Shown: piece by piece, positions 1 through 64,000 of the stretch
How the letters are laid out: each line of letters starts with the position of its first letter
Position numbering within the stretch: position 1 is the stretch's first letter
The notes under the pieces: model-generated
The model's input: only the letters and a program-made list of their open reading frames with translations
Told to the model about the DNA's origin: nothing
The model's database searches: none
From: a bacterium
Lineage (GTDB): Bacteria > Acidobacteriota > Blastocatellia > HR10
Direction: 5' to 3'
Assembly (NCBI GenBank): GCA_041640655.1
Contig: JBEPZV010000008.1
Coordinates: 1 to 64,000, forward strand
DNA length: 64,000 nt
Position numbers and translations under genes: made by a program

Positions 1-761
1 ATGAGATTGACGGCCCCCACATAATCCCCCCCGCGCCGCTGCAGGAAGCGAAAAAGGCGACGTTCGGTCACCGTCTTCGCCTGCTTCAGGCAGGCGTCCC
101 ACTCCCCCCAATGTTCCAGGAAATAGCGCTTGCGCTCCTTGGCGGCTCGTTTCTCCTCCGGATAGCACAGCGTGAGATAAATCTTCAGCGCCTCTTCCCA
201 TTGATCCTTCACGAGCTTCTCCGCGATGAAACCGCGCTTTCGATCATAGGAACCGAAGCGTTGGTCGTCGAAGTAATTCGGCAGACCGTAGGCCCGCACG
301 GTCTGGAGATTGCGCTCCACATGCGCGACCTCCTCCGGGCGCATCGCCCGCAGGGTGATGCGGAACTGATTGCCCCGGATGAATTCGGGAGTCATCGGCT
401 CGTCCACCCACCCGAGGGCGTGGAGCGCGAACGCCGACTCGGCGAGCGAGAGATCGCGTTCATCGCGAATCGTGATGTACTGCGTTGTGAGCGCGTGACG
501 ATCCTTCCGCCCCCCGTAGGAGAAAGCGTCATAAGGAAGCCCAAACCGTCGCGCCAATCGGCGCAAGAGGTCGGTCGTATTCCATCCGGCCTTGGTCAGG
601 CGATAGAGGCGATACCGCCCCCGATCGGAGGGGATGAGATCAACGATCTCCGTGACCTGAAAATCCTCCGGCCGGACCTTGATCTTGTACGCAATGGGCC
701 TCCCCCGGCGCACGAGCGCTTCGGTCACGGGCCGTTTCGCTTCGCCCATCGGGATGGACAT
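1..761 (-). CDS. truD: tRNA pseudouridine(13) synthase TruD, 5' part (runs off window edge)
   Basis: Not in the ORF track. My translation of the minus strand from ATG 761 reads MSIPMGEAK...KIKVRPEDFQVTE...YGGRKDRHALTTQYI...GLPNYFDDQRFGS, giving the TruD motifs (GxKD catalytic Asp, NYFxxQRFG). Confidence 0.9.
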   Translation of the reverse strand, partial: MSIPMGEAKRPVTEALVRRGRPIAYKIKVRPEDFQVTEIVDLIPSDRGRYRLYRLTKAGWNTTDLLRRLARRFGLPYDAFSYGGRKDRHALTTQYITIRDERDLSLAESAFALHALGWVDEPMTPEFIRGNQFRITLRAMRPEEVAHVERNLQTVRAYGLPNYFDDQRFGSYDRKRGFIAEKLVKDQWEEALKIYLTLCYPEEKRAAKERKRYFLEHWGEWDACLKQAKTVTERRLFRFLQRRGGDYVGAVNL

Positions 762-770
762 CGGCGTCCT

Positions 771-1859
771 TCAGCGCATGAACCGGATCTGCTCGATCCG
801 CCCGCGCGTGTCGAAGACGACCTCCAGAGCCTGCCGCTTTCGCTCCGTCAGCGCAGGCCAGCGCCGAAGGAGCGCGCGCGCGATCGCTCGCCCCACAGCA
901 TCCAGGTCCTCCAATCGCCCTTCGAATCTCAAGTCATAGAGGATGACGCGCTGCCGTCCTCCCTCTTCGTGGCGCATCGCCAGAGGGAAGCGGGCGAACC
1001 AGCGATACCGCTTCCCCTCGGGCGTCGCCCACGCTCGGATGATGAACGGATCGTCAGTGCGAAACGGCGAGGGATGAACGGCGATGGGACCGAAATCAGC
1101 CCGCAGGACTCGAACGGGAATGTCGTACACGCGATCGGGCGTCAGGACGATGCCTTTTCGATGCAGGGGCGAGAAGGCGACGGGGATCGCGCCCATGGTC
1201 ACGACCGAGAGACCCTCGGCTTCGACCCACGCATTCAGCCGCCGAAGCGCCGTCATCTGCACCCACGCGGCGAGTCCCACATACCCCACCAGCAGCATGG
1301 CGCCGACACGATATTCCCATCCCGCTCGCCACGCGTGCCGTCCGAATGCGCGCCGAAGCAGCCACGGCACGCCGAGGATCAGCCACACGTACGGATCAAT
1401 GATGAACCAGAGGTCGAGACTGAACCGCCGATCGGAGAACGGCTGCAGGATCATCGTCCCGTACGACGTCACGAGATCGAAGAAGATGTGCGAACCGATG
1501 CCGAGGACACTCGCCAGGTAAAACGCCCAAAAGCCGAGCGATGCGTCCTCGCGCCCATGGGGATTGCCGACGACGACTTGGCCTTCCGCGCCGCGCCACC
1601 GCGTGAAGAGCGCGCGCGGCACCCGGTGATCAGCGAGCGCTGCGATGGGAAACCCCAGCAGGACGGCTCCGAGAAGCGAATGCGTGATCCCCCGATGGTT
1701 CTGCAGCGACGCCAGCGGATCGCCCGCCCCAAAGAGGATGTCTATATCCGGCAGCATGCTGCAGACGGTGGCGAGCAGGACGAGATCGCGCCCGCGCGGC
1801 TCCGACACAACCGCCTTCGCGAAAACCCGAGTGATCATTCCATGCGTGATCGTATCCAT
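771..1859 (-). CDS. Inner-membrane metal-dependent hydrolase (YdjM/LexA-binding family)
   Basis: MDTITHG, LPDID, HRGITHS, SHIFFDLVTSYG motifs plus TM segments; start trimmed to the MDTITH ATG. Confidence 0.85.
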   Translation of the reverse strand: MDTITHGMITRVFAKAVVSEPRGRDLVLLATVCSMLPDIDILFGAGDPLASLQNHRGITHSLLGAVLLGFPIAALADHRVPRALFTRWRGAEGQVVVGNPHGREDASLGFWAFYLASVLGIGSHIFFDLVTSYGTMILQPFSDRRFSLDLWFIIDPYVWLILGVPWLLRRAFGRHAWRAGWEYRVGAMLLVGYVGLAAWVQMTALRRLNAWVEAEGLSVVTMGAIPVAFSPLHRKGIVLTPDRVYDIPVRVLRADFGPIAVHPSPFRTDDPFIIRAWATPEGKRYRWFARFPLAMRHEEGGRQRVILYDLRFEGRLEDLDAVGRAIARALLRRWPALTERKRQALEVVFDTRGRIEQIRFMR

Positions 1860-1988
1860 CCCGCCGCGCTCACGTGAAAACGTAGCGAAGCCTCGCGCGC
1901 TGGGCAACCCCAATCGGCGAGCCGATGCCCGCACGCCCGCGCGACCTGACCGAGAGTCCCCCCACCCGCGCACGATCGCGCGCCGACC

Positions 1989-3437
1989 TCACCACCAGCC
2001 GAGCACCCTCCACCACATGGCTCCAATGCCCAACCAGATCGCCAGATTCACCCAGGAGGCGATCACCCCAAGCCGCCACCACACCGCTTGCGCGACGTAT
2101 CCCGCGCCGAAGTAAATGGGTGCCGGCGTCGTCCCGTAATGCGTGAGTCCGGCCATCACGTTCGAGAGATAAGCGAGCGCGTGCACGGCCAGCGGAGCCG
2201 GAGCCCCGGCCGCGAGCACGACGACGAGAAACGGGATGTACATGGCCGTCACATGCGCCGTGATGCTCGCGAACCCATAGTGCGCGTAAAAGTAGATGAG
2301 TGCCAGAACAAGCAAAGCCCCCCACCAACTCCACCCGGCCGTCACGGCCGCTGCCGCCTCCGCGAAACGTCGCGTGAGATCGGTCTCGCCCAACGCTCCG
2401 CCCATGCGCACGAGGCCCCCGTACCAGAGGAAGACATCCCAGGCGCCGCGCTCGGAGATGATGTCCTCCCAGCTCAACACGCCACCGAGAAGCAACAGCG
2501 CAATCCCCAGGAGCGCGATCACGGCATAGTGAATTCTGTGCCAGCTCATCGTCATCCAGAGGGCGGCCACGATGAGGAAGACCAGGAGCATCACCTTCTC
2601 CTGGCGCGACATCGGCCCCAGGCGCTTCAACTCCGCTTCGGCGAAGGTCGCCGCTTCCGGCGTGCGCCGCTGCTCCGGCGGAAACAACCGATACACGAGC
2701 ACGGGAATGAGCGCCAACGAGAGCACGCCGGGCACGATCGCCCCCACGGCCCAACGCGCGTAGGAGAGCGAGAGGCCCGCCACCTGCTCGGCGAATTTCG
2801 CGATCAAGGGATTGGAGGCCTGTCCGGTCAAGAACATCGCGCACACGATGACCTCGCACTGATAGACGAGGACCATGAGGAACGCGCCCAGCCGGCGCGC
2901 CGAATCCCCGGGTCGCGAATCGTAGGCTTCGGCCAGGCTCCGCGCGATGGGGAAGAGGATCCCCCCACACCGCGCGCCATTTGACGGGATGATCGTCGCC
3001 AGCACCATGTCCGTCGCCGCCAGCGCATAGCCCAAGCCGAGCGAATGTCGCCCCACGGCGCGAATGAAGAGGAAGGCGATGCGCCGCCCGAGCCCCGTCT
3101 TGATCATCCCGCGCGCGAAGAAGAAGGCCGCCAGCACGAGCCAGACGATGGGATCCGCATACCCGGCAAGCGCCTCACCAACGGACATCGTTCCCGTGAT
3201 GGCGAGCGCGAGCACGCCCAGGAGCACCATCGCCCCACCCGGCATTGGCTGCGCGATCAGCCCTACGATCGTCGCCAGGAAGATCGCCAGCAGATGCCAC
3301 GACTCGCGCGCGATCTCTTCGGGTCTGGGTGCGAGCGCCACACCCACGCCCGTCAGGAAGACCACTCCCCACCGCGCGGCCGTCGGGGAGATCTCACGAT
3401 GAAGATTCATCACGCGATGTGCGCGTTGGGGATGCAT
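1989..3437 (-). CDS. DASS family dicarboxylate/anion transporter (2-oxoglutarate/malate translocator-like)
   Basis: KTGLGRRIA, PSNGARCGGI, MFLTGQASNP, HYGFASITAH, THYGTTPAPIYFG; many TMs. Confidence 0.92.
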   Translation of the reverse strand: MHPQRAHRVMNLHREISPTAARWGVVFLTGVGVALAPRPEEIARESWHLLAIFLATIVGLIAQPMPGGAMVLLGVLALAITGTMSVGEALAGYADPIVWLVLAAFFFARGMIKTGLGRRIAFLFIRAVGRHSLGLGYALAATDMVLATIIPSNGARCGGILFPIARSLAEAYDSRPGDSARRLGAFLMVLVYQCEVIVCAMFLTGQASNPLIAKFAEQVAGLSLSYARWAVGAIVPGVLSLALIPVLVYRLFPPEQRRTPEAATFAEAELKRLGPMSRQEKVMLLVFLIVAALWMTMSWHRIHYAVIALLGIALLLLGGVLSWEDIISERGAWDVFLWYGGLVRMGGALGETDLTRRFAEAAAAVTAGWSWWGALLVLALIYFYAHYGFASITAHVTAMYIPFLVVVLAAGAPAPLAVHALAYLSNVMAGLTHYGTTPAPIYFGAGYVAQAVWWRLGVIASWVNLAIWLGIGAMWWRVLGWW

Positions 3438-3513
3438 GTCGGACGAAGGGGTATCGGAGGGGACACGGAGAGCTCACACCGCCAAATCCCCCGCGCTTGA
3501 TGGCTCCGCCGAA

Positions 3514-5262
3514 TCATCCGGCGAGCTTCACCCGCTTCTGCATCTCGTACATCTCCAGCACCTCGCGCACCGTGTTGGCATCCTCCGGCCGCTTGTCCTC
3601 CCGAATCCAGCCGACGACGCGGGGGAAGCGCAACGCATAGCCCGGCTCATCGTCGCGCTTGCCGCAGGTGTGGACCGGCGACTTCGTGATCTCATCCGCC
3701 AGCACCGTCACGACATAGCGGGGCTCCACCCATACGTCGGGCTCAATGAGTGAATCCACGCGCGCGGGACGATGCGACACGCGCGAGCGATCGAGCAGCT
3801 CGCGAATCCGCACCCATTCCTCCTCGCTCAATCCGCTCCCGATCTTCGCGATCGTCTTGAACGTATCGCTCTCCTCATCGTACACAGCGCCGAGCAACGC
3901 CCCGATGCCCAGTCGCGCCCGCGACCCACGTCCGTGGAAATAGCCGATCAGCACGACATCGAGCGTGTCGCTCAGCTCGCCCTTGTACGAGCGCTTGAGC
4001 TTGATCCAATGGAAGCCACGTGCGCCCGCTTGATACGGCGCGTCGAGCCGCTTGGCGACGATGCCCTCCAGCCCGCGCTCGATGCTCTCCTCGAAGAATC
4101 GCTCCACGGCCTTGGGATCGTCGGTGATGATCATCTCGGCGAGCTTGAGCCGATCGCCCGGGCGGATCATTCGCTCCAACGCCTCTCGCCGTCGCTCGTA
4201 CGGCTCCGGCGTATAGTCCATGCCATCGCTGTAGAGCAGATCGAAGGCGTAGAGCACGAGCGGATATTCGCGCGCCATCTCTTCGACCCCGTGCTTGCGC
4301 TTGCGCTGAACGGTGACCTGGAAGGGATAGATCTCGCCCGTCTCCTCGTTCACGGCGACAGCCTCGCCCTCGAAGATCGCCTCGCGCGCGGCCACCTGCC
4401 GCCGCACCCCCTCGACGATGTCCGGGAACATCGGCGTCGTGCGTTCGAGATTGCGAGAGAAGATCTCCACCATATCCCCCTGCTTGTGCACCTGACAGCG
4501 AAATCCATCAATCTTCACCTCGACGGCGCACCGCCCGAGCCGCCGGATGATCTCCTCAGCCGTGGGCAACCGCTCGGCCAGAGCCATACGGATCGGATGG
4601 CCGACGCGGACCCGAAAGGCGCGAATCCCATCCAAACCCTGTTCTCGAAGCGTCCGCGCGACCAATCCGAGATCAGAGCAGAGGTTGTAGGCCCGCTCCA
4701 ACTCCGGCCTCAAGCTTCGATCTCCCGCCACCGCTTTCGAGAGCGCGTCCAGGATCGTGGGATCTCCGATCCCTAAGCGCAACCGCCCCATGACGAACCG
4801 CGCAATATAGCGCGCTTCCTTCGGCCCGGCTTCCGCCAACAGGTCGCTCAGCCCCTGTATCTTTCGCTCAATGCTCCCCTCGCCCGTCTGCTCCGCAATC
4901 TCCATCAAGCGCGTGTAGACGGCGAGGACAGTGAGCTTCCCGCGCGCGGACGCCTCCTTCTTCTGTTCGAGCAGCCGCTCGACGACCAGTCCGGGATCGC
5001 CCAACTTCTTGTAAAGCGTCATCACGCGCCCTTCCTCGACGCCCGTGGCTTTCGCGATGGCGCGCAACACGAGCTTCTCGGCCATCCCGATCTCAATGCC
5101 GCGAAAAGGCGGCGCTAACTGCTCTTCCAGCAAATAGACGACCGGGGCGATCTCCTCCGCCCCCACCTCGCGAAACAATTCGCTCAAGATGTCGAACATC
5201 TCCAGCCGCTTGGTCGTCGCCTCCAGCCGCTCGAAATAGTCCACGAGTCTGGCGAATCGCAT
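3514..5262 (-). CDS. lig: ATP-dependent DNA ligase (archaeal/eukaryotic-type with DBD, adenylation and OB domains)
   Basis: Motif I KIDGFR, FEGE, YAFDLL, EGIVAK, WIKLK, LRFPR; start at MRFARL. Confidence 0.93.
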   Translation of the reverse strand: MRFARLVDYFERLEATTKRLEMFDILSELFREVGAEEIAPVVYLLEEQLAPPFRGIEIGMAEKLVLRAIAKATGVEEGRVMTLYKKLGDPGLVVERLLEQKKEASARGKLTVLAVYTRLMEIAEQTGEGSIERKIQGLSDLLAEAGPKEARYIARFVMGRLRLGIGDPTILDALSKAVAGDRSLRPELERAYNLCSDLGLVARTLREQGLDGIRAFRVRVGHPIRMALAERLPTAEEIIRRLGRCAVEVKIDGFRCQVHKQGDMVEIFSRNLERTTPMFPDIVEGVRRQVAAREAIFEGEAVAVNEETGEIYPFQVTVQRKRKHGVEEMAREYPLVLYAFDLLYSDGMDYTPEPYERRREALERMIRPGDRLKLAEMIITDDPKAVERFFEESIERGLEGIVAKRLDAPYQAGARGFHWIKLKRSYKGELSDTLDVVLIGYFHGRGSRARLGIGALLGAVYDEESDTFKTIAKIGSGLSEEEWVRIRELLDRSRVSHRPARVDSLIEPDVWVEPRYVVTVLADEITKSPVHTCGKRDDEPGYALRFPRVVGWIREDKRPEDANTVREVLEMYEMQKRVKLAG

Positions 5263-5334
5263 ACGCTCACTGCGGGCGCGCTCCCCATGCAAAACCGCGC
5301 GCCGCCTGCTCACCTCCTTTCGGGCAATGCGCGC

Positions 5335-5964
5335 TCACTTCACCCGCTCGATGATCACCCTCTGAATGAGCACAGGGCGGATCGGCTTGTCCGTCGCGTC
5401 GCGCGGGACGTTGGCGATCCGCCGAGCGACGTCCAACCCCTCGACGACTTCGCCGAAGATCGTATGCTTGCCGTTCAAGTGCGGCGCCGGCGCGACGGTG
5501 ATGAAGAACTGACTCCCATTGGTGTTCGGCCCGCGATTGGCCATCGCCAAACGCCCCGGCTTGTCGAACTTCAAATTCGGACGAATCTCATCCTCGAACG
5601 TATAGCCCGGCGTATACCGACCGGTCGCCGTGGGATCCCCCGATTGAATGATGAAATTCGGGATGACACGATGAAACATCAGGCCATCGTAAAATCGCTT
5701 CTTGATCTTCCGCCCGGTCCGTGGCGAGACGTGTTCCTTCGTCCCCTCCGCCAAGCCCACGAAATTGGCGACGGCCTTGGGCGCTTCCTGCTCGAAGAGC
5801 CGACATACGATCCGCCCCATGCTCGTCTCGAAGATGGCATACAGACCCGGCGCGCGCCGCGCCGACGGTGCGGCGGATCGCCGCTGTCCCTCAACCGAAA
5901 GCGCGAGAGCGAGCATCACCCCGACGCTCACGATCCCGAAGGAAAAAGCCGACGTTCTCCTCAT
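5335..5964 (-). CDS. Cyclophilin-type peptidyl-prolyl isomerase with signal peptide
   Basis: FYDGLMFHRVIPNFIIQSGDP, LAMANRGPNTNGSQFFIT, HLNGKHTIFG. Confidence 0.93.
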   Translation of the reverse strand: MRRTSAFSFGIVSVGVMLALALSVEGQRRSAAPSARRAPGLYAIFETSMGRIVCRLFEQEAPKAVANFVGLAEGTKEHVSPRTGRKIKKRFYDGLMFHRVIPNFIIQSGDPTATGRYTPGYTFEDEIRPNLKFDKPGRLAMANRGPNTNGSQFFITVAPAPHLNGKHTIFGEVVEGLDVARRIANVPRDATDKPIRPVLIQRVIIERVK

Positions 5965-6037
5965 AGCTTGCTCCTTGCCCGCGAGGAGAGGCGGACGAAA
6001 GGCGCGCGGTCGCGCTCGCGGGGCGAGCCCAGTGTCA

Positions 6038-6553
6038 TCATTGGAACCGCAACCCCTCGACCACGATCTCAAATCGCGCCAGCTCAGCCTTGGGCGGGAC
6101 ATTATCCACATTGACCTGAATGACCATGGATTCATTCGGCCCCAAGCTCGGTCTCCGACGCGGGATCGGGAAGGCCGTGCGCTCGGCCACAGGCCGATTC
6201 TCCATATCGTAGACGATGGCGCGAACCTGCACCCCCGTGAGCGTGCGCGATCCCCGATTGGTGAGCAATCCGTAGACGACGACCTGCTTCTGCCCGATGA
6301 GATTTTGCGCCTGCGTCGCCTCCTGATTCTCCACAGTCACGAACCGGCGATAGGCTTCGAACTCCGGAGAGCCCGCCGATACGAACCCGGTCAGCCCCAT
6401 CCCCCCAGGGCCAGCCGGCCCCGACGTCGTGCGCCGCGCGCTCCAATACAGGATGAGCCCCCCGATCACGGCGAACCCAATGGCCGTGATCACGAGGACC
6501 TGCCATTGTCGCCGCCGCTCCTCTCGCTCCACGTCTGAAGGTGGCGTGAACAT
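6038..6553 (-). CDS. Single-TM protein with FxLYD/DUF3426-like beta-sandwich domain
   Basis: N-terminal TM, then VYGLLTNRG...VRAIVYD...LGPNES pattern. Confidence 0.6.
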   Translation of the reverse strand: MFTPPSDVEREERRRQWQVLVITAIGFAVIGGLILYWSARRTTSGPAGPGGMGLTGFVSAGSPEFEAYRRFVTVENQEATQAQNLIGQKQVVVYGLLTNRGSRTLTGVQVRAIVYDMENRPVAERTAFPIPRRRPSLGPNESMVIQVNVDNVPPKAELARFEIVVEGLRFQ

Positions 6554-6677
6554 CCTTACCCCCTTCGATGCCTCTTATCTTATACCGCCTCTACCCGCAG
6601 AGGACAAGATCGAGAGCGCAGGGGACTCACCTTCGAAGAGCACCCGAGGGGGGGAGCGCAGGGATCACCCCCCTTGG

Positions 6678-7166
6678 TCAGAATCCCCAAGGGGACAGAT
6701 GCTCGATGCCGAGCATGCGAAGATACGCGACGATCTGCCCGCGATGATGCGCCTCGTGCTCGCAGAGGCCCAGGATCACGTCATACAGCGTCACGCGACC
6801 AGCGAGCCCGTTCATCGAACGGGCGAGATCCTCATCCGTGAGCGTCCCCAGCAACTCCAGCGTCTCGCGGTGCGTCACCTCAAGGAGCGCCAACTCAGCC
6901 ATGAGATTCTCGGCCGGACCGGTCGCCTCAATCAGATCCAGATCGCGACGCACGGCCAGAAGCTGCTTCAAATCCCAATGCCCCTTCACGACCTCCTGAC
7001 ACATCATCTCGGCCTGAGCCAGATGCCGCACCAGTTGCCCCAGCGTGAGCATCCCTTCGACCGGCCGCCACGTCATCCGATCCGGGGGGATGCGGCGAAG
7101 GACCGAGAGCGTCCGCGCCCGAACGCTTTGAACATGAGCCCGAAGGCGCTCTGCCGTTCGCCTCAT
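6678..7166 (-). CDS. DinB family protein
   Basis: WRP..GMLTLGQLVRHL...EHEAHHRGQIVAYLRMLG. Confidence 0.88.
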   Translation of the reverse strand: MRRTAERLRAHVQSVRARTLSVLRRIPPDRMTWRPVEGMLTLGQLVRHLAQAEMMCQEVVKGHWDLKQLLAVRRDLDLIEATGPAENLMAELALLEVTHRETLELLGTLTDEDLARSMNGLAGRVTLYDVILGLCEHEAHHRGQIVAYLRMLGIEHLSPWGF

Positions 7167-7222
7167 CTCCTCTCCTCTCGTCGCCGGACACGACCCGCCC
7201 GAATGTGCCCCCTTCAGCTCCA

Positions 7223-7642
7223 TCACGATTCGTCCCGAAATCGCGTGGGCACGCGCGCCGCACACGCCAGCAGAGCTTGAGCCGCGCGCATGTAGCGCAG
7301 CAGCAGCGAGAGATCACCGCGAACGCGCAACTTCCCCATCCAGATCGCCCGCACCGGATCGAGCTGTCCTTGCAAGAGCCGCTTCCAATCCTCGTACTCG
7401 GCCGAGATGAGAAACGGTGCGCCCTCTCCTTCCTGAGGGGTAACCACGTCCGCCGCGCGGCACTCTCCCTGATGGAGATCGAGCCGGAGATAGGTCTTCT
7501 CCTCGCCGAAGCGAACGACGAAGCAAATCGGCCCGGCGCGCCAATCGGCCGCCGACTCCCGATACGCGGAACTGGCGTTGATCTGCTCGCGAAAGGCGCG
7601 CGCCCATTCGGCGCTCGGAAAGAGCAGGCTCATATGAGACAT
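7223..7642 (-). CDS. SCP2 sterol/lipid-binding domain protein
   Basis: FPSAEW...WKRLLQGQLDPVRAIWMGKLRVRGD. Confidence 0.85.
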   Translation of the reverse strand: MSHMSLLFPSAEWARAFREQINASSAYRESAADWRAGPICFVVRFGEEKTYLRLDLHQGECRAADVVTPQEGEGAPFLISAEYEDWKRLLQGQLDPVRAIWMGKLRVRGDLSLLLRYMRAAQALLACAARVPTRFRDES

Positions 7643-8358
7643 CACTGCGGGGGCGGGATCGGCAGGTTCAGCTTCTCCCAGACATTCCCCGCGAGCGCAC
7701 TCCCCACGCGATTGAAGGCGTACAACGACCCGATGAACGTCAACGGGATGAGGAGCGCGACGACCACGCTCAAGTCCACGCGCTCGGCCACACGTTGCAG
7801 CCAGGTCGGCCCACTGCGCATTCGCTGCCGAAGCAGCCCGCTGAGCCCGAGCCGCTGCCGAATCTGATAAGCACAAATGAGGACGCTCAGGATCGCCGCC
7901 GCCAGACCCAATCCCCGAACCGGAAAGCGCTTACTCATGAGGTCAGCGCGAATCAACTCGCTGAGCTTCTGAATGTCTGACGTCGGCGGCACATGCACAT
8001 CCATGATGGCGACCACATAGATGAGGATCAGCCCCAACAGCACAAGGAAAGGCAGAAGCGACGTGGCGACGATCGCATAGAGGCTACGCGCCCGCGCCCG
8101 GATGTCAATCAGATAGAGCCAACAGTAGATGAACAGCATCCCCAGGGGAACGACCGCCACCATGAAGAGCGATTGGAAGAGAAAGAACATGACGACCGTC
8201 ATCAGAAATAAGCCCCGCCATTCGGCGGGAAAAGCGCCCGCATAGCGATAGGCCACCGCATACTGCGCCAGGAAGAGACCCACGAAGTAGAGGAGGACCA
8301 TCAGGTGATAGCGCCTCAACCGCAGCTCTTCAACCGGCGTCTCCAATACTACGGCCAT
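7642..8358 (-). CDS. Hypothetical multi-pass membrane protein
   Basis: About 5 hydrophobic segments. Start moved to ATG 8358 because a consensus promoter lies inside the longer ORF's 5' end. Confidence 0.65.
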   Translation of the reverse strand: MAVVLETPVEELRLRRYHLMVLLYFVGLFLAQYAVAYRYAGAFPAEWRGLFLMTVVMFFLFQSLFMVAVVPLGMLFIYCWLYLIDIRARARSLYAIVATSLLPFLVLLGLILIYVVAIMDVHVPPTSDIQKLSELIRADLMSKRFPVRGLGLAAAILSVLICAYQIRQRLGLSGLLRQRMRSGPTWLQRVAERVDLSVVVALLIPLTFIGSLYAFNRVGSALAGNVWEKLNLPIPPPQ

Positions 8359-8401
8359 CCGTCCCACGTCCTCAGTTGATCTCCACGAAAAAGCGCGCGT
8401 G

Positions 8402-8431
8402 AGTATATCGGCAAAGCTCACACTTTGTCAA
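8402..8431 (-). promoter_or_regulatory. sigma70-type promoter TTGACA-N18-TATACT
   Basis: Minus strand reads ttgacaaagtgtgagctttgccgatatact. Confidence 0.7.
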
Positions 8432-10290
8432 GGCAATCTCGTCCACGCCGCGCGAACGGGATCCGACAAGTCCCAATGCGTTCTAGGGTTCTCCGGTGAG
8501 GACTCCTTCAAGATCCACCCGCGTTCGTCGAAGGTGACGCTCACGGGCGGACGCTCCAGGAGGAACGTGAACTCCTCGCGGCGCGCCTGATTCCACACGC
8601 GCCTCACCTCCATCGTTCCATCCACATAGCGAAGGGTGAACTCCACCGGCATGATGTAGATAGGCGGCCGGGTCGGATCTCGCCTCGGAACGAGATGCGT
8701 CTGCCGCTGCTCCAGCGACAGACGAAGCCGATAGCCCGCGCCGTCTGGTTGCACCGACCACGCGAAGGCGTAGATCGGGCGCATCGGCGCATAGACCCAT
8801 TGCTCGAAGAACCATTCGAGCGACGCGCCGTAGAACTCGGAGAAGACGCGCTGCAAATCCTCCGTGCTCGCATTCGCATAGGCGAAACGCCGTCCGTATT
8901 CCCGCAGCGCCGCGAAGAACCGATCCTCGCCGAGCAGATACCGGAGCATGTGCACGACCCACGCGCCTTTGGTGTAGATGGCGGGAATGTCGTCAAACGG
9001 ATCCGTCGCGTCTTCGGCGTACACGGTTCCGCGCAGCCGCCCGGAAGCGAGGCCGTCATCTCGCTGTCGCAACAGCTGTCCCGGATCGGCCCCGTACATC
9101 CGCTCGCGGAAGAGGACCTCGCCGTACGTGGCGAACCCCTCGCTCAACCAGATGTCGTGCCAGGTGCGCGGCGTCACCATGTTCCCCCACCACTGATGAG
9201 CGGCCTCGTGCACAATGGTATCCACAGACATGAGCGCGGACGATCCGATACTCGTCATCGTCTGATGCTCCATCGCCCCGCCCCAGGGGAATTCGGCCAT
9301 GCCGTATTTCTCGGCGAGGAACGGATACTCGCCGAACAGCTCGGCGAAGAGGCGCAGCGCCTCGCGCGTCATCGGGAAAGTACGCTGCGCGCGATCCAAA
9401 TGCTCCGGGTAGACGAGGTAGAGAAGCGGCATCGCCGTGCCGTCGCGCGCCACGTAGACGTCGGAGAATTCCACGAAGTTCGTAGCCGCGATCGAGATGA
9501 GATACGTGGCGATCGGATACCGCTCTCGCCACACGTAGGTGCGCCATCCATCGGGATGGAGGCGCACGTCCTCCAGAAGCCCGTTGGAGGCGACCACATA
9601 CCCCGGAGGGACGGTGACCTCAAGGTCCGCCGTCGCCTTATCAGCGGGATCATCCACGCAGGGCCACCAGGTGGGCGCGCCGTCGGGTTGGCTGAGCGTC
9701 GCGACGACGGGAAATCCCGAATGGGAGCTGAAGAACATCCCACTGGGGAATCGCCCGATCGGCATCGGTCGCCCGCTGTATTCGATCACGAGAGTGAACG
9801 TCCGCCTCGCAGCGAGCGACACCGGCACGCGCACTCGATCCTCCGCGTGGGTGAATGGAACCGGCGCGCCATCCAGCAGCACCCGCGCGACCGCGAGCGT
9901 GGTGACCAGATCAATCCGAACCTCATCAACAGGCGCCGTCGCACGACCGCGAATCGTCACCCGACCCTCGAGGCGACGCTCTTCAGGAAAGAGCGTGAGC
10001 TGCAACCCGTAATGCTCGATATCGAGCGGTTGCGGCTCGACGATGCGATGCGCGCGGATCTGGAAGATCGGCCTGTTCGGTTCCCTCCCCCAGGTGCGCC
10101 CTTTTTCAATTTCGAAGGCGCGCGGGGTCTCGCGCCTTGGGAGCGTCGGGATCCCCAGTGAGACTCCAATGAGGAGAATGAAGAGCAGCTCCGCACGCCC
10201 GCCGGTGCGGCGAGAGGCTCCCCAGGACCGCCATCGTCGTCCGAGGGAAGCCCCTCGATCGGCGTCCAGAACCATCCCCCACATCCCCAT
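8428..10290 (-). CDS. M1 family metallo-aminopeptidase, probably secreted
   Basis: GGAMEH, HEAAHQWWG...WLSEGFATY, YTKGAWV. Confidence 0.92.
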   Translation of the reverse strand: MGMWGMVLDADRGASLGRRWRSWGASRRTGGRAELLFILLIGVSLGIPTLPRRETPRAFEIEKGRTWGREPNRPIFQIRAHRIVEPQPLDIEHYGLQLTLFPEERRLEGRVTIRGRATAPVDEVRIDLVTTLAVARVLLDGAPVPFTHAEDRVRVPVSLAARRTFTLVIEYSGRPMPIGRFPSGMFFSSHSGFPVVATLSQPDGAPTWWPCVDDPADKATADLEVTVPPGYVVASNGLLEDVRLHPDGWRTYVWRERYPIATYLISIAATNFVEFSDVYVARDGTAMPLLYLVYPEHLDRAQRTFPMTREALRLFAELFGEYPFLAEKYGMAEFPWGGAMEHQTMTSIGSSALMSVDTIVHEAAHQWWGNMVTPRTWHDIWLSEGFATYGEVLFRERMYGADPGQLLRQRDDGLASGRLRGTVYAEDATDPFDDIPAIYTKGAWVVHMLRYLLGEDRFFAALREYGRRFAYANASTEDLQRVFSEFYGASLEWFFEQWVYAPMRPIYAFAWSVQPDGAGYRLRLSLEQRQTHLVPRRDPTRPPIYIMPVEFTLRYVDGTMEVRRVWNQARREEFTFLLERPPVSVTFDERGWILKESSPENPRTHWDLSDPVRAAWTRLP

Positions 10291-10295
10291 GCGAC

Positions 10296-12710
10296 CTAGC
10301 GCGGCGCTGTCCGAATCCAGAACGGGATATAGAGTGGCCGTGGCGTCGTCTGTTCGCCATCGGCGATGAGCACGAATCCCTCACTGTCAATGCGGTTGGT
10401 GATCGAGCCGGCATCAATCGTGAGCTTCAGGGTGAACGTCCCCGTTCCTCCGGCCGGCACCGTGAGCTGCGTCGGTGAGACGTCCACTTTCAGGAAAGAA
10501 GGTGCCGGCGGTGACAGCGCCGCTTGAATCGTATAGGTGGCCGCCGATTGGGAACGATTCTTGATCACGAACTCGCGAATGAGCGTCGTCGGCGTCCCCA
10601 CGACGACCGAACCGAAGCTGTGGCTCGGCGGATCCACAAGCGTGAGCACGCGCCGCGCGGCTTCCAAATCCACCAGGCCCGCGCCGCGATCCATGACGCG
10701 CGCCAGTCCCACCTCATTGGGTCCCGTCGGACGCGCCGCCGTCGTCATCAAGGCGGCCTTGATGTCCGCGGGCGACCAATCCGGATGAAGTTGCTTGAGC
10801 AAAGCGGCAGCCCCGGCCACGCGCGGCGCGGCGAAGCTGGTCCCCGAGGTGAAGACATAGCCGCTCGGATCGTACAACGTCGGTTGCAGCGAACCCGGAT
10901 CCGGGCGCGGGAACCGATTCTCGCCGCGCGGATCGTCGTCCTGGGCCGGGCCGTAGCTGCCGCCTCCGATCGTCACCAGATCGGGCTTGATCAACAGCAG
11001 GCGCGTCGGCGTCGGCCCCCGCGAGCTCTGCTCCAGCAACACATGTGGCTGCCGCTCGAAGACGAGCGGTTCGCTCGCCGGCGTCAGCGCAATGATCGTC
11101 TCCCGCCCATTAGTCGCATTCGTCGCCACGAGGTTCTTCAACGCGAGTCCGCTCGAGCGCGGCAGAAAGAGCGTCGGCAGAAATTGCCCGGCCAGCGGAA
11201 CGGCGTCAATCACATCACCCGCTTCCTGATTGTTGTAGATGATGAGCGCTGCGGCGCCGCTCACCCAGGCGTTGAGGGCCTTGGTGAGGATCAGGCAATT
11301 GCCGCGCTGAACCAGAAGCGCGCGATCCCGGACGAGCGCCGAGGGGAGGGGCTGACATCCATATCCGCCGCCATCCAATCGCCCATTATCGAGGAGATCG
11401 GCATCCACGACGGGCACCACCAGCGAGTCCGGAAACCGATTGGCGCGCACGCCCACGATCCGCACGAAGTTCGGTGGGGGTTCGGGCGAAGTCACCTGGA
11501 CGACCCGCAGTTGCCCCGGCGTGAACCCATCGTGCGCATTGGTCACGGCACCGACGGTGATGGCGCTCGGGGCCGTCCCCGGCGAGGAGATGGACGCACG
11601 ATCCGGACCGAAATTGCCCGCCGCCACGCAGACGATGACCCCTGCGGCGACGGCGTTCTCAACGGCTTCCACCTGCGGGTCCGGCTCCTCCGAAGGGCCG
11701 AGCGAGATGCTGCCGAAGCTGATGTTGATGACATCCATCCCATCGGCGATGGCCTCCTCAATGGCCTTGACGACGTTGTCGGTGGCCGCATTCGGCGCGA
11801 AGACCCGATAGCTCCCGATGAACGCCTTGGGCGCGACGCCGCTCAAGGTCACCGGCCGCGCGCCGGGCGTCCCGCGCAGGTCCACGAAATTCCCCGCCGC
11901 CGCTGCCGCCACGTGCGTCCCATGCCCGACCAGATCCTGAGCCGTGAAATGCCCCGGATTGACGTTCCTGTTGTTGAGATCCTGCAGCGACGGGATCACC
12001 TTGGCCACGATCACCTTGCTGTTGGCGAGCGTGAGATCGCCCTTGGGGAATCCTGGCGGCGGCACCAGCGTCGGATCATGAAACATGGGATTGCTGAAGT
12101 CCACGCCGCTATCAATGATCCCGATCTTGATGCCCCGTCCAGCGTTCTCCGGCCCCCCGACTGCCTCCCACAGCGCCGGCGCGCCCATCAAAGGATTGCT
12201 CACATCAAGCGGCAGCGGAGTCACCGGCTCTGCGAACAACCGATTCAGCCGAATGGGCGCCAGGCGCGCGACCTCGGGCCACCGCGCGACCTCCTCCACC
12301 TGATCTTCGGGAATCAGCGCGGCCACGCCGTTCAGGACGATGCGATATGCGTAGCCCCATTGCGCTTCGGGTATGCGCTGCCGGAGTCGCTCGGTGAAAA
12401 CCGTCTGCCGAGCTTCGAGATAGCTCAAGTAATTGGCCGAAGCCGGCGACTGCAGATCGAGTTTCCCCTCGCGCCGATTCTGCGGAGCGACGCGGAGACT
12501 GGTCGCCGCCAATCCCCGAACCCCACCCTCGTACTGGACCAGGGGAGGCTCATTGAAAATGACGATGTAAGCCTTCTTCCCCTCGACGGTCAGCGTCTCG
12601 GGAAAAGTCGGCACTTGTGACGGACGCCCCAGGAGCGACGTTCCCCACAACGGGTTCACGAGAACGCAAATTCCAACGAGCGCACTTCCGATCCATCGCG
12701 ACCACTTCAT
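10296..12710 (-). CDS. S8 subtilase (Vpr-like) with I9 prodomain, PA domain and C-terminal Ig/Fn3-like domain
   Basis: Triad IIDSG / GHGTHVA / SGTSFAAP; PA motif LVQRGNC; signal peptide from MKWSRW. Confidence 0.92.
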   Translation of the reverse strand: MKWSRWIGSALVGICVLVNPLWGTSLLGRPSQVPTFPETLTVEGKKAYIVIFNEPPLVQYEGGVRGLAATSLRVAPQNRREGKLDLQSPASANYLSYLEARQTVFTERLRQRIPEAQWGYAYRIVLNGVAALIPEDQVEEVARWPEVARLAPIRLNRLFAEPVTPLPLDVSNPLMGAPALWEAVGGPENAGRGIKIGIIDSGVDFSNPMFHDPTLVPPPGFPKGDLTLANSKVIVAKVIPSLQDLNNRNVNPGHFTAQDLVGHGTHVAAAAAGNFVDLRGTPGARPVTLSGVAPKAFIGSYRVFAPNAATDNVVKAIEEAIADGMDVINISFGSISLGPSEEPDPQVEAVENAVAAGVIVCVAAGNFGPDRASISSPGTAPSAITVGAVTNAHDGFTPGQLRVVQVTSPEPPPNFVRIVGVRANRFPDSLVVPVVDADLLDNGRLDGGGYGCQPLPSALVRDRALLVQRGNCLILTKALNAWVSGAAALIIYNNQEAGDVIDAVPLAGQFLPTLFLPRSSGLALKNLVATNATNGRETIIALTPASEPLVFERQPHVLLEQSSRGPTPTRLLLIKPDLVTIGGGSYGPAQDDDPRGENRFPRPDPGSLQPTLYDPSGYVFTSGTSFAAPRVAGAAALLKQLHPDWSPADIKAALMTTAARPTGPNEVGLARVMDRGAGLVDLEAARRVLTLVDPPSHSFGSVVVGTPTTLIREFVIKNRSQSAATYTIQAALSPPAPSFLKVDVSPTQLTVPAGGTGTFTLKLTIDAGSITNRIDSEGFVLIADGEQTTPRPLYIPFWIRTAPR

Positions 12711-12916
12711 ACCGCTTCCTCCTTTCCCGCACGCACGTCTTCGCATGCGCCCCTAGTCTAGGCCAAACGCCGTGCGCCGTAAAGAGGAAGTTTGGGGCGC
12801 CTCCTCACCCGCAAGCGGGACGCACGGGAGAGGTCACGAATCTCCTCGATGGCGCCCATAGAGAATCTTCCGCGCCTTTCCCTTGAGCCGATCCCTCGTG
12901 TACATTGTGAAACCGA

Positions 12917-14716
12917 ATGTTCGGGCTGAGCGCTTCGGATCACAGAGGAGGCCGATTCGAGGACCTGGGGGCGTTTCTCGCCTTTCTGGAGCGGCGCGGA
13001 CAGCTCGTCCGCGTTCACGTCGAAGTGGACCCGGTCCTCGAGGTGACCGAGATCGCGCAGCGCGTGGTTCGCGAGGGTGGCCCCGCGCTGCTGTTCGAGC
13101 GACCCAAAGGCGCCGCCTTCCCCCTGGTCATCAATCTGTTCGGGACGGCCGAGCGCATCCGATGGGCCCTGGGACGAGAACCGGCCGAGATCGGCGAGGA
13201 GCTCCTTCATGCACTCGAACAGGTGAATCCTCCGACTCTTCGCGGTCTCTGGCGCTCGCGCGCACTCTTTCGTCGAGCGCTCAGTATGCGCCCGCGCCGC
13301 GTGCGACGCGCGCCCGTGCAAGAGATCGTCGAGGAGCCGGACCTCTGGAAGCTCCCGATCCTGAAATGCTGGCCGGAGGACGGCGGACGCTTCATCACGT
13401 TTGGGCTCGTGCTCACGGAACACCCGAAGACGCATCGGCGAAACCTGGGCCTCTACCGTCTGCACGTCTTCGAACGTGATCGAACGGGAATGCACTGGCA
13501 AAGCCTCAAGGGGGGCCGGGCGCATTACGAGGAGGCCGAGCGCGAGGGCCGTCCGCTGCTCGTGGCCGTGATCCTGGGCGGCGATCCCGCACTGATGCTC
13601 TCGGCCATCCTACCCTTGCCGGAGGATTTCGACGAGATCGCTTTCGCCGGATTCTTGCGTGGCCGACCTCTTCCCATGGTCCGAGCCCGCACGATCCCGC
13701 TGCTGGTTCCGGCTCATGCGGAGTTCGTCCTCGAAGGCATCGTCCCTCCCTACGAACGCCAGATGGAGGGCCCCTTCGGCGATCACTTCGGCCATTATTC
13801 AGAAGCCGCTCCCTTCCCCATCTTTCAAATTCACCGGATCACGCGTCGTCGTCGCGCGATCTACCCGGCCACGGTCGTGGGCAAGCCACCTCAGGAGGAT
13901 AAGTATCTCGGCATCGCCGCCAACGAAATGATCGGCCCGCTCGTGCGACTCCTCAATCCGAACGTCGTGGACCTCTGGGCGTTTCCGGGAGCCGGGTTTC
14001 ACAATCTGCTCGGCGTCTCCCTTCGAGAGCGCCATCCGAAGGAAGCGCTCAAGACGGCCTTCGCGCTGCTGGGACTTGGACAGTTGGCCCTCACGAAAGT
14101 GATGATCCTGGTGCGGGAGGATGTGAACTGTCGGAGCTTCCCGGCCCTGCTGCGCGAGCTGTGGTTTCGCTTCGATCCGCAGCAGCATCTGGTGCTTCTG
14201 CCGACGGCTCCACTGGACACGCTCGACTTCACCTCCTTCGTCCCCCACGTCGGCGGCAAACTCATCCTCGACGCCACGGGCGAGCGGATTCGAGAGAACC
14301 CACCGCCTACCGAGGTCACCGATCCGCGAACGCTCGATCGGCGCATCCTCGCGCATCGCGTATTGGACGGGGGGGTGCTCGTCCTCACCATTGAGCGCGA
14401 GGCGCGCGCCGTGCTGGAGGACCTGGTGCGCGCTCCGACTCTGGGCCCTGTGAGAATCCTGATCGCCGTCAGTCCCGACGTGCGGCTCGAGGATGAGGAG
14501 AATCTCTTGTGGGGTATCTTCACCCGCTTCGATCCCGCCCGCGATCTCCTGTGCGAAGAGATGCGCATGGTCGGAGCGCGCCCCCTGTATCGCGGACGCA
14601 TGGCGATTGATGCGACGTGGAAGGCAGGATATCCGCGCCCCCTCGAGATGAGGGAGGACATCATGCGCCTGGTGGACCGACGCTGGTCCGAATACTTCCC
14701 AACGGAGAGGAGATGA
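12917..14716 (+). CDS. UbiD family prFMN-dependent decarboxylase (menaquinone/futalosine-pathway type)
   Basis: GPALLFE, NLGLYR, EFVLEG, EGPFGDHFGHY, GKPPQED, IDATWK. Confidence 0.88.
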   Translation: MFGLSASDHRGGRFEDLGAFLAFLERRGQLVRVHVEVDPVLEVTEIAQRVVREGGPALLFERPKGAAFPLVINLFGTAERIRWALGREPAEIGEELLHALEQVNPPTLRGLWRSRALFRRALSMRPRRVRRAPVQEIVEEPDLWKLPILKCWPEDGGRFITFGLVLTEHPKTHRRNLGLYRLHVFERDRTGMHWQSLKGGRAHYEEAEREGRPLLVAVILGGDPALMLSAILPLPEDFDEIAFAGFLRGRPLPMVRARTIPLLVPAHAEFVLEGIVPPYERQMEGPFGDHFGHYSEAAPFPIFQIHRITRRRRAIYPATVVGKPPQEDKYLGIAANEMIGPLVRLLNPNVVDLWAFPGAGFHNLLGVSLRERHPKEALKTAFALLGLGQLALTKVMILVREDVNCRSFPALLRELWFRFDPQQHLVLLPTAPLDTLDFTSFVPHVGGKLILDATGERIRENPPPTEVTDPRTLDRRILAHRVLDGGVLVLTIEREARAVLEDLVRAPTLGPVRILIAVSPDVRLEDEENLLWGIFTRFDPARDLLCEEMRMVGARPLYRGRMAIDATWKAGYPRPLEMREDIMRLVDRRWSEYFPTERR

Positions 14717-14765
14717 TCCCCTCCCTGCAATCGTCACGGTGCGTTCACGGCGCCCTCGCGTCCGG

Positions 14766-15698
14766 CTACCGCGTGATCGCCGGGCGCAAAGCCGCCGCGC
14801 GATCCTTCGGCACCGCCAGATAACCGATGATGCGATCGGGTTTCACCTCGTTGACGACCAGCTCGTAGGGTGACGTCCCCCGTTCGGCGCGAAACTGGAT
14901 GGGCGTGTTGATGAGATTCTCCTTGCGCTCCACCTGACGATCACCCACGTAGAGCGCGATGTTGAATTTCTGCTTTTTGACATCGGTCTTGGTCAGCCGA
15001 ATCCGAATATCGGCGACCTGCTGCCATCCGCTCTTCTTCGTGATGTCGAATTCGAAATACTCACGCTCGCCGCGGCGCCGCAGCTCTTGAAGCTCCTCGC
15101 GATTGCGCGCGATGAGCGTGCCATACTCGCTGAGCTTCAGTTGAATGCTCCCGATCTCTTGCTTGGCGCGCTCCACCTCCTGGCGCGTGGCTGAGACGTC
15201 GCCTTTGACGGTCGTGATCTCGCCGGTGATCGCGCCGATCCGACGCGCATGTTCCTCTTGCAAGGCCGAGAGCTGCGCGGCCTCCGCTTTTCGCGCCAGC
15301 TCAGCCTGAAGCGCAGCGACCCGCTGCTCTTGCTCCCGCTTGATCTCGGCGGCTAAAGCACGCGCACGTTGCAGCTCCTTCTCCGTGATGCCGATGTGCT
15401 CCGCAGTGACCTCCAGTTGCGCCTTCAAATTCGCATAGCGCGCGTCAGCATCATCCAAACGCTTGAGCACCACCTCCATGTCCCGATTGGTCTCGTTCAA
15501 CTCGGCGCGCAGTTGCCGCGTCGTCGCCCTCAGGTCGTAGATCAGATAGAGCAGGGCGCCCACGACGCTGAAGATCAGGACGGCTCCGGCAAGAAGCGGC
15601 CACAGGCGACGTCTCGCTTCCGCAGGCGATGCCCCCTCCTGAGGTTCGTTCGGAAGCGATCTTCCCAAAAGCAACTCATCGAGCGTCTTTCGCGCCAT
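14766..15698 (-). CDS. Single-TM, long coiled-coil protein with C-terminal beta domain, function unknown
   Basis: TM near the N-terminus, heptad-rich middle, C-terminal GEREYFEFDI...IIGYLAVPK. Confidence 0.75.
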   Translation of the reverse strand: MARKTLDELLLGRSLPNEPQEGASPAEARRRLWPLLAGAVLIFSVVGALLYLIYDLRATTRQLRAELNETNRDMEVVLKRLDDADARYANLKAQLEVTAEHIGITEKELQRARALAAEIKREQEQRVAALQAELARKAEAAQLSALQEEHARRIGAITGEITTVKGDVSATRQEVERAKQEIGSIQLKLSEYGTLIARNREELQELRRRGEREYFEFDITKKSGWQQVADIRIRLTKTDVKKQKFNIALYVGDRQVERKENLINTPIQFRAERGTSPYELVVNEVKPDRIIGYLAVPKDRAAALRPAITR

Positions 15699-15896
15699 AT
15701 CCCCTCCTTGATCTGAGGTCTTCCCATCCGAGCCCAGTTGGATGAGCCACCGACCGAGCGCGTTGCCCCCCTCCGAGAGGGGCCTTCAAGTGTACCACTT
15801 CCACTCGGAGAAGCGAAGGGCGACCCGCGATTGCCCTCCACTCGCATCTCGTGCTACAACAATCGCCGGATGAAGACTCGTGACCGGAGGGGGAAT

Positions 15897-16310
15897 ATGG
15901 CTGATGCTGACCTCGAACGCGAGCTTCTCTCCCTAGAGGAGGAACAGGTCGCCGCCTTCAATCGCCGGGATGTCCCCGCCGCGCTCGCCAGCTTCTCCCC
16001 CGCGATCGTGGGATTCTCCTCGACGCGGCACGAGCGCGTCCGGGGACTGGAGGCGCTGCGCGAGACGTTCGAGTACTATCTTCGACAGGCGGAGCACGTC
16101 GAATACCGAATCTCGGAGCCGCTCGTTCAGGCGTTCGGCGATACGGCGGTCGTGAGTTTCTATTGGACGGTCACCCTGAGCGATGGCGCGCACCGGCGCG
16201 AGATTCACGGACGCGGCACACACGTCTTCCATCGGGAGAACGGTCACTGGCGGATCGTGCATGAACACTTCTCGCGCGCGCACCACCGCTCGGAGAAGGA
16301 GACCGGGTGA
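15897..16310 (+). CDS. NTF2-like/SnoaL (YybH/DUF4440) protein
   Basis: FGDTAVV...GRGTHVF...WRIVHEHFS; SD GGAGG upstream. Confidence 0.8.
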   Translation: MADADLERELLSLEEEQVAAFNRRDVPAALASFSPAIVGFSSTRHERVRGLEALRETFEYYLRQAEHVEYRISEPLVQAFGDTAVVSFYWTVTLSDGAHRREIHGRGTHVFHRENGHWRIVHEHFSRAHHRSEKETG

Positions 16311-16322
16311 GAGCGCGCGATC

Positions 16323-16772
16323 TCAAAACTGCTTGCGGCTATCCAGAAGCAGAGTGACCGGACCGGCGTTCACCAGCTCGACGTCCATCATCTCCTGAAA
16401 GACCCCGGTCTCCACGCGCGGGCCATACTGGCGGGCCTTCTCGATGAAGTACTCATAGAGCGCGCGCGCTCGCTCCGGAGGGGCGGCCTCAGAGTACGAG
16501 GGACGTCGGCCCCGCCGACAATCGCCGTAAAGGGTGAATTGCGAGACGACGAGCATCTCTCCGCCCACGTCCAGAAGCGAACGGTTCATCTTCCCCGCCT
16601 CGTCCTCGAAGATGCGCAGGTGGACGATCTTCTCGGCGAGGTAATCCGCGTCGGCCCCCGTATCCTCCCGGCCGACGCCAAGCAGAACGAGAAGGCCGCG
16701 CCCAATCTCTCCGACCACGCGGCCGCCGACGCGCACGCGCGCGTAAGCGACACGTTGGACAACAGCCCGCAC
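16323..16772 (-). CDS. dtd: D-aminoacyl-tRNA deacylase
   Basis: MRAVVQRV, SQFTL, GRRPS, NAGPVT. Confidence 0.97.
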
Positions 16773-16832
16773 CTGCTTCTGCCCTCGGGGAGATCTCGCT
16801 GGGGCCCTCCGTCCGGAACCCCAGCTACCATC

Positions 16833-18053
16833 TCATTCGTAGCGTAACGCCTCAATGGGATCGAGCGAAGCGGCCTTATGGGCCGGGTAATATCCGAAGA
16901 AGATGCCCACGGCCGCCGCGAAGCCAAATGAGATGACCATCGAGAGCGGAGAGACCAGCGTCGGCCAGCCGAGCACGCGCGAGATGCCCACCGCGAGTCC
17001 GACGCCCAGAAGAAGCCCGAGAATCCCCCCCATCAGGCAGAGGACCACTGATTCGGTCAGAAACTGCATGCGAATATGGCCGGGGCGCGCGCCGACGGCC
17101 ATACGGATGCCGATCTCGCGCGTGCGCTCGGTCACCGATACGAGCATGATGTTCATGATGCCGATGCCCCCGACAATAAGCGAGACGGCGGCGATGCTGC
17201 CCAACAGCAGCGTCATCACGCGATTGGTCTGCTCGGCCGCCTCGGCGATCTCCGTCATATTCCGAACCATGAAATCGTCCTGCCCGGGCGGCGTCTTATG
17301 GCGTTGCCGCAGCAGTTCGGTCACCTGCTGCTCACCCGCCGTCGCCGCCGTGGGCGAGACGAACGAGATCATGATGGCATTGACCGAGAGGATCTGCTGC
17401 CCGAGCAGCTTCTTCTGCACCGTCGTGTAGGGCATGACGATGACGTCATCCTGATCCTGCCCCATCACGGATTGCCCTTTCGGAGCGAGGACGCCGATCA
17501 CGCGGAAAGGCAGATTCCGGATGCGAATAGTCTGTCCGACCGGACTGAGGCCCTGAAAGAGGTTGTCCACCACGGTCTTGCCGAGCACGACGACGCGCGC
17601 GGCGGCGCGCACATCGCCCTCGTTGAAGAACTCGCCCTCCCGCACGGGCCAATTCCGAATCGTGGGGAACTTCTCATTGGTCCCCTGGATCGAGGTGAAC
17701 CAGTTCTGATTCCCGAAGACGACCTGCGCCGAGGCCCGCACGATCGGAGAGGCCGCCCGCACGAGCGGGATCTCGCGCTCGATCGCCTCCGCATCCTCGG
17801 CCGTGAGCGTGGCGGCCGCTCCGGCGCCCAAGCGCACACCGCCCCACATCCGGCTCCCGGCCCAGACGAACATGACGTTGGTCCCCATGCTCTGAATCTG
17901 ATCCTTGACCATCGCCTGAGCCCCCTGACCAATGGAGACCATGGCGATGACAGCCCCAACGCCAATGATGATGCCGAGCATCGTGAGCGTCGAGCGCAGC
18001 TTATTCCGTCCTAAGGCCCGGAAGGCCACTTTCAAAATAGCCCAAATCCTCAT
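16833..18053 (-). CDS. MacB-family ABC permease
   Basis: [48 protein letters not shown]. Confidence 0.95.
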
Positions 18054-18894
18054 ACGCGTCCCCCTCCTCCTCTTCCGGTGGCAAACTCGCCAAGACCTCA
18101 CGCGCCTCGCGCGGGGTCTCCACCGGCACATCGTGTCGAATGCGCCCATCGCGGAAGAGGATGATGCGCCGGGCATACTGCGCGATGTCGTGCTCGTGAG
18201 TGACGATGATGATCGTCAGATTCCGCTCCCGATTCAAGCGCTGGAAGATCTCCATCACCTCGACCGACGTCCGGCTGTCCAAGTTCCCGGTCGGCTCATC
18301 GGCGAGGATGATCGAGGGGTTGTTGACGAGCGCGCGAGCGATGGCCACGCGCTGTTGCTGACCCCCGGAGAGCTGATTGGGAAGACTCCTCTCCTTATCC
18401 GCCAGTCCCACGGCAGCCAAAGCCTCGCGCGCGCGCCGCCATCGCTCCTTGGCCGGCACGCCCGCATACAGGAGCGGAAGCTCCACATTCTCCAGGGCCG
18501 ACGTACGCGGCACCAGGTTGAACGCCTGAAAGACGAATCCAATCCGCCGATTGCGAATGTCGGCCAGCTCGTTCTTGGAGAGCGTCGAGACGTCCACGCC
18601 CTCCAAGAAGTACCGTCCGCGCGTCGGGCGATCCAAGCACCCCAGGATGTTCATCAGTGTGGATTTCCCCGATCCGGATGGCCCCATGATCGCCACGAAC
18701 TCCCCGCGCTCGATCACCAGCGAGACCCCCCGCAGCGCGTGAACCTCGACCTCGCCCGTGTTGTACACCTTATGCACCCGCTCCAGACGAATGACCTGAT
18801 TCGGCGCGTACGGGGGCAGCCGCACGCTGCTCTCATCCTCTTTGCGATGCCAAATCTCTTTCTGGACCGTCTCGACCAAGCTCTCCCTCCTCAT
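18001..18894 (-). CDS. MacB/LolD-type ABC ATP-binding protein
   Basis: [29 protein letters not shown]. Confidence 0.95.
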
Positions 18895-18953
18895 GATAAG
18901 GTGGCCTCGCGAGGGCTCCAGCGAGGTCCCGTGCGAACGTCCCCCTCATTCGC

Positions 18954-20777
18954 TCACCGGCGCATGCCGCCGCCAGCCGGCCGCGGCGGGCCGAATCCCA
19001 CGGGCCGACCAAATGGCGATGGCGGGCCACTCGACTGCTGCGCGGGCGCCTGCGATGTATCGCCGATGATGACCTGATCCCCCTCCTTCACCTCCCCCGT
19101 GATGACTTCCGTGTAGACCCCGTCGGTGATGCCCAGGAGGACCCGCCGCGGCTCGGGCTTCTTCTGCGCCGTGAGCACCCAGACGATGGCCGGACGGACG
19201 CGACTGGTCTCACGTGGGGCCGGGAAGCGCAGCTTCTCCGCCGGATCCCACAATTGCCCCGGCGCCAGCGTCACCGAAGAAGCCGGGCCGCGTGAGCCCA
19301 TCGGTCGAGCCGAAGCCAATGAGGCCCCTTCACCCGCGCCACGAAAGCGCTGGAAACTCTCACGAATCTTCTGCCGCTCGGCCTCGGGCAACGCGCGCAT
19401 CTTCTCCAGGAGCGCGCGCCGCTCCTCGGGCGTCAAATTCGGATCGCGCAATTGCCGGACCAAAGCCGCTGCTTCCGCCGAAAGCCCGGGGATCTCCGCC
19501 GAAGCCCGACTCGGCTCGCGCGCCACCTGAGGACGCGCGCCCGACGCCCGCTCAGAACGCCCCGGAGGCGCCGATGAAGACTCAGCTCGCTTTTCCTCAG
19601 CGGATTGAGGTGGTCGAAGCGGCGGTCCCTGCCGCAAGAGCTCCATCACCCGCTCCCGCGTGACGCCCGGCGGCACATAGCGGAGCGCCGCATTCGGCAC
19701 GCGCAAGACGTTCTCCCGCTGATCCACCGTGATGGTGATATTGGCTGTCATCCCCGGCTTGAGCTTCAGGTCGGGATTGTCCACGGCGATGATCACGCTG
19801 TACGTCACAACGTTCTGCACCGTCTGCGGGTTCAGCCGAATCTCCTGAATTCGCCCGATGAACGTGTCGTTGGGATACGCGTCCACGGTGAAGCGCACAT
19901 CCACGGCCTCGGAGATCTTCCCGATGTCCGCTTCATCCACATTCGCATGGACTTGCATCTTCGTCAGATCGTTGGCGATGACAAAGAGCGTGGGCGCTTG
20001 CAAGCTCGCCGCCACCGTCTGACCGACGTCCACATTGCGCGAGATGACGACCCCATCCACCGGCGAATAGATGTTCGTGTACTCCAGATTGACCTGAGCG
20101 CGATTGACCTCCGCGCGCGCCTGCTCGACCTGAGCCTTCGCCTGCTCCAGTTGCGCCTCGGTGGCGCGAATCTGCGCCCGCACCTGTTGCACCGCCGCGA
20201 GCGCCTGATTGTATCGAGCCCGCGCCGAATCGGCATTCGCCTTGGCGTTGTCGTATTCGTTCTGCGAGAGCACGCCGCTTTGCGCCAGCTCCGTATAGCG
20301 GCGCAGGATGAGATTGGCGTTCTCCATGGCGACGCGCGCGGCTTCCAGATTCGCCTCGGCCGCCGCCAGATTCGCCCGTTGCGTGTTCAACTCAGCTTCT
20401 ACTGTGCGCACCCGTGCTTCGGCCGCCGCCAGATTCGCCCGCGCGTTCTCCAACTGCGCCTCGAAATTGCGCGGATCAATCTTCGCCAGCAACTGCCCGC
20501 GCTTGACGACGGAGTTGAAATCCGCATAGAGGGCTTGAATCTGCCCGGAGACCTGACTCCCCACCTGAACCGTCACGACCGCTTGAACCGTCCCCGTCGC
20601 GTTCACGACGTTGCGCACGGGCCCGCGGTCGACAGGCGCGGTGAAGAACTCACTCGCGGCCGCCCGCTGTCGGAAGACCGTCAGCGAGAGAACCCCACCG
20701 ACGACGACCACGAGGGCCAGCACGAGAATCACCATCCGCTTTTTCGTCACCAACGCTTTCACTCTCTCCAACACCAT
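18954..20777 (-). CDS. MacA-like efflux periplasmic adaptor subunit
   Basis: VGSQVSG, SPVDGVV, GQTVAASLQAPTLF, LKPGMTA. Confidence 0.92.
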   Translation of the reverse strand: MVLERVKALVTKKRMVILVLALVVVVGGVLSLTVFRQRAAASEFFTAPVDRGPVRNVVNATGTVQAVVTVQVGSQVSGQIQALYADFNSVVKRGQLLAKIDPRNFEAQLENARANLAAAEARVRTVEAELNTQRANLAAAEANLEAARVAMENANLILRRYTELAQSGVLSQNEYDNAKANADSARARYNQALAAVQQVRAQIRATEAQLEQAKAQVEQARAEVNRAQVNLEYTNIYSPVDGVVISRNVDVGQTVAASLQAPTLFVIANDLTKMQVHANVDEADIGKISEAVDVRFTVDAYPNDTFIGRIQEIRLNPQTVQNVVTYSVIIAVDNPDLKLKPGMTANITITVDQRENVLRVPNAALRYVPPGVTRERVMELLRQGPPLRPPQSAEEKRAESSSAPPGRSERASGARPQVAREPSRASAEIPGLSAEAAALVRQLRDPNLTPEERRALLEKMRALPEAERQKIRESFQRFRGAGEGASLASARPMGSRGPASSVTLAPGQLWDPAEKLRFPAPRETSRVRPAIVWVLTAQKKPEPRRVLLGITDGVYTEVITGEVKEGDQVIIGDTSQAPAQQSSGPPSPFGRPVGFGPPRPAGGGMRR

Positions 20778-20781
20778 AGGT

Positions 20782-21204
20782 TCATTGCTCCTTCGGCCTA
20801 TCTCGATGATGACGCTCCCGCTCCTCATCCATGCGCCGCATCAGCTCATCAAATTTGGCCTGCTGCTCCGGCGTCAGCACGGCGCGCAATCGCTCGCGCG
20901 AGCGACGACGAATCTCTTCAAATCGCGGTCGCATCTCGCTTCGAAGTTGCAGGAATTCCTGCCGCGTCTCATCGAGAATGCGTCGCACGTGCTCGGTCTG
21001 CTCCGGAGTCAGCTCCAGCTCCTTGACGAGATACTGCAGATGCCGTTCGCGCGCGCTCTCCCCGCGCGGCGGCGGCCCCGCGGAGCTCCGCCCTCGGACA
21101 CTCTGCTGATAAAACTCCATCGCCAGGGCGCCCAGAGCCACTCCGAGCGCGAAGACGCCCAAGACCGTTAAGCGGGCTCGCCATGAGCCATTTCGAAACG
21201 TCAT
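20782..21204 (-). CDS. Spy/CpxP-like (LTxxQ) periplasmic helical protein
   Basis: TM/signal, LELTPEQ...VLTPEQQAKF repeats. Confidence 0.75.
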   Translation of the reverse strand: MTFRNGSWRARLTVLGVFALGVALGALAMEFYQQSVRGRSSAGPPPRGESARERHLQYLVKELELTPEQTEHVRRILDETRQEFLQLRSEMRPRFEEIRRRSRERLRAVLTPEQQAKFDELMRRMDEERERHHRDRPKEQ

Positions 21205-21695
21205 CTCGACTCCCGCGACTCGGCCACCAGAGCGCTCAAAACGCTATCCGGATTCAGCTCCTCCTCCCCGGCGAAGACCAAGCGCTCGGCTTCGGAGAAG
21301 TTCCGCTCCATCAGTGCCGAGATGAAATCCCGGCGCCCGCCCGGAATCTGTTGATGAACGTAAATGTTCACGCCGACCAAGAGGATGAGGACGATCATCG
21401 CCACCAGGGCGACGCTCGCCGAGAACGCTCGCACGGCTTCCCAGAAAGAGAAGACCGCGCGAGCGCGCTGCTGCCGCAGCTGCGCGCTCACACGCGCATA
21501 GAGGGAGGGGGCCGGATCAGCCGCGTCCGCTCGGGTCGCCTGCAGCAGCACGCGCTTGAGCGCCCACAAGCGCGCTTGCTCTTCGCAGCTCGGACACTGC
21601 CGGAGATGCGCCCAGATCGCCTCGCGCTCAGCGGGATCCCCGACTCCCGTCCGAGCCCACGCCCTCAGATGCCGTCGAACATCCCGGCAGGTCAT
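21201..21695 (-). CDS. Zinc-binding (ZAS/zf-HC2) transmembrane anti-sigma factor
   Basis: HLRQCPSC (HxxxCxxC) plus one TM; overlaps the sigma stop. Confidence 0.85.
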   Translation of the reverse strand: MTCRDVRRHLRAWARTGVGDPAEREAIWAHLRQCPSCEEQARLWALKRVLLQATRADAADPAPSLYARVSAQLRQQRARAVFSFWEAVRAFSASVALVAMIVLILLVGVNIYVHQQIPGGRRDFISALMERNFSEAERLVFAGEEELNPDSVLSALVAESRESR

Positions 21696-22369
21696 TTTCC
21701 CTCCGCCCTTCGGGACGGCAGCTCCTCAGCTCGCACCTTCGCCGCCGACGTGGGCCGCGCCGTCCGCAACAGGCGGCGCAACCGTTTATCCAATGCGCGA
21801 CGCGCTCGGAACAGCCGGATCTTCACCTTCGATCGGGACCAGCCCATCAGGTCGCCGATCTCGGCCGTCGAGAGCCCATCGCGCTCATACAGCAACATGA
21901 CCAAACGATCCTCGGGCGAGAGCGTGGCCAACAGCTTCTCGGCCACGGCCGCCGCGTCCTCGCTCTGCTGCTGCTGCTCGAACAGTTCGAACGCCGGTTT
22001 CGCCAACGCCTCTTCCAACCACGTCCGCTCGTCCTCGGCCAGATCCGCCAAGCTGAACTCCCGCCGCCGCTTCATCCGCCGGAGCTCATCATAGCACGCA
22101 TTCACCGCAATTTTCATCAGCCACCGTTCGAAGGAGGCTCCACGCCGATATGTGTGCAGCGCCTGATAGGCCTTCAAGAACGTCTCCTGCGTGATGTCCT
22201 CTCGCACCTCCGGCTGGCGGAAGAACCGCCCGGCCACATTGTAGACAGCCCGACCGTAGCGCTTGACCAGTACTTCGAACGCCTCCGCATCGCCCGCCAG
22301 ACTCCGCTCGACCAACTCCTCGTCGTCGGGCACAAGCTCGCTCGCCGAATTGCGCGTCTCCGCCACCAC
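21692..22369 (-). CDS. ECF RNA polymerase sigma factor
   Basis: GDAEAFEVLV, EDITQETFLKAY, WLMKIAVN, region 4 HTH VKIRLFRAR. Confidence 0.93.
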   Translation of the reverse strand: MVAETRNSASELVPDDEELVERSLAGDAEAFEVLVKRYGRAVYNVAGRFFRQPEVREDITQETFLKAYQALHTYRRGASFERWLMKIAVNACYDELRRMKRRREFSLADLAEDERTWLEEALAKPAFELFEQQQQSEDAAAVAEKLLATLSPEDRLVMLLYERDGLSTAEIGDLMGWSRSKVKIRLFRARRALDKRLRRLLRTARPTSAAKVRAEELPSRRAEGK

Positions 22370-22378
22370 GCCCTATAC

Positions 22379-22404
22379 AACTCGGCTTGTGCCATCTTGG
22401 TTCC
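22379..22404 (-). promoter_or_regulatory. Candidate autoregulatory ECF promoter GGAAC-N18-GTT
   Basis: Minus strand GGAAC caagatggcacaagccga GTT ends about 10 nt before the GTG start of the sigma gene. Confidence 0.6.
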
Positions 22405-22442
22405 CAAACCGTAGTACGTTGGGCCAAGAAGTCCCGGTTACG

Positions 22443-22464
22443 CCCCCTTCCCCCAAGAAGGGGG
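22443..22464 (-). terminator. GC hairpin after the M16 peptidase (possible terminator)
   Basis: cccccttc-ccccaa-gaaggggg; no clear U-tract. Confidence 0.4.
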
Positions 22465-22472
22465 GGGAACCC

Positions 22473-25163
22473 TCACGCCTGATATTCCCCCGCGATCACC
22501 GTGATGAGCCGCTCCGGATGGAAGTAGGTGCGAATCGCCGCGTTCACCTCGTCTGGCGTGAGCGCGCGGACGTCGTCCGGGAGGCGATCGAGATAAGAGG
22601 GTCCGAACCCGAAGACCTCGGCCAGAAGCAACTGCGCCGCAATCCCGGCGTTGGTCCCCAGCCCGACCAGAAACGATCCCACGAAGGCCGACTTCTCATC
22701 CTCCAGTTCCTGCCGTGTGATCCCTTCGGCCACATAGCGGGTGAGCACGTCCAGCGTGGACGCCACAGCGCGCTCCACGTTCTCGGGATTGACCGTCACA
22801 CTCACCGCCCACGGTCCGTCCAGGAAGCTCGGCTCAAAAAAGCGCGAGACGATGCCATAGGTGAGCCCCTCCTGATCTCGCACCCGCACGCCCAAGCGGG
22901 AGGAAAGGGTGGAATATCCGAGCGCCGCATTGGCAATGATCGCCGCGAGATAGTCCGGATCCGTGCGCCGCAGTCGCCCAGCATGCCCGAGGACGATGTC
23001 CACATTCGCCTTATCCGGCATGTAGACGACCTCGCGACGCGACGCCTCAGGTAAAGGCGCGCGCGGCATCCGCGCCCACAGTGCGCGCGGGTCCTCGCTC
23101 ACCGCCTCGGCCCGCCAATCCCCCAACTCCCGCTCAATCTGCCGCCCGATCTCCTCGGCCCTGACGTCCCCGACGACCACCAGCACCAGATGGCGCGGGC
23201 CATAATGCGCGCGATAGAAACGGCGCACCTCCTCGACCGTCATCGCCTCCAGGCTCGCTATGCGCTCAGAGGCCGGGCGCTCATAAAACGGGCTCGATCG
23301 CTCGTAGATGAGCTGCGAGAAGCGCTCGAACGCGCGCACGCTCGTGCTCTCTTGGCTCCGCCGAATCTGACCGATCATCTGTAGCGTGAGCTTCGACAGC
23401 TCCTCCTCGGGAAAGGCCGGCTCTCGCAACACCTCGGCCAACGTCCCCAGCAAGCGCCCGACATCGTGACTGAGCGAGGTCGCGCTCGCCATGACCAAGA
23501 ACCGATTCGCGCCGATATGCATCTCAGCCCCGACATCCTCAAGCCATGCGGCGATCTCCAGCTTGCTTCGCCGCTCCGTCCCACGCATCAGCATGGAGGC
23601 CGTCGCGGCCGCCACCTCTGGCCTCTCCATTGGCTCGAAGGCCCGACCCGCGAAGAGCGCCGCACGAATCTCCACCGTCGGATTCGCGTGATTCTCCAGA
23701 ACCAATGCGCGAACCCCATTGGAGAGGGAGAAGCAAACCGTGCGCTCGGCAAAGGGCCGCCCATATGGAGGGTGCGCCGGATCCTCGCCCATTGCCTCCG
23801 ACGGCATCGAGAAGAATGCCGGACGATGAAGCGAGGCGACGTCGCCCTTCGACGTCCCCCCTACGCTCCTCCCCGTATCCTTCGGGACGAACCACCCGAC
23901 CGTGAGGTTGTCCTCATGAAGATAGGTTCGAGCGACACGCTGGACGTCCTCGGCCAAGACCCGCCGCACGTTCGGGACATACTCCACGAACCAACGCCAA
24001 TCGGCGCTCGCCTCGGCCTCCCCCAAGGCGAAGGCGAAATGCAAGGCTCCATCGCGCGCGTAAAAGGTATCGGCCTCGATCTTATTCTTAGCACGCTCCA
24101 GTTCCGCCTCGTTCACCCCCTCGTCTTGCAGCCGCGCGATCTCCTCACGAATCGCCCGCTCGACCCGAGCATGTTCGACACCCGGTCGCAACAGGGCCGT
24201 GATCTCAAAAAGCCCTGGGTCCCGAAGATGCGAGGCCAACGCCCGCACACTGATGGCCAGCTCCCCATCCACAAGCCGCTGATAGAGACGCGTCGTCACT
24301 CCTCCGGCCAGAAGCCGCGCGAGCACGGCCAGCGGATAAATATCCGGGTGCCTCGCCTCCGGCGTATGATAGCCGAGCATCAGTGCACCCACCTCCCCCG
24401 CCCGCCGAATGATGAACCGGCGCTCTCCCTCCTGAGGCGGTTCCACCGTGTACACCTCGGGGATCGGATGTGGCGAAGACGGAATCACTCCGAAATACCG
24501 ATCGAGCCAACGAAACACTTGCTCCCGATCAAAATCCCCCACCACGATCGCCGTCGCATTGTTCGGCCAGTAGAAGGTGTGGTAGAACTCCCGAAGCCGC
24601 TCCGTCGGGACGTTCTCGACATCGCTCCGCCACCCGATCGTCGGATGATGATACGGATGCTCGCGAAAGGCCGTCGCCCATGTGTGAATCTCCAGGACAT
24701 TGAGTGGATCGTTCTCCCCCCGCTCCAGCTCGTTCCGCACGACAATGCGCTCCTGCTCCCGATCCTCGTCCAGAATGAGGGCATTGCGCATGCGATCGGC
24801 TTCCAGCTGCATGACCAGCTCCAGGTGCTCGCGGGGAACGGCCTCATAGTAGTTCGTCCGATCGAACCAGGTCGTCGCGTTGAAGGCAGCCCCGATCCGA
24901 TGCAATACGGTCGCAATCGCCGTCCCCCGCCGCGCATTGAACGTTGGCGTCCCTTTGAAAAGCATGTGCTCCAGAAGATGCGTCGCACCCGTATACCCGA
25001 CCGCCTCATTCCGCGATCCCACATGGTAGAGGACCATGAAGGCGACCACAGGCGCCGCTCGCTGCTCCGAGAGCAAGACCTTCATCCCATTCGACATGCG
25101 GTACTCCTCAATCCCCCCCGATTCAGCCACAAAAACCATGCCTTCCGGTAAGCGACTCACCAT
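22473..25163 (-). CDS. M16 (pitrilysin) family zinc peptidase, two-domain type
   Basis: HLLEHMLFKGT (HxxEH), NATTWFDRTNY, second half with RVRDQEGLTY. Confidence 0.93.
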   Translation of the reverse strand: MVSRLPEGMVFVAESGGIEEYRMSNGMKVLLSEQRAAPVVAFMVLYHVGSRNEAVGYTGATHLLEHMLFKGTPTFNARRGTAIATVLHRIGAAFNATTWFDRTNYYEAVPREHLELVMQLEADRMRNALILDEDREQERIVVRNELERGENDPLNVLEIHTWATAFREHPYHHPTIGWRSDVENVPTERLREFYHTFYWPNNATAIVVGDFDREQVFRWLDRYFGVIPSSPHPIPEVYTVEPPQEGERRFIIRRAGEVGALMLGYHTPEARHPDIYPLAVLARLLAGGVTTRLYQRLVDGELAISVRALASHLRDPGLFEITALLRPGVEHARVERAIREEIARLQDEGVNEAELERAKNKIEADTFYARDGALHFAFALGEAEASADWRWFVEYVPNVRRVLAEDVQRVARTYLHEDNLTVGWFVPKDTGRSVGGTSKGDVASLHRPAFFSMPSEAMGEDPAHPPYGRPFAERTVCFSLSNGVRALVLENHANPTVEIRAALFAGRAFEPMERPEVAAATASMLMRGTERRSKLEIAAWLEDVGAEMHIGANRFLVMASATSLSHDVGRLLGTLAEVLREPAFPEEELSKLTLQMIGQIRRSQESTSVRAFERFSQLIYERSSPFYERPASERIASLEAMTVEEVRRFYRAHYGPRHLVLVVVGDVRAEEIGRQIERELGDWRAEAVSEDPRALWARMPRAPLPEASRREVVYMPDKANVDIVLGHAGRLRRTDPDYLAAIIANAALGYSTLSSRLGVRVRDQEGLTYGIVSRFFEPSFLDGPWAVSVTVNPENVERAVASTLDVLTRYVAEGITRQELEDEKSAFVGSFLVGLGTNAGIAAQLLLAEVFGFGPSYLDRLPDDVRALTPDEVNAAIRTYFHPERLITVIAGEYQA

Positions 25164-25304
25164 CGGCACCTCCCCATAGTGCGGTTTAAGAGGGGAGATT
25201 ATAGGCGAGACCAAGGAAAAAACTGAAGCCCACCGCTCACGGTCTTTAACTCGACCGATGGCTCAGGGCCATGAACGGGACGTAACCATCCATTCAGCTC
25301 ACAG

Positions 25305-25334
25305 AAAAAAACCCTGAGCCGAACCGGCTCAGGG
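25305..25334 (-). terminator. Rho-independent terminator of csp
   Basis: 10-bp stem ccctgagccg/cggctcaggg, 3-nt loop, followed by T7 on the minus strand. Confidence 0.85.
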
Positions 25335-25354
25335 CCAAGGAAAGATGCGGAGCC

Positions 25355-25561
25355 TTACCTCAGCCGCTCCACGTTCTCAGCCTGCAAGCCCTTCGGCCCG
25401 CGCACGACGTCAAAGGTCACGATCTCTCCCTCCTCAAGGGATCGAAATCCCTCGGCCTTGATCGCCGTGTAGTGGACGAAGACATCGCCACCTTCCTGAC
25501 GCTCGATGAACCCATACCCTTTCTTATTGTTGAACCATTTGACGCGCCCTGTTTCTCGCAT
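25355..25561 (-). CDS. Cold-shock domain protein
   Basis: [31 protein letters not shown]. Confidence 0.97.
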
Positions 25562-25841
25562 CGCTTGCCTCTCACTCCTTTCCCAAAATTTTCCATTGCT
25601 CCCGCGGCTCCCCAACTCCCACCATGAGGCGGAACCTCACAGGGGTTTCCGGAGCCCCTCCGAAGCAACGGCCAAGAGCCTACAGAAAAACTGGCCGAAA
25701 GTCAACCGACAATCCCTTCCCAGCAGGGCGCACATGACCGCGCGCCCCCTCGTCCTCCGAATATCCTCCCGGTCTGGCCTGGAGTCGTACCTCTCGCTTC
25801 AATTCACATAGATAATCTGACGGCCACGTAAAATTTGAAGC

Positions 25842-25871
25842 TTGACTTTCTGATCAATAATAGTATACTAT
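25842..25871 (+). promoter_or_regulatory. sigma70 promoter TTGACT-N16-TATACT with a perfect 12-bp palindrome over the -10 box
   Basis: ATAGTATACTAT at 25860-25871 in an AT-rich island. Confidence 0.7.
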
Positions 25872-25926
25872 GCCTTTGTGCTCGATCATGAACTAAACGA
25901 AACTAAATAATCGAGGAGGTCAAGCA

Positions 25927-26334
25927 ATGACACCGACTTTCGCCCGGCAACCGCTTCCTGAGGAGCGGAGGATATTAGAGGAGTGGATCAAGAATCCCCC
26001 ATCGCGAGACCATTACCTCCGAGCCCGGATTGTGCTGCTTTCGGCCGATGGGCTTTCGGCACCGGATATTGCGCGGCGGATCGGGCGGCACGAGAGCCGC
26101 GTTCGGATGTGGATCCGGCAATTCAACAGATTCGGGATCGAAGGCCTTCAAGGCGGCAAACCATCTCAGGCCAAAGTCGAGAAGGCTCCGATCCACAGCA
26201 CGGGGTCTGCGAGCCCGGAGTCGGAGACTGGCGCTCCCCCGTATCGGAGCAATGGGCGTCAACGTCACCGACGGGCCTCAGAAGCTGAGCGATGGACGAT
26301 CTGCCCCATCCCCGAGCGCGCCGAAGGAGAATAA
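25927..26334 (+). CDS. Stand-alone helix-turn-helix protein (IS630-like N-terminal HTH, no DDE domain)
   Basis: RARIVLLSADG.S..DIARRIG....VRMWI.QFNR.GIEGL; SD GGAGGT upstream. Confidence 0.75.
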   Translation: MTPTFARQPLPEERRILEEWIKNPPSRDHYLRARIVLLSADGLSAPDIARRIGRHESRVRMWIRQFNRFGIEGLQGGKPSQAKVEKAPIHSTGSASPESETGAPPYRSNGRQRHRRASEAERWTICPIPERAEGE

Positions 26335-26547
26335 CAGGTCGAGAGCGGCCTCCCGACGCACCTGGAACGGGGTTGAGGCGGTCGTCTCCACCTGGTCTGG
26401 GTGGAGCGAAGGCCTTCGGCTCACTTGGAAAAACCTTGGGGATTTTTCGCCTCCTTGATATATAATCCGCGTGGTCGAAAGTCGGCGATGCCATGGGGCT
26501 TCTGCAGCGTATCGGACAGAACGCAGAAGCCCCTCAAGGAGGCGATT

Positions 26548-26895
26548 ATGAAGGGGAAAGGCAGAGGATTGACGAAGATGGAACTGGCCGAGCATTTGGC
26601 GCAAAAGTTCGAGCTGCGCAAGGCAACGGCTCGCCGGATCTTGGAAGAGCTTGAGACGCTGGCGGCCGAGCAGGTGAAGACGACGGGGATCTTCTCTCTC
26701 CCGGGGATTGGGAAGCTCATCCTCTCGCAGCGGAAGGCGCGCACAGGGCGGCATCCGAAGACGGGAGAGCCGATTGAGATCCCGGCCCGAGCTGTCTTGA
26801 AGTTCCGCATCGCGAAGACGTTGAAGACGGCCATCTTGAGCGCCTCGGGCGAACCGCGTCGAGAGGAATCGGCCGAAGCGCCGTCCTCGGCCTAG
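26548..26895 (+). CDS. HU family DNA-binding protein
   Basis: LTKMELAEHLA, LPGIGKL, RKARTGRHPKTGEPIEIPA; SD AAGGAGG. Confidence 0.93.
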   Translation: MKGKGRGLTKMELAEHLAQKFELRKATARRILEELETLAAEQVKTTGIFSLPGIGKLILSQRKARTGRHPKTGEPIEIPARAVLKFRIAKTLKTAILSASGEPRREESAEAPSSA

Positions 26896-26916
26896 CTCGG
26901 GCGCCGTGCTACTTGC

Positions 26917-26946
26917 GGTCGAGAAAGTTTTCAAACTTTTTCGACC
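26917..26946. repeat. 14-bp inverted repeat (13/14 match) between HU and DUF1800
   Basis: GGTCGAGAAAGTTT-TC-AAACTTTTTCGACC. Confidence 0.8.
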
Positions 26947-26999
26947 CGCTTCTCGTCTCTCTAAGCGAGCGTGGTGAGGTCAGGTTTGAGGAGGACGTT

Positions 27000-28550
27000 A
27001 TGCCTTTAGACGAGTATGACAAGATCGCACACCTGCTTCGTCGCGCCGGATTCACGGCCCATCCCGATGAAGTGGAAGCTGCGACGGCACGGGGTCTTCA
27101 GGCGACCGTCGAGGACTTGCTGAACTTCGAGAAGTTCCCGGATGTCCCCCCGGATCCGGAGCTCCTGGCGGCTTTGGATCTCTCTCAAGATGACTTCAAT
27201 CGGATGCGAGGGGATTTCCTGAACAAGCTGACGCGCTGGTGGCTGCATGTGATGGTGACGACGTCCAGACCCCTGCAGGAGAAGATGGTCCTCTTCTGGC
27301 ATGGGCTGTTTGCGACCTCGGTCACGGGCCTGGAGTTCTGGCAGCAGATCTATCTGCAGAACGAGAACTTCCGAGGCAATTTCGACCCGGATACGGGGCG
27401 ACTGCTGAGACCGGCGCCGGGGAATCCGTTCCCTGTGGGGAACTTCCGCCGCATGCTGGAGTATCTGAGCAAGGACCCGGCCATGCTCTATTGGCTCGAC
27501 AACCAGTTCAACGTGAAGAAGAACAGCGAGGTCGGCAGCAATGAGAACTATGCGCGTGAGCTTCATGAGTTATTCTCGATGGGTGTGGAAGACGTCGTGG
27601 CGCGAGTCCCCAACTACACCGAGCGCGACATCCGACAGGCTTCTCGTGCGCTGACGGGATGGCGCGTCCTTCCTCGTGCGGCGGGGTTCACCTTCCCTCG
27701 CGTCTTCTCCTTTGACGCTCAGCGGCATGATTTCGGCCCTTACGAACACCTGGGCAAGCGTGGTGGCACCAACGCTGACTTCATCTTCGACAACATCGTG
27801 CGCCATCGGAATCCCGGGCAGAAACAGAGCGCCGTCGGACGGTTCCTCGGCTATCGGCTCTTCACATTCTTCGGCTATGAGGATCCGGAGCCGGAGATCA
27901 TCAACGCCTTGGCCGACGTCTTCGATGGCGCCCATGGGGAGGAACCCTTCAACATCCGCAATATGCTGCGGACGATCTTCACTCCGGGCAACGTTGTCTC
28001 GGAAGCGTTCTATTCGGAGCGGGCTTTCCGCGCGCGTGTCAAGAGCCCGACCGAGTATGTGGTGAGCCTCATGCGGCTGCTCACTTTCGACCGCACCACT
28101 GGCCGTCCCGATGGGCTCCCGCCATCGTCCGCGGCGATGCGCTTGCTCCAGAACGCGATGGTCCAGATGGGGCAACAGCTCTTCGCCCCTCCGGATGTGA
28201 GCGGCTGGCGAGAGGGCCTGGCGTGGATCACCACGACCTCGGTCCTGGCGCGCTTCAACTTCGCCAACGATGTGCTCTCGCTCGGGGTCGCCCAAGGGGG
28301 GATAGATCTGGCGCGGCTCATCGCGCAAGCGGGACTGCAGGAAGCAATGCAGCAGAACCGATATGGCGAAGTCGTGGATACCCTCGCCAGGTGGCTGTGG
28401 CCGGCTCCGCCCTCGGCCGAAGCGCGCGAGGCGCTCATCGCCTATCTCCAGGCCCCGATCCCGAACGTGAACCCGAGCACCCTCGTGACCACGAAGATCC
28501 GCGGGCTGATTCACCTCATGCTCGCGGCCCCGGACTTTCAGCTCTGCTGA
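27000..28550 (+). CDS. DUF1800 domain protein
   Basis: HLLRRAGF, LQEKMVLFWHGLFATS, PAMLYWLDN, NENYARELHELFSMG, PPDVSGW. Confidence 0.9.
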   Translation: MPLDEYDKIAHLLRRAGFTAHPDEVEAATARGLQATVEDLLNFEKFPDVPPDPELLAALDLSQDDFNRMRGDFLNKLTRWWLHVMVTTSRPLQEKMVLFWHGLFATSVTGLEFWQQIYLQNENFRGNFDPDTGRLLRPAPGNPFPVGNFRRMLEYLSKDPAMLYWLDNQFNVKKNSEVGSNENYARELHELFSMGVEDVVARVPNYTERDIRQASRALTGWRVLPRAAGFTFPRVFSFDAQRHDFGPYEHLGKRGGTNADFIFDNIVRHRNPGQKQSAVGRFLGYRLFTFFGYEDPEPEIINALADVFDGAHGEEPFNIRNMLRTIFTPGNVVSEAFYSERAFRARVKSPTEYVVSLMRLLTFDRTTGRPDGLPPSSAAMRLLQNAMVQMGQQLFAPPDVSGWREGLAWITTTSVLARFNFANDVLSLGVAQGGIDLARLIAQAGLQEAMQQNRYGEVVDTLARWLWPAPPSAEAREALIAYLQAPIPNVNPSTLVTTKIRGLIHLMLAAPDFQLC

Positions 28551-28560
28551 GGAGGCCTCG

Positions 28561-29862
28561 ATGAACAAGACAACGCGTCGCGAATTCATCAAAAAGAGCG
28601 GGCTGACGCTGTTGAGCGTGGGCCTCGGCCAGCAAGCCTTCCTGCGTCAAGTCCGAGCCGCTTCCGAGAGCGTCCTGACGCAGGCGGCTGCGCTCAGCCC
28701 CGTGGACCGCATCCTCGTCGTCATCCAGATGGATGGGGGCAACGACGGACTGAATACGGTGATCCCGCTCACCGGCTCGGCGGCTTCTCTGTATCGCCAG
28801 TATCGTCCCACGCTCGCCATCCCGGAAGAGAACGTCCTGCCTATTGGGACGGACGCGGCCGGAACGCTCTTGGGATTTCATCCGAGTCTCTCGCCTCTGA
28901 AGGACCTCTACGCCCAGGGGCACGTCGCAGTGATTCAATCCGTGGGATATCCGAACCCGAATCGCTCGCATTTCGCCTCGCAAGACATCTGGCACACGGC
29001 CGACCCGCAGGGGATGAAGCGCACCGGCTGGCTCGGGGACTATTTGGACGTCGCCTTCTCCTCGGCGGACAATCCCCTGTTGGCTATCTCCCTCGCCGGA
29101 GGGCGGCTCCCGCTCACACTCCGCGCCGAGCAGGTCCTTGTGCCGGCCATCAGCAACGTGGCCAACTATCAATTCCGAACGCAGCCGCCGGGCGACCACG
29201 AGAACAAGATGCGGACGTTCCTGGCGCTGAATCGGGAGACAGCGCCCGAGCACGTGCTTCGCGAGCAGATTCGGCTCATCGCGCTCGACACGTACGAGAG
29301 CGTCCAGATGCTGCAGTCCGGCGTCCAGCGCTACACGTCTGACCCTTCCATCACGTACAACCAGCAGAATCCCCTGGCGCGCGCGTTGCAACAGGTGGCG
29401 CAGATTCTGGCAGCGGATCTCGGCACGCGCATCCTCTATGTGAGCATCGGCGGGTTCGACACGCACCAGTCGCAAGCGACGCCGCACGCTACGTTGCTCT
29501 CGCGCCTCTCGGAGGCGGTGGCCGTCTTCTACGCGGATCTGGTGCGGCTCGGACACGATGACCGCGTCCTCATGATGACGTGGTCGGAATTCGGCCGCAA
29601 GGTCCTCGAGAACGGGAATCAAGGCACCGATCACGGGACCGTGGGACCACAATTCCTCATCGGGACGCGCGTCAAGGGGGGGATTGTGGGCGAGCATCCG
29701 AGCCTGCGCGCGGAGGATTTGAATCCCGGATTGGGTGATCCGAAGTTCTCCGCTCGCGCGATCGACTTCCGCTCGACTTACGCGACGATCCTGGAGCGGT
29801 GGTTCCGCGTGGATTCGCGAGAGATTCTGGGCGGCACGTTCGAGCTTCTGGATGTCATCTGA
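28561..29862 (+). CDS. DUF1501 domain protein with Tat signal
   Basis: TRREFIK, GGNDGLNTVIP, NRSHF, GGFDTH, SEFGR, GTDHG. Confidence 0.92.
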   Translation: MNKTTRREFIKKSGLTLLSVGLGQQAFLRQVRAASESVLTQAAALSPVDRILVVIQMDGGNDGLNTVIPLTGSAASLYRQYRPTLAIPEENVLPIGTDAAGTLLGFHPSLSPLKDLYAQGHVAVIQSVGYPNPNRSHFASQDIWHTADPQGMKRTGWLGDYLDVAFSSADNPLLAISLAGGRLPLTLRAEQVLVPAISNVANYQFRTQPPGDHENKMRTFLALNRETAPEHVLREQIRLIALDTYESVQMLQSGVQRYTSDPSITYNQQNPLARALQQVAQILAADLGTRILYVSIGGFDTHQSQATPHATLLSRLSEAVAVFYADLVRLGHDDRVLMMTWSEFGRKVLENGNQGTDHGTVGPQFLIGTRVKGGIVGEHPSLRAEDLNPGLGDPKFSARAIDFRSTYATILERWFRVDSREILGGTFELLDVI

Positions 29863-29918
29863 GCCTGAACGACCGCTGGCGAAGCCAGAGACACATCAGC
29901 CGCGGACTCCGCGTATAA

Positions 29919-30962
29919 ATGAGCAAGCGCGCATATGGTGTTCACCTCGTCGCCCTCGGCTTCATCATGGCGGTGGGGCTGGTCGGCTTCGGGCTCTCAA
30001 CGGGCCCACCTCCTGGATTCACGCAGGCTCCGGGCGAGAGCGCCTGCACGGAATGTCATGATTCGTTCGGCGAAGAGACCGATCGCGGACCGGGCGAGTT
30101 GAGGCTCGAACATCCGGCTCGGTATGAATTGGGCCAGACGCTGCCGATCACAGTGAGACTCGAACAGGTGGGACAGCGCCGTTGGGGGTTTCAACTGACG
30201 GCGCTCGCGACGAACACGCTTGAACCGGCCGGAGAATTTGTGCTCACAGACCCCCTTCGCACGCAGATCGTCAGAGGGCCCACGGGACGTCTGTATGTCC
30301 AACACACGCGCGCCGGCACGTTCGCCGGACAACCGGATCGCGCGCAGTGGACCCTCGCCTGGCGCGCGCCCGAGCAGGATGTCGGTCCCGTCACCTTTTA
30401 TGCGACCGGGAATGCCGCCGATGGAGATGGGACGCGCTTGGGGGATTGGATCTATTCCGCGGAATCCACGATCGTCCCCCCCTCGTATCCGACGGCGACG
30501 GTGCGTTTCCCCCGAGGGGGGGAGACTTTCCGCCCCGGTCAGCCGATCGTCATCCACTGGACCGCATCTCAGGCGACCTCCTTCGACCTCCTCTTCTTCC
30601 CCCGCACGGGCGCGCTCCCGGAGCCGATCGCGAGCGGGCTCCCGGCCGAGACGCGAAGCTTCCTCTGGATCGTCCCCGACGTTCCCACCGAATCCGCGCG
30701 CCTTGCGGTCCTCGCCTTCAATGACGCGGGCTTCGCCCTGGCCGAGAGCAATCCCTTTCGCATCGGCTCTCAGTCGTGCGGACACTCCGGAGATGTGAAC
30801 GGAGACGGGCGTCTGGATCGGCAGGACCTGCAGCTTGTGCTGCGTATCCTTCAAGGAAAAGCACCGCCCACACCAAGAGCGGATGTGAATTGCGATGGGA
30901 TCATCACCGCTCACGATGCCATTCGGTTACTGGAAGCCCTTCTGGGACTCCGCCCTCTGTGA
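29919..30962 (+). CDS. Secreted CXXCH + Reeler-like (choice-of-anchor V-like) protein with Ig-like domain and C-terminal dockerin/EF-hand pair
   Basis: GPPPGFTQAPGESACTECH, GFQLTA, WRAP...VTFYATGNAADG, GDVNGDG...ADVNCDG. Confidence 0.75.
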   Translation: MSKRAYGVHLVALGFIMAVGLVGFGLSTGPPPGFTQAPGESACTECHDSFGEETDRGPGELRLEHPARYELGQTLPITVRLEQVGQRRWGFQLTALATNTLEPAGEFVLTDPLRTQIVRGPTGRLYVQHTRAGTFAGQPDRAQWTLAWRAPEQDVGPVTFYATGNAADGDGTRLGDWIYSAESTIVPPSYPTATVRFPRGGETFRPGQPIVIHWTASQATSFDLLFFPRTGALPEPIASGLPAETRSFLWIVPDVPTESARLAVLAFNDAGFALAESNPFRIGSQSCGHSGDVNGDGRLDRQDLQLVLRILQGKAPPTPRADVNCDGIITAHDAIRLLEALLGLRPL

Positions 30963-31086
30963 TTCAGACAAAGAGCATCACGGCGTCCGCTCACGCTCGG
31001 GAAGAGGCCACGTCCTCCACTGGCATCTCCAAGGGGAGTGCTCTCTCCCGCCCGCTCAGACGCCGATGTTCGTGATGTGCCCGGAC

Positions 31087-31392
31087 TCACTCCGGCTTCG
31101 GCGAATTCCACTTGGCCTGAAACTCGGCCGCCGAGAGCGCGTAGTAATCGGCGTTCTTCTCGATGTAGAACGCCCACTTCTCAGGAACTTCATCGTTAGG
31201 GAAGATCGCCTCGACCGGGCAGGCTGGCACGCACGCGCCGCAGTCAATGCATTCTTCGGGGTTGATGTAGAGTTGCTCGACGATGTCGTATCCGGGCTCG
31301 TTCTTCCCCGGGTGAATGCAATCTACCGGGCAGACATCCACGCAGGCCGTGTCTTTCGTGCCGATGCACGGTTCTGCAATCGTATATGCCAT
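31087..31392 (-). CDS. 7Fe-type ferredoxin
   Basis: CIGTKDTACVDVCPVDC...CIDCGACVPACP. Confidence 0.93.
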   Translation of the reverse strand: MAYTIAEPCIGTKDTACVDVCPVDCIHPGKNEPGYDIVEQLYINPEECIDCGACVPACPVEAIFPNDEVPEKWAFYIEKNADYYALSAAEFQAKWNSPKPE

Positions 31393-31572
31393 GCTTCTCC
31401 CTCCCCGCGAGAGTGCCGCGAAACTTGAATTGTCCCTTATACCCGATTTCGCCGGCTCTGGCAAGGGCGATTCCGTTCATGCGCAAAGTCCTCGCGTGCT
31501 CCCTCCGCATGCGGAAGCCGCTCCGCAGATGTGCTACACTAGCCCCGAGAACGCCGTGAGGAGGTGACAACC

Positions 31573-32001
31573 ATGAGGACGGTGGTCGGGTGGATCGTGG
31601 TCGGAATGCTCATCGGGATCCCTGCGGGGCGCGCTTCTCTGGGCGCGGATCCTCCGGGACAACGCTCGAAGAAGGAGAACATGGTCGAGATGGGGCACGC
31701 CTATCGGACCCTGCACGAGAAGATCTTCACCGGAGCGATCGAAGCGAAGTTCACCGATGCGGATTTCCAAGAGCTGAGCGCGCAGGCGGCGGCACTCATC
31801 CGACTCGCCGAGGAGTACGCGAAGCTGGAGACGAACGCTGATCTGGCGAACATCTCGCGCAATCTCGCGCGCGATACGCAGTCGGTGAAGAACCAAGCCG
31901 ATCGTAAGGACGCGATGCTCGCCGTGATGCTCTTTGGCCGCATCATCACCTACTGCGCCGAGTGTCACTATCAAACGCGATGGCCGGAGACGACGAAATA
32001 A
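31573..32001 (+). CDS. Secreted helical c-type cytochrome (cytochrome c'-like)
   Basis: Signal peptide, all-helical, C-terminal CAECH. Confidence 0.7.
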   Translation: MRTVVGWIVVGMLIGIPAGRASLGADPPGQRSKKENMVEMGHAYRTLHEKIFTGAIEAKFTDADFQELSAQAAALIRLAEEYAKLETNADLANISRNLARDTQSVKNQADRKDAMLAVMLFGRIITYCAECHYQTRWPETTK

Positions 32002-32059
32002 GTGCCGGAGGCTCGCGGGGGGAGGCGGAAGCGCACGGGATCAGAAAAAGCCCGCGCGC

Positions 32060-32089
32060 TTGACAGGCCGTCGGGCCATCGGGCACAAT
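32060..32089 (+). promoter_or_regulatory. sigma70-type promoter TTGACA-N18-CACAAT
   Basis: Seen about 120 nt upstream of the 32213 start. Confidence 0.5.
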
Positions 32090-32212
32090 CTCACCGGTTA
32101 TGATGGCCGACCGGAATGCTCGACATCGCCCGCGCGTCGTCTTCGCGAAGACTCCACACGATCAGGCGCGCGAGCCTGTCATCGGGGGAGCGCTCCGAGA
32201 AAGGGGGTGAAT

Positions 32213-33904
32213 ATGAGACCGTCGCGCGTCTTTCCGGCCGTCGCGTGCGTGTTCGTTCTTCTGAGCGTATGTGCGAATGCCTCCTCGCCGCCTCGTCCTT
32301 CGGGAGGGATTATGGGCGTCGTTCTCGACGAGGCGGGGAATCCAGTCATCGGCGCGATCGTGCGGCTCTTGCCGGCCACTACGTCGGACCAGCCGGTGAA
32401 GACGCTGCGCACGGGAATGGACGGCAAATATCTCATCAAGAACCTGACCCCAGGCTCATATCGCGTGCGGGCAGAAGCGCGGGGCTTTCTCCCCGTCGCC
32501 CACATCGTCGAGATCAAGCCGCAGGTCATCCTCAGCTTCGACCTGGAGCTGCGGCGGACGGACACTCTGGCCGAACGCCGTCAGGATCGCGATGATTACC
32601 GATGGGCCGTTCGCGCCTCGCGTCGTCACGTCCTGCGGTTCAACAAGAATGGCGAAATGGAAGAGCGCGTGTTCGTCAGCCTCCTCGATGGCCGGTGGCG
32701 CGGGCACGTGACCATCACCAGTGGATCTCTGCGCGGAGATCGGAGGCGCGTGGTCTCGGGCGGCGCGATGAATTTCGCCCTCGCGCAAGAGCTCTCCCCT
32801 CGGCTGGCGCTCGCCATCGCCGCGCAGACAACGGGATGGGGGGGGTATCCGGGACGATGGGAGATGGAAGCTGTGGCCAAGCCGTTCAAGTCCCATCGCC
32901 TGAATGCTGCGATCGCCGCGACCGAGTGGCGCGCGGCTCCGGAATGGCCACATGAGGTGCGGCAATTGGCGTTTCGGATCGCCGATCACTGGGACGTCGC
33001 ATCCGCGCTCTCGCTCACTTACGGCCTGGACGTGCAGCGAACTCGCGCGCAGGGGCTCGCCTCCTGGGAGACCATCCCCCGACTCGGCCTGCGATGGGCT
33101 CTCACCGAACACATGTGGATCAAGGCCGACTTCTCATCGCTCCAGGAAGAGCATGCCGATCTCACACGCGGGAGCGCTACGCTCCCGGCGCCCTATCCCG
33201 CTCGGCCCTACCTCCAATGGGATGGCCGCCCAATGGACGGGGGACATCACTGGCAAGTGGGCCTGGAACGCGCTCTCGGAGAGCAGCACAAGCTGGAGAT
33301 TGCGATCTTTCAAAATGCGAGCCCAAGTGATGAGCTGGGACAAGCGAACCGCGGCGCGAGCGTCTTCTCTGCAGGGATCGGATCACGTCATGGCCTTCGT
33401 ATTCTCTACACTCGCCCGCTTTGCGATTCGGTGAGGGCGACCGTCGGCTACGCCTTCGGCGCTGAACGATTGTCGCCTTCCGAGAAGACGGTCGGCGCCC
33501 TCTCGCCTCGCGATTTTCACCTCCTGGCTGGACGCGTGGACGCCACGCTCGCCCGCACCCGCACGCGCGTGGCGGCTCACTTCCGCGCCGCGCGAGGATG
33601 GAGCGCGATGGATGCGGACCCCTTCTATAGCCTCCCTTCTCACATCCTCTCGGTGCTGATCGCGCCCGTGTGGGAGCGGCCATCGGAAGATGGCCTTCCT
33701 CACTTGCCCCCTCTTGATCCTGGCTTGACGCTGGTCATCGCCCAGGAGCTGCCGAGCGTCGCCTTTTTGCCGGGCCGTTGGGAGGCCATCATTGAAGCGC
33801 GAAACCTGATCGCATGGCCCCAGAACGCGCGCGCGGAGGGGAGCGGGATCCTCCTTGTCCGCGCTCCTCGCTCGATTCGGGGAAGCCTCGCCTTGCGCTT
33901 CTGA
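32213..33904 (+). CDS. Carboxypeptidase-regulatory-like domain plus putative outer-membrane beta-barrel
   Basis: Signal; GVVLDEAGNPVIGAIV...NLTPGSYRVRAEARGF; amphipathic strands; C-terminal Phe (GSLALRF). Confidence 0.7.
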   Translation: MRPSRVFPAVACVFVLLSVCANASSPPRPSGGIMGVVLDEAGNPVIGAIVRLLPATTSDQPVKTLRTGMDGKYLIKNLTPGSYRVRAEARGFLPVAHIVEIKPQVILSFDLELRRTDTLAERRQDRDDYRWAVRASRRHVLRFNKNGEMEERVFVSLLDGRWRGHVTITSGSLRGDRRRVVSGGAMNFALAQELSPRLALAIAAQTTGWGGYPGRWEMEAVAKPFKSHRLNAAIAATEWRAAPEWPHEVRQLAFRIADHWDVASALSLTYGLDVQRTRAQGLASWETIPRLGLRWALTEHMWIKADFSSLQEEHADLTRGSATLPAPYPARPYLQWDGRPMDGGHHWQVGLERALGEQHKLEIAIFQNASPSDELGQANRGASVFSAGIGSRHGLRILYTRPLCDSVRATVGYAFGAERLSPSEKTVGALSPRDFHLLAGRVDATLARTRTRVAAHFRAARGWSAMDADPFYSLPSHILSVLIAPVWERPSEDGLPHLPPLDPGLTLVIAQELPSVAFLPGRWEAIIEARNLIAWPQNARAEGSGILLVRAPRSIRGSLALRF

Positions 33905-33945
33905 TGCTTTGGGTCTCCGGCTCTGGTCGCAGCATGGGCAGCAGC

Positions 33946-33982
33946 TTCCGAAAATCTGGAAAGAGTTTCCGAAAAAATGGAA
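33946..33982. promoter_or_regulatory. Tandem TTCC-N8-GGAA palindromes (candidate enhancer-binding-protein UAS)
   Basis: TTCCgaaaatctGGAA (33946-33961) and TTCCgaaaaaatGGAA (33967-33982), 21 bp apart; same arrangement at 42763-42799. Confidence 0.75.
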
Positions 33983-34060
33983 GGTTTGGCGAGGCCCCAG
34001 CGTCTCCCTTCTTGAGGGAACAGGCTGAAAATTCAGCGCTTACTTCTACCGCGCGTTTCA

Positions 34061-34076
34061 CGGAATGGGATTTGCT
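34061..34076 (+). promoter_or_regulatory. Degenerate sigma54 -24/-12 promoter
   Basis: cGGaatgggatttGCt: GG-N10-GC with TTTGCT. Confidence 0.5.
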
Positions 34077-34089
34077 TATATAACCCGCG

Positions 34090-37023
34090 ATGATGCCGAG
34101 GAGGTTGAGCCGACAAACGATATTCCTCCTGCTTGTGACCGGCGCATTGGTCCTGCTGGGGACCCTCAACCTCCACTCTCGTCTCAAGCGGCCTCAAATC
34201 CCATATGATGGGGTGACATGGGCGGACTCTTCTCAGGGGATCGTCGCGGCTATTGTGGATCTCCAGGGTCCGGCCGCACGAGCGGGGGTGCGCCGAGGCG
34301 ATCGCCTGGTGGGGATCAGCCTGAGCGGCAGTTCCCCCTTCGACGCTGTCGCGCGTGCCAGTGACGTCCAGATCTATCTCGAGGCGGCGGGTGTCGGAGC
34401 CCCGATCTCCTACCTCATCGAACGCGCCAATGTCTATGGGGATCGCTCGACCTGGGTGGCGGACATCCCCGAATTAGTGGCCAAACCGCAGAAGCTCGGA
34501 CGAGGCCTCTATCTGGCGGCCATCGGCGTCGTCTACTTGGTGATCGGCCTCTACGTGCTGCTCAAGCAGGGGCGGGCTCCGTATGTGCGCCATTTCTACT
34601 TGATCTGCTTGATGGCCTTCATCGTCCATTTCTACAGCTTCACGGAGACGCTCGATCGGTTGGATTGGATCATCTTCTTGGCCGATAATGCCGCGCTCCT
34701 GCTTCTGGCCCCGCTCTTTCTGCATTTCGCGGCGCTGTTTCCACTGCGGCGGCAGATCGTGCGGCAGCGGCGCGCCGCCACGGTGGCCATTTACGTGCCG
34801 GCCATGATCCTGCTGGCCCTGGAGATCGCGCTGGCGGCCGGCTGGCGACCTCGCACCGCATCGGTATTGCGGTTGCGCGCGCATCTGGATACGGCGGCGC
34901 TCGTTCAATTCATCGGCTGCTTCCTCGCTGGCGGCGGCCTTTTGGTCCGTACGTTCCTCAAGGCCGAGACCCCCTTGCTGCGACAACAGATGAAATGGAT
35001 CGTCTGGGGACTCGGCGTGAGCATCCTTCCCTTCACGGCGTACGAACTCTACGCCTATTTCGTCACCCCGAATGTCTCCCCGGTCGTCGAAGCGCTGGCC
35101 ATCGGCCCGCTCATCTTCATTCCTCTGTCGTTCGGCTACTCGATCGTGCGGTATCGGCTGATGGACGTGGACGTGATTGTGCGGCGCAGTTTCGTCCATT
35201 TCCTGGCGACGGCGTCGGTGGCCGCGCTCTATGCGATCATTCTGGGCAAAGGGGCGACGCTCATCACCGAACTGGTGCCGAATGCGCCGGCCTGGTTCAT
35301 TCAGGCCGTCACCGTGGGCGGCGTGCTCGCCATCGCCATGCTCTTCGCGCCGATCAAGAACTGGCTCATGGAGCGCATGGATCGGCTCTTTTATGGGGAG
35401 CGGTATAGCGCCCGCCGGAGTCTCGATGCTTTCATCCGCACGATCTCAGCGACGACGGATCTGGACGCCCTGCTGGAGCGAACAGCGGAGCGTCTGCGGC
35501 GGATCTTCTCGGTCGAGAAGATCGCCATCTTCATCGAGGATGCGCGAACGCCGGTGGGATATCGCCTCGCCTTCTCCCGAGGCGTGTCGGCGGCGGATCT
35601 GCAGCTGCCCCCGGATTTCGGACGGATCGTCCTGGCCGAGAGCGGCCGCAGCGGCGTCCTCGCGCGCGAGGTGACCCCTTGGCTCCCGGAGACCTTCGCG
35701 CGCGGCGTGGATGATTTGCAGTATTTCGTCCCCTGCCTGACTCACGATCGGCCGATCGCGATCCTGGCGCTCGGTCGGCCCATGGAGGCGCCGCTTCTCA
35801 CCTCGGAGGATATCGGGCTGCTGCGCGTCATCTCCGGGTACCTCGCCATCGCCATCGAGAATAGCCTTCTCTACGGCGAGCAGGCCCGCCGTGCCGCCGA
35901 GTTGGCCCACCTCAAGGAGTTCAGCGAGAGCGTCATCGAATCCATCAATGTGGGGATCATCGCTCTCACGCCCGAGGGGCGCGTCACGATGTGGAATTCG
36001 GCGGCAGAGGCGCTCGTGGGGATCCCGCGTCCGCAGGCGCTCGACCGCCCGATCGAGGAGCTTCTGGACGCGGATCTCATCCGCGCGCTCCGCGACGTCA
36101 CGCATCCTTACGGATGGGCCGTGCCCGAGGTGCGAAACATCTACAAGTTCCGCTGGCGCGCGGGTGAGGATCGTGATCTCGTCCTCAATGTCTCACTCGT
36201 CCCGCTCTGGATGCGCTCGGGCGGGCCCTCGGGATCGCTGCTTGTCCTCGAAGACCTGACGCATCGGGTGCGGCTTGAGGAGCAATTGCAGCAACGGGAG
36301 AAGCTCTCCTCGCTGGGCCTGCTGGCTGCCGGAGTCGCGCACGAGGTGAACACGCCGCTGGCGGGAATCTCCAGCTACACGCAGATGCTCCTCAAGCAGT
36401 TCCCCCCGACCGATCCGCGTCGCGCGCTCCTGGAGAAGATCGAGACGCAGGTGCTGCGCGCGTCACAGATCGTCCAGAGCCTGTTGAACTTCGCGCGCAT
36501 GGAGCGCCCGACGGTGAGCGAGTTGGACATCCGAAGAGTCCTCGACGATACACTCCAACTTCTGGAACCCCAATTGCGCAATACGCGCATCGAGGTGGTG
36601 CGACGATATGCCGAGGAGCTGCCGCCGGTGCTCGGTGACGCGACGAAGTTGCAGCAGGTCTTCATGAATCTGATCTTGAACGCGCGCGACGCCATGCCCG
36701 AGGGCGGACGGCTCACGTTGGCGGCATATCTGAGCGATGGTCAGGTCTGCGTGGACGTCGAGGACACGGGGGTGGGCATCCCGCCCGAACACATCGCCCG
36801 CATTTACGATCCGTTCTTCACGACCAAGGGCGTGGGGCGGGGGACCGGCTTGGGCTTGGCGCTCAGCTACGGCATCATCCAGGAACACGCCGGGCGCATC
36901 TTCGTCGAGAGCCAGGTCGGTCGCGGCACACGGTTCACCATCGCGCTGCCCGCTCTGGACGCTCGGCGCGCTTCAGGCGCCCTCGGCGAGACTCCGGAGA
37001 GAGCCGTGGCGGCCGGAGATTGA
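34090..37023 (+). CDS. Sensor histidine kinase: periplasmic PDZ, multi-TM, GAF, PAS, HisKA, HATPase
   Basis: GPAARAGVRRGDRLVGI (PDZ), AHEVNTP, QVFMNLILNARDAM, DTGVGI, FFTTK, GTGLGL. Confidence 0.92.
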   Translation: MMPRRLSRQTIFLLLVTGALVLLGTLNLHSRLKRPQIPYDGVTWADSSQGIVAAIVDLQGPAARAGVRRGDRLVGISLSGSSPFDAVARASDVQIYLEAAGVGAPISYLIERANVYGDRSTWVADIPELVAKPQKLGRGLYLAAIGVVYLVIGLYVLLKQGRAPYVRHFYLICLMAFIVHFYSFTETLDRLDWIIFLADNAALLLLAPLFLHFAALFPLRRQIVRQRRAATVAIYVPAMILLALEIALAAGWRPRTASVLRLRAHLDTAALVQFIGCFLAGGGLLVRTFLKAETPLLRQQMKWIVWGLGVSILPFTAYELYAYFVTPNVSPVVEALAIGPLIFIPLSFGYSIVRYRLMDVDVIVRRSFVHFLATASVAALYAIILGKGATLITELVPNAPAWFIQAVTVGGVLAIAMLFAPIKNWLMERMDRLFYGERYSARRSLDAFIRTISATTDLDALLERTAERLRRIFSVEKIAIFIEDARTPVGYRLAFSRGVSAADLQLPPDFGRIVLAESGRSGVLAREVTPWLPETFARGVDDLQYFVPCLTHDRPIAILALGRPMEAPLLTSEDIGLLRVISGYLAIAIENSLLYGEQARRAAELAHLKEFSESVIESINVGIIALTPEGRVTMWNSAAEALVGIPRPQALDRPIEELLDADLIRALRDVTHPYGWAVPEVRNIYKFRWRAGEDRDLVLNVSLVPLWMRSGGPSGSLLVLEDLTHRVRLEEQLQQREKLSSLGLLAAGVAHEVNTPLAGISSYTQMLLKQFPPTDPRRALLEKIETQVLRASQIVQSLLNFARMERPTVSELDIRRVLDDTLQLLEPQLRNTRIEVVRRYAEELPPVLGDATKLQQVFMNLILNARDAMPEGGRLTLAAYLSDGQVCVDVEDTGVGIPPEHIARIYDPFFTTKGVGRGTGLGLALSYGIIQEHAGRIFVESQVGRGTRFTIALPALDARRASGALGETPERAVAAGD

Positions 37024-37110
37024 TCTCCCCGGGAAGACGCGCGCGCCATCCCCCTCACCGAACACGCCCATTCTGCTCGGCTCGCACCTTGTGCTACCAT
37101 TTAGAACGCT

Positions 37111-38526
37111 ATGGGTCGCAAGGGGACGATCCTGGTCATTGACGATGAGGAAGTGATGCGCGATGTCCTCGAGAGCCTGCTCACGGCCGAGGGCTATCGC
37201 GTGGACACCGCGCGCACGGGCGAAGAGGGATTGGAGAAATTCCGCGAACGCCCATATGATCTGGTCCTGCTCGACGTCTCCATGCCCGGCATGGGGGGGA
37301 TTGCGACGCTGCAGGAGCTGCTGCGCATTGATCCCGAGGCCGTGGTCGTCATCATCACGGCCTATGCGACCTTCGAGACGGCGATGGCCGCTTGGCAACT
37401 GGGGGCCTTCAACTGCATCCGCAAGCCGTTTCAGAACGATCAGATCATACAGGTGGTCGAGGCCGGGATTCGCCGCCGCCGCAAGGACGAGGAGCGCCGC
37501 ATCCTGAGCCAGACGCTGCGACAAGGATCGGCTCTTCGCCAGATCATCGCGCGCAGTCCGAAGATGCGCAAGGTCCTCGATCTGGTCGCGCAGGTGGCCC
37601 CCACGCGCTCGACCGTGCTGATCCAAGGCGAATCGGGAACGGGCAAGGAGCTGATCGCCCGCGCCATCCACTTCATGAGTCCGCGCGCGGAGACCGGTCA
37701 ATTCGTCGCCGTCAACTGCAGCAATGTCTCCCCGGAGCTTCTGGAGAGCGACCTGTTCGGCCATGTCAAAGGGGCTTTCACCGGCGCCATCGCCGCCAAG
37801 AAGGGCCGATTCGAGATCGCCGATGGTGGCAGCATCTTTCTTGATGAGATCGGCAACATCAGCCTCGACATCCAAGCTAAGCTCCTGCGCGTCATCCAGG
37901 AGCGCGAGTTCACGCCTGTCGGCGACACGACGACGCGGCGGGTGGATGTGCGGATCATCGCGGCCACCAATATTGATCTCAAGAAGGCCGTGAGCGAGGG
38001 GCGCTTTCGCGAAGACCTCTTCTATCGGCTCAACGTCATCACGATTCATCTGCCGCCGCTGCGGGAGCGGAAGGAGGACATCCTGCCGCTGGTCCAGCAC
38101 TTCATCCGAAAGTTCAATGCCGAGAACCATCGGAACATCTCGACGGAGTTGGATCCGGAGGTGCTGCGCGCTCTGGAGGAATATCCGTGGCCGGGCAATG
38201 TGCGCGAGTTGGAGAACGTGATCGAGCGGGCCGTCATCATCGCGCGCGGCGATCGGATCACGCTCGACTGTCTGCCCGATGAGATCCTCGATCCGCGCGC
38301 GGCCGAGGAGTTCCTGCACCGCGTGAGGACGGACGATCTGGCGCGGGACATCCCCATCGCGCAGGGCATCTCCTTCTACGATGAGGTCGCTAAGTTCGAG
38401 ATCAGCCTCATCCGGCGCGCGCTGGAGATCACCGGCGGCAATCAGAGTCGCGCCGCGCGCTTGCTCGGGATGAACACGACGACGCTCAACAGCAAGATCA
38501 AAGCCTACAATATCAGCGTGAAATGA
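37111..38526 (+). CDS. NtrC-family sigma54-dependent response regulator
   Basis: REC (VIDDE, LLDVSMPG), GESGTGKE, intact GAFTGA, FLDEIG, Fis-type HTH. Confidence 0.96.
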   Translation: MGRKGTILVIDDEEVMRDVLESLLTAEGYRVDTARTGEEGLEKFRERPYDLVLLDVSMPGMGGIATLQELLRIDPEAVVVIITAYATFETAMAAWQLGAFNCIRKPFQNDQIIQVVEAGIRRRRKDEERRILSQTLRQGSALRQIIARSPKMRKVLDLVAQVAPTRSTVLIQGESGTGKELIARAIHFMSPRAETGQFVAVNCSNVSPELLESDLFGHVKGAFTGAIAAKKGRFEIADGGSIFLDEIGNISLDIQAKLLRVIQEREFTPVGDTTTRRVDVRIIAATNIDLKKAVSEGRFREDLFYRLNVITIHLPPLRERKEDILPLVQHFIRKFNAENHRNISTELDPEVLRALEEYPWPGNVRELENVIERAVIIARGDRITLDCLPDEILDPRAAEEFLHRVRTDDLARDIPIAQGISFYDEVAKFEISLIRRALEITGGNQSRAARLLGMNTTTLNSKIKAYNISVK

Positions 38527-38575
38527 GGGGCGGAGGCCTCGAGCGGGGTGCCGCATCGCGCGAGAGAGGGCCGAC

Positions 38576-39784
38576 ATGGTCGTCAGGCTTCGATTCCTGC
38601 AGTTCTCCGACGTCCATCTGGACTCCCGATTGACCGGCTCGCAACTGGCCTGGCCCCAGGAGAAGCGCGAGCAGCGCCGCCGAGAGCTCACCAAGCTGGT
38701 GGAGAAAGCCTGCCGCCTCGCCCGCGAGCACAAGGTCGAGGCTCTATTCATCCCCGGCGATCTCTGGGATGATGAGGCGATCTCGGCCGAGACCATCGCG
38801 TGCGTCCGGGAGGCTTTCGCGTCGCTCGATCCCGTCCCCGTCTTCATCGCCCCTGGCAATCACGACTGCTGCTCGCCCACGTCGTTTTACTCCGACGAGG
38901 TCCTGCGCGCGCGCGGCATGCGCCCATGGCCGAAGAACGTCACCATCTTCCGAACGGCCGAATTCAGGACGGTGCCGCATCCGGCGCGCCCGGAGGTCAC
39001 GGTCACCGGACGCGCGCACGTGCGCAACGTGCCTTTGGAAGAGCGGCTGTTGAGCGCTCCGATTCCGCGTCCCCCAGCTTCAATAAGCGTGCTGCTCTTT
39101 CACGGATCATGGATCGAATACGCCGGGCGCGACCGCTTTGAGCAGGAGAAGATGTTCACAGCCCCATTCTCCCGCCAGGAGCTGCTCGCGCAAGGCTTCT
39201 CCTATGCGGCCCTCGGCCATTACCACCACTATGCCGAGATCACCGACGCGGAGGGGCGCGTGCGCGCCGCCTACACCGGATGTCTCGCCGGTCGCTATCT
39301 CTCGGAGGCCGGTCCTCATTACGCCCTGCTCGGGGAGATCGGCGAGCACGGCCTCCTCGCGATGGAGAAGATTCGCGTGGATGAGCGGATGATCCACGAT
39401 GTGAAAGTGGACGTGACCGGAGTTGAGACCGAAAGCGGCTTGCGCGAGCGCGTCATCGGGAGACTGCGCGAGCATGGCGCCACGGCCTCGGACATCATCT
39501 TCCTGCGGGTGCAGGGACGGCTTCCGCGGGGCCTTCGCCCGGCGTTCATCCTCGAAGATCTGCAACACGAGTATTTCCACCTGGCCCTCGCCGATCGCAC
39601 GCGTCCGGCGTATGATCTGGACACGGCCGATCCGCGCACGACGCAGGGTCGCTTCATCCAAGAGATGCGGCGGCGCATCACGGAGACGTCCGATCCACAG
39701 GAACGCGCGTTTCTGGAACGGGTGCTCGACTACGGCCTCGATGCGCTCATCCAGGGCGAGGTGAAGCCCATCTACGAGGAGTGA
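38576..39784 (+). CDS. Mre11/SbcD-like metallophosphoesterase (YhaO-like)
   Basis: SDVHLD, GDLWD, GNHD, FHGS, LGHYH. Confidence 0.9.
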   Translation: MVVRLRFLQFSDVHLDSRLTGSQLAWPQEKREQRRRELTKLVEKACRLAREHKVEALFIPGDLWDDEAISAETIACVREAFASLDPVPVFIAPGNHDCCSPTSFYSDEVLRARGMRPWPKNVTIFRTAEFRTVPHPARPEVTVTGRAHVRNVPLEERLLSAPIPRPPASISVLLFHGSWIEYAGRDRFEQEKMFTAPFSRQELLAQGFSYAALGHYHHYAEITDAEGRVRAAYTGCLAGRYLSEAGPHYALLGEIGEHGLLAMEKIRVDERMIHDVKVDVTGVETESGLRERVIGRLREHGATASDIIFLRVQGRLPRGLRPAFILEDLQHEYFHLALADRTRPAYDLDTADPRTTQGRFIQEMRRRITETSDPQERAFLERVLDYGLDALIQGEVKPIYEE

Positions 39785-39812
39785 CGCGCACCCATCAGGA
39801 GAGCGTGCGGCC

Positions 39813-42743
39813 ATGAAGATCGAACGCCTGCATCTGATCGGCTTCGGGAAGCTGCGGAATTGTGCGGTCGTCTTCGACCCCGACAAGGTGAACCTCCTCA
39901 TCGAGGAGAACGAATTCGGCAAGAGCACGATCGTCGCGGCCATCGTGGCTGCGCTCTACGGCTTCCCTCCCCGCGAGCGCACGACGCCGGATGCGCTCGC
40001 CGAGCGCGAGGTGTATCGTCCCGATGATGACGGACCATATCAGGTGAGCTTGGAGGTGCGCGTTCCCGATCGGCATGGCTGGACCCGCCTGCGCATCCTC
40101 AGGGACTTCCGCCGCGGCCGCCCGCGGGTCTACAACCTCTCGGAAGGAGGGAAGGAGATCACGGATGAGTTCGCCCAGCAGCGGAAGGAGATCGGGGAGA
40201 TTCTTCTCGGGCTCTCTCGCGAACAGTTCGTGAACACGTGCCTCGTTCGACAGGCGGCGCTTCAAGTGCTTCCCGATCTGAGCGACCTCGCCGCGCAGCT
40301 TCAGAAGATCGCCGATGCCGAGACCGGGGATCGGACGGCGGCCGACGCCATAAGGGCCTTGAGGAAAGCCCTTCAGGAATTCCCCGCCTCGCGCATGGGG
40401 AGCGGGCCGCTGATGATTGACACCGAGCTCCAGCGCGCGAAGGCGGAATTGGAGCGCATTCATAAGGAGTTGGAGCAGTTGGATCAGGAGCGCCGCCGGA
40501 TTGAACCGCAACTGGTTCGAATCGGTGATCTGGAGCGCGAGATCGAAGAGGCGCAGGCGCGGCAGCGGCTCGCGCACTACTTGCGCGAACGCGCCGAATA
40601 TGAGCAGCTGGAACGCGCGCGCGAGCGACGAGAGAGCCTCGAAGCGGAACGACATCGCCTGCGCCAGGAATACGAGGCGCTCGCGCCTTACGAGACGTTC
40701 CCGGCGGCGCAGCTCGCGAACCTGGAGAGTTGGATGGGCGCTCTGCGCCGGATCGCGCGCGAACGCGCGGCGCTCGAGGAGCAGCTCGGACACGCGCGTC
40801 GCCGATATGCCGAGATCCGAGAGCAGGAGGGACGATTCGGCCCGCTCGCGTCCTTCACTCCAGCAGATCGCGAGCAACTGGTCGTGCTCGCCGAGCAGTA
40901 CAAAGAGCTTCACGAGAAGATTCATGAAGGGCGGCAGAAAGTGCACGCCGAGCAGCAGCGACTCGCCGAGCGCGGCATTCACCTTGAGGAGTTCGAGCGA
41001 TGGCGCGAGCGAGTGGGCACCCTCGATTTGGAGGAGCGTCGGCGCGCGCTCGAAGCCGAGGCGCGCCGGAGCGATCTCCAGCGCCAGAGCCGCCTCGCGG
41101 AAGAGCGCCGGGAAGAACATCTGGCGCTCTGCGCGGAGATCGAGCGAGAGCGCGATCGCGCGCGCCAATGGGCGGAACGCACGCTCATCCTCCCGCTGAT
41201 GGGGGGCATCATCACCTCGATCGCCCTCCTTCTCGGATTCGATCGCGCGAGCATTCTGCCCGGCCTTCTGACGGCACTGTCGCTCGGTCTCTGGCTCGCC
41301 CTTCGCCGCACTGCCAGAACGCACCGTCGGCAGGAATGGATGCGCGCTCGAGCGGAAGCCGATCGCCTTCAGCAGCAGATCGAGAGCCTGCATATCGAGC
41401 GCGCGCAGCTTGAGGACCAGATGCGTCCGCTTCTCGCCCGGACGGGATTGGAGTCGTTGGAGTCTCTGGCGCACGCCTGCAGGCGGCTGGAGACCTTGAC
41501 GGCGGAACTGCAGCCTCTGCTTTTTGAGCGCTCGACCCTTCGCGATCGTGAGCGCGAATTCGAGCAGAAGCGAGGCCAGCTCCGCGCGTTCCTGGATCGA
41601 GCCGGACGCCCGAGCGACGAACCGATTCAGGAGGAGATCGAACGCCTGATCCGAGATCTCGATCGCGTGTTCGAGCTCAAGCACGAGCGGACGCAGCTTG
41701 ATGAGGAGCTGGCTCAAGAGGAAGCCAAACGAGAGGATGTGCTCCGAGAGGAACAGGAATACCGCGAGCGCATCCTCGCCCTGCTTCGGGAGGCCCATGC
41801 CGTTGATCCCACGGAGACGACCCCATCGCTGGAGGGCATAGAAGCGGCGGTCGCGCGCTTTCGAGAGGGGATCGAGCGCTACAACGCCCTACAACGCGTG
41901 AAGCGAGAGCTCAAACAAGTGGAACGAGACCTCATGACGCTTCCCGAGCTTCCCATCCTCCTTGAGCAGCGCACGCGCGTGCGCGAGAGCCTCAGCCGGC
42001 GGGAAGCCGAGGATCCCGGACTCGCTGCCCATGTGCCCGAACGCTCCCCCGAGGAGTATGCGAGCGAAGCCGAACGCTGGAGCGCGTGCGAGCGCGCCCG
42101 GCATGAAGAACTGAAGCGACTCCAAATGCAAATCGCCGCCATACTCGATCGCCATGAGAAGCGGCGCCCTGAGCTCCTCGAACAGGAGCAGGACTTGAAG
42201 CAGCATCTGGAGCGCGTCCAAAACTTCAAACGGGCCGTCGAGTACGCGCTCGAGGTCTTCGAGCGGATCGCGCGGGAGATTCACGATCAGTGGGCCGAAG
42301 CCCTCACGGACATCTCCAGCGAATTGCTCCGCACCCTTCAGACCGATTACGCGGCTCTCCGTTTCGATCGGGAGCTGCGGCTGCGCGTCGCCCTGAGGGA
42401 ACGGGACGACATCCTGCAGACGAATCAGCTTCGCTCGCAGCTCTCGCTCGGCACGCGCGAGCAACTCAGCCTGATCGCGCGCCTCGCTGTCAGCCGCTAC
42501 CTCTCGCGCGATCGTCGCCTGCCGCTCATCCTCGATGAACCCTTCGCCAACTCCGATGATGCGCGCTTCGCGCGACTCATGCGCCTTCTGCTCGGCGATC
42601 TCTCGCGCGAGCACCAGATTATTATCACCAGTTGCCACCGGCAGCGACACGAATGGCTCAAGACCCAATATCCCGACCTCTTCGTCCAGCGTGTCTATTG
42701 GTGCACCCTGGGTCCCCTTCACACCTCTGGGCCTTCGCGCTGA
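39813..42743 (+). CDS. Rad50/SbcC-like SMC ATPase (YhaN-like) with internal TM hairpin
   Basis: ENEFGKST, long coiled coil, LSLGTREQ, LILDEPF, TSCH. Confidence 0.88.
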   Translation: MKIERLHLIGFGKLRNCAVVFDPDKVNLLIEENEFGKSTIVAAIVAALYGFPPRERTTPDALAEREVYRPDDDGPYQVSLEVRVPDRHGWTRLRILRDFRRGRPRVYNLSEGGKEITDEFAQQRKEIGEILLGLSREQFVNTCLVRQAALQVLPDLSDLAAQLQKIADAETGDRTAADAIRALRKALQEFPASRMGSGPLMIDTELQRAKAELERIHKELEQLDQERRRIEPQLVRIGDLEREIEEAQARQRLAHYLRERAEYEQLERARERRESLEAERHRLRQEYEALAPYETFPAAQLANLESWMGALRRIARERAALEEQLGHARRRYAEIREQEGRFGPLASFTPADREQLVVLAEQYKELHEKIHEGRQKVHAEQQRLAERGIHLEEFERWRERVGTLDLEERRRALEAEARRSDLQRQSRLAEERREEHLALCAEIERERDRARQWAERTLILPLMGGIITSIALLLGFDRASILPGLLTALSLGLWLALRRTARTHRRQEWMRARAEADRLQQQIESLHIERAQLEDQMRPLLARTGLESLESLAHACRRLETLTAELQPLLFERSTLRDREREFEQKRGQLRAFLDRAGRPSDEPIQEEIERLIRDLDRVFELKHERTQLDEELAQEEAKREDVLREEQEYRERILALLREAHAVDPTETTPSLEGIEAAVARFREGIERYNALQRVKRELKQVERDLMTLPELPILLEQRTRVRESLSRREAEDPGLAAHVPERSPEEYASEAERWSACERARHEELKRLQMQIAAILDRHEKRRPELLEQEQDLKQHLERVQNFKRAVEYALEVFERIAREIHDQWAEALTDISSELLRTLQTDYAALRFDRELRLRVALRERDDILQTNQLRSQLSLGTREQLSLIARLAVSRYLSRDRRLPLILDEPFANSDDARFARLMRLLLGDLSREHQIIITSCHRQRHEWLKTQYPDLFVQRVYWCTLGPLHTSGPSR

Positions 42744-42762
42744 GCCTCAAATCTTCGGAAGC

Positions 42763-42799
42763 TTCCAAATTTCTGGAAGATTCTTCCGAAAATTTGGAA
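42763..42799. promoter_or_regulatory. Tandem TTCC-N8-GGAA palindromes (candidate UAS)
   Basis: TTCCaaatttctGGAA (42763-42778) and TTCCgaaaatttGGAA (42784-42799). Confidence 0.8.
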
Positions 42800-42822
42800 G
42801 CCCCGAAAGACCGGTCTCTCGC

Positions 42823-42835
42823 TAAGTCATTGATT
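42823..42835 (-). promoter_or_regulatory. IHF-binding consensus site
   Basis: Reverse complement AATCAAtgacTTA matches WATCAANNNNTTR. Confidence 0.75.
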
Positions 42836-42863
42836 TTTCGAAGTTGAAGCTTCACAGAGAGCC

Positions 42864-42880
42864 TTGGCACGATACTTGCT
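42864..42880 (+). promoter_or_regulatory. sigma54 (-24/-12) promoter of the TBDR
   Basis: TTGGCACGatacTTGCT matches TGGCACG-N4-TTGCW. Confidence 0.9.
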
Positions 42881-42933
42881 AAGTCAAAAAGCCGAAAAGA
42901 GCAGTGAAAACCGAGCTAAGGGGGGCTTAGGGT

Positions 42934-45900
42934 ATGTTGAGACGAATCGTGGTGAGCCCACTCCTTCTGGTCTTCGGGCTCTTCCCCACCATCTGGGGAC
43001 AGGCCAATACGGGACGATTGGATGGGACCGTTCAAGACCCGCAGGGGGCGTACCTGCCGGGGGTGAAGGTTGAGGTGGTGAACACCGCCACCAATGCCAA
43101 ATGGACGACGCAGACCGACGCTCAAGGTGTGTTCATCTTCCCCGTTCTCCCGGTCGGCACGTACACGCTGACGGCTGAAGCTCCGGGATTCAAGAAGTTC
43201 GTGCGTGAGAACATTCGCGTGGATGTGGCCGTCTACGCTTCGGTGAACGTGAGACTGGAGGTCGGGGGAGTTGTGGAAGAAGTCACCGTCACGTCTACCG
43301 GTGAGGAGGTCATCAGTAAGACCAGTCAGGAGCTGACGACTGTCATCAGTCGGCGTCCGATCCTGGACATGCCGCTGGTCGCGCGCAATCCGATCACGCT
43401 GGCGACGCTCTCGGCGGGGGTCACGACATCCGGAGGCGAGCGCGCGTCGCGAATCAACGGCTTGCGCCAATCGGTCATCAACATCACGCAGGATGGGATC
43501 AACGTGCAGGACAACTTCCTCCGTTCGGGCGACGGCTTCTTCATCATCTCCTCGCCAACGGTGGAGAATGTCGAGCAGTTCAGCATCACGACGAGCACAG
43601 CGGATGCATCGGCCACCGGCAGTGGGGCCGTCTTCATCCGTTTGGTGACGCCGAGCGGCAGCAATGAATTTCACGGCAGCCTCTTCGAATTCCATCGGAA
43701 CACGGTCCTGAATGCGAACTCGTTCTTCAACAATCTGACGGGCACGCCGCGCGAGAAGCTCATTCGCAATCAGTTCGGCGGGCGGGCGAGCTTCCCCATC
43801 GTGAAGAACAAGATCTTCATGTTCACCTCGCTCGACATCACGACCACCGCCAGTGAAGTCACGCGCAATCGGACGGTGTTGACCGAGGAGGCGCGCCGAG
43901 GGATCTTCCGATATCGCGATACGAGCGGACAGATTCGAACGGTGGACCTCTTCCAGGCTGGGGGGATTGGGCCGGATCCGTTCATCATGCGGATCATCAA
44001 CGAGCGGTATCCGCTGCCGAACAACTTCCAGATCGGCGACGGATTGGTCACGGGGGGATTCCGGTGGAACGTCCCGACGTTCAGTCGCGTCATTCGACCG
44101 AGCTGGCGCGTGGACTGGCGGATCAACAACACGCACACGGCGGAAGCGATCTATCACCTCGTCCGCTTTGATACAGACAATGACACCCTCAATGGCTTCG
44201 AGCCCATGTTTCCCGGCATGAAGGGGGGATTTCAAGACTCGTGGCGTTCGACCGGATCGTTCGCCGTTCGCTCGACCTTCGGCCCCGATAAGGTGAACGA
44301 GGCGCGATTCGGATTCCAGCGAGCTCCGGTCATCTTCGGGCAGGAATTCGACGCCTTCGAGCTGGGCGGAAAGTTCTACTGGGTGGACTTCCCTACGATC
44401 ACCGACCCGCATCTGATTGGGATCACCAGTGGTCGGAACACCTCGAACTTCCAGTGGCTCGACAACTTCGCCTGGATTCGCGGCCGGCATACGCTCCGCT
44501 TCGGCGGCGACTTTCGTTCCATCGTCGGCAACCAGACGGCGAACACGACCGGGACGGTCCCGACGCTCACCATCGGCTTCAATGCGGCGAATCCCTCACC
44601 TCTGCCGACGGCGGCCTTCCCGGCGAGCACGACGGCGACGCGTACGCTGGCGCAGAACGTCTACGCGATCCTGATCGGTCAAATCGCGGGCGTCTCGCAG
44701 ACCTTCAATGTGAAAGATCCGCAGTCGGGTTTCGTCGAGGGTGAATTCTTCCGCCACCGGATCCGACAGCGGTATTGGGGCTTCTACTTCTCCGACTCCT
44801 GGCGCGCGCGGCCGAACCTGACGTTCAACTACGGGATTCGGTACGAATACATGACGGTGCCCGATCAGCTGAACCGGCTGGCGCTTCAGCCTGTGGGCGG
44901 CGAGGCCGCATATTTTGGCATCTCCGGCAAAGGGAATCTCTTCCGCCCCGGGGTGATGACCGGATCGCCGGTGATGCTCGACCTGGCCGGCTCCTCCAAT
45001 GGACGGAAGTTCTACAATGAGGACCTGAACAACTTCGCCCCCAGCTTTGGCTTCGCCTGGTCGCCGGAGCAACGGAACTGGTTCACGCGCGTCTTCTTCG
45101 GTGGACCGGGCAGGGGCGTCATCCGCGGCGGCTACTCGATCGCGTATTCCCTCGAGAGCGTGAGCGTGATCACTAATGCCTTGGGCAACAACCTGGGGTT
45201 CACCAAGACGATCTCGCTCACGACGGCTGCTCAGGGGATCCAGGGCGGCGCGAACTTCACGTCGCTTCGCAACGGATGGCCGAAGCCAACCATTCCGGTC
45301 TTCCGCGTGCCGATTCCGCAACTGGAGAATTTCCGCGAGAATCGAGGCAGCGGAATCTTCGGCTTCGCCCAGGACCTGCGTACGCCCTATGTGCAGACCT
45401 GGTCGCTCAGCTACGGACGCGAACTCATGCCCAATCTCGCCCTGGAGGTCAGCTACGTGGGCAATCGCGGGGTGAAGCTCTGGCGCGGTATTGATCTCAA
45501 TGAGACGAACATCTTCGAGAACGGCTTCCTGCAGGAGTTCCTCAACGCGCAGCGGAATCTGGCGATCAGCCGGGCACAGGGCCGCGGCGCGCGCTTTGAT
45601 AACCAAGGCCTGCCGGGTCAAGTGCCACTGCCGATCTTCGAGACGCTGTTCGCCGGACTGCCACTCTCCTCGGGCTTCGGCAATTCGACCTTCATCCTCC
45701 GCTTGGATCAGAACGAAGCCGGAGAGCTGGCCAGTCAACTCTTCCTGAACTTCCTCAACGCGCTGACCGGTCCGCGCGGCAATCTGCCGATCAACCTCTT
45801 CGTGGTCAATCCCGAGGCATTCTTCTCTGACGTGATCACCAATGGCTCCTCCTCCAACTACCATTCGCTTCAGGTGGAAGTGCGCCGGCGCTTCTCCGCG

Positions 45901-46635
45901 GGCTTGCAGTTCACGGCGAACTACACCTTCGGCAAAGCGCTCACGGACTTCGAAGGCTCTGGCTCCAACTTCGCGGCGTTCATCAGCCTGCGCCATCCGC
46001 GATACGAGTACCGGCGCGCGAGCTTTGACACCCGGCACCGGTTCAATGCCTACTTCATTTACGAGCTGCCGTTCGGCTCGGGCAAGCGTTTCCTGAACAC
46101 GAGCGGCTGGGTGGACAAGCTCTTCGGCGGATGGCAGATGAGCGGCATCTTCATCGCCTATACGGGGCAGCCGCTCTCGATCTTCTCCGGGCGCGGGACG
46201 ATCAACCGCGCGGGCCGTTCGGGCAGCAATACCGTGGACCTCATCGGGATGACGGTGGAGGACCTGAAGAAGCTCGTGAGAGTGCGCAAGACGGGCTCCG
46301 GGGTCTTCTACTTCGATCCCTCGTTGATCGGGCCCGATGGGCGCGCCGCGTCGAGCGTCTTCACCAATCCGCAGCCCGGGCGACTGGGCTCACTCGGCTT
46401 CGGTGTTCTGAGCACGCCCGGATACTGGCGCTTCGACTTCAACCTGCTCAAGCGCGTGCGCATCACTGAGGCGGTGACTTTCGAGTTCCGATCCGAGTTC
46501 TTCAACCTCTTCAATGCGGTGAGCTTCGGCGCCCCGACGACTGACATCAACAGCACGAACTTCGGGCGCATCAGTGGCCACAACGGCGCGTACGATCCGC
46601 GGATCGTGCAATTCGGCGCGCGGATCAACTGGTGA
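42934..46635 (+). CDS. Oar-type TonB-dependent receptor with N-terminal carboxypeptidase-regulatory-like domain
   Basis: Signal; SGSNEFHGSLFEFHRN..LNAN; RNQFGG; NNFAPSFGFAW; PRIVQFGARINW. Confidence 0.93.
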   Translation: MLRRIVVSPLLLVFGLFPTIWGQANTGRLDGTVQDPQGAYLPGVKVEVVNTATNAKWTTQTDAQGVFIFPVLPVGTYTLTAEAPGFKKFVRENIRVDVAVYASVNVRLEVGGVVEEVTVTSTGEEVISKTSQELTTVISRRPILDMPLVARNPITLATLSAGVTTSGGERASRINGLRQSVINITQDGINVQDNFLRSGDGFFIISSPTVENVEQFSITTSTADASATGSGAVFIRLVTPSGSNEFHGSLFEFHRNTVLNANSFFNNLTGTPREKLIRNQFGGRASFPIVKNKIFMFTSLDITTTASEVTRNRTVLTEEARRGIFRYRDTSGQIRTVDLFQAGGIGPDPFIMRIINERYPLPNNFQIGDGLVTGGFRWNVPTFSRVIRPSWRVDWRINNTHTAEAIYHLVRFDTDNDTLNGFEPMFPGMKGGFQDSWRSTGSFAVRSTFGPDKVNEARFGFQRAPVIFGQEFDAFELGGKFYWVDFPTITDPHLIGITSGRNTSNFQWLDNFAWIRGRHTLRFGGDFRSIVGNQTANTTGTVPTLTIGFNAANPSPLPTAAFPASTTATRTLAQNVYAILIGQIAGVSQTFNVKDPQSGFVEGEFFRHRIRQRYWGFYFSDSWRARPNLTFNYGIRYEYMTVPDQLNRLALQPVGGEAAYFGISGKGNLFRPGVMTGSPVMLDLAGSSNGRKFYNEDLNNFAPSFGFAWSPEQRNWFTRVFFGGPGRGVIRGGYSIAYSLESVSVITNALGNNLGFTKTISLTTAAQGIQGGANFTSLRNGWPKPTIPVFRVPIPQLENFRENRGSGIFGFAQDLRTPYVQTWSLSYGRELMPNLALEVSYVGNRGVKLWRGIDLNETNIFENGFLQEFLNAQRNLAISRAQGRGARFDNQGLPGQVPLPIFETLFAGLPLSSGFGNSTFILRLDQNEAGELASQLFLNFLNALTGPRGNLPINLFVVNPEAFFSDVITNGSSSNYHSLQVEVRRRFSAGLQFTANYTFGKALTDFEGSGSNFAAFISLRHPRYEYRRASFDTRHRFNAYFIYELPFGSGKRFLNTSGWVDKLFGGWQMSGIFIAYTGQPLSIFSGRGTINRAGRSGSNTVDLIGMTVEDLKKLVRVRKTGSGVFYFDPSLIGPDGRAASSVFTNPQPGRLGSLGFGVLSTPGYWRFDFNLLKRVRITEAVTFEFRSEFFNLFNAVSFGAPTTDINSTNFGRISGHNGAYDPRIVQFGARINW

Positions 46636-46646
46636 GGTGCTGGCCT

Positions 46647-46687
46647 GGCCCCCGCGGGCGAGCGGCGAGGCCGCCCGCAGGGGGCCA
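46647..46687 (+). terminator. GC-rich hairpin after the TBDR
   Basis: tggccccc.gcgggcg ... cgcccgc.aggggcca; no U-tract. Confidence 0.45.
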
Positions 46688-46696
46688 CCGCCCGGC

Positions 46697-46725
46697 TTGA
46701 CGCCCGCAGGCATCCTCACTAAGAT
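46697..46725 (+). promoter_or_regulatory. tRNA promoter TTGACG-N17-TAAGAT
   Basis: Ends about 20 nt upstream of the tRNA. Confidence 0.7.
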
Positions 46726-46744
46726 ATACACCGGCAACTGCGGT

Positions 46745-46832
46745 GGGGATGTGGCGGAACTGGCAGACGCGCAGCGCTCAGGACGCTGTGGACGTTACGT
46801 CCGTGGAGGTTCAAGTCCTCTCATCCCCACCA
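46745..46832 (+). tRNA. tRNA-Leu(CAG)
   Basis: Acceptor GGGGATG/CATCCCC, anticodon arm cagcg-CTCAGGA-cgctg, long variable arm, GTTCAAGT T-loop, encoded ACCA. Confidence 0.96.
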
Positions 46833-46894
46833 CCCTTTTTCCGGGACTGAGCTTCCCGTCGCCCTGAAGATCGGCTAAACTCCCCGCGAGGGTT

Positions 46895-47488
46895 ATGGAG
46901 GCATCGCTCGTTGCCATAGACGTCGCGTTTCTACTGCCAGAGGACGTTCAGAAGCGGGCCGAGGCCGTGAACGCGAGGCTGTGGGCGCAGGGCCAGGGAG
47001 GGTTTCGCTTCGACCAGACGCACTGGCCGCACATCACGCTCCTTCAGCAGTTCGTCCGACGCTCGCGCCTGCCCGAGATCTTCGCAGCCGTGGAGTCGCA
47101 GCTTGAGGCGTTCTCCCCAATGACGCTCACGGTCTCCGGGATCGAAGCCCGTGGCGAGACCGTGCAGTTTGTCATCGCACCGCATCCGGAGTTGCAACGG
47201 CTCCATGAGCGCCTCATGGACGCGCTCGCGCCCTTTGATGAGGGGGATGGGCCTGCTGAGGCCTTCGCCGATGGCGACGAACCGCCCCGACCGCGCGACC
47301 TCGAATGGGTCCGAAACTACCGCGCGCAAGCCTCCGGCGCGCACTACTTCCCACATATCACCCTGGGCAAGGGCGTGGTGACCGAGCCGATCGCTCCCTT
47401 CTCCTTCACGGCCGATCGCCTCGCTCTCTGTCAACTCGGGCGCTTTTGCACGTGCCGTGTGATCCTACGGGAATGGAGGTTGACGTAG
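46895..47488 (+). CDS. 2H phosphoesterase (2'-5' RNA ligase-like family)
   Basis: Two PHITL motifs. Confidence 0.85.
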   Translation: MEASLVAIDVAFLLPEDVQKRAEAVNARLWAQGQGGFRFDQTHWPHITLLQQFVRRSRLPEIFAAVESQLEAFSPMTLTVSGIEARGETVQFVIAPHPELQRLHERLMDALAPFDEGDGPAEAFADGDEPPRPRDLEWVRNYRAQASGAHYFPHITLGKGVVTEPIAPFSFTADRLALCQLGRFCTCRVILREWRLT

Positions 47489-48025
47489 ATGAGCGACACG
47501 CTGGGCTTGCTATTCCGAACCGCACAGCGCACCCCGCTTCGGGTGGGGATTCTCATCGCACTGCTTCTTATGCTCGCATTCTCGCTTGCGGATACGCAGC
47601 GCGCGGCACGGCCGGATCGCATCGCTTTCGAAGTGAGCGCGGATCGGCTGGAGTACGTCTACAACCTCATGCCTCCGCGCCCTCCCGTTGTCCCCGGACC
47701 CACCGTGCGCGTGCGCATCCGCCTCACGAATGAGTCGGCCGAAGCGCTCGCGCTCGATTTCCTCAGCTCGCAACGGTTCGATGTCCTTCTGGAGGATGAG
47801 CGAGGGGAGGTCGTCTTTCGCTGGTCCGAAGGCAAAATCTTCCTCCCCGTGCTCGGCCGTGAGACTGTGAAGCCTGGAGATTCGCTCGTCTACGAGGCGA
47901 CGTTCGCGCTGCCGGGTTCGGATCGGGGGATTCTGCCTGCCGGACGATATGTGCTGCGAGGGCTGCTTGTGGCCGAGACGCCATTTTCCGGCGCCCTGCC
48001 TGTGCGGATCGTCCACGCCCACTAG
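47489..48025 (+). CDS. Exported protein with BsuPI (intracellular proteinase inhibitor)-like domain
   Basis: F.SSQRFDV...VFRWSEGKIF...LPAGRYVL. Confidence 0.7.
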   Translation: MSDTLGLLFRTAQRTPLRVGILIALLLMLAFSLADTQRAARPDRIAFEVSADRLEYVYNLMPPRPPVVPGPTVRVRIRLTNESAEALALDFLSSQRFDVLLEDERGEVVFRWSEGKIFLPVLGRETVKPGDSLVYEATFALPGSDRGILPAGRYVLRGLLVAETPFSGALPVRIVHAH

Positions 48026-48043
48026 CTGAAGGAGCCGCGCACG

Positions 48044-49246
48044 TTAGGGATCTCGTGCCGCCAGGCGCTCCAAGTACTGCGGGGACATCGCGCGCAACCG
48101 TTCCACTTCCTCTGGGAGGACCTCAAGCACATATGCGATCTCCTCGCGCGTGGTGTCCTTGCTCAGGGAGAACCGCAGGCTCCCTTGCACGAGATCGCGC
48201 GGGCGCCCGAGCGCCAGAAGCACATGCGAAGGTTCGAGCGATCCCGAGGAGCACGCAGCGCCCGTCGAGACGGCGATGCCCCGCAGATCGAGCCGGATCA
48301 GGAGCGCTTCCCCATCGAGGAACTGGAAGCTGAAGTTGGAGATGTTCGGGACCCGCTGCTCGCGATGGCCATTTCGCAGGACGAAGGGGATGCGCTCTTC
48401 GATCCCTTGCTCCAGCATGTCGCGCAATGCGCGCATGTGTCGGATGCGGTCGGGAAGCTGCTGGCGCGTCAATTCAGCCGCTCGTCCGAAGCCGACGATG
48501 GCGGGCACATTCTCCGTCCCCGAGCGCCGATCCCGCTCATGATGACCGCCGTCCATCTGGCGCACGAGGCGCACCCCGCGCCGCAGATAGAGGGCCCCGG
48601 CGCCTTTCGGGCCGTGAATCTTGTGCGCGGAGAAGGTCAACAGATCCACCCCCAGCTCATCCACGTGCACGGGCATCTTCCCCACGGCCTGCACGGCGTC
48701 GGTGTGGAGATACGGATAGGGCTGACCGCGCTCGGCGCGCACGCGCCGGACGAGTTCGGCGATCTCGCGAATGGGCTGGATCGTGCCGATCTCATTATTG
48801 GCGAGCATGATGCTGATCAGGATCGTGTCGGGGCGAAGCGCGGCATGAACGTCCTCGATGCGCACGAGCCCGTCCGGAGAGACGGGCAGATAGGTCACCT
48901 CAAAGCCGCGCCGCTCCAAGGCCCGACAGCTCTCAAGTACAGCGGGATGTTCGATCTGCGAGGTGATGAGATGCCGCCCCCGCTGCCCATGCGCTTCGGC
49001 GATCCCCTTCAGGGCGAGATTGTCCGACTCCGTCCCGCCACTGGTGAAGATGATCTCCGAGGGATCGGCACCGATCAACTCGGCCACGCGCGCGCGCGCC
49101 TCCTCGACGGCCGCGCGCGCTCGCTGCCCGAAGGCGTGAACGGACGAGGCATTGCCATACTCCTCCCGGAGATACGGGAGCATGGCCTCCAGCACCTCGG
49201 GGTCAAGGCGCGTCGTCGCCGCATTGTCCAGATACACACGCCGCAT
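48044..49246 (-). CDS. iscS: Cysteine desulfurase, IscS/NifS type
   Basis: YLDNAATT, FTSGGTESDN, SAHKIHGPKG, STGAACSSG. Confidence 0.95.
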   Translation of the reverse strand: MRRVYLDNAATTRLDPEVLEAMLPYLREEYGNASSVHAFGQRARAAVEEARARVAELIGADPSEIIFTSGGTESDNLALKGIAEAHGQRGRHLITSQIEHPAVLESCRALERRGFEVTYLPVSPDGLVRIEDVHAALRPDTILISIMLANNEIGTIQPIREIAELVRRVRAERGQPYPYLHTDAVQAVGKMPVHVDELGVDLLTFSAHKIHGPKGAGALYLRRGVRLVRQMDGGHHERDRRSGTENVPAIVGFGRAAELTRQQLPDRIRHMRALRDMLEQGIEERIPFVLRNGHREQRVPNISNFSFQFLDGEALLIRLDLRGIAVSTGAACSSGSLEPSHVLLALGRPRDLVQGSLRFSLSKDTTREEIAYVLEVLPEEVERLRAMSPQYLERLAARDP

Positions 49247-49283
49247 ATGGAAAATTGTGCCGCCTCCGTCTAGAATGTGCAAC

Positions 49284-50081
49284 GTGCGGCCCAGCGGTGT
49301 GATCACGCTCCTGACCGACTTCGGCCTCGCCGATTTCTTCGTCGGGGCGATGAAGGGGGTCATTCTCTCGATTCATCGCGAGGCCGTGATTGTTGATCTC
49401 ACGCACCTGATCCCCCCCCAGGACATCTACGCGGCGGCTCTGACGCTGGCCGACTGCTACGCGACCTTTCCCGAGGGCACGATCCACGTGGCCGTCGTCG
49501 ATCCGGGTGTCGGCTCCGAGCGACGCGCCGTGCTCATCGAGACCGCGCGATATTTCTTCATCGGTCCGGACAATGGGCTCTTCACCCTCGTCGTGGAGAA
49601 TGAGTCGCTGCAGCGCGCCATCCAGATCACGGCCGAACGCTTCTTCCGCCATCCGGTGAGCCGGACATTTCACGGGCGAGATGTCTTCGCCCCGGTCGCG
49701 GCGTGGCTCGCGCGCGGCGTGCCCCCATCGGAGTTCGGGCCGGAAGTCTTGGACCTGACGCGCCTGCCGATTCCTCGCGTGGAACGCCTGGACGAGAAGC
49801 GATGGCGCGGTCAGGTCATTCACGTGGACCGCTTCGGCAACCTGATCACCAACGTGACGGCGCGCGATGTCCCCCTGGAGGCTCTGCGCCAGGGAGGGAG
49901 ACTCCTCGTCAACGATCATGAGGTGTCCGCCCTGCACACGCACTATCACGAGGCGGCTCCGGGGGAACTCTTCGCCCTGGTGGGCAGCACCGGCCGCGTG
50001 GAGATCGCCGTCCGAGAGGGATCAGCCGCTACAGCGCTGGGCGTGGGTCGAGGCGCGACGGTGGAGATTCTTCTCCCGTGA
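49284..50081 (+). CDS. SAM hydroxide adenosyltransferase (DUF62, fluorinase/chlorinase superfamily)
   Basis: ITLLTDFG, VVDPGVGSERR, GPDNG, TFHGRDVF, DRFGNL; start is GTG 49284 or ATG 49275. Confidence 0.9.
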   Translation: MRPSGVITLLTDFGLADFFVGAMKGVILSIHREAVIVDLTHLIPPQDIYAAALTLADCYATFPEGTIHVAVVDPGVGSERRAVLIETARYFFIGPDNGLFTLVVENESLQRAIQITAERFFRHPVSRTFHGRDVFAPVAAWLARGVPPSEFGPEVLDLTRLPIPRVERLDEKRWRGQVIHVDRFGNLITNVTARDVPLEALRQGGRLLVNDHEVSALHTHYHEAAPGELFALVGSTGRVEIAVREGSAATALGVGRGATVEILLP

Positions 50082-51294
50082 GGGGAGCGGCTCTCTCCAC
50101 TGCTCGATAAATGAAGCGGGCGCGCCCGAAGCGCACCTCGAATCCGTTTCGCAGCAAGTTCTCCCGCACGCGCTGTCCGTTGACGTACGTGCCGTTGGTG
50201 CTCCCCAAATCCACGACGACGAAACTGCCGCTCGGATGCCGGACGAACTTCGCATGGTGTTTGGAGACGGTCGGATCGTCAATGACGAAATGGTTATCGA
50301 GGGTCTTGCCCACGGTGACCACGGGGCGATCGAGGATGAACGCGATCTGCTCGCGACCGTCTGGCAGTACCTGCACCAGATGCGGTTGATGCACGCGCGG
50401 GGGTGAAGTCGCGGGCAGCAGACTTGCCCCGCAGCAGAGGCATACGGTCACGTCCGCGCGCTGTTCTCTTCCACACGCGGGACAGACGCGCATCTCCCGC
50501 TCGGGAATCCGCGCGCCACACGCGGCGCACGCCTGCCCGATCGTCCCCACGCGCCCGCAGTTCGAACAAGGCGCCAGGCCCGTGAGCAGCATCGTCCCCT
50601 GCCGATGCGGTGAGCGCGCGACATGCCGCACGGTCCGGACCTCGACGTACGCGAAAATGGCGAACATGAGGAGCGCGACGATCCCCATCACCAAAGCGTT
50701 CGGCAGCAGACCGTGCTGTCCGGCCGAGAGCAGTGCATCGAACAGCGCATGCAGCAGTGCCGCCCTCATCCACCCCCGAGCGATCGTGCGCGCGCGCACA
50801 CTTCCGACATTGGGCAGCATCTTCGCCTGACTGAGCGCCAATCCCCAGAAGGCCGCGAACAACGCATGCCCGGGATTGGAGAGAATGCCCCGCACGATGA
50901 AGATCTCACTGCCGAATCGGCTCAAGTAGAGCACGTTCTCAGCCGCCGCGAACCCCAGCGCTGCTGCGGCCCCGTAGATGACGCCATCCACCGGCTCATC
51001 GAACTCCGGCCGGCGGTAGGCGTAGCTCATGACGGCCCACAGCTTCACCGCCTCCTCCACCGGGCCGACGACGAGAAAGAGGATGAGCCACTCGCCCACG
51101 AGATTCGATCCGAAGAGCCCCGAGAGTACCAGGGCGCCCACCGTGTTGAAGACCATCGCCGGCAGCGTCGCCACCGCGCCGAGCACGAACGTCCACACGA
51201 TCGTGCGCAGCGGCTCTCGATCGTACCAGTCCTGAAACCAGAACCAGAGGAGCCACAGCACACAGGGGATGAGCGACAGAGCGAGCGTCTCCAT
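50029..51294 (-). CDS. PrsW-family intramembrane protease fused to a double zinc ribbon and FHA domain
   Basis: DREP, GPVEEAVK, FAAAEN, GHALF, LHALFD; CSNC-CAAC-CPAC-CLCC; GK...VSKHHA...STNGTYVNG. Confidence 0.88.
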   Translation of the reverse strand: METLALSLIPCVLWLLWFWFQDWYDREPLRTIVWTFVLGAVATLPAMVFNTVGALVLSGLFGSNLVGEWLILFLVVGPVEEAVKLWAVMSYAYRRPEFDEPVDGVIYGAAAALGFAAAENVLYLSRFGSEIFIVRGILSNPGHALFAAFWGLALSQAKMLPNVGSVRARTIARGWMRAALLHALFDALLSAGQHGLLPNALVMGIVALLMFAIFAYVEVRTVRHVARSPHRQGTMLLTGLAPCSNCGRVGTIGQACAACGARIPEREMRVCPACGREQRADVTVCLCCGASLLPATSPPRVHQPHLVQVLPDGREQIAFILDRPVVTVGKTLDNHFVIDDPTVSKHHAKFVRHPSGSFVVVDLGSTNGTYVNGQRVRENLLRNGFEVRFGRARFIYRAVERAAPLTGEESPPSRLDPRPAL

Positions 51295-51295
51295 C

Positions 51296-53032
51296 TCACG
51301 CCGTCCGTTTCACGACGAGCAGCGTCATATCATCGGCCGGGCGGGCCTTCCCGAGAAAGTGGCTGAGGGCCTCCTCGATACGATCGCGCAGGGCGGCGGC
51401 GCGCTGCTCGCGAGAGCGCCGCACGACCTCCACCAGGCGCGCGACGCCGAATTCCTCCCCGTGCTCGTTCGCGCTCTCACTGATCCCATCGCTGAAGAGG
51501 ACGAGCACGTCTCCCGGCTCCAACCGGAGGCATTGCTCCTCGTACAGCGTCTCCTCCAGGATACCGACGGGAATCCCCCCCGTCTCCAGGAACTCCACTG
51601 ATCCGTCCGCGCGCATGAGCAACGGCGGGTTATGCCCGGCGTTGGTGTAGCTCAACTCGTGCGCGCGTGGATTCAACCGCGCGAGCCAGAGCGTCGCGAA
51701 CTTATTCGGAGCCGTCGTCTCGCAGAGATAGCGATTGATGGCCGCCATCATCTCGGCGACCGAAGCCGCCGAGCGCGCCTGAGCGCGTACGCTCGCATGC
51801 AGCGCCGACATGAGCATCGCCGCATCCATCCCCTTGCCGCACACATCGCCCAGGGCGAGCAGCAACGTCCCTTCGGGCCCGCGAACGAAGTCGAAGTAAT
51901 CCCCGCCGACTTCGTAGCAGGGGAAGCTGATGCCCGTCAGATCGTACCCCTCGACCTCGGGCGGCGCGACCGGCAGCAGTTGAAATTGCAGATCGCGCGC
52001 TTGAGCCAACTGGTGCTTGATCCGCTCATTCTCCAGGTGCTGCTCCAGCAGCAGCGCGTTCTCGATCTTGATCGCCGCGACCGACGCCACGGTCGTGAGC
52101 AGTTGCAAATCTTCCTCGGTGAACGCGCCCGCATTCATCGGATTGTCCACGTAGATCATCCCCACGACCGACGAGGGTGTCTCCCGCCGACCCCCCAGCA
52201 GGGGAACGGCCATGATCGAACGGATGCCGCTCAGCAGAATCGAGTCGCGCTGGCGGAAGCGCTCGTCCGTCTGCGCATCAAAGGTGAGCACCGAGCGTCC
52301 GCGCTCGATGACCTCCTCCAGGATCGAACGGCTGATGCGCACGACTTGCTCGACCACCGACGGCTCCTGTCCGCGATAGCCCGCGATCTTGCACGACCAT
52401 TCTCCCTGAGCGCCTCGCAGCAAGAGGAACACGCGCTCGGCGGGGACCGCCTCCAGCACCAAACCAACGATCTGCCGGAGCACCTCATCGAGCGAGAGTG
52501 GAGAGAGCAAGGCGAGGCCGACCTGAGTGAGCACAGCCAACAGTCGTTTGCTCCGCTCGACCTCAGGCGGCAATCCGGGCACGGTGACCGAACGCGCCGC
52601 CTCGAGCAGAGAGACGATCTCGGGAGTCAGCGGCGGACGCTTCACGGATGATGTCGAGGTCAACGTCTCCGGGTGCGCGACGATCACGTCGCCAGTCCCC
52701 AGTTCGTCCATCGGGACCTCGGCGCCAGAAATCGGCTCGGCAGGAGGGAGGAGCTCCAGTACCGTCTCCCCCACCTGAAGGCGATCGCCTGCAGCGACCG
52801 CGACCGTCCCCCGAATGCGGGCGCCGTTCAGATATGTGCCGTTGGCGCTCCCCAAGTCCGTCACCCACCACGTCTTCCCCTCCTCGCGCAGCTCCGCATG
52901 CACGCGCGAGGTGAAGGGATCGTCCACACAGAGATCGCTGCGCACCGAACGCCCGATGACGATCCGCCGTTTCCGGATCTCAACGACGATCGGCGCTCGA
53001 CCCGGCGAATACACCCTGAGCTTCACCATCAT
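51296..53032 (-). CDS. FHA-GAF-PP2C (SpoIIE/RsbU-type) phosphatase
   Basis: IGRS...SRVHA...SANGTYLNG; GAF SIMAVPL...GMIYVD; VGGDYFD, GDVCGKG, NAGHNPP, SDGISE, DDMT. Confidence 0.92.
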   Translation of the reverse strand: MMVKLRVYSPGRAPIVVEIRKRRIVIGRSVRSDLCVDDPFTSRVHAELREEGKTWWVTDLGSANGTYLNGARIRGTVAVAAGDRLQVGETVLELLPPAEPISGAEVPMDELGTGDVIVAHPETLTSTSSVKRPPLTPEIVSLLEAARSVTVPGLPPEVERSKRLLAVLTQVGLALLSPLSLDEVLRQIVGLVLEAVPAERVFLLLRGAQGEWSCKIAGYRGQEPSVVEQVVRISRSILEEVIERGRSVLTFDAQTDERFRQRDSILLSGIRSIMAVPLLGGRRETPSSVVGMIYVDNPMNAGAFTEEDLQLLTTVASVAAIKIENALLLEQHLENERIKHQLAQARDLQFQLLPVAPPEVEGYDLTGISFPCYEVGGDYFDFVRGPEGTLLLALGDVCGKGMDAAMLMSALHASVRAQARSAASVAEMMAAINRYLCETTAPNKFATLWLARLNPRAHELSYTNAGHNPPLLMRADGSVEFLETGGIPVGILEETLYEEQCLRLEPGDVLVLFSDGISESANEHGEEFGVARLVEVVRRSREQRAAALRDRIEEALSHFLGKARPADDMTLLVVKRTA

Positions 53033-53645
53033 TGGCCTCCGTGACGACCCGCGTCCCACTCAGCAGATCATGCCACCCCCGTCCCTGCCCATCCACGAGC
53101 ATCCAGAGGAATCCCAGTCCGAGCGGGAGCGCCGCCAGCCCGTAGCCGAGCGTATGACGCAGGAGCGAACGTCCCCAAGAGAGGGGCTGGCCATCGGCGC
53201 GCACGATCTGGATCCCCACAAGCGCCATCCCCACTGACTGCCCGCGCACGCTGCAGAGTATAAGATGGTTCACCAGCAAAACCAAGCACGCCGCGAGCGC
53301 GCTCCACATCGCCAGCTCCGCCAGCAGGAGGCGCCCCCGAAGGGCGACGGCCCCCATGACGGTCACTCCCATCGCTCCCAGAAGCAACACCAGGTCGAGA
53401 AAGAACGCCACGAGTCGAACCACCAGGGGTGCCGGGGCGCGCCCGCCCGCGCGAGGAGGAGATTCCACCTCCTGCCACGGCATCGTGATCGCGCGCTCTC
53501 GAGGATCGAAGGCGGCAATCGTCGGGTCGGCGGGAGATTCGACCGCGTGCGCTGCTGCCGTCACCAGTGGCGCGCCACAGGCTCGGCAGAATCTCGCTCC
53601 CGGGCGCTGCGGCATGTGACATCGCAGACAATGACTCGTCACCAT
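52980..53645 (-). CDS. Zinc ribbon + RDD family membrane protein
   Basis: CLRC...FCRACG; RLVAFFLD, GQSVG, LRH, WHDLLSGTRVV. Confidence 0.85.
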   Translation of the reverse strand: MVTSHCLRCHMPQRPGARFCRACGAPLVTAAAHAVESPADPTIAAFDPRERAITMPWQEVESPPRAGGRAPAPLVVRLVAFFLDLVLLLGAMGVTVMGAVALRGRLLLAELAMWSALAACLVLLVNHLILCSVRGQSVGMALVGIQIVRADGQPLSWGRSLLRHTLGYGLAALPLGLGFLWMLVDGQGRGWHDLLSGTRVVTEANDGEAQGVFAGSSADRR

Positions 53646-55147
53646 TCGCCCTCATGCCGGAAAAGCAGGGACACCTCACCGATCTGCACGCGATCTCCAT
53701 CGTGGAGCGCCTGTGGGGTTCGCGGCGGGAGCAACCGACGACCGTTGACGAGCGTCCCGTTGACGCTCGCCAGGTCCTCAATCCAATATCGCCCCTCCGC
53801 CCGCCAGATGCGCGCATGCCGGCGCGAGACCGTGGCCCCCGGATCGTACGGGGACAAATCCACGTCCGGGAAGATGCCGGAGATCGGATCGGCACGACCG
53901 ATGAGATTCGACTCCTTGAGCAAAGCTCGCGTTGCCCGCACTTCCCCCGAGCGCGGATCGCAAACGAACAGATAGGCGCTCGCCCGCATGGGCTCGACTT
54001 CGATCGGTTGACGTGCGCCGCAGTACGCGCAATAGAGATCGTCCGCTCCGATGCTCACCCCGCAATAGCTGCAGTAGACCGTGCCCACGTCCAGGCGAGG
54101 CGCGACTTCTGATCCCGCGCGGCGGACGAGATCGCCGAACGCCATGCGATAGGCGTGCTCCAGACGATCGCCGCACTGCTCGCGCAGGAAGGCCAGATGT
54201 TCTTCCAGCGCGCTCTTCATCTCGCGCGCCGAGGCGAACCGATCTTCGGGCGCATAGGCGACGGCGCGCATGAGGAGGCGCTCCATCTGGGGCGTGAGCT
54301 CGGGAGTATATTGGCGCGGCGTCGGATTCCGCGTGAAGTCGAAGATCAGCAGCGGTTGATCGCGCGGGTCTACCCCCGTCAGCAGATGAAACATCGTGGC
54401 GCCCAGCGAATAGATGTCCGAACGCGGCTCGACCTGCCCAGAGAACAGCTCCGGCGGCGCATACCCCATTGTGCCGACGGCCGTCACCCCCTTCTCCTGA
54501 GGGGCGACGACGCGCGCGATCCCAAAGTCAATGAGTACGATGCGATTGGCCTCGGGATCAATCATGATGTTGGCCGGTTTCAGGTCCCGATAGATGATCG
54601 GCGGCTGCCGCGTGTGCAGGTAATCGAGCACATCGCAGATCTGAATGGCCCACATCGTGACGGTCAGCTCGTCGAAACGCCCGCCGACCAACTGCAGCCG
54701 CGTGGCCAGATCCCCCCCCGAGATGAACTCCATGACGAGATAGTATCGCCCCCCTTCGACGAAATGGTCATAGATGATCGGGATCGAAGGGTGTCGGAGG
54801 CTGGCCAGAAGCCGCGCTTCGCGCTGGAAGTCGAGGATGGCTTTCTCCCGAAGTGCGGGATCGGAGAACATCTCGATCATCTCCTTGACGGCTCGCACGG
54901 CACCATTCAGATGGCGGTCACGAGCTTGATAGACATTCCCCATGCCCCCTCCCCCGACCCGCCGCACGATCTCATAGCGCCCGCGTAAGACCGCACCAGG
55001 AGGCAACTCCGCGAGCGGGGCGAAAGCTCCCGGCCTCCCGCCCTCCATCTCCCCGAATGAGCCGGAGAAGACTTGCCGCGCCCCACATTCGCCGCAGAAG
55101 AGATCCTCCGGGTGAACGGGTGATCCGCACCGCGCGCAGAACTTCAT
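53639..55147 (-). CDS. Hanks-type Ser/Thr kinase with N-terminal and internal zinc ribbons and C-terminal FHA
   Basis: CARC..CGEC; GGGGMGNVY, AVKE, YRDLKPANIM, DFG, GTMGYAPPE; CSYC..CAYC; IGR...VSRRHA...SVNGT. Confidence 0.93.
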   Translation of the reverse strand: MKFCARCGSPVHPEDLFCGECGARQVFSGSFGEMEGGRPGAFAPLAELPPGAVLRGRYEIVRRVGGGGMGNVYQARDRHLNGAVRAVKEMIEMFSDPALREKAILDFQREARLLASLRHPSIPIIYDHFVEGGRYYLVMEFISGGDLATRLQLVGGRFDELTVTMWAIQICDVLDYLHTRQPPIIYRDLKPANIMIDPEANRIVLIDFGIARVVAPQEKGVTAVGTMGYAPPELFSGQVEPRSDIYSLGATMFHLLTGVDPRDQPLLIFDFTRNPTPRQYTPELTPQMERLLMRAVAYAPEDRFASAREMKSALEEHLAFLREQCGDRLEHAYRMAFGDLVRRAGSEVAPRLDVGTVYCSYCGVSIGADDLYCAYCGARQPIEVEPMRASAYLFVCDPRSGEVRATRALLKESNLIGRADPISGIFPDVDLSPYDPGATVSRRHARIWRAEGRYWIEDLASVNGTLVNGRRLLPPRTPQALHDGDRVQIGEVSLLFRHEGEW

Positions 55148-55716
55148 ATCCCTTCGATGAGAAACCGCAAGAAGGTCTTCCCCACGATGATCTCGTCGCC
55201 GTGCCGCAGCGGCACGGGCTGATGCGGGTGGAGCCGAGGCCCGCGATTCACGAACGTCCCGTTCAGGCTCCCCAGATCTTCGATCCAGAATCGCCCCTCC
55301 CGATAGAAGATGCGCGCGTGGCGGCGAGAGACCTTGGCCTCGGGATCGTCTTCGTCCAGATCGATCTCGGGGAAGATCCCGTGCTCGGCATCCCACCGTC
55401 CGAGCATCACCTCCGACTCCCAGATGGGGAACTCCCGACCGACACGACCGCCGCGCACAAGCACCAATTTCGCTCGCGGCCGGCGATCTGGGGGGGAACG
55501 GTCTGGAAGCGCCGCGCCTTCAGCCGGAGAGACCATCGGCGGCCTCTCGGCGGGCGCGCGTCCGGAGGGTCGAGCGCTCGGCTTCGGTGAATCCGCCGCC
55601 TCTTCTGCAGGCGTCGCCTGCCCGCTCTCAGCGTCCGACGCCAGGCTCACCCCGCACGCGTCACAATACGTTGAGTCCTCCAGATTCTCCATCCCGCACC
55701 GGCGACAGCGGATCAT
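55144..55716 (-). CDS. Zinc ribbon-FHA protein (FraH-like architecture)
   Basis: CRRC..CDAC, Pro/Ser/Ala linker, LGR...VSRRHA...SLNGTFVN; SD GGAGG. Confidence 0.9.
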   Translation of the reverse strand: MIRCRRCGMENLEDSTYCDACGVSLASDAESGQATPAEEAADSPKPSARPSGRAPAERPPMVSPAEGAALPDRSPPDRRPRAKLVLVRGGRVGREFPIWESEVMLGRWDAEHGIFPEIDLDEDDPEAKVSRRHARIFYREGRFWIEDLGSLNGTFVNRGPRLHPHQPVPLRHGDEIIVGKTFLRFLIEGI

Positions 55717-55739
55717 CGGACGCGCGCCTCCTTATGAAT

Positions 55740-55781
55740 TGCATCTTGATGCAGAATACCACAAAAAGTCGCTCGCCGCAA
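55740..55781 (-). promoter_or_regulatory. Promoter of the FHA operon (TTGCGG-N17-TATTCT) with palindrome TGCATC-N2-GATGCA over +1
   Basis: Palindrome at 55740-55753, -10 at 55753-55758, -35 at 55776-55781. Confidence 0.6.
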
Positions 55782-55788
55782 AAAGCCC

Positions 55789-55817
55789 TTGATTTTCTTG
55801 CCGGTGGTGACTATATT
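55789..55817 (+). promoter_or_regulatory. speD promoter TTGATT-N17-TATATT
   Basis: Directly seen, divergent from the FHA operon promoter. Confidence 0.65.
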
Positions 55818-55936
55818 GAACAGTCTTGCCGAATCATGTGGCCGGCAGGGAGGAGAACCTGAACGTTTCGGGTTCGCCTCTCGTTGGTTGAACGAAGGAG
55901 GTGATCACGATTCCGATTCGAGGAGGGTGAAGGAAC

Positions 55937-56347
55937 ATGGCCATCGGCATTCACATCCTCGGTGAGCTGTATGGTGTCAATCGTCAAACCCTCAGCCGCG
56001 TCGAACATCTGGAGCCACTCCTGCTGAAAATTCTCCGCGATCACGATTTCAAGATCCTCGCCAGTTCCTTCCATCAGTTTCATCCCTTCGGCGTCACCGG
56101 TTTCGTCCTCCTGGCGGAGTCGCATGTGAGCGTGCACACGTGGCCGGAAGAAGCCTACATCGCGCTGGACATCTTCAGCTGTAGCTCCGAAGAGCAGGCC
56201 CTGCGCGCGTTCGAGGCGATCTGCAAGGAGTTGGCTCCGGTGGAGGTGGATCGAAAGATCATTGATCGGGGCGTGTCATGGAGAAGCCTGGGAGTATTCT
56301 CCTCACCATCCTACGAGACGGTCAGCGGAGCTTGTGGGACATCCTGA
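55937..56347 (+). CDS. speD: S-adenosylmethionine decarboxylase proenzyme (class 1B)
   Basis: HQFHPFGVTG, LAESHVSVHTWPE (E-S cleavage site), DIFSC. Confidence 0.92.
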   Translation: MAIGIHILGELYGVNRQTLSRVEHLEPLLLKILRDHDFKILASSFHQFHPFGVTGFVLLAESHVSVHTWPEEAYIALDIFSCSSEEQALRAFEAICKELAPVEVDRKIIDRGVSWRSLGVFSSPSYETVSGACGTS

Positions 56348-57327
56348 GCCGCTGGCCCTATTCGATTCGCGAACTGCGGGAGACTCTCGAACGTCTTCAC
56401 GCTGAGGGGTGGATCGAACGGTCAGGCGATCGGTGGGCGGAGATTCGCCTGACCGAACGGGGACGCGAGGCCAGTCGAGCTCTGGCCGGAGTGGAAGACG
56501 AAGGCGGGGCCTGTCCCGCCTGTGAGGGCAAGGGGATTCGTCTCCCCGAAGCGTGGTGGCGTCGCTTTCGTGAGTTGACCGAGGAGCGCCCGCTGCCGGT
56601 GGCCGAATATGATCAGGGCTTCATGCGTCCGGAAGACGCTGTGGCGCGCGTCGCCTTCATGCATCGAATGGGCGATGTGGCTGATCGCGAGATCGTGCTC
56701 ATCGGCGACGACGACCTGGTCAGCATCGCCCTGGCGGTGACCGGACTGCCCCGCCGCATCGTGGTCATTGACGTGGACGAACGCCTGGGCGCGTTCATCG
56801 AGCGCGTGAATCGCGAACAGCGATTCGCCATCGAGTTTCGCCCCCTCGATATCCGGCGTCCACTCCCGCCGGATCTCACCCAGCGCTTTGACGTCTTCGT
56901 CACCGATCCGGTGGAGACCGTGCCGGGATTCGAGTTGTTCCTCTCGCGGGCGGCCGCCAGTCTGCGCGGCCGCTACGCAGCCGGCTACTTCGGATTGACG
57001 ACGCTCGAGGCCTCGCTCTCGAAATGGCACCGCCTTCAGCAGCTCGTGCTCCGAATGAACTTCGTCATCACGGATCTCCTGCGCGATTTCAGCCTCTACC
57101 CCGAGCGCGAGAATCGGTGGGAACGATTCTACGCGAGCTATGCCATGATGTCGCTCTTTCATATCGAGGGGCACCTGCCCGACCGCGATTGGTACCGCTC
57201 TTCGTTCTTCCGCATCGAGGCGATCGCGCCGCCGCAGCCCACGATCCTCGGAGAATGCGCCCTCTCGGAGACGGAGCTGTATTTCGATGAGGAGACTCTG
57301 GCCACGCCTCGCGCCAGCGTGAGTTGA
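56278..57327 (+). CDS. bpsA: Branched-chain polyamine synthase / N4-bis(aminopropyl)spermidine synthase (DUF43)
   Basis: N-terminal wHTH, C..CEGKG, RP....YDQG, IGDDDLVSIAL, DVDERL, FDVFVTDP.ET. Confidence 0.88.
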   Translation: MEKPGSILLTILRDGQRSLWDILSRWPYSIRELRETLERLHAEGWIERSGDRWAEIRLTERGREASRALAGVEDEGGACPACEGKGIRLPEAWWRRFRELTEERPLPVAEYDQGFMRPEDAVARVAFMHRMGDVADREIVLIGDDDLVSIALAVTGLPRRIVVIDVDERLGAFIERVNREQRFAIEFRPLDIRRPLPPDLTQRFDVFVTDPVETVPGFELFLSRAAASLRGRYAAGYFGLTTLEASLSKWHRLQQLVLRMNFVITDLLRDFSLYPERENRWERFYASYAMMSLFHIEGHLPDRDWYRSSFFRIEAIAPPQPTILGECALSETELYFDEETLATPRASVS

Positions 57328-57331
57328 AGCG

Positions 57332-59622
<2,291 letters not shown>

Positions 59623-59626
<4 letters not shown>

Positions 59627-60102
59627 GGATGAGCAGGGGTCGCATCGAGCATTCTTCCGACGTTCACGAGAAGAGCGCGCCTGCCCCTGCCTCGGAGTGG
59701 GAACGCGCCTCGATGATCCTCGGCGTGGCCGTGCGCGCGCTGCTGCCGTTGCTGTTGCTGTTCTCGATCTTCCTGCTTCTGCGAGGTCACCATGCGCCGG
59801 GAGGGGGATTCGTCGGCGGACTCGTCGCGGCGGCCGCCGTGGCGCTCTACGCTTTAGCGCATGGGGCGACGGCGGCGCAACAGCTGTTGCGCTTCTCTCC
59901 TCGAGAACTGATCGCCGCCGGGCTCATGACGGCCTTCGCCAGTGGTCTGGTGGGGCCGCTCACGGGAGCCCCCTTTCTCACCGGGCGCTGGGCGAAGGTG
60001 GGCCATCTGGAGTTGGGGACGCCGCTGCTCTTCGACGTCGGCGTGTACCTGGTCGTCATCGGCGTCACCCTCTGGATCATTCTGACGCTCGCGGAGGAAT
60101 GA
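59623..60102 (+). CDS. mrpB: Mrp antiporter subunit B
   Basis: [20 protein letters not shown]; exact start uncertain. Confidence 0.92.
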
Positions 60103-60104
60103 GC

Positions 60105-60452
60105 ATGGAACTGCTGCTGGCCGTCGTCATTGGAAGCCTGTACGCGACGGGCCTTTACATGCTGCTGCGGCGCAGCGTCGTGAAGCTCATCATCGGGCTG
60201 GGCCTCCTCTCCAATGGGAGCAATCTGCTGATCTTCACCATGGGCCGCCTGGTTCGCGGTCGGCCTCCCATTGTCCCCGAAGGCGAGTCGAGCGTTCCCC
60301 CTCCCTTTGCGGATCCCCTCCCACAGGCGCTCATCCTGACGGCTATCGTCATCAGCTTCGGCGTGCTCGCCTTCGCGCTCGTGCTCATTCATCGCGCGTA
60401 TCAAAAGGTTGGGACGGATGACCTCGATGACTTGAAGACGACCGACACGTGA
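60105..60452 (+). CDS. mrpC: Mrp antiporter subunit C
   Basis: [17 protein letters not shown]. Confidence 0.95.
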
Positions 60453-60470
60453 CGTCTGGAGAAACGCCCC

Positions 60471-61994
60471 ATGCGGCTCATCCTCCCCATCGCGATCCCG
60501 TTGGTGACGGCGATCCTCGGGCTCGTCGTCTGGCGATGGCGGACGGCGCAGCGCGGACTGGGTGTTGCCGGAGCGGCCGCCTTGCTCATAGCTTCCCTCG
60601 AGCTCCTGAAGAGCGTGTGGCAGCAGGGGCCGCAGGCGACATGGATCGGGAATTGGCCCGCGCCCTTCGGTATCACGCTGATTGCGGACCTGCTGAGCGC
60701 GATCATGGTCGTGCTGGCCGCCGTGATCGGTCTCGCCGTCGCCCTCTATTCGCTCGCGCACATAGACCCGGCGCGTGAGGCCTTCGGCTATTATCCCCTC
60801 CTTCACATTCTCCTCATGGGCGTGTGCGGCGCCTTTTTGACGGGCGATCTCTTCAACCTCTACGTCTGGTTCGAGGTCATGCTCATGGCGTCCTTCGTTC
60901 TCCTGGCCCTGGGTGGAGAGCGCGCCCAACTGGAGGGCGCGATCAAGTACGTCACGCTCAATCTGATGGCCTCGGCGTTCTTTCTGACGGCCGTCGGGCT
61001 ACTCTATGGGGTCGTAGGGACGTTGAACATGGCCGATGTCGCGCTGAAGATTCGCCCGCTCGCGTCGTCCTGGATCACGAGGTCCATAGCGTTTCTGCTG
61101 CTGACGGCCTTCGGGATCAAAGCGGCCATCTTCCCCCTCTTCTTCTGGCTCCCGGCCTCCTACCACACCCCTCCGGTCGCCGTCTCGGCCGTTTTCGCCG
61201 GACTGCTCACGAAGGTGGGCGTTTATGCGCTTCTTCGCGTCTTCACGCTGATCTTTCCCGATGACGGGCGGACAATTCCCACCGTGATCCTCGCGCTCTC
61301 CGCCCTCACAATGCTCACGGGCGTCTTGGGAGCCGTGGCCCATGGCGAATTCCGACGCATCCTCTCGTTTCACATCATCAGCCAGATCGGGTATATGATC
61401 CTGGGGCTCGGGCTCTTCACGACGGCCGGGCTCGCGGGCTCGATCTTCTACATCATCCACCACATCGTCGTCAAAACCAACCTCTTCCTCGTCAGCGGCC
61501 TCGCTCACGCCGTGCATGGCAGTTTCGATCTGAGTCGGCTCGGCGGCCTCTATCGAACGCATCCGGGTCTGGCAGTGCTCTTCCTGATCCCCGCTCTCTC
61601 CTTGGCGGGTCTGCCACCGCTGTCGGGATTCTTCGCGAAACTGCTTCTGGTCCGCGCCGGCCTGCACGCGGAGCAGTGGGGGATCGTCGCCGTTGCTCTC
61701 GGAGTGAGCTTGCTGACCCTGCTCTCCATGATGAAGATCTGGGCGGAAGTGTTTTGGAAATCCAAGGAGGCCGATCCACCGGCTGAGGATTCTCTCGCTC
61801 TGCCCGTCTCCCCTGCAGCCGAGCGCATCGGGATGCCGTCGCGATTGGGCCTTTGGTCGAGCGCCGGGCTCGCGATCTTGACGGTGATGATCGGCCTGGG
61901 CGCGGACCTGGTGCTCGCGTTCGCCGAGGCTGCTGCTGAGCAACTGCGGAATCCCGATCTCTACATCTCCACTATGCAGAGGGGGCGTCCATGA
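60471..61994 (+). CDS. mrpD: Mrp antiporter subunit D
   Basis: [28 protein letters not shown]. Confidence 0.95.
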
Positions 61995-62467
61995 CCTTCC
62001 TTGTGTGGAATCTCCTGTTGGCCCTCGCCTGGGTCGTGCTGACAGGGCGCTTCACGCCGGGGAACTTCCTGGCCGGGCTCGTGCTCGGCTACGGCGCGTT
62101 GCTCTTCGCGCATCGGGCCCTTGCAGGCCCCTCGCCGTATTTTCGCAAGGTCCCGCATGTGCTGGGTCTCGTTCTCTTCTTCTTGTGGGAACTGATCCTC
62201 TCCAGCCTGCGCGTGGCCTACGATGTGCTCACGCCGACGCACCACATGCGTCCGGGGATCGTGGGGATTCCTCTGGATCTCCGCACGGAGGTAGAGATCA
62301 CTCTCTTGGCGAATCTGATCACACTGACGCCGGGGACCCTCAGCCTGGAGGTCTCTCCAGACCGGCGCACGCTCTATATTCACGTCATGTACATTGACGA
62401 TGCGGATGCCGTGCGCCGCAGGGTGAAGGAGGGGTTTGAACGGCGCATTCTGGAGGTGTTGCGATGA
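61991..62467 (+). CDS. mrpE: Mrp antiporter subunit E
   Basis: [12 protein letters not shown]. Confidence 0.95.
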
Positions 62468-62730
62468 CGCAGGGCGCGTCCTGGCTCGCTCTTGGCATGC
62501 TTCTGCTGGCTCTCTTTCTGGCCTTCATTCGCTTGCTGAGAGGGCCAACCCTGCCGGATCGCGTCATCGCCCTGGATTTCATGGCCACACTCGGCGTGGG
62601 GATAAGCGCCGTCTACGCTCTGGCAGTGCAAAACCCTGTCTTCCTGGACATCGCCGTTCTCCTGGCGCTCATCTCCTTCTTGAGCACCATCGCCTTCGCG
62701 CAATACGTGCGGAAGCGAGGGACACCATGA
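62464..62730 (+). CDS. mrpF: Mrp antiporter subunit F
   Basis: RGPTLPDRVIALD. Confidence 0.95.
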   Translation: MTQGASWLALGMLLLALFLAFIRLLRGPTLPDRVIALDFMATLGVGISAVYALAVQNPVFLDIAVLLALISFLSTIAFAQYVRKRGTP

Positions 62731-63098
62731 GCGCGTACCTCGTGGCCGGACTTCTGCTCGGCGGAGCGGCCTTCATGCTCATCGCGGCCGTGGGCCTCAT
62801 CCGCATGCCTGACCTCTTCACGCGCATGCATGCGACATCGAAAGCGGGATCACTCGGGGCCGGACTGATCCTCGTCGCCGTCGCCCTCTACTATGGCGAT
62901 CTCGGCATCTCAGCTCGCGCGCTGGCCACCATCGCCTTCATCCTCCTGACGGCGCCGATCGCAGCTCATGTCATCGGCCGCGCCGCATATTTCGTCGGCG
63001 TCCCCTTCTGGGAGGGGACACTGATGGATGAGCTTCGCGCCTCCCGCCTCACGAAGGCGACTGGGACCGTTCCTGAAGAGCCGTCGCCCTCCCCGTGA
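62727..63098 (+). CDS. mrpG: Mrp antiporter subunit G
   Basis: RMPDLFTRMHATSK, TAPIAAH. Confidence 0.95.
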   Translation: MSAYLVAGLLLGGAAFMLIAAVGLIRMPDLFTRMHATSKAGSLGAGLILVAVALYYGDLGISARALATIAFILLTAPIAAHVIGRAAYFVGVPFWEGTLMDELRASRLTKATGTVPEEPSPSP

Positions 63099-63116
63099 TC
63101 CCGCTTCGCGGGCTCT

Positions 63117-63737
63117 TCAGGTGCGCTCGCGGAATTTGATCGTGCAGCCGATGCTCTTGGTCTGTGCGACCGGAATGGGTTGGCCCGCCAGGAGCGCCTC
63201 GATGGCGTTCTTGACATAGCGCTCTCGCACGGCCTCCGGATTGCGGGCGTTATCGTCCAGCGCGCCGGTGTAGACGAGCTTCCCCGCTGCATCGAAGAGG
63301 AAGAATTCGGGCGTATGCGTGGCCCCGAAGGCGCGCGCCACATCGCTGGTCGCATCCACGACGTAGGGGAAGGTGAACCCCCGCTCCTTGGCCCGCTGCT
63401 GCATCACTTCGTAACTATCCTCAGGACTCTTCGTCGGATCGTTCGAATTGATCATGATCACCCCGATGCCCTGCTTCTGGGCCCAATTGCCCACCTCCGC
63501 GATGCGCGTCTCCCATGCCTTGACCCATGGGCAGGAGTTGCAGGAGAAGATCACGAGCGTGCCTTTGGGCCCTTTGACATCGGCGATGGAGAGCCGCTCC
63601 CCGTTGATGTTGAGCATCTTGACGTTCACGACCGAAGACGGGATCGCGTCCCCGGGCTTGAGCTTCGGCGTGTTCTGAGCGAAGGCGATCACAGCCACGG
63701 CCATCACTGTGATTCCGACGGAAACGAATCGCTTCAT
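63117..63737 (-). CDS. Exported thioredoxin/peroxiredoxin-like (redoxin) protein
   Basis: CNSCPWV, INSND, ATHTPEFF, YTGALDD, IGCTIK. Confidence 0.88.
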   Translation of the reverse strand: MKRFVSVGITVMAVAVIAFAQNTPKLKPGDAIPSSVVNVKMLNINGERLSIADVKGPKGTLVIFSCNSCPWVKAWETRIAEVGNWAQKQGIGVIMINSNDPTKSPEDSYEVMQQRAKERGFTFPYVVDATSDVARAFGATHTPEFFLFDAAGKLVYTGALDDNARNPEAVRERYVKNAIEALLAGQPIPVAQTKSIGCTIKFRERT

Positions 63738-63749
63738 AGACCGACCTCC

Positions 63750-64000
63750 TCACATGGGATTCTTCAACACGTCTTGGATCAATCGCTCGAAGAGGGCGAA
63801 ATCTCCCTTGCCCTCGTGAAAATGGCGCAATCGGCCTTGGGCGTCGTAGACGAACGTGGCCGGGAGGGCGCCCGACCACTCCGGATGGAGCGTATTGATG
63901 AAGGCGGTGTCGTCGTCCTGAGCCTTGAAGAACGTCGGGAAATCCACGCCCTGCTGGCGCAAGAATCGGCGCACGGCCGGAAGCTCCGAATCGAAGTCCA
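63750..64000 (-). CDS. TlpA/redoxin-like protein, 3' part (start outside window)
   Basis: Frame is open to the edge: DFDSELPAVRRFL...WSGALPATFVYD. Confidence 0.7.
   Translation of the reverse strand, partial: DFDSELPAVRRFLRQQGVDFPTFFKAQDDDTAFINTLHPEWSGALPATFVYDAQGRLRHFHEGKGDFALFERLIQDVLKNPM

Follow-up and report, generated by a model that had tools for sequence, protein, structure and literature searches.

Does the five-gene cluster in this DNA from a hot-spring-type acidobacterium encode a closed phospho-signalling circuit whose defining output is intramembrane proteolysis, or a signalling core to which a protease has been added? Open reading frame calls in the window (the whole stretch of 64,000 nucleotides that we analysed) place five co-directional genes, g1 to g5, on the minus strand from 55716 to 50029 (Table 1). 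As read from the sequence, g1 and g2 overlap by 4 nt (ATGA) and g2 and g3 by 7 nt (ATGGTGA), and a 1-nt gap separates g4 from g5. The start of g4 is ambiguous (GTG 53059, ATG 53032 or ATG 53029), so that it overlaps g3 by 53 nt if the start used in the first-pass annotation is taken and by 50 or 80 nt if one of the other two is; the second Met of g4 is conserved among orthologues. FHA domains are present in four of the five proteins and zinc ribbons in four of the five, the latter as six CxxC..CxxC units (one each in g1 and g3, two each in g2 and g5). The reading frames, Pfam matches and sequence thus bear out the five architectures, the junctions and the ribbon and FHA counts given in the first-pass annotation.

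Table 1. Features of the five-gene locus (window coordinates)
Feature	Position	Strand	Description
Leader 5' of g1	55717..55810	-	Shine-Dalgarno-like AAGGAGG, 8 nt before g1 ATG
g1	55144-55716	-	190 aa; Zn-ribbon + FHA adaptor
g2	53639-55147	-	502 aa from ATG at 55147; ZnR-Hanks kinase-ZnR-FHA
g3	52980-53645	-	221 aa; Zn ribbon + RDD membrane protein
g4	51296-53032	-	578 aa; FHA-GAF-PP2C (SpoIIE-type) phosphatase
g5	50029-51294	-	421 aa; PrsW-family intramembrane protease + double Zn ribbon + FHA
g5 juxtamembrane motif S-P-H-R-x-G-T-x-x-L/M	50584..50613	-	residues 228-237, after last membrane helix

The leader is the likely start of the transcription unit. Inside the operon, promoter and terminator signals in a consensus scan did not exceed shuffle expectation, and no Rfam family was found in 48000-58000. 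Metatranscriptome contigs from one library, 90-99% identical, cover parts of all five genes; they span no gene junction and may reflect DNA carry-over, and constitute a weak hint of expression.

Pfam matches to the five proteins were judged against curated cut-offs (25 for the zinc ribbons of g1 and g3). The g1 protein matches FHA (64.6 bits) and, slightly below cut-off, Zn_Ribbon_1 (22.7); it has CxxC pairs at residues 4 and 18, and GR (106-107), SRRHA (130) and NGT (152) are conserved among 47 sequences. It aligns with residues 356-500 of g2 at 37% identity over 175 aa (E 9e-27) and, judged by this alignment, is a paralogue of the kinase's C-terminal ZnR-FHA module. In g2 (Pkinase 142.9, FHA 63.8, Zn_ribbon_3 37.0, DZR 29.4) one ribbon lies N-terminal to the kinase domain and the other, with the FHA domain, C-terminal to it; no TM-like segment was found in g2, and the kinase is therefore predicted to be soluble. 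By its residues g2 is a Hanks kinase with a complete set of catalytic motifs, all invariant in 42 sequences: the Gly-rich loop (65-70), K88, E110, Y186-R187-D188, N193, D207-F208-G209, T222, T226 and A230-E233. The g3 protein matches RDD (77.4 bits) and, slightly below cut-off, a zinc ribbon (24.5), with R77, D84 and D193 invariant (42 sequences), TM-like segments at 69-135 and 166-184, and a mean pLDDT of 82 in its AF2 model. The g4 protein matches SpoIIE/PP2C (183.7), FHA (66.3) and GAF (57.1), with GGDY.D (376), GDV.GKG (395), SDG..E (514) and DD.T (567) conserved in 53 sequences. All four FHA domains of the operon retain the G-R/K, S-x-x-H and N-G positions, and they match FhaB/FipA models below threshold. 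The linkers of g1 and g3 contain no conserved Thr, so that no target of the kinase inside the core is apparent.

The g5 protein matches PrsW (138.2) and FHA (72.0), and its ribbons, although below cut-off, retain four CxxC. Among 46 sequences there is no variation at E80, E81, K84, F115, E119, N120, H143 or H182; the position of the FHA arginine, occupied by lysine in the window's g5, has R in 33 of them and K in the other 13. In the AF2 model (mean pLDDT 80.2) helices extend up to residue 227 and are followed by the ribbons and then a beta-sandwich. The FHA part resembles the FHA structures of GarA, OdhI and EmbR (best E 7.7e-8); GarA/OdhI stand at the top of the structural matches, along with, going by structure titles, the DgcB FHA domain complexed with its own phosphorylated N-terminal peptide. 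Assignment of g5 as an equivalog of B. subtilis PrsW was rejected (NF033739 116.8 bits versus a cut-off of 225).

Just after the last membrane helix, g5 carries a conserved threonine motif: S228, P229 and T234 are invariant in 46 sequences, all of which have L, M or V at position 237, and residues 230-238 form a low-confidence linker (pLDDT < 50) in the AF2 model. The motif also occurs in two further FHA-bearing orthologues and is missing from 41/41 more distant PrsW relatives, 18 of which were scanned with Pfam (FHA in 0/18). It is thus restricted to FHA-bearing PrsW proteins, a pattern confounded by orthology, since the bearers form one clade. From its conservation and position, the motif is the best candidate for a phospho-acceptor or FHA-docking site.

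The first-pass annotation held that its reading would fail if gene order were not conserved in other genomes; their neighbourhoods keep the order. In particular, same-genus loci are collinear (4/4), and g4 adjoins g5 in 29 of the 34 related loci that include 2 kb or more of sequence upstream of g5. In 27 loci the upstream sequence extends for 6.5 kb or more; 23 of these have the complete g1-g4 set ahead of the PrsW-FHA gene, and 2 have none of the four genes. The cassette is usually single-copy and near-universal in the class, with a distribution that tracks families; its flanks are housekeeping genes that vary from locus to locus. Pairwise-identity matrices are correlated among the five proteins (r 0.82-0.94, 32 sequences), which fits their inheritance as one unit and shows nothing beyond that. 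We conclude that the five-gene operon is genuine and conserved.

The core and g5 are, however, distributed differently. A g2 ortholog is present in 146/151 Blastocatellia genomes (a tally that takes in one genome flagged unpublished, G129), whereas the PrsW-FHA gene is present in 55/151; one family, f5, retains the core and has neither g5 (0/39) nor an FHA-trypsin protease (0/39). Fourteen kinase-centred loci that lack an adjacent PrsW-FHA gene keep g1-g2-g4 in every case and the RDD gene in 13, with unrelated, variable genes 3' of g4. Linkage of g5 to the core is not obligatory, since the PrsW-FHA gene lies on a different contig from the core in two genomes (G019 and G039) and amid unrelated genes in one Polyangia locus. 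These findings show that the four signalling genes form the older core and that the membrane protease was added to it in particular lineages; because the core is kept where g5 is missing, PrsW is best described as an effector plugged into a phospho-switch that is found across the class.

Regulated proteolysis, which the first-pass annotation took to be the defining output, is accordingly not supported as a defining feature: beyond this distribution, g5 is no PrsW equivalog, and a Pfam scan of the genes flanking the operon, reaching about 6-7 kb in each direction, showed no sigma or anti-sigma gene. The same findings weigh against a closed circuit defined by proteolysis on the pattern of B. subtilis PrsW-RsiW-sigmaW, in which PrsW would make the site-1 cut in an anti-sigma factor and a site-2 cut would then free the sigma factor. 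We regard this reading as improbable, even though the PrsW active-site motifs are invariant and g5 is the only PrsW gene in the genome. Candidate substrates for such a cascade are present in the genome as 10 zf-HC2 (anti-sigma type) matches, and candidates for its next step as several M50 site-2 protease matches, but all of the zf-HC2 matches lie off the window's contig.

The source genome (3.13 Mb, 89.8% complete) contains five FHA matches, four of them within the operon's 5.7 kb. By simple arithmetic the chance of such clustering is ~2e-8, and FHA domains are therefore concentrated at the operon more than chance would allow. The fifth match is an FHA-TM-trypsin-like protein, that is, another membrane-anchored protease; apart from the one on this protease, the genome has no FHA reader outside the operon, and the reader set is closed. 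Elsewhere the genome has three SpoIIE-type matches and five Hanks kinases, which could write the marks.

Starting from what is observed directly, namely domain content, conservation of catalytic and pThr-binding residues, conservation of the operon, and the division between core and add-on, we propose a vertically inherited, Blastocatellia-wide Ser/Thr phospho-switch that here has an extra PrsW effector. The proposal extends by inference to who phosphorylates whom, to the roles of Thr234, the zinc ribbons and the RDD domain, and to the substrates, and taken whole we give it about an even chance of being right. The core would comprise the adaptor g1, the soluble kinase g2, the RDD protein g3 and the phosphatase g4, with g5, a putative glutamic intramembrane protease with a cytoplasmic double zinc ribbon and FHA domain, as a client appended at the 3' end. 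The kinase would autophosphorylate its two invariant activation-loop threonines and then phosphorylate partner proteins, and the resulting phosphothreonines would serve as docking sites for the four FHA domains; g4, recruited through its own FHA domain and gated by GAF, would reset the marks. On g5 the likeliest mark would be Thr234, in the flexible segment after the last PrsW helix, which may be read in trans or, as in GarA/OdhI, in cis by the FHA domain of g5 itself, and this reading would switch cleavage of membrane substrates. Of the writer-reader-eraser circuit claimed at first pass, what survives is a kinase, four FHA readers and a PP2C in one tight, conserved unit; that it is self-contained and ends in proteolysis is not supported.

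The two membrane proteins of the operon, g3 and g5, could instead form a pair in which g3 binds and inhibits PrsW (or is cleaved by it) and phosphorylation relieves the effect. The precedent is B. subtilis SppI (YteJ), an RDD-superfamily membrane protein that is encoded with the membrane protease SppA, complexes with it and inhibits it (PMC7568657). The identity matrices of g3 and g5 do correlate (r 0.91), a weak indication since kin share history. SppA, however, is a serine peptidase unrelated to PrsW, and the account of SppA-SppI drawn on here describes no phospho-signalling. Moreover, the RDD gene tracks the kinase and not the protease, its retention beside the kinase in 13 of the 14 loci without an adjacent PrsW-FHA gene implying that the primary RDD partner is not PrsW; g3 and g5 are also never adjacent, g4 always lying between them together with, in most relatives, a ZnR-TM-TPR gene. 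We therefore doubt that such a pair operates here.

It is likewise unlikely that the core controls some other process (for example one that is envelope or lipid-linked, sensed through RDD) while PrsW-FHA is simply co-expressed, its FHA domain reading other kinases' marks or acting as a phospho-independent module. The five further kinases, the unlinked and solitary g5 genes, and the family that retains the core without either FHA protease would all fit such an arrangement, but g4-g5 adjacency, with gaps down to 1 nt, and the confinement of FHA readers to the operon and another membrane protease argue against it. Finally, a kinase-based anti-phage defence or conflict system is very improbable: the kinase domain matches the PADLOC PD-T4-6 and mad6 kinase models (best E 1.1e-63), and TPR, zinc ribbons and FHA are found in the conflict systems of Kaur et al. 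2020 (PMC7159879), but the PADLOC matches reach no further than the generic kinase domain, nothing there is matched by the ZnR-TPR protein or by g1, g4 or g5, and the class-wide, family-wise distribution and housekeeping flanks speak against it.

The proposed phospho-switch is uncharacterised but not fundamentally new. The first-pass annotation knew of kinase/PP2C/FHA clusters but of none with RDD and PrsW-FHA fusions, and our literature search found no paper describing or characterising the operon; its claim is nevertheless partly wrong, since PrsW fused to FHA and a zinc ribbon was in print by 2012, as probable signalling peptidases (Zhang, de Souza, Anantharaman, Iyer and Aravind, Biol Direct 7:18, PMC3482391). 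Those fusions resemble g5 in domain content and in the inferred signal-responsive cleavage, but the part of that paper concerned with them, one sentence and a supplementary architecture list, gives no kinase/PP2C/RDD operon, phyletic analysis or candidate phospho-site in its text.

With PrsW of the B. subtilis PrsW-RsiW-sigmaW system, g5 shares its family (PF13367), four conserved motifs and a multi-pass topology. Unlike that protein, g5 scores below the equivalog cut-off, has no linked sigma or anti-sigma gene that we could find, and adds a 190-residue cytoplasmic ZnR-ZnR-FHA tail (the NF033739 model has 210 positions); its control would be cytoplasmic, by phosphorylation.

The actinobacterial fhaA-fhaB-pstP-rodA-pbpA-pknA-pknB cluster is likewise a conserved operon that joins FHA proteins, a PP2C, Hanks kinase(s) and membrane proteins. 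Here, in contrast, there is no SEDS or PBP gene, the kinase is predicted to be soluble and lacks a PASTA sensor, FHA is fused to kinase, phosphatase and protease, and all FhaB-model scores fall below cut-off. In type VI secretion, the kinase PpkA, the PP2C PppA and the FHA reader TagH/Fha1 gate a membrane machine post-translationally; the operon has the same kinase, PP2C and FHA reader set, but the TagH model is matched below cut-off and type VI secretion genes are absent nearby. In GarA/OdhI and Bdellovibrio DgcB, the FHA domain binds the protein's own phosphorylated tail. Like them, g5 has its FHA domain on the same chain as a conserved Thr in a flexible segment, but here the candidate Thr is flanked by a membrane protease domain on one side and the FHA domain on the other.

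The catalytic and FHA domains of all five proteins encoded by the operon, g1 to g5, far exceed the curated Pfam cut-offs. Several single Zn ribbons fall slightly under theirs, each still with its CxxC..CxxC pairs, and the six CxxC..CxxC units counted in the first-pass annotation were confirmed from the translated sequence. The gene junctions were likewise as annotated, with a 4-nt ATGA overlap between g1 and g2, a 7-nt ATGGTGA overlap between g2 and g3, and a 1-nt gap between g4 and g5; the g3/g4 overlap amounts to about 50 nt, or 53 nt with the g4 start used in that annotation, and aligned orthologues point to the second Met of g4 as the start. Membrane segments are present in none of g1, g2 and g4, and g3 and g5 each span the membrane several times.

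Features of the operon, its flanks and related loci (L numbers, loci cut from sampled genomes; G000, the window's own genome)
Feature	Position	Strand	Source
Operon, five co-directional ORFs	50029-55716	minus	ORF calls and Pfam scan
g1, Zn ribbon + FHA, 190 aa	55144-55716	minus	Pfam
g2, Zn ribbon + Pkinase + Zn ribbon + FHA, 502 aa	53639-55147	minus	Pfam
g3, Zn ribbon + RDD, 221 aa	52980-53645	minus	Pfam
g3 RDD domain, residues 72-206	52980-53432		AF2 model
g4, FHA + GAF + SpoIIE-type PP2C, 578 aa	51296-53032	minus	Pfam
g5, PrsW + double Zn ribbon + FHA, 421 aa	50029-51294	minus	Pfam
Class-V aminotransferase gene	48044-49363	minus	
SAM hydroxide adenosyltransferase-like ORF	49152-50081	plus	
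BpsA_C branched-chain polyamine synthase gene	56278-57327	plus	
Mrp-type multi-subunit cation/proton antiporter operon	57332-62467	plus	
FHA-TM-trypsin-like protease	L107:4378-5634 = G000 contig C2 ~86378-87634, outside the window		
Sixth gene, two examples	L043:6828-8024; L046:6126-7943		
DnaB helicase gene downstream of cassette	L046:11263-13608		

Hanks kinases are marked by a Gly-rich loop, the VAIK Lys, the alphaC Glu, the (H/Y)RD..N loop, DFG and APE. In g2 (Pkinase PF00069, 142.9 bits against a cut-off of 31.7) 42 aligned orthologues share without exception the catalytic residues G65-G70, K88, E110, Y186-R187-D188, N193, D207-F208-G209 and A230-E233, and likewise the activation-loop threonines T222 and T226. 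With all of these motifs intact, g2 is a Hanks-type Ser/Thr kinase that is predicted to be active. The adaptor, g1, is a paralogue of the C-terminal ZnR-FHA module of g2 itself (37% identity, E 9e-27), and the phosphatase, g4 (SpoIIE PF07228, 183.7 bits against a cut-off of 25), conserves in 53 sequences the acidic motifs GGDY.D, GDV.GKG, SDG..E and DD.T, which we take to be metal ligands. FHA domains contact pThr through G-R, S-x-x-H and N-G positions, and these positions are kept in all four FHA domains of the operon (PF00498, cut-off 20.7 bits; g1 64.6, g2 63.8, g4 66.3 and g5 72.0), the g5 Arg being Lys in the window; among 46 sequences, R occupies this position 33 times and K 13 times. 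A P-E-x-T-I stretch in the FHA-GAF linker of g4 was considered as a phospho-site and is not relied on, since it is only semi-conserved (T in 83% of 53 sequences); alignments of the linkers of g1 and g3 yielded no conserved Thr.

The same five genes occur in the same order in four of four same-genus genomes. We also sampled contigs, one genome per species, that carry a full-length g5 at >= 300 bits (36 loci; L057 and L063, whose g5 match falls below this threshold, were left out of the order count). Where a locus has at least 2 kb of sequence upstream of g5, g4 lies directly upstream in 29 of 34 cases, and where it has at least 6.5 kb, the whole of g1-g4 is present in 23 of 27, so that the gene order, whose conservation the first-pass annotation had made a test of its proposal, is conserved in other genomes. 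The other four comprise one locus with g2-g4 only, one (L053) with g1, g3 and g4 and no g2 above threshold, and two with none of these genes. Genes outside the cassette vary by locus (Lnt, intein-bearing DnaB, TPR proteins and others); the intein of the DnaB helicase at L046 contains a LAGLIDADG endonuclease domain. Over 32 sequences, the pairwise-identity matrices of g1 to g5 correlate with one another at r 0.82-0.94, which fits inheritance of the five genes as one unit and is not independent evidence of interaction.

A kinase orthologue (E <= 1e-90) was found in 146 of 151 sampled genomes of the class (145 of 150 without G129, a genome flagged unpublished), and a PrsW-FHA orthologue (E <= 1e-60) in 55 of 151, distributed by family as f6 38/38, f1 6/7, f10 6/9, f8 2/34, f7 1/14, f5 0/39 and f2 0/3. 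Kinase loci without an adjacent g5 retain g1-g2-g4 in order in 14 of 14 cases, with the RDD gene between g2 and g4 in 13 (L118 among them; L112 has no room for it), and the genes downstream of g4 there are unrelated and variable (methyltransferase, GNAT, TPR, T2SS ATPase). In two genomes, G019 and G039, PrsW-FHA is on a contig separate from the core, with efflux, acyltransferase or HD-domain genes as neighbours. Because the kinase is so much more widespread than PrsW-FHA, and because loci lacking g5 keep the core, what is conserved across the Blastocatellia is a cassette of adaptor, kinase, RDD protein and phosphatase, and within the genomes searched PrsW-FHA is a lineage-specific client of it. 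Outside the class, strong matches among 201 sampled genomes of the phylum were confined to f26 (8/8) and f59 (2/2); at three loci from these families a kinase-FHA protein is present, but g1, g3 and g4 are not beside its gene. Public MAG records titled 'uncultured Clostridia', 'Heliomicrobium' or 'Heliobacteriaceae' also carry a Blastocatellia-type PrsW-FHA (L027, L029, L035, L036, L039, L048, L049, L051 and L055), most of them alongside the complete cassette; L035 and L049 have the PrsW-FHA gene alone, and L027 is the same contig as in the same-genus genome G006. The titles of these records look mislabelled.

A less likely reading is that core and PrsW are simply co-located and not wired together; the presence of five other Hanks kinases in the genome is in keeping with this. 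The first-pass annotation had proposed a closed circuit whose output is regulated proteolysis. Its writer, reader and eraser parts are indeed intact, but the output claim is weakened both by the phyletic data (55 genomes with PrsW-FHA versus 146 with the kinase) and by the score of g5 against NF033739 (116.8 bits, cut-off 225), the equivalog model of B. subtilis PrsW, which is the site-1 protease of RsiW; all five proteins stay below the cut-off of every NCBIfam model. We therefore favour a class-wide core to which the protease has been added as a client.

The client itself is predicted to be an intramembrane protease of the PrsW family (PF13367, 138.2 bits against a cut-off of 23.5). The EExxK, FxxxE(N), H and H residues of g5 (E80, E81, K84, F115, E119, H143 and H182) do not vary among 46 sequences, and its AF2 model contains eight helices (2-21, 29-41, 43-61, 65-90, 101-127, 130-159, 164-193 and 199-227), the family having about eight membrane helices according to PMC3482391. 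Directly after the last membrane helix, residues 228-237 form the motif S-P-H-R-x-G-T-x-x-L/M, a candidate phospho-site. Across the g5 family (46 sequences) its S228, P229 and T234 are invariant and the T+3 residue is always L, M or V. FHA domains prefer an aliphatic residue at pT+3. The mean pLDDT of the g5 model is 80.2 and residues 230-238 are the sole internal stretch below 50; the Thr234 segment is thus invariant and, judged from the model, apparently flexible, as expected of a linear motif. The motif is kept in two further FHA-bearing orthologues and absent from all 41 of the PrsW relatives that are more distant, a restriction to FHA-bearing PrsW that is confounded by orthology; a Pfam scan of 18 of these 41 detected FHA in none, one combining PrsW with a double Zn ribbon and nothing else. 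In structural searches for the FHA fold, which covered g5, its FHA domain matched those of GarA, OdhI, EmbR and FhaA (E 7.7e-8 to 6e-6, target TM-score 0.75-0.87), and the best matches also include the DgcB FHA domain bound to its own phosphorylated tail. Candidate substrates or partners elsewhere in the genome include 10 zf-HC2 anti-sigma-type matches and M50 site-2 proteases.

In g3 (RDD PF06271, 77.4 bits against a cut-off of 24.1) the eponymous Arg and two Asp residues, R77, D84 and D193, are the same in all 42 sequences. According to a 2025 paper (PMC12419801), RDD proteins have no assigned role and a conserved intramembrane site that faces the cytoplasm. An RDD-protease pair resembling SppI-SppA would have a real precedent, as outlined in PMC7568657, but here RDD tracks the kinase and not PrsW. 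By its position beside the kinase, this functionally obscure family gains a defined and conserved signalling context. The AF2 model of the g3 RDD domain superposes on the membrane domain of Pex2/10/12, the peroxisomal RING peroxins. Its match to 7t92_A has a Z of 10.6 (rmsd 2.9, 129 residues, 20% identity; next-best Z 5.4; Foldseek E 0.016-0.05), and for helical bundles a Z below about 13 may reflect a common arrangement. The RDD alignment profile had zero matches among PDB sequences at E up to 10, and a full-text literature search found no RDD-peroxin link. Prediction of a kinase-RDD complex gave an ipSAE of 0.00 in both runs, with the controls not folded, so that it is evidence neither way, and a search for kinase-RDD fusions among homologues longer than g3 was uninformative, returning only two matches, both PF26514+RDD. 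Separately, g3 weakly matches the C-terminal part (337-473 of 476) of the PD-T4-6 kinase model PDLC04051 (E 1.4e-4), which hints that kinase-RDD fusion proteins may exist elsewhere.

Outside the window's genus, the RDD and phosphatase genes of most relatives are separated by a sixth gene, as at L043, L046 and 27 further loci. Its product consists of a Zn ribbon, a long low-complexity linker rich in Ala, Pro, Ser and Thr, one TM helix and TPR repeats. At loci with this gene RDD has no Zn ribbon, whereas the window's genus lacks the gene and has ZnR-RDD instead. The idea that the two are strict alternatives was rejected: neither is present at L108, L109, L117 and L120, and L119 combines ZnR-RDD with a weak TPR match.

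The assembly (3.13 Mb, 128 contigs, 89.8% complete) belongs to a lineage whose relatives are Blastocatellia of the phylum Acidobacteriota; g5 is 96% identical to the closest named record, 'Bacterium HR10'. Domain matches across the genome comprise 5 FHA domains (4 in the operon), 6 Hanks kinases, 1 PrsW, 4 SpoIIE-type phosphatases and 2 RDD proteins. That four of the five FHA domains cluster in 5.7 kb (chance probability ~2e-8 by our own arithmetic) is not due to chance; nearly all FHA domains of this small, thermophile-like genome thus belong to the operon's system. The flanking genes are unrelated (Pfam scan). Downstream lie the convergent SAM hydroxide adenosyltransferase-like gene, which overlaps the 3' end of g5 by 53 nt, and the aminotransferase gene, which the same ORF overlaps on the opposite strand when read from its listed TTG start; its true start is probably further downstream, because its Pfam match does not start before residue 51. 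Upstream are the divergent branched-chain polyamine synthase gene and then the Mrp antiporter operon; branched polyamines are typical of thermophiles. Counts from a promoter and terminator consensus scan of 49700-56400 equalled the shuffle expectation, and an Rfam scan of 48000-58000 had zero matches. Metatranscriptome contigs from one library, 90-99% identical to the window, cover parts of all five genes, and no listed contig crosses a gene junction of the operon. That run held 15% of the sampled words and was seen as contigs only, so that depth, strand and gaps are uninformative; the contigs are a weak hint of expression.

The sole FHA domain outside the operon is a cytoplasmic domain followed by one TM helix (154-180) and a trypsin-like protease. 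Apart from those of the kinase, phosphatase and adaptor, every FHA domain of this genome therefore sits on a membrane protease. Orthologues occur in 49 of 151 class genomes (f8 31/34, f9 4/4, f2 3/3, f1 7/7, f6 0/38, f5 0/39), a pattern by family that is partly complementary to that of PrsW-FHA; the large family f5 has neither FHA-tagged protease and keeps the core. A class-wide core with lineage-specific FHA-tagged proteases shows how effectors plug into a phospho-switch in evolution.

In the mechanism that we propose as most likely, the soluble kinase g2, activated on T222/T226, would write pThr marks; the FHA domains of adaptor, kinase, phosphatase and protease would read them and assemble at the membrane; the FHA-recruited, GAF-gated g4 would erase them; and pThr234, together with the FHA domain of g5, would switch PrsW activity or substrate access. 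No protein of the operon exposes a sizeable domain outside the cytoplasm, which leaves no obvious sensor; the GAF domain (for a cytoplasmic ligand), RDD and, in relatives, the TPR protein are candidates. A bolder and rather unlikely reading is phosphothreonine-gated intramembrane proteolysis. Kinase and phosphatase would here set the state of the invariant juxtamembrane Thr234, and the mark, read by the FHA domain of g5 itself or of the adaptor, would directly convert a cytoplasmic small-molecule signal sensed by GAF into membrane-protein cleavage. The components would assemble through their Zn ribbons on an RDD scaffold with a Pex2/10/12-like fold, and the same switch would have the FHA-TM-trypsin protein as its second client. 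An anti-phage defence role is unlikely, given that only the kinase domain matches PADLOC-DB 2.0, and generically (PD-T4-6, mad6 and similar models), that g1, g4 and g5 have no match there, and that the kinase orthologue is nearly class-wide.

Clusters of kinase, PP2C and FHA genes are textbook, and PrsW-type regulated proteolysis is well known; no direct wire between such a module and such proteolysis is known so far. The operon differs from the actinobacterial FhaA/FhaB-PstP-RodA-PbpA-PknA/B cluster in that its FHA proteins score 63.3, 40.7, 82.0 and 59.3 against the FhaB/FipA model NF049868 (cut-off 125) and in that SEDS and PBP domains are absent from the Pfam matches of the operon and its flanks. 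The first-pass annotation knew of no kinase/PP2C/FHA cluster described with RDD and PrsW-FHA fusions; one sentence in Zhang et al. 2012 (PMC3482391) describes PrsW fused to FHA and Zn ribbons as probable signalling peptidases. A full-text literature search (PrsW, FHA, RDD, PP2C, kinase, Acidobacteria) found no description of the five-gene operon, which is uncharacterised, the kinds of domain themselves being already known. It offers a compact, testable case, with one kinase, one phosphatase, four readers and a protease that has just one invariant candidate phospho-site, and the FHA structures of GarA, OdhI and DgcB provide precedents for reading of such a phospho-mark in cis by the FHA domain of the same protein.

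What the first reader, a model, noticed from the sequence alone, without database searches (positions are those of the whole stretch)
50029..51294. PrsW protease fused to a double zinc ribbon and FHA: phosphorylation-gated proteolysis
The catalytic motifs are intact (EExxK, FxxxEN, two His motifs), followed by four CxxC and an FHA whose conserved GR is GK. Characterised PrsW proteins lack such a tail. Inference: pThr binding recruits or activates the protease. The TM ZAS anti-sigma at 21201-21695 is a speculative substrate.
Basis: partly seen in the sequence, partly recalled or inferred. Interest (0 to 1): 0.75.

Follow-up and report, generated by a model that had tools for sequence, protein, structure and literature searches.

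The report
PrsW membrane protease with FHA tail
A membrane-embedded protease carries a phosphothreonine-reading tail and is the last gene of a five-gene kinase/phosphatase operon, so its cutting is probably controlled by phosphorylation; the design has been noted before but never tested.

Summary
ORF 50029-51294 (-) encodes 421 aa: a PrsW-type intramembrane protease with all four catalytic motifs, then four CxxC pairs, then an FHA domain with Lys in place of the GR arginine. Topology places the tail in the cytoplasm.

It is not rare. All 120 listed homologues carry PrsW plus FHA. PrsW+FHA clusters occur in four phyla. Zhang et al. 2012 (PMC3482391) already named PrsW-FHA/Zn-ribbon fusions "signaling peptidases". 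No experimental work turned up.

What I add:
- It is the last gene of a tight five-gene operon: ZnR-FHA, ZnR-kinase-ZnR-FHA, ZnR-RDD, FHA-GAF-PP2C, PrsW-ZnR-FHA.
- Co-location with the phosphatase recurs in relatives.
- A T234-x-x-L/M motif next to the membrane is conserved and confined to the FHA-bearing family. It looks like a self-ligand, as in GarA and DgcB.
- A natural PrsW-ZnR-RDD fusion links the operon's two membrane proteins.

The proposed anti-sigma substrate at 21201-21695 is real but sits in its own operon 29 kb away, with nothing tying it to PrsW. Phosphorylation-coupled proteolysis is the best reading, and it is unproven.

The parts
50029..51294 (-). Gene for the 421-aa PrsW-double zinc ribbon-FHA protein
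   Evidence: ORF; Pfam PrsW 138.2 bits and FHA 72 bits; 120 of 120 listed homologues share PF13367+PF00498; AF2 model with pLDDT 88.5 and pTM 0.82.
50617..51294 (-). PrsW membrane domain, residues 1-226. Catalytic motifs E80E81xxK84, F115xxxE119N120, H143 and H182xxxD186. Seven membrane crossings, N-terminus outside, C-terminus inside.
   Evidence: Helices from the AF2 model. Motif conservation. Mean K+R per loop alternates across 121 sequences: 1.98, 1.81, 2.74 and 3.78 on the inside against 0.34, 0.35, 0.36 and 0.70 on the outside. The motifs match the YpdC motifs quoted in PMC12943098.
50584..50613 (-). Juxtamembrane motif S228-P-H-R-x-G-T234-x-L-L237. Candidate phospho-acceptor and FHA ligand (inferred).
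   Evidence: T234 in 117 of 121; position +3 is L in 64 and M in 56 of 121. pLDDT of this block is only 61. The motif is found in 3 of 101 PrsW-bearing cluster representatives, all from the FHA family, and in 0 of 56 PrsW+ZnR representatives without FHA.
50431..50568 (-). Double zinc ribbon, residues 243-288, four CxxC pairs
   Evidence: All 8 Cys are invariant in the alignments. Pfam DZR and Zn_ribbon_3 are sub-threshold. 51 of 102 scanned relatives carry PrsW plus a Zn-ribbon without FHA.
50104..50382 (-). FHA domain, residues 305-397, GarA/OdhI-like, with K330 at the 'GR' arginine position
   Evidence: Pfam. Foldseek top hits are GarA and OdhI, target-normalised TM 0.74-0.88. phmmer gives GarA at 1.4e-16, with K330 aligned to the GarA Arg.
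51296..53059 (-). FHA-GAF-PP2C (SpoIIE-type) phosphatase. The true start is probably 53029. Its stop lies 1 nt before the PrsW start codon.
   Evidence: Pfam. 119 of 120 listed homologues have FHA+GAF+SpoIIE and are about 570-577 aa. It shares 12 exact contig lengths with the PrsW-FHA hit list against 0.45 expected.
52980..53645 (-). Zn-ribbon-RDD membrane protein, function unknown. Candidate partner or substrate (inferred).
   Evidence: Pfam RDD 77 bits. 13 close orthologues. 6 exact contig lengths shared with the phosphatase list against 0.15 expected. The natural fusion P0339 aligns to both PrsW and this protein.
53639..55147 (-). Zn-ribbon-Hanks Ser/Thr kinase-Zn-ribbon-FHA, 502 aa. The 585-aa ORF reaching 55396 is over-extended.
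   Evidence: Pfam. The start ATG overlaps the upstream gene's stop as ATGA. G-loop, VAIK-type Lys, YRDLKPAN, DFG and APE-like motifs are readable in the translation.
55144..55716 (-). First gene of the operon: small Zn-ribbon-FHA protein, 190 aa
   Evidence: ORF. AAGGAGG lies 12 nt upstream of the ATG. Pfam FHA 64.6 bits; Zn_Ribbon_1 22.7 bits is sub-threshold.

Best explanation
The gene encodes an active PrsW-type (glutamic/CPBP-like) intramembrane protease. A cytoplasmic tail of two zinc ribbons and an FHA domain connects it to the Ser/Thr phospho-signalling system encoded by the same five-gene operon.

Proposed working:
1. The soluble Hanks kinase writes pThr marks and the FHA-GAF-PP2C phosphatase erases them.
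2. The protease's FHA domain reads one of these marks.
3. That reading decides whether the protease cuts a membrane substrate. It acts either by docking the phosphorylated substrate or partner, or by a self-liganded switch.
4. In the switch version, the FHA binds the protease's own conserved juxtamembrane T234-x-x-L/M segment once it is phosphorylated, as in GarA/OdhI and DgcB.

Shown here:
- The architecture, conservation of the catalytic and pThr-binding residues, and the predicted cytoplasmic tail.
- The operon structure and its recurrence on shared contigs in relatives.
- A T-motif confined to the FHA-bearing family.
- A natural PrsW-ZnR-RDD fusion.

Inferred:
- Phosphorylation of T234, FHA-pThr binding and gating of proteolysis.
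- The identity of the substrate. The operon's ZnR-RDD protein is my first candidate.
For: - Catalytic motifs are present in 120-121 of 121 family members. They correspond to the YpdC motifs whose E75A/E76A and H175A mutants lose function, as quoted in PMC12943098.
- FHA residues G329, S344 (113 of 121), H347 (120 of 121) and N367 (121 of 121) are kept. The closest solved relatives are GarA and OdhI.
- Tail topology: K+R is enriched in loops 1, 3 and 5 and in the C-terminal juxtamembrane segment (10.3 in total against 1.75 outside) across 121 sequences. This agrees with the DeepTMHMM result reported for a PrsW-PilZ protein in PMC12943098.
- Operon: five same-strand genes separated by a 4-nt, 7-nt and about 50-nt overlap and a 1-nt gap. 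Together they carry four FHA domains, six Zn ribbons, a kinase and a PP2C phosphatase.
- Synteny by proxy: the PrsW-FHA hits (118 with a contig length) and the phosphatase hits (120) share 12 exact 'longest contig' lengths against 0.45 expected. Seven of these contigs are 3.8-29 kb.
- T234 is present in 117 of 121 and position +3 is L or M in 120 of 121. The motif is absent from 56 of 56 PrsW+ZnR representatives that lack FHA.
- Precedent: the DgcB FHA binds its own phospho-tail, pT14 with V17 at +3.
- P0339 fuses PrsW, a ZnR and RDD in one chain.
- Zhang et al. 2012 reached the same general inference for such fusions.
Against: - There is no biochemical evidence of any kind.
- K330 replaces the phosphate-contacting Arg. 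It is tolerated in 40 of 121, but whether Lys binds pThr equally well is unknown.
- The link between the T-motif and FHA rests on essentially one clade, so it is confounded by shared ancestry. R/K at position 330 also simply tracks subfamily.
- The synteny evidence is indirect. My one genome-contig scan returned generic FHA loci, and 0 of the 80 kept loci hold a fused PrsW-FHA, so gene order in relatives was never seen directly.
- The RDD gene has only 13 close orthologues, so it may not accompany the wider family.
- The PrsW-RDD fusion is a single 50%-identity cluster representative of unknown cluster size (could not be made).
- From recall: FHA domains such as GarA also bind unphosphorylated partners, and B. 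subtilis PrsW cuts RsiW outside the membrane. A cytoplasmic FHA would therefore have to act allosterically or by recruitment.
Confidence: 0.6

Rival explanations
1. Scaffold only. The ZnR-FHA tail merely anchors the soluble kinase and phosphatase (and the small ZnR-FHA protein) at the membrane, or places the protease in a complex. Proteolysis itself is constitutive or is triggered from outside the cell, as for B. subtilis PrsW, and does not depend on phosphorylation.
For: The kinase, the phosphatase and the small FHA protein show no Pfam membrane domain, and the only membrane proteins in the operon are PrsW and RDD. 51 of 102 scanned relatives have PrsW plus Zn ribbons without any FHA, so the tail has a function that does not need FHA. 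From recall: characterised PrsW responds to envelope stress sensed outside the cell.
Against: The FHA pThr-binding residues and the FHA-clade-specific T234xxL/M motif are strongly conserved. This suggests a specific phospho-dependent contact within the protease itself and not just a generic anchor.
Confidence: 0.2
2. First reader's substrate. The protease is the site-1 protease for the transmembrane ZAS anti-sigma factor at 21201-21695, as PrsW is for RsiW.
For: The anti-sigma is real. It has an HxxxCxxC motif, one TM segment and about 50 extracytoplasmic residues, and it follows an ECF sigma gene at 21692-22369. The only characterised PrsW substrate is an anti-sigma.
Against: It lies 29 kb away in its own operon with LTXXQ, HlyD, ABC and MacB genes. 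The PrsW here scores 116.8 bits against the 225-bit equivalog cut-off, so it is not an orthologue of B. subtilis PrsW. Nothing in the PrsW operon is sigma-related.
Confidence: 0.07
3. Self-processing. The PrsW domain cuts its own chain and releases the ZnR-FHA tail as a soluble cytoplasmic phospho-reader. This parallels the autoproteolytic release proposed for PrsW-toxin fusions.
For: Zhang et al. 2012 propose that N-terminal PrsW domains autoprocess C-terminal toxin domains. The segment at residues 231-240 between the membrane and the first Zn ribbon has low model confidence, pLDDT 61, so it is probably flexible.
Against: The same paper separates the signalling fusions (FHA, PilZ, cNMP, Zn ribbon) from the toxin fusions by sequence and architecture. 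The tail holds no toxin domain. The operon already encodes a free ZnR-FHA protein.
Confidence: 0.06

Closest known systems
B. subtilis PrsW (YpdC), site-1 protease of anti-sigma-W RsiW
   Same: Same Pfam family (PF13367, 138 bits). The same four motifs are present. The NCBIfam PrsW profile aligns over positions 4-200 of 210.
   Different: It scores 116.8 bits against the 225-bit equivalog cut-off, so it is not an orthologue. It has a 195-residue cytoplasmic tail that YpdC lacks. It sits in a kinase/phosphatase operon, not next to a sigma/anti-sigma pair.
PrsW fusions to intracellular signalling domains (Zhang et al. 2012, PMC3482391; PrsW-PilZ LIC_20173, PMC12943098)
   Same: [quoted passage not shown] The PrsW-PilZ protein is predicted to have 7 TM helices in the PrsW domain, a periplasmic N-terminus and a cytoplasmic sensor domain.
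   Different: Those are computational mentions without operon analysis, a candidate phospho-site or a candidate substrate. The paper's supplementary PrsW architecture file is not held as text, so I could not check whether this clade is listed.
GarA/OdhI and Bdellovibrio DgcB: FHA proteins switched by their own phosphorylated tail
   Same: The FHA domain is closest in sequence and fold to GarA and OdhI. The T234-M-L-L237 segment resembles the DgcB self-ligand, pT14-S-I-V17, in having a hydrophobic residue at +3.
   Different: The candidate site lies N-terminal of the FHA, next to the membrane, in a protease. Phosphorylation is not shown. Lys replaces the phosphate-contacting Arg.
STK / FHA / FHA-PP2C operons, e.g. 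Deinococcus DRA0331-0334 (bioRxiv 10.64898/2026.01.23.701218, abstract only)
   Same: An operon with a Ser/Thr kinase, a stand-alone FHA protein and a phosphatase that carries its own FHA next to PP2C.
   Different: Here the operon also holds two membrane proteins (RDD and PrsW) and a GAF domain in the phosphatase, and every protein except the phosphatase carries Zn ribbons.

Membership tests
PrsW family intramembrane protease (Pfam PF13367 / MEROPS M82 as named by sources) | Profile match above the curated cut-off | tested here: met
   138.2 bits against a 23.5-bit cut-off, residues 27-214, profile positions 1-193 of 196.
PrsW family intramembrane protease | Four motifs: EExxK, FxxxE, H and HxxxD/N | tested here: met
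   E80E81xxK84, F115xxxE119, H143 and H182xxxD186 are each present in at least 120 of 121 aligned family members (D186 is D in 111 and N in 10). The motif definition is taken from PMC12943098 passages.
PrsW family intramembrane protease | Polytopic membrane core with the motifs inside TM helices | tested here: met
   The AF2 model has helices at 2-21, 29-61 (kinked), 65-90, 101-127, 129-159, 166-193 and 199-226, and the motifs fall within them.
PrsW equivalog (orthologue of B. subtilis PrsW; NCBIfam NF033739) | Score at or above the equivalog cut-off | tested here: not met
   116.8 bits against a 225-bit cut-off.
PrsW equivalog | Cleaves an RsiW-type anti-sigma factor | not testable with these tools
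   No sigma or anti-sigma gene in the operon. The nearest pair is 29 kb away.
FHA domain (PF00498) | Profile match and beta-sandwich fold | tested here: met
   72 bits against a 20.7-bit cut-off. Foldseek hits to GarA, OdhI, Rv0020c and Ki67 FHA with target-normalised TM 0.74-0.88.
FHA domain | pThr-binding residues: G-R, S-x-x-H and N-G | tested here: inconclusive
   G329, S344, H347, N367 and G368 are present, but Arg is replaced by K330. Lys occurs in 40 of 121 family members and Arg in 80. Binding competence of the Lys form is unknown.
FHA domain | Binds phosphothreonine peptides | not testable with these tools
   Needs ITC or pull-down with pThr peptides.
Double zinc ribbon (PF12773 DZR) | Profile match above the cut-off | tested here: not met
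   18.2 bits against 27.3; Zn_ribbon_3 20.4 bits against 27.
Double zinc ribbon | Two Cys4 knuckle pairs (four CxxC) | tested here: met
   C243/246, C256/259, C271/274 and C285/288 are invariant in 121 of 121. Many homologues do pass PF12773 in the precomputed annotation.
Known anti-phage defence systems (PADLOC) | Match of the protease or its partners to a defence model | tested here: not met
   0 hits for PrsW, the phosphatase and ZnR-FHA. The kinase matches only generic kinase models (PD-T4-6, mad6).

The most novel reading that the evidence does not exclude
The protease is a self-liganded phospho-switch. The operon kinase phosphorylates T234 in the protease's own juxtamembrane segment. The GarA-like FHA domain then binds it, in cis or across a dimer, and this opens or closes the intramembrane active site. 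The operon's Zn-ribbon-RDD membrane protein is the substrate or an obligate partner. If so, this would be, as far as my searches show, the first described bacterial case of regulated intramembrane proteolysis gated from the cytoplasm by Ser/Thr phosphorylation, and it would give the RDD family a function.
Probability: 0.2. Interest if true: 0.75.

Novelty: new member of a known kind. Interest (0 to 1): 0.4.

Why it matters
Regulated intramembrane proteolysis in bacteria is known to be triggered from outside the cell, by envelope stress or ligand loss. A protease whose trigger is a cytoplasmic pThr mark would join two large signalling worlds, Hanks kinases and intramembrane proteases.

The architecture is widespread. 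It occurs in Acidobacteriota, Chloroflexota, Bacillota and Actinomycetota clusters, yet it is untested.

This locus gives a compact, complete test set: kinase, phosphatase, free FHA protein, protease, a candidate partner (RDD) and a specific candidate site (T234). The idea can therefore be tested directly by co-expression. The general idea is not new, since it was stated in 2012.

Tried and rejected
- **Related loci.** The search for related loci on genome contigs with alignment A1 chose generic FHA peptide patterns. 584 candidates were confirmed and 80 loci kept, but 0 of 80 hold a PrsW-FHA fusion and only 4 hold PrsW alone.
- **Plasmids.** tblastn against plasmids found 33 records, and 0 cover at least 80% of the query.
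- **Complex prediction.** Complex prediction of PrsW-ZnR-FHA (A1) with ZnR-RDD (A2) scored 0.06 against a mark of 0.32. The verdict was 'no answer', so I use it neither for nor against binding.
- **Covariation.** Position 330 (R/K) shows high mutual information with dozens of columns. This reflects a subfamily split, so nothing can be inferred about contacts.
- **Cluster size.** The listing of cluster members for the fusion P0339 and the family representatives could not be made because the database was switched off.
- **PDB.** The PrsW domain has 0 hits at E <= 10. Foldseek of the whole model returned only FHA matches, so similarity to Rce1/CPBP structures was not tested.
- **Promoters and terminators.** The scan of the operon found nothing above shuffled expectation.
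- **Defence system.** Rejected as a reading.
- **Supplement.** The Zhang 2012 supplement listing PrsW architectures is not held as text.
Full report
**1. Observation**

Its codon-position GC is typical of genes in this window (GC3 0.81).

Pfam finds PrsW-protease at residues 27-214 (138.2 bits, cut-off 23.5). It finds FHA at residues 326-390 (72 bits, cut-off 20.7). The Zn-ribbon models over residues 243-289 stay below their cut-offs.

In an alignment of the query with the 120 listed homologues:
- E80, E81, K84, F115, E119, N120 and H143 occur in 120 of 121 (one gap row).
- H182 occurs in 121 of 121, and D186 is D in 111 and N in 10.
- The eight Cys of the four CxxC pairs are invariant.

phmmer against the PDB aligns the tail to GarA (E 1.4e-16) and puts K330 on the Arg of the 'GR' motif. 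Position 330 is R in 80, K in 40 and Q in 1 of 121. Lys occurs in 12 of 12 relatives above 60% identity and in 28 of 109 others. It is a subfamily trait, not decay.

**2. How common is the architecture?**

The 90%-cluster search found 434 proteins with E <= 1e-3 among the 8000 candidates scored. All 120 listed carry PF13367 plus PF00498. Thirteen carry an NCBI organism name: 11 are Acidobacteriota (mostly Blastocatellia) and 2 are Deltaproteobacteria/Polyangia. The best hits are 95% and 84% identical. The window itself is most likely from a Blastocatellia-like acidobacterium. Its RDD neighbour is 91% identical to a protein of 'bacterium HR10'.

The profile search of 1.84 billion 50%-cluster representatives gave 988 hits at E <= 1e-30. 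Among the 150 listed, only two are full-length single-stretch matches, P0287 and P0018. This orthologous family is therefore tight.

I ran Pfam on 102 of those 150. The 48 left out had their best stretch in the FHA part of the profile (mostly long multi-FHA proteins) or were short fragments. The architectures were:

| Architecture | Count of 102 |
|---|---|
| PrsW + FHA | 2 |
| PrsW + Zn ribbon(s), no FHA | 51 |
| PrsW alone | 46 |
| PrsW + RDD | 1 |
| PrsW + ankyrin | 1 |
| ZnR + FHA fragment | 1 |

The ESM Atlas lists four separate clusters in which 98-100% of members carry both PrsW and FHA. The two scores below 0.9 are leads only.

| Commonest phylum | Members | Score |
|---|---|---|
| Acidobacteriota | 51 | 0.99 |
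| Chloroflexota | 58 | 0.91 |
| Bacillota | 155 | 0.89 |
| Actinomycetota | 74 | 0.84 |

The Zn-ribbon tail is therefore a common PrsW accessory, and adding FHA is a recurrent, multi-phylum theme.

**3. What is in print**

Full-text searches for PrsW with 'FHA domain' and with 'FHA' found 1 and 5 papers. In the one relevant paper, Zhang et al. 2012 (PMC3482391), I read the passages found by term search. The paper's supplementary PrsW architecture file is not held as text. A 2026 paper on Leptospira (PMC12943098, passages) describes a PrsW-PilZ protein with 7 TM helices in the PrsW domain, a periplasmic N-terminus and a cytoplasmic sensor domain. It also recalls the YpdC motifs and the loss-of-function mutants E75A/E76A and H175A. 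I found no experimental study of a PrsW-FHA protein in these searches. Subscription-only literature is not covered.

**4. Topology**

The AF2 model is confident (mean pLDDT 88.5, pTM 0.82; alignment of 106 rows, being the query plus 105 of the 120 hits). It has helices at 2-21, 29-41/43-61 (one kinked span), 65-90, 101-127, 129-159, 166-193 and 199-226. Two small ribbon regions and a beta-sandwich follow.

Mean K+R per loop across 121 sequences alternates cleanly:
- Loops 1, 3, 5 and the post-TM7 segment: 1.98, 1.81, 2.74 and 3.78.
- N-terminus and loops 2, 4, 6: 0.34, 0.35, 0.36 and 0.70.

This gives seven crossings, with the N-terminus outside and the C-terminus inside. Even if residues 29-61 were two spans, everything from TM 65-90 onward keeps the same orientation. 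The tail is cytoplasmic either way, which is also what Cys4 ribbons and an FHA domain require.

**5. Surroundings: a five-gene operon**

On the same strand, directly upstream, lie four genes.
- **FHA-GAF-PP2C/SpoIIE phosphatase** (51296..53059; homologues suggest a start at 53029). Its stop is 1 nt from the PrsW ATG.
- **Zn-ribbon-RDD membrane protein** (52980..53645).
- **Zn-ribbon-Hanks kinase-Zn-ribbon-FHA protein**.
- **A fifth gene that the long-ORF view hides.** Reading the upstream DNA showed it at 55144..55716, 190 aa, Zn ribbon plus FHA, with AAGGAGG upstream. Its TGA overlaps the kinase's real ATG as ATGA, so the kinase is 502 aa (53639..55147) and not 585 aa.

The five genes overlap or abut: a 4-nt overlap, a 7-nt overlap, an overlap of about 50 nt and a 1-nt gap. 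Together they carry four FHA domains, six Zn ribbons, one kinase with intact catalytic motifs (readable) and one PP2C. Downstream, a convergent SAM hydroxide adenosyltransferase gene overlaps the PrsW 3' end by 53 nt.

**6. Is the neighbourhood conserved?**

None of the 80 kept loci has the fusion. As a substitute I compared the 'longest contig' lengths reported for the hit lists of three operon proteins.

The PrsW-FHA list (118 values) and the phosphatase list (120 values) share 12 exact lengths, against 0.45 expected from the density of near-misses. The shared lengths are 3821, 7203, 12506, 14510, 15313, 23232, 29186, 41947, 44091, 88107, 392279 and 3082426 bp. On the 3.8-kb and 7.2-kb contigs the two genes must be adjacent or nearly so.

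The phosphatase and RDD lists (46 values for RDD) share 6 lengths against 0.15 expected, including a 2909-bp contig. Non-matching entries are uninformative, because the top-120 lists differ and only one contig is reported per cluster. The RDD protein has only 13 close orthologues (at least 53% identity). It may therefore be a clade-specific member.

**7. Two new leads on mechanism**

*(a) A candidate phospho-site.* Between TM7 and the first ribbon lies S228-P-H-R-x-G-T234-x-L-L237.
- T234 is present in 117 of 121, and position +3 is L (64) or M (56).
- The block has the lowest confidence of the folded part, pLDDT 61.
- Among 101 PrsW-bearing cluster representatives, the full motif occurs in 3. 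All three belong to the FHA family: P0287 and the fragments P0288 and P0362.
- It occurs in 0 of 56 PrsW+ZnR proteins without FHA. Those share only the 'SP[FHY]R' beginning.

A Thr with a hydrophobic +3 residue is the ligand type of GarA-like FHA domains. In DgcB the FHA binds its own phosphorylated tail, pT14 with V17 in the +3 pocket, and the GR arginine (R61) contacts the phosphate (PMC6733907, section 10). From recall, GarA and OdhI are switched by binding their own phosphorylated N-terminus.

My inference is that T234 is phosphorylated by the operon kinase and read by the protease's FHA, in cis or in trans. The caveat is that motif and FHA co-occur in essentially one clade, so shared ancestry could explain the association.

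*(b) A natural fusion.* Representative P0339 (461 aa) is a PrsW membrane domain, then a Zn ribbon, a linker and an RDD domain. It aligns to the window's PrsW over residues 1-263 (35% identity, E 6e-35). It aligns to the window's whole ZnR-RDD protein over residues 4-201 (30% identity, E 6e-20). This is a Rosetta-stone-type link between the operon's two membrane proteins. It is a single representative, and I could not obtain its cluster size.

**8. Most likely working**

This is an active intramembrane protease whose output is coupled to the operon's pThr cycle through its cytoplasmic FHA (confidence 0.6). Within that reading, I put the T234 self-ligand switch at about 0.3 and RDD as partner or substrate at about 0.25-0.3.

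The rivals are:
- The tail is only a membrane anchor for the soluble kinase and phosphatase (0.2).
- The protease is the site-1 protease of the distant ZAS anti-sigma (0.07).
- The protease releases its own tail by self-cleavage (0.06).

The anti-sigma at 21201-21695 is genuine. It has HxxxCxxC, one TM segment, and follows the ECF sigma gene at 21692-22369. But it heads its own LTXXQ-HlyD-ABC-MacB operon, and the PrsW here is not an equivalog of the RsiW protease (116.8 bits against 225). No PADLOC defence model matches the protease, the phosphatase or the small FHA protein.

**9. Verdict**

It is not demonstrated, and the proposed substrate has no support.

On novelty, this is a new member of an architecture already noted in 2012 and widespread in databases. 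Interest is moderate (0.4). A specialist would not be surprised by the fusion, but phosphorylation-gated intramembrane proteolysis has apparently never been tested. This compact operon, with a named candidate site and a candidate partner, makes it directly testable.

Noticed in passing
window 55144-55716 (-) and 53639-55396 (-): The 585-aa kinase ORF is over-extended. Its first 83 codons overlap, in another frame, a separate 190-aa Zn-ribbon-FHA gene. That gene's stop overlaps the real kinase start as ATGA. A longest-ORF gene call misses the small gene.
   Followed up: yes
protein P0339: A natural single-chain fusion of a PrsW membrane domain, a Zn ribbon, a linker and an RDD domain. It is collinear with the window's PrsW and its ZnR-RDD neighbour.
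   Followed up: partly
window 52980-53645 (-) against PADLOC model PDLC04051: One PD-T4-6 kinase model (476 positions) matches the operon kinase over positions 29-293 and weakly matches the RDD protein over positions 337-473 (E 1.4e-4). This implies that kinase-RDD fusion proteins exist, a second hint that RDD domains work with Ser/Thr kinases.
   Followed up: no
window 16833-22369 (-): An ECF sigma (21692-22369), a ZAS-type anti-sigma (21201-21695), an LTXXQ/Spy-like protein (20782-21204), a HlyD-type adaptor, an ABC ATPase and a MacB/FtsX permease form what looks like one envelope-stress/efflux operon.
   Followed up: partly
window 50029-50081: The 3' ends of the convergent PrsW gene and the SAM hydroxide adenosyltransferase gene (49152-50081, +) overlap by 53 nt. 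No terminator above chance was found there.
   Followed up: no
PrsW+Zn-ribbon relatives: PrsW proteins with Zn-ribbon tails but no FHA share a juxtamembrane 'S-P-[F/H/Y]-[R/K]' motif a few residues after the last TM helix. Its role is unknown.
   Followed up: no
window 57332-62730 (+): An Mrp/Mnh-type multisubunit cation/proton antiporter operon: Proton_antipo_M, MbhD/E, MnhB, MNHE and MrpF.
   Followed up: no
window 38576-42743 (+) and 3514-5313 (-): An SbcD-like phosphoesterase with an SbcC-like AAA_23 ATPase, and elsewhere an ATP-dependent DNA ligase with all three domains.
   Followed up: no
window 47489-48025 (+): A BsuPI-type 'intracellular proteinase inhibitor' domain protein lies 2 kb downstream of the PrsW gene on the other strand. 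It is probably unrelated.
   Followed up: no
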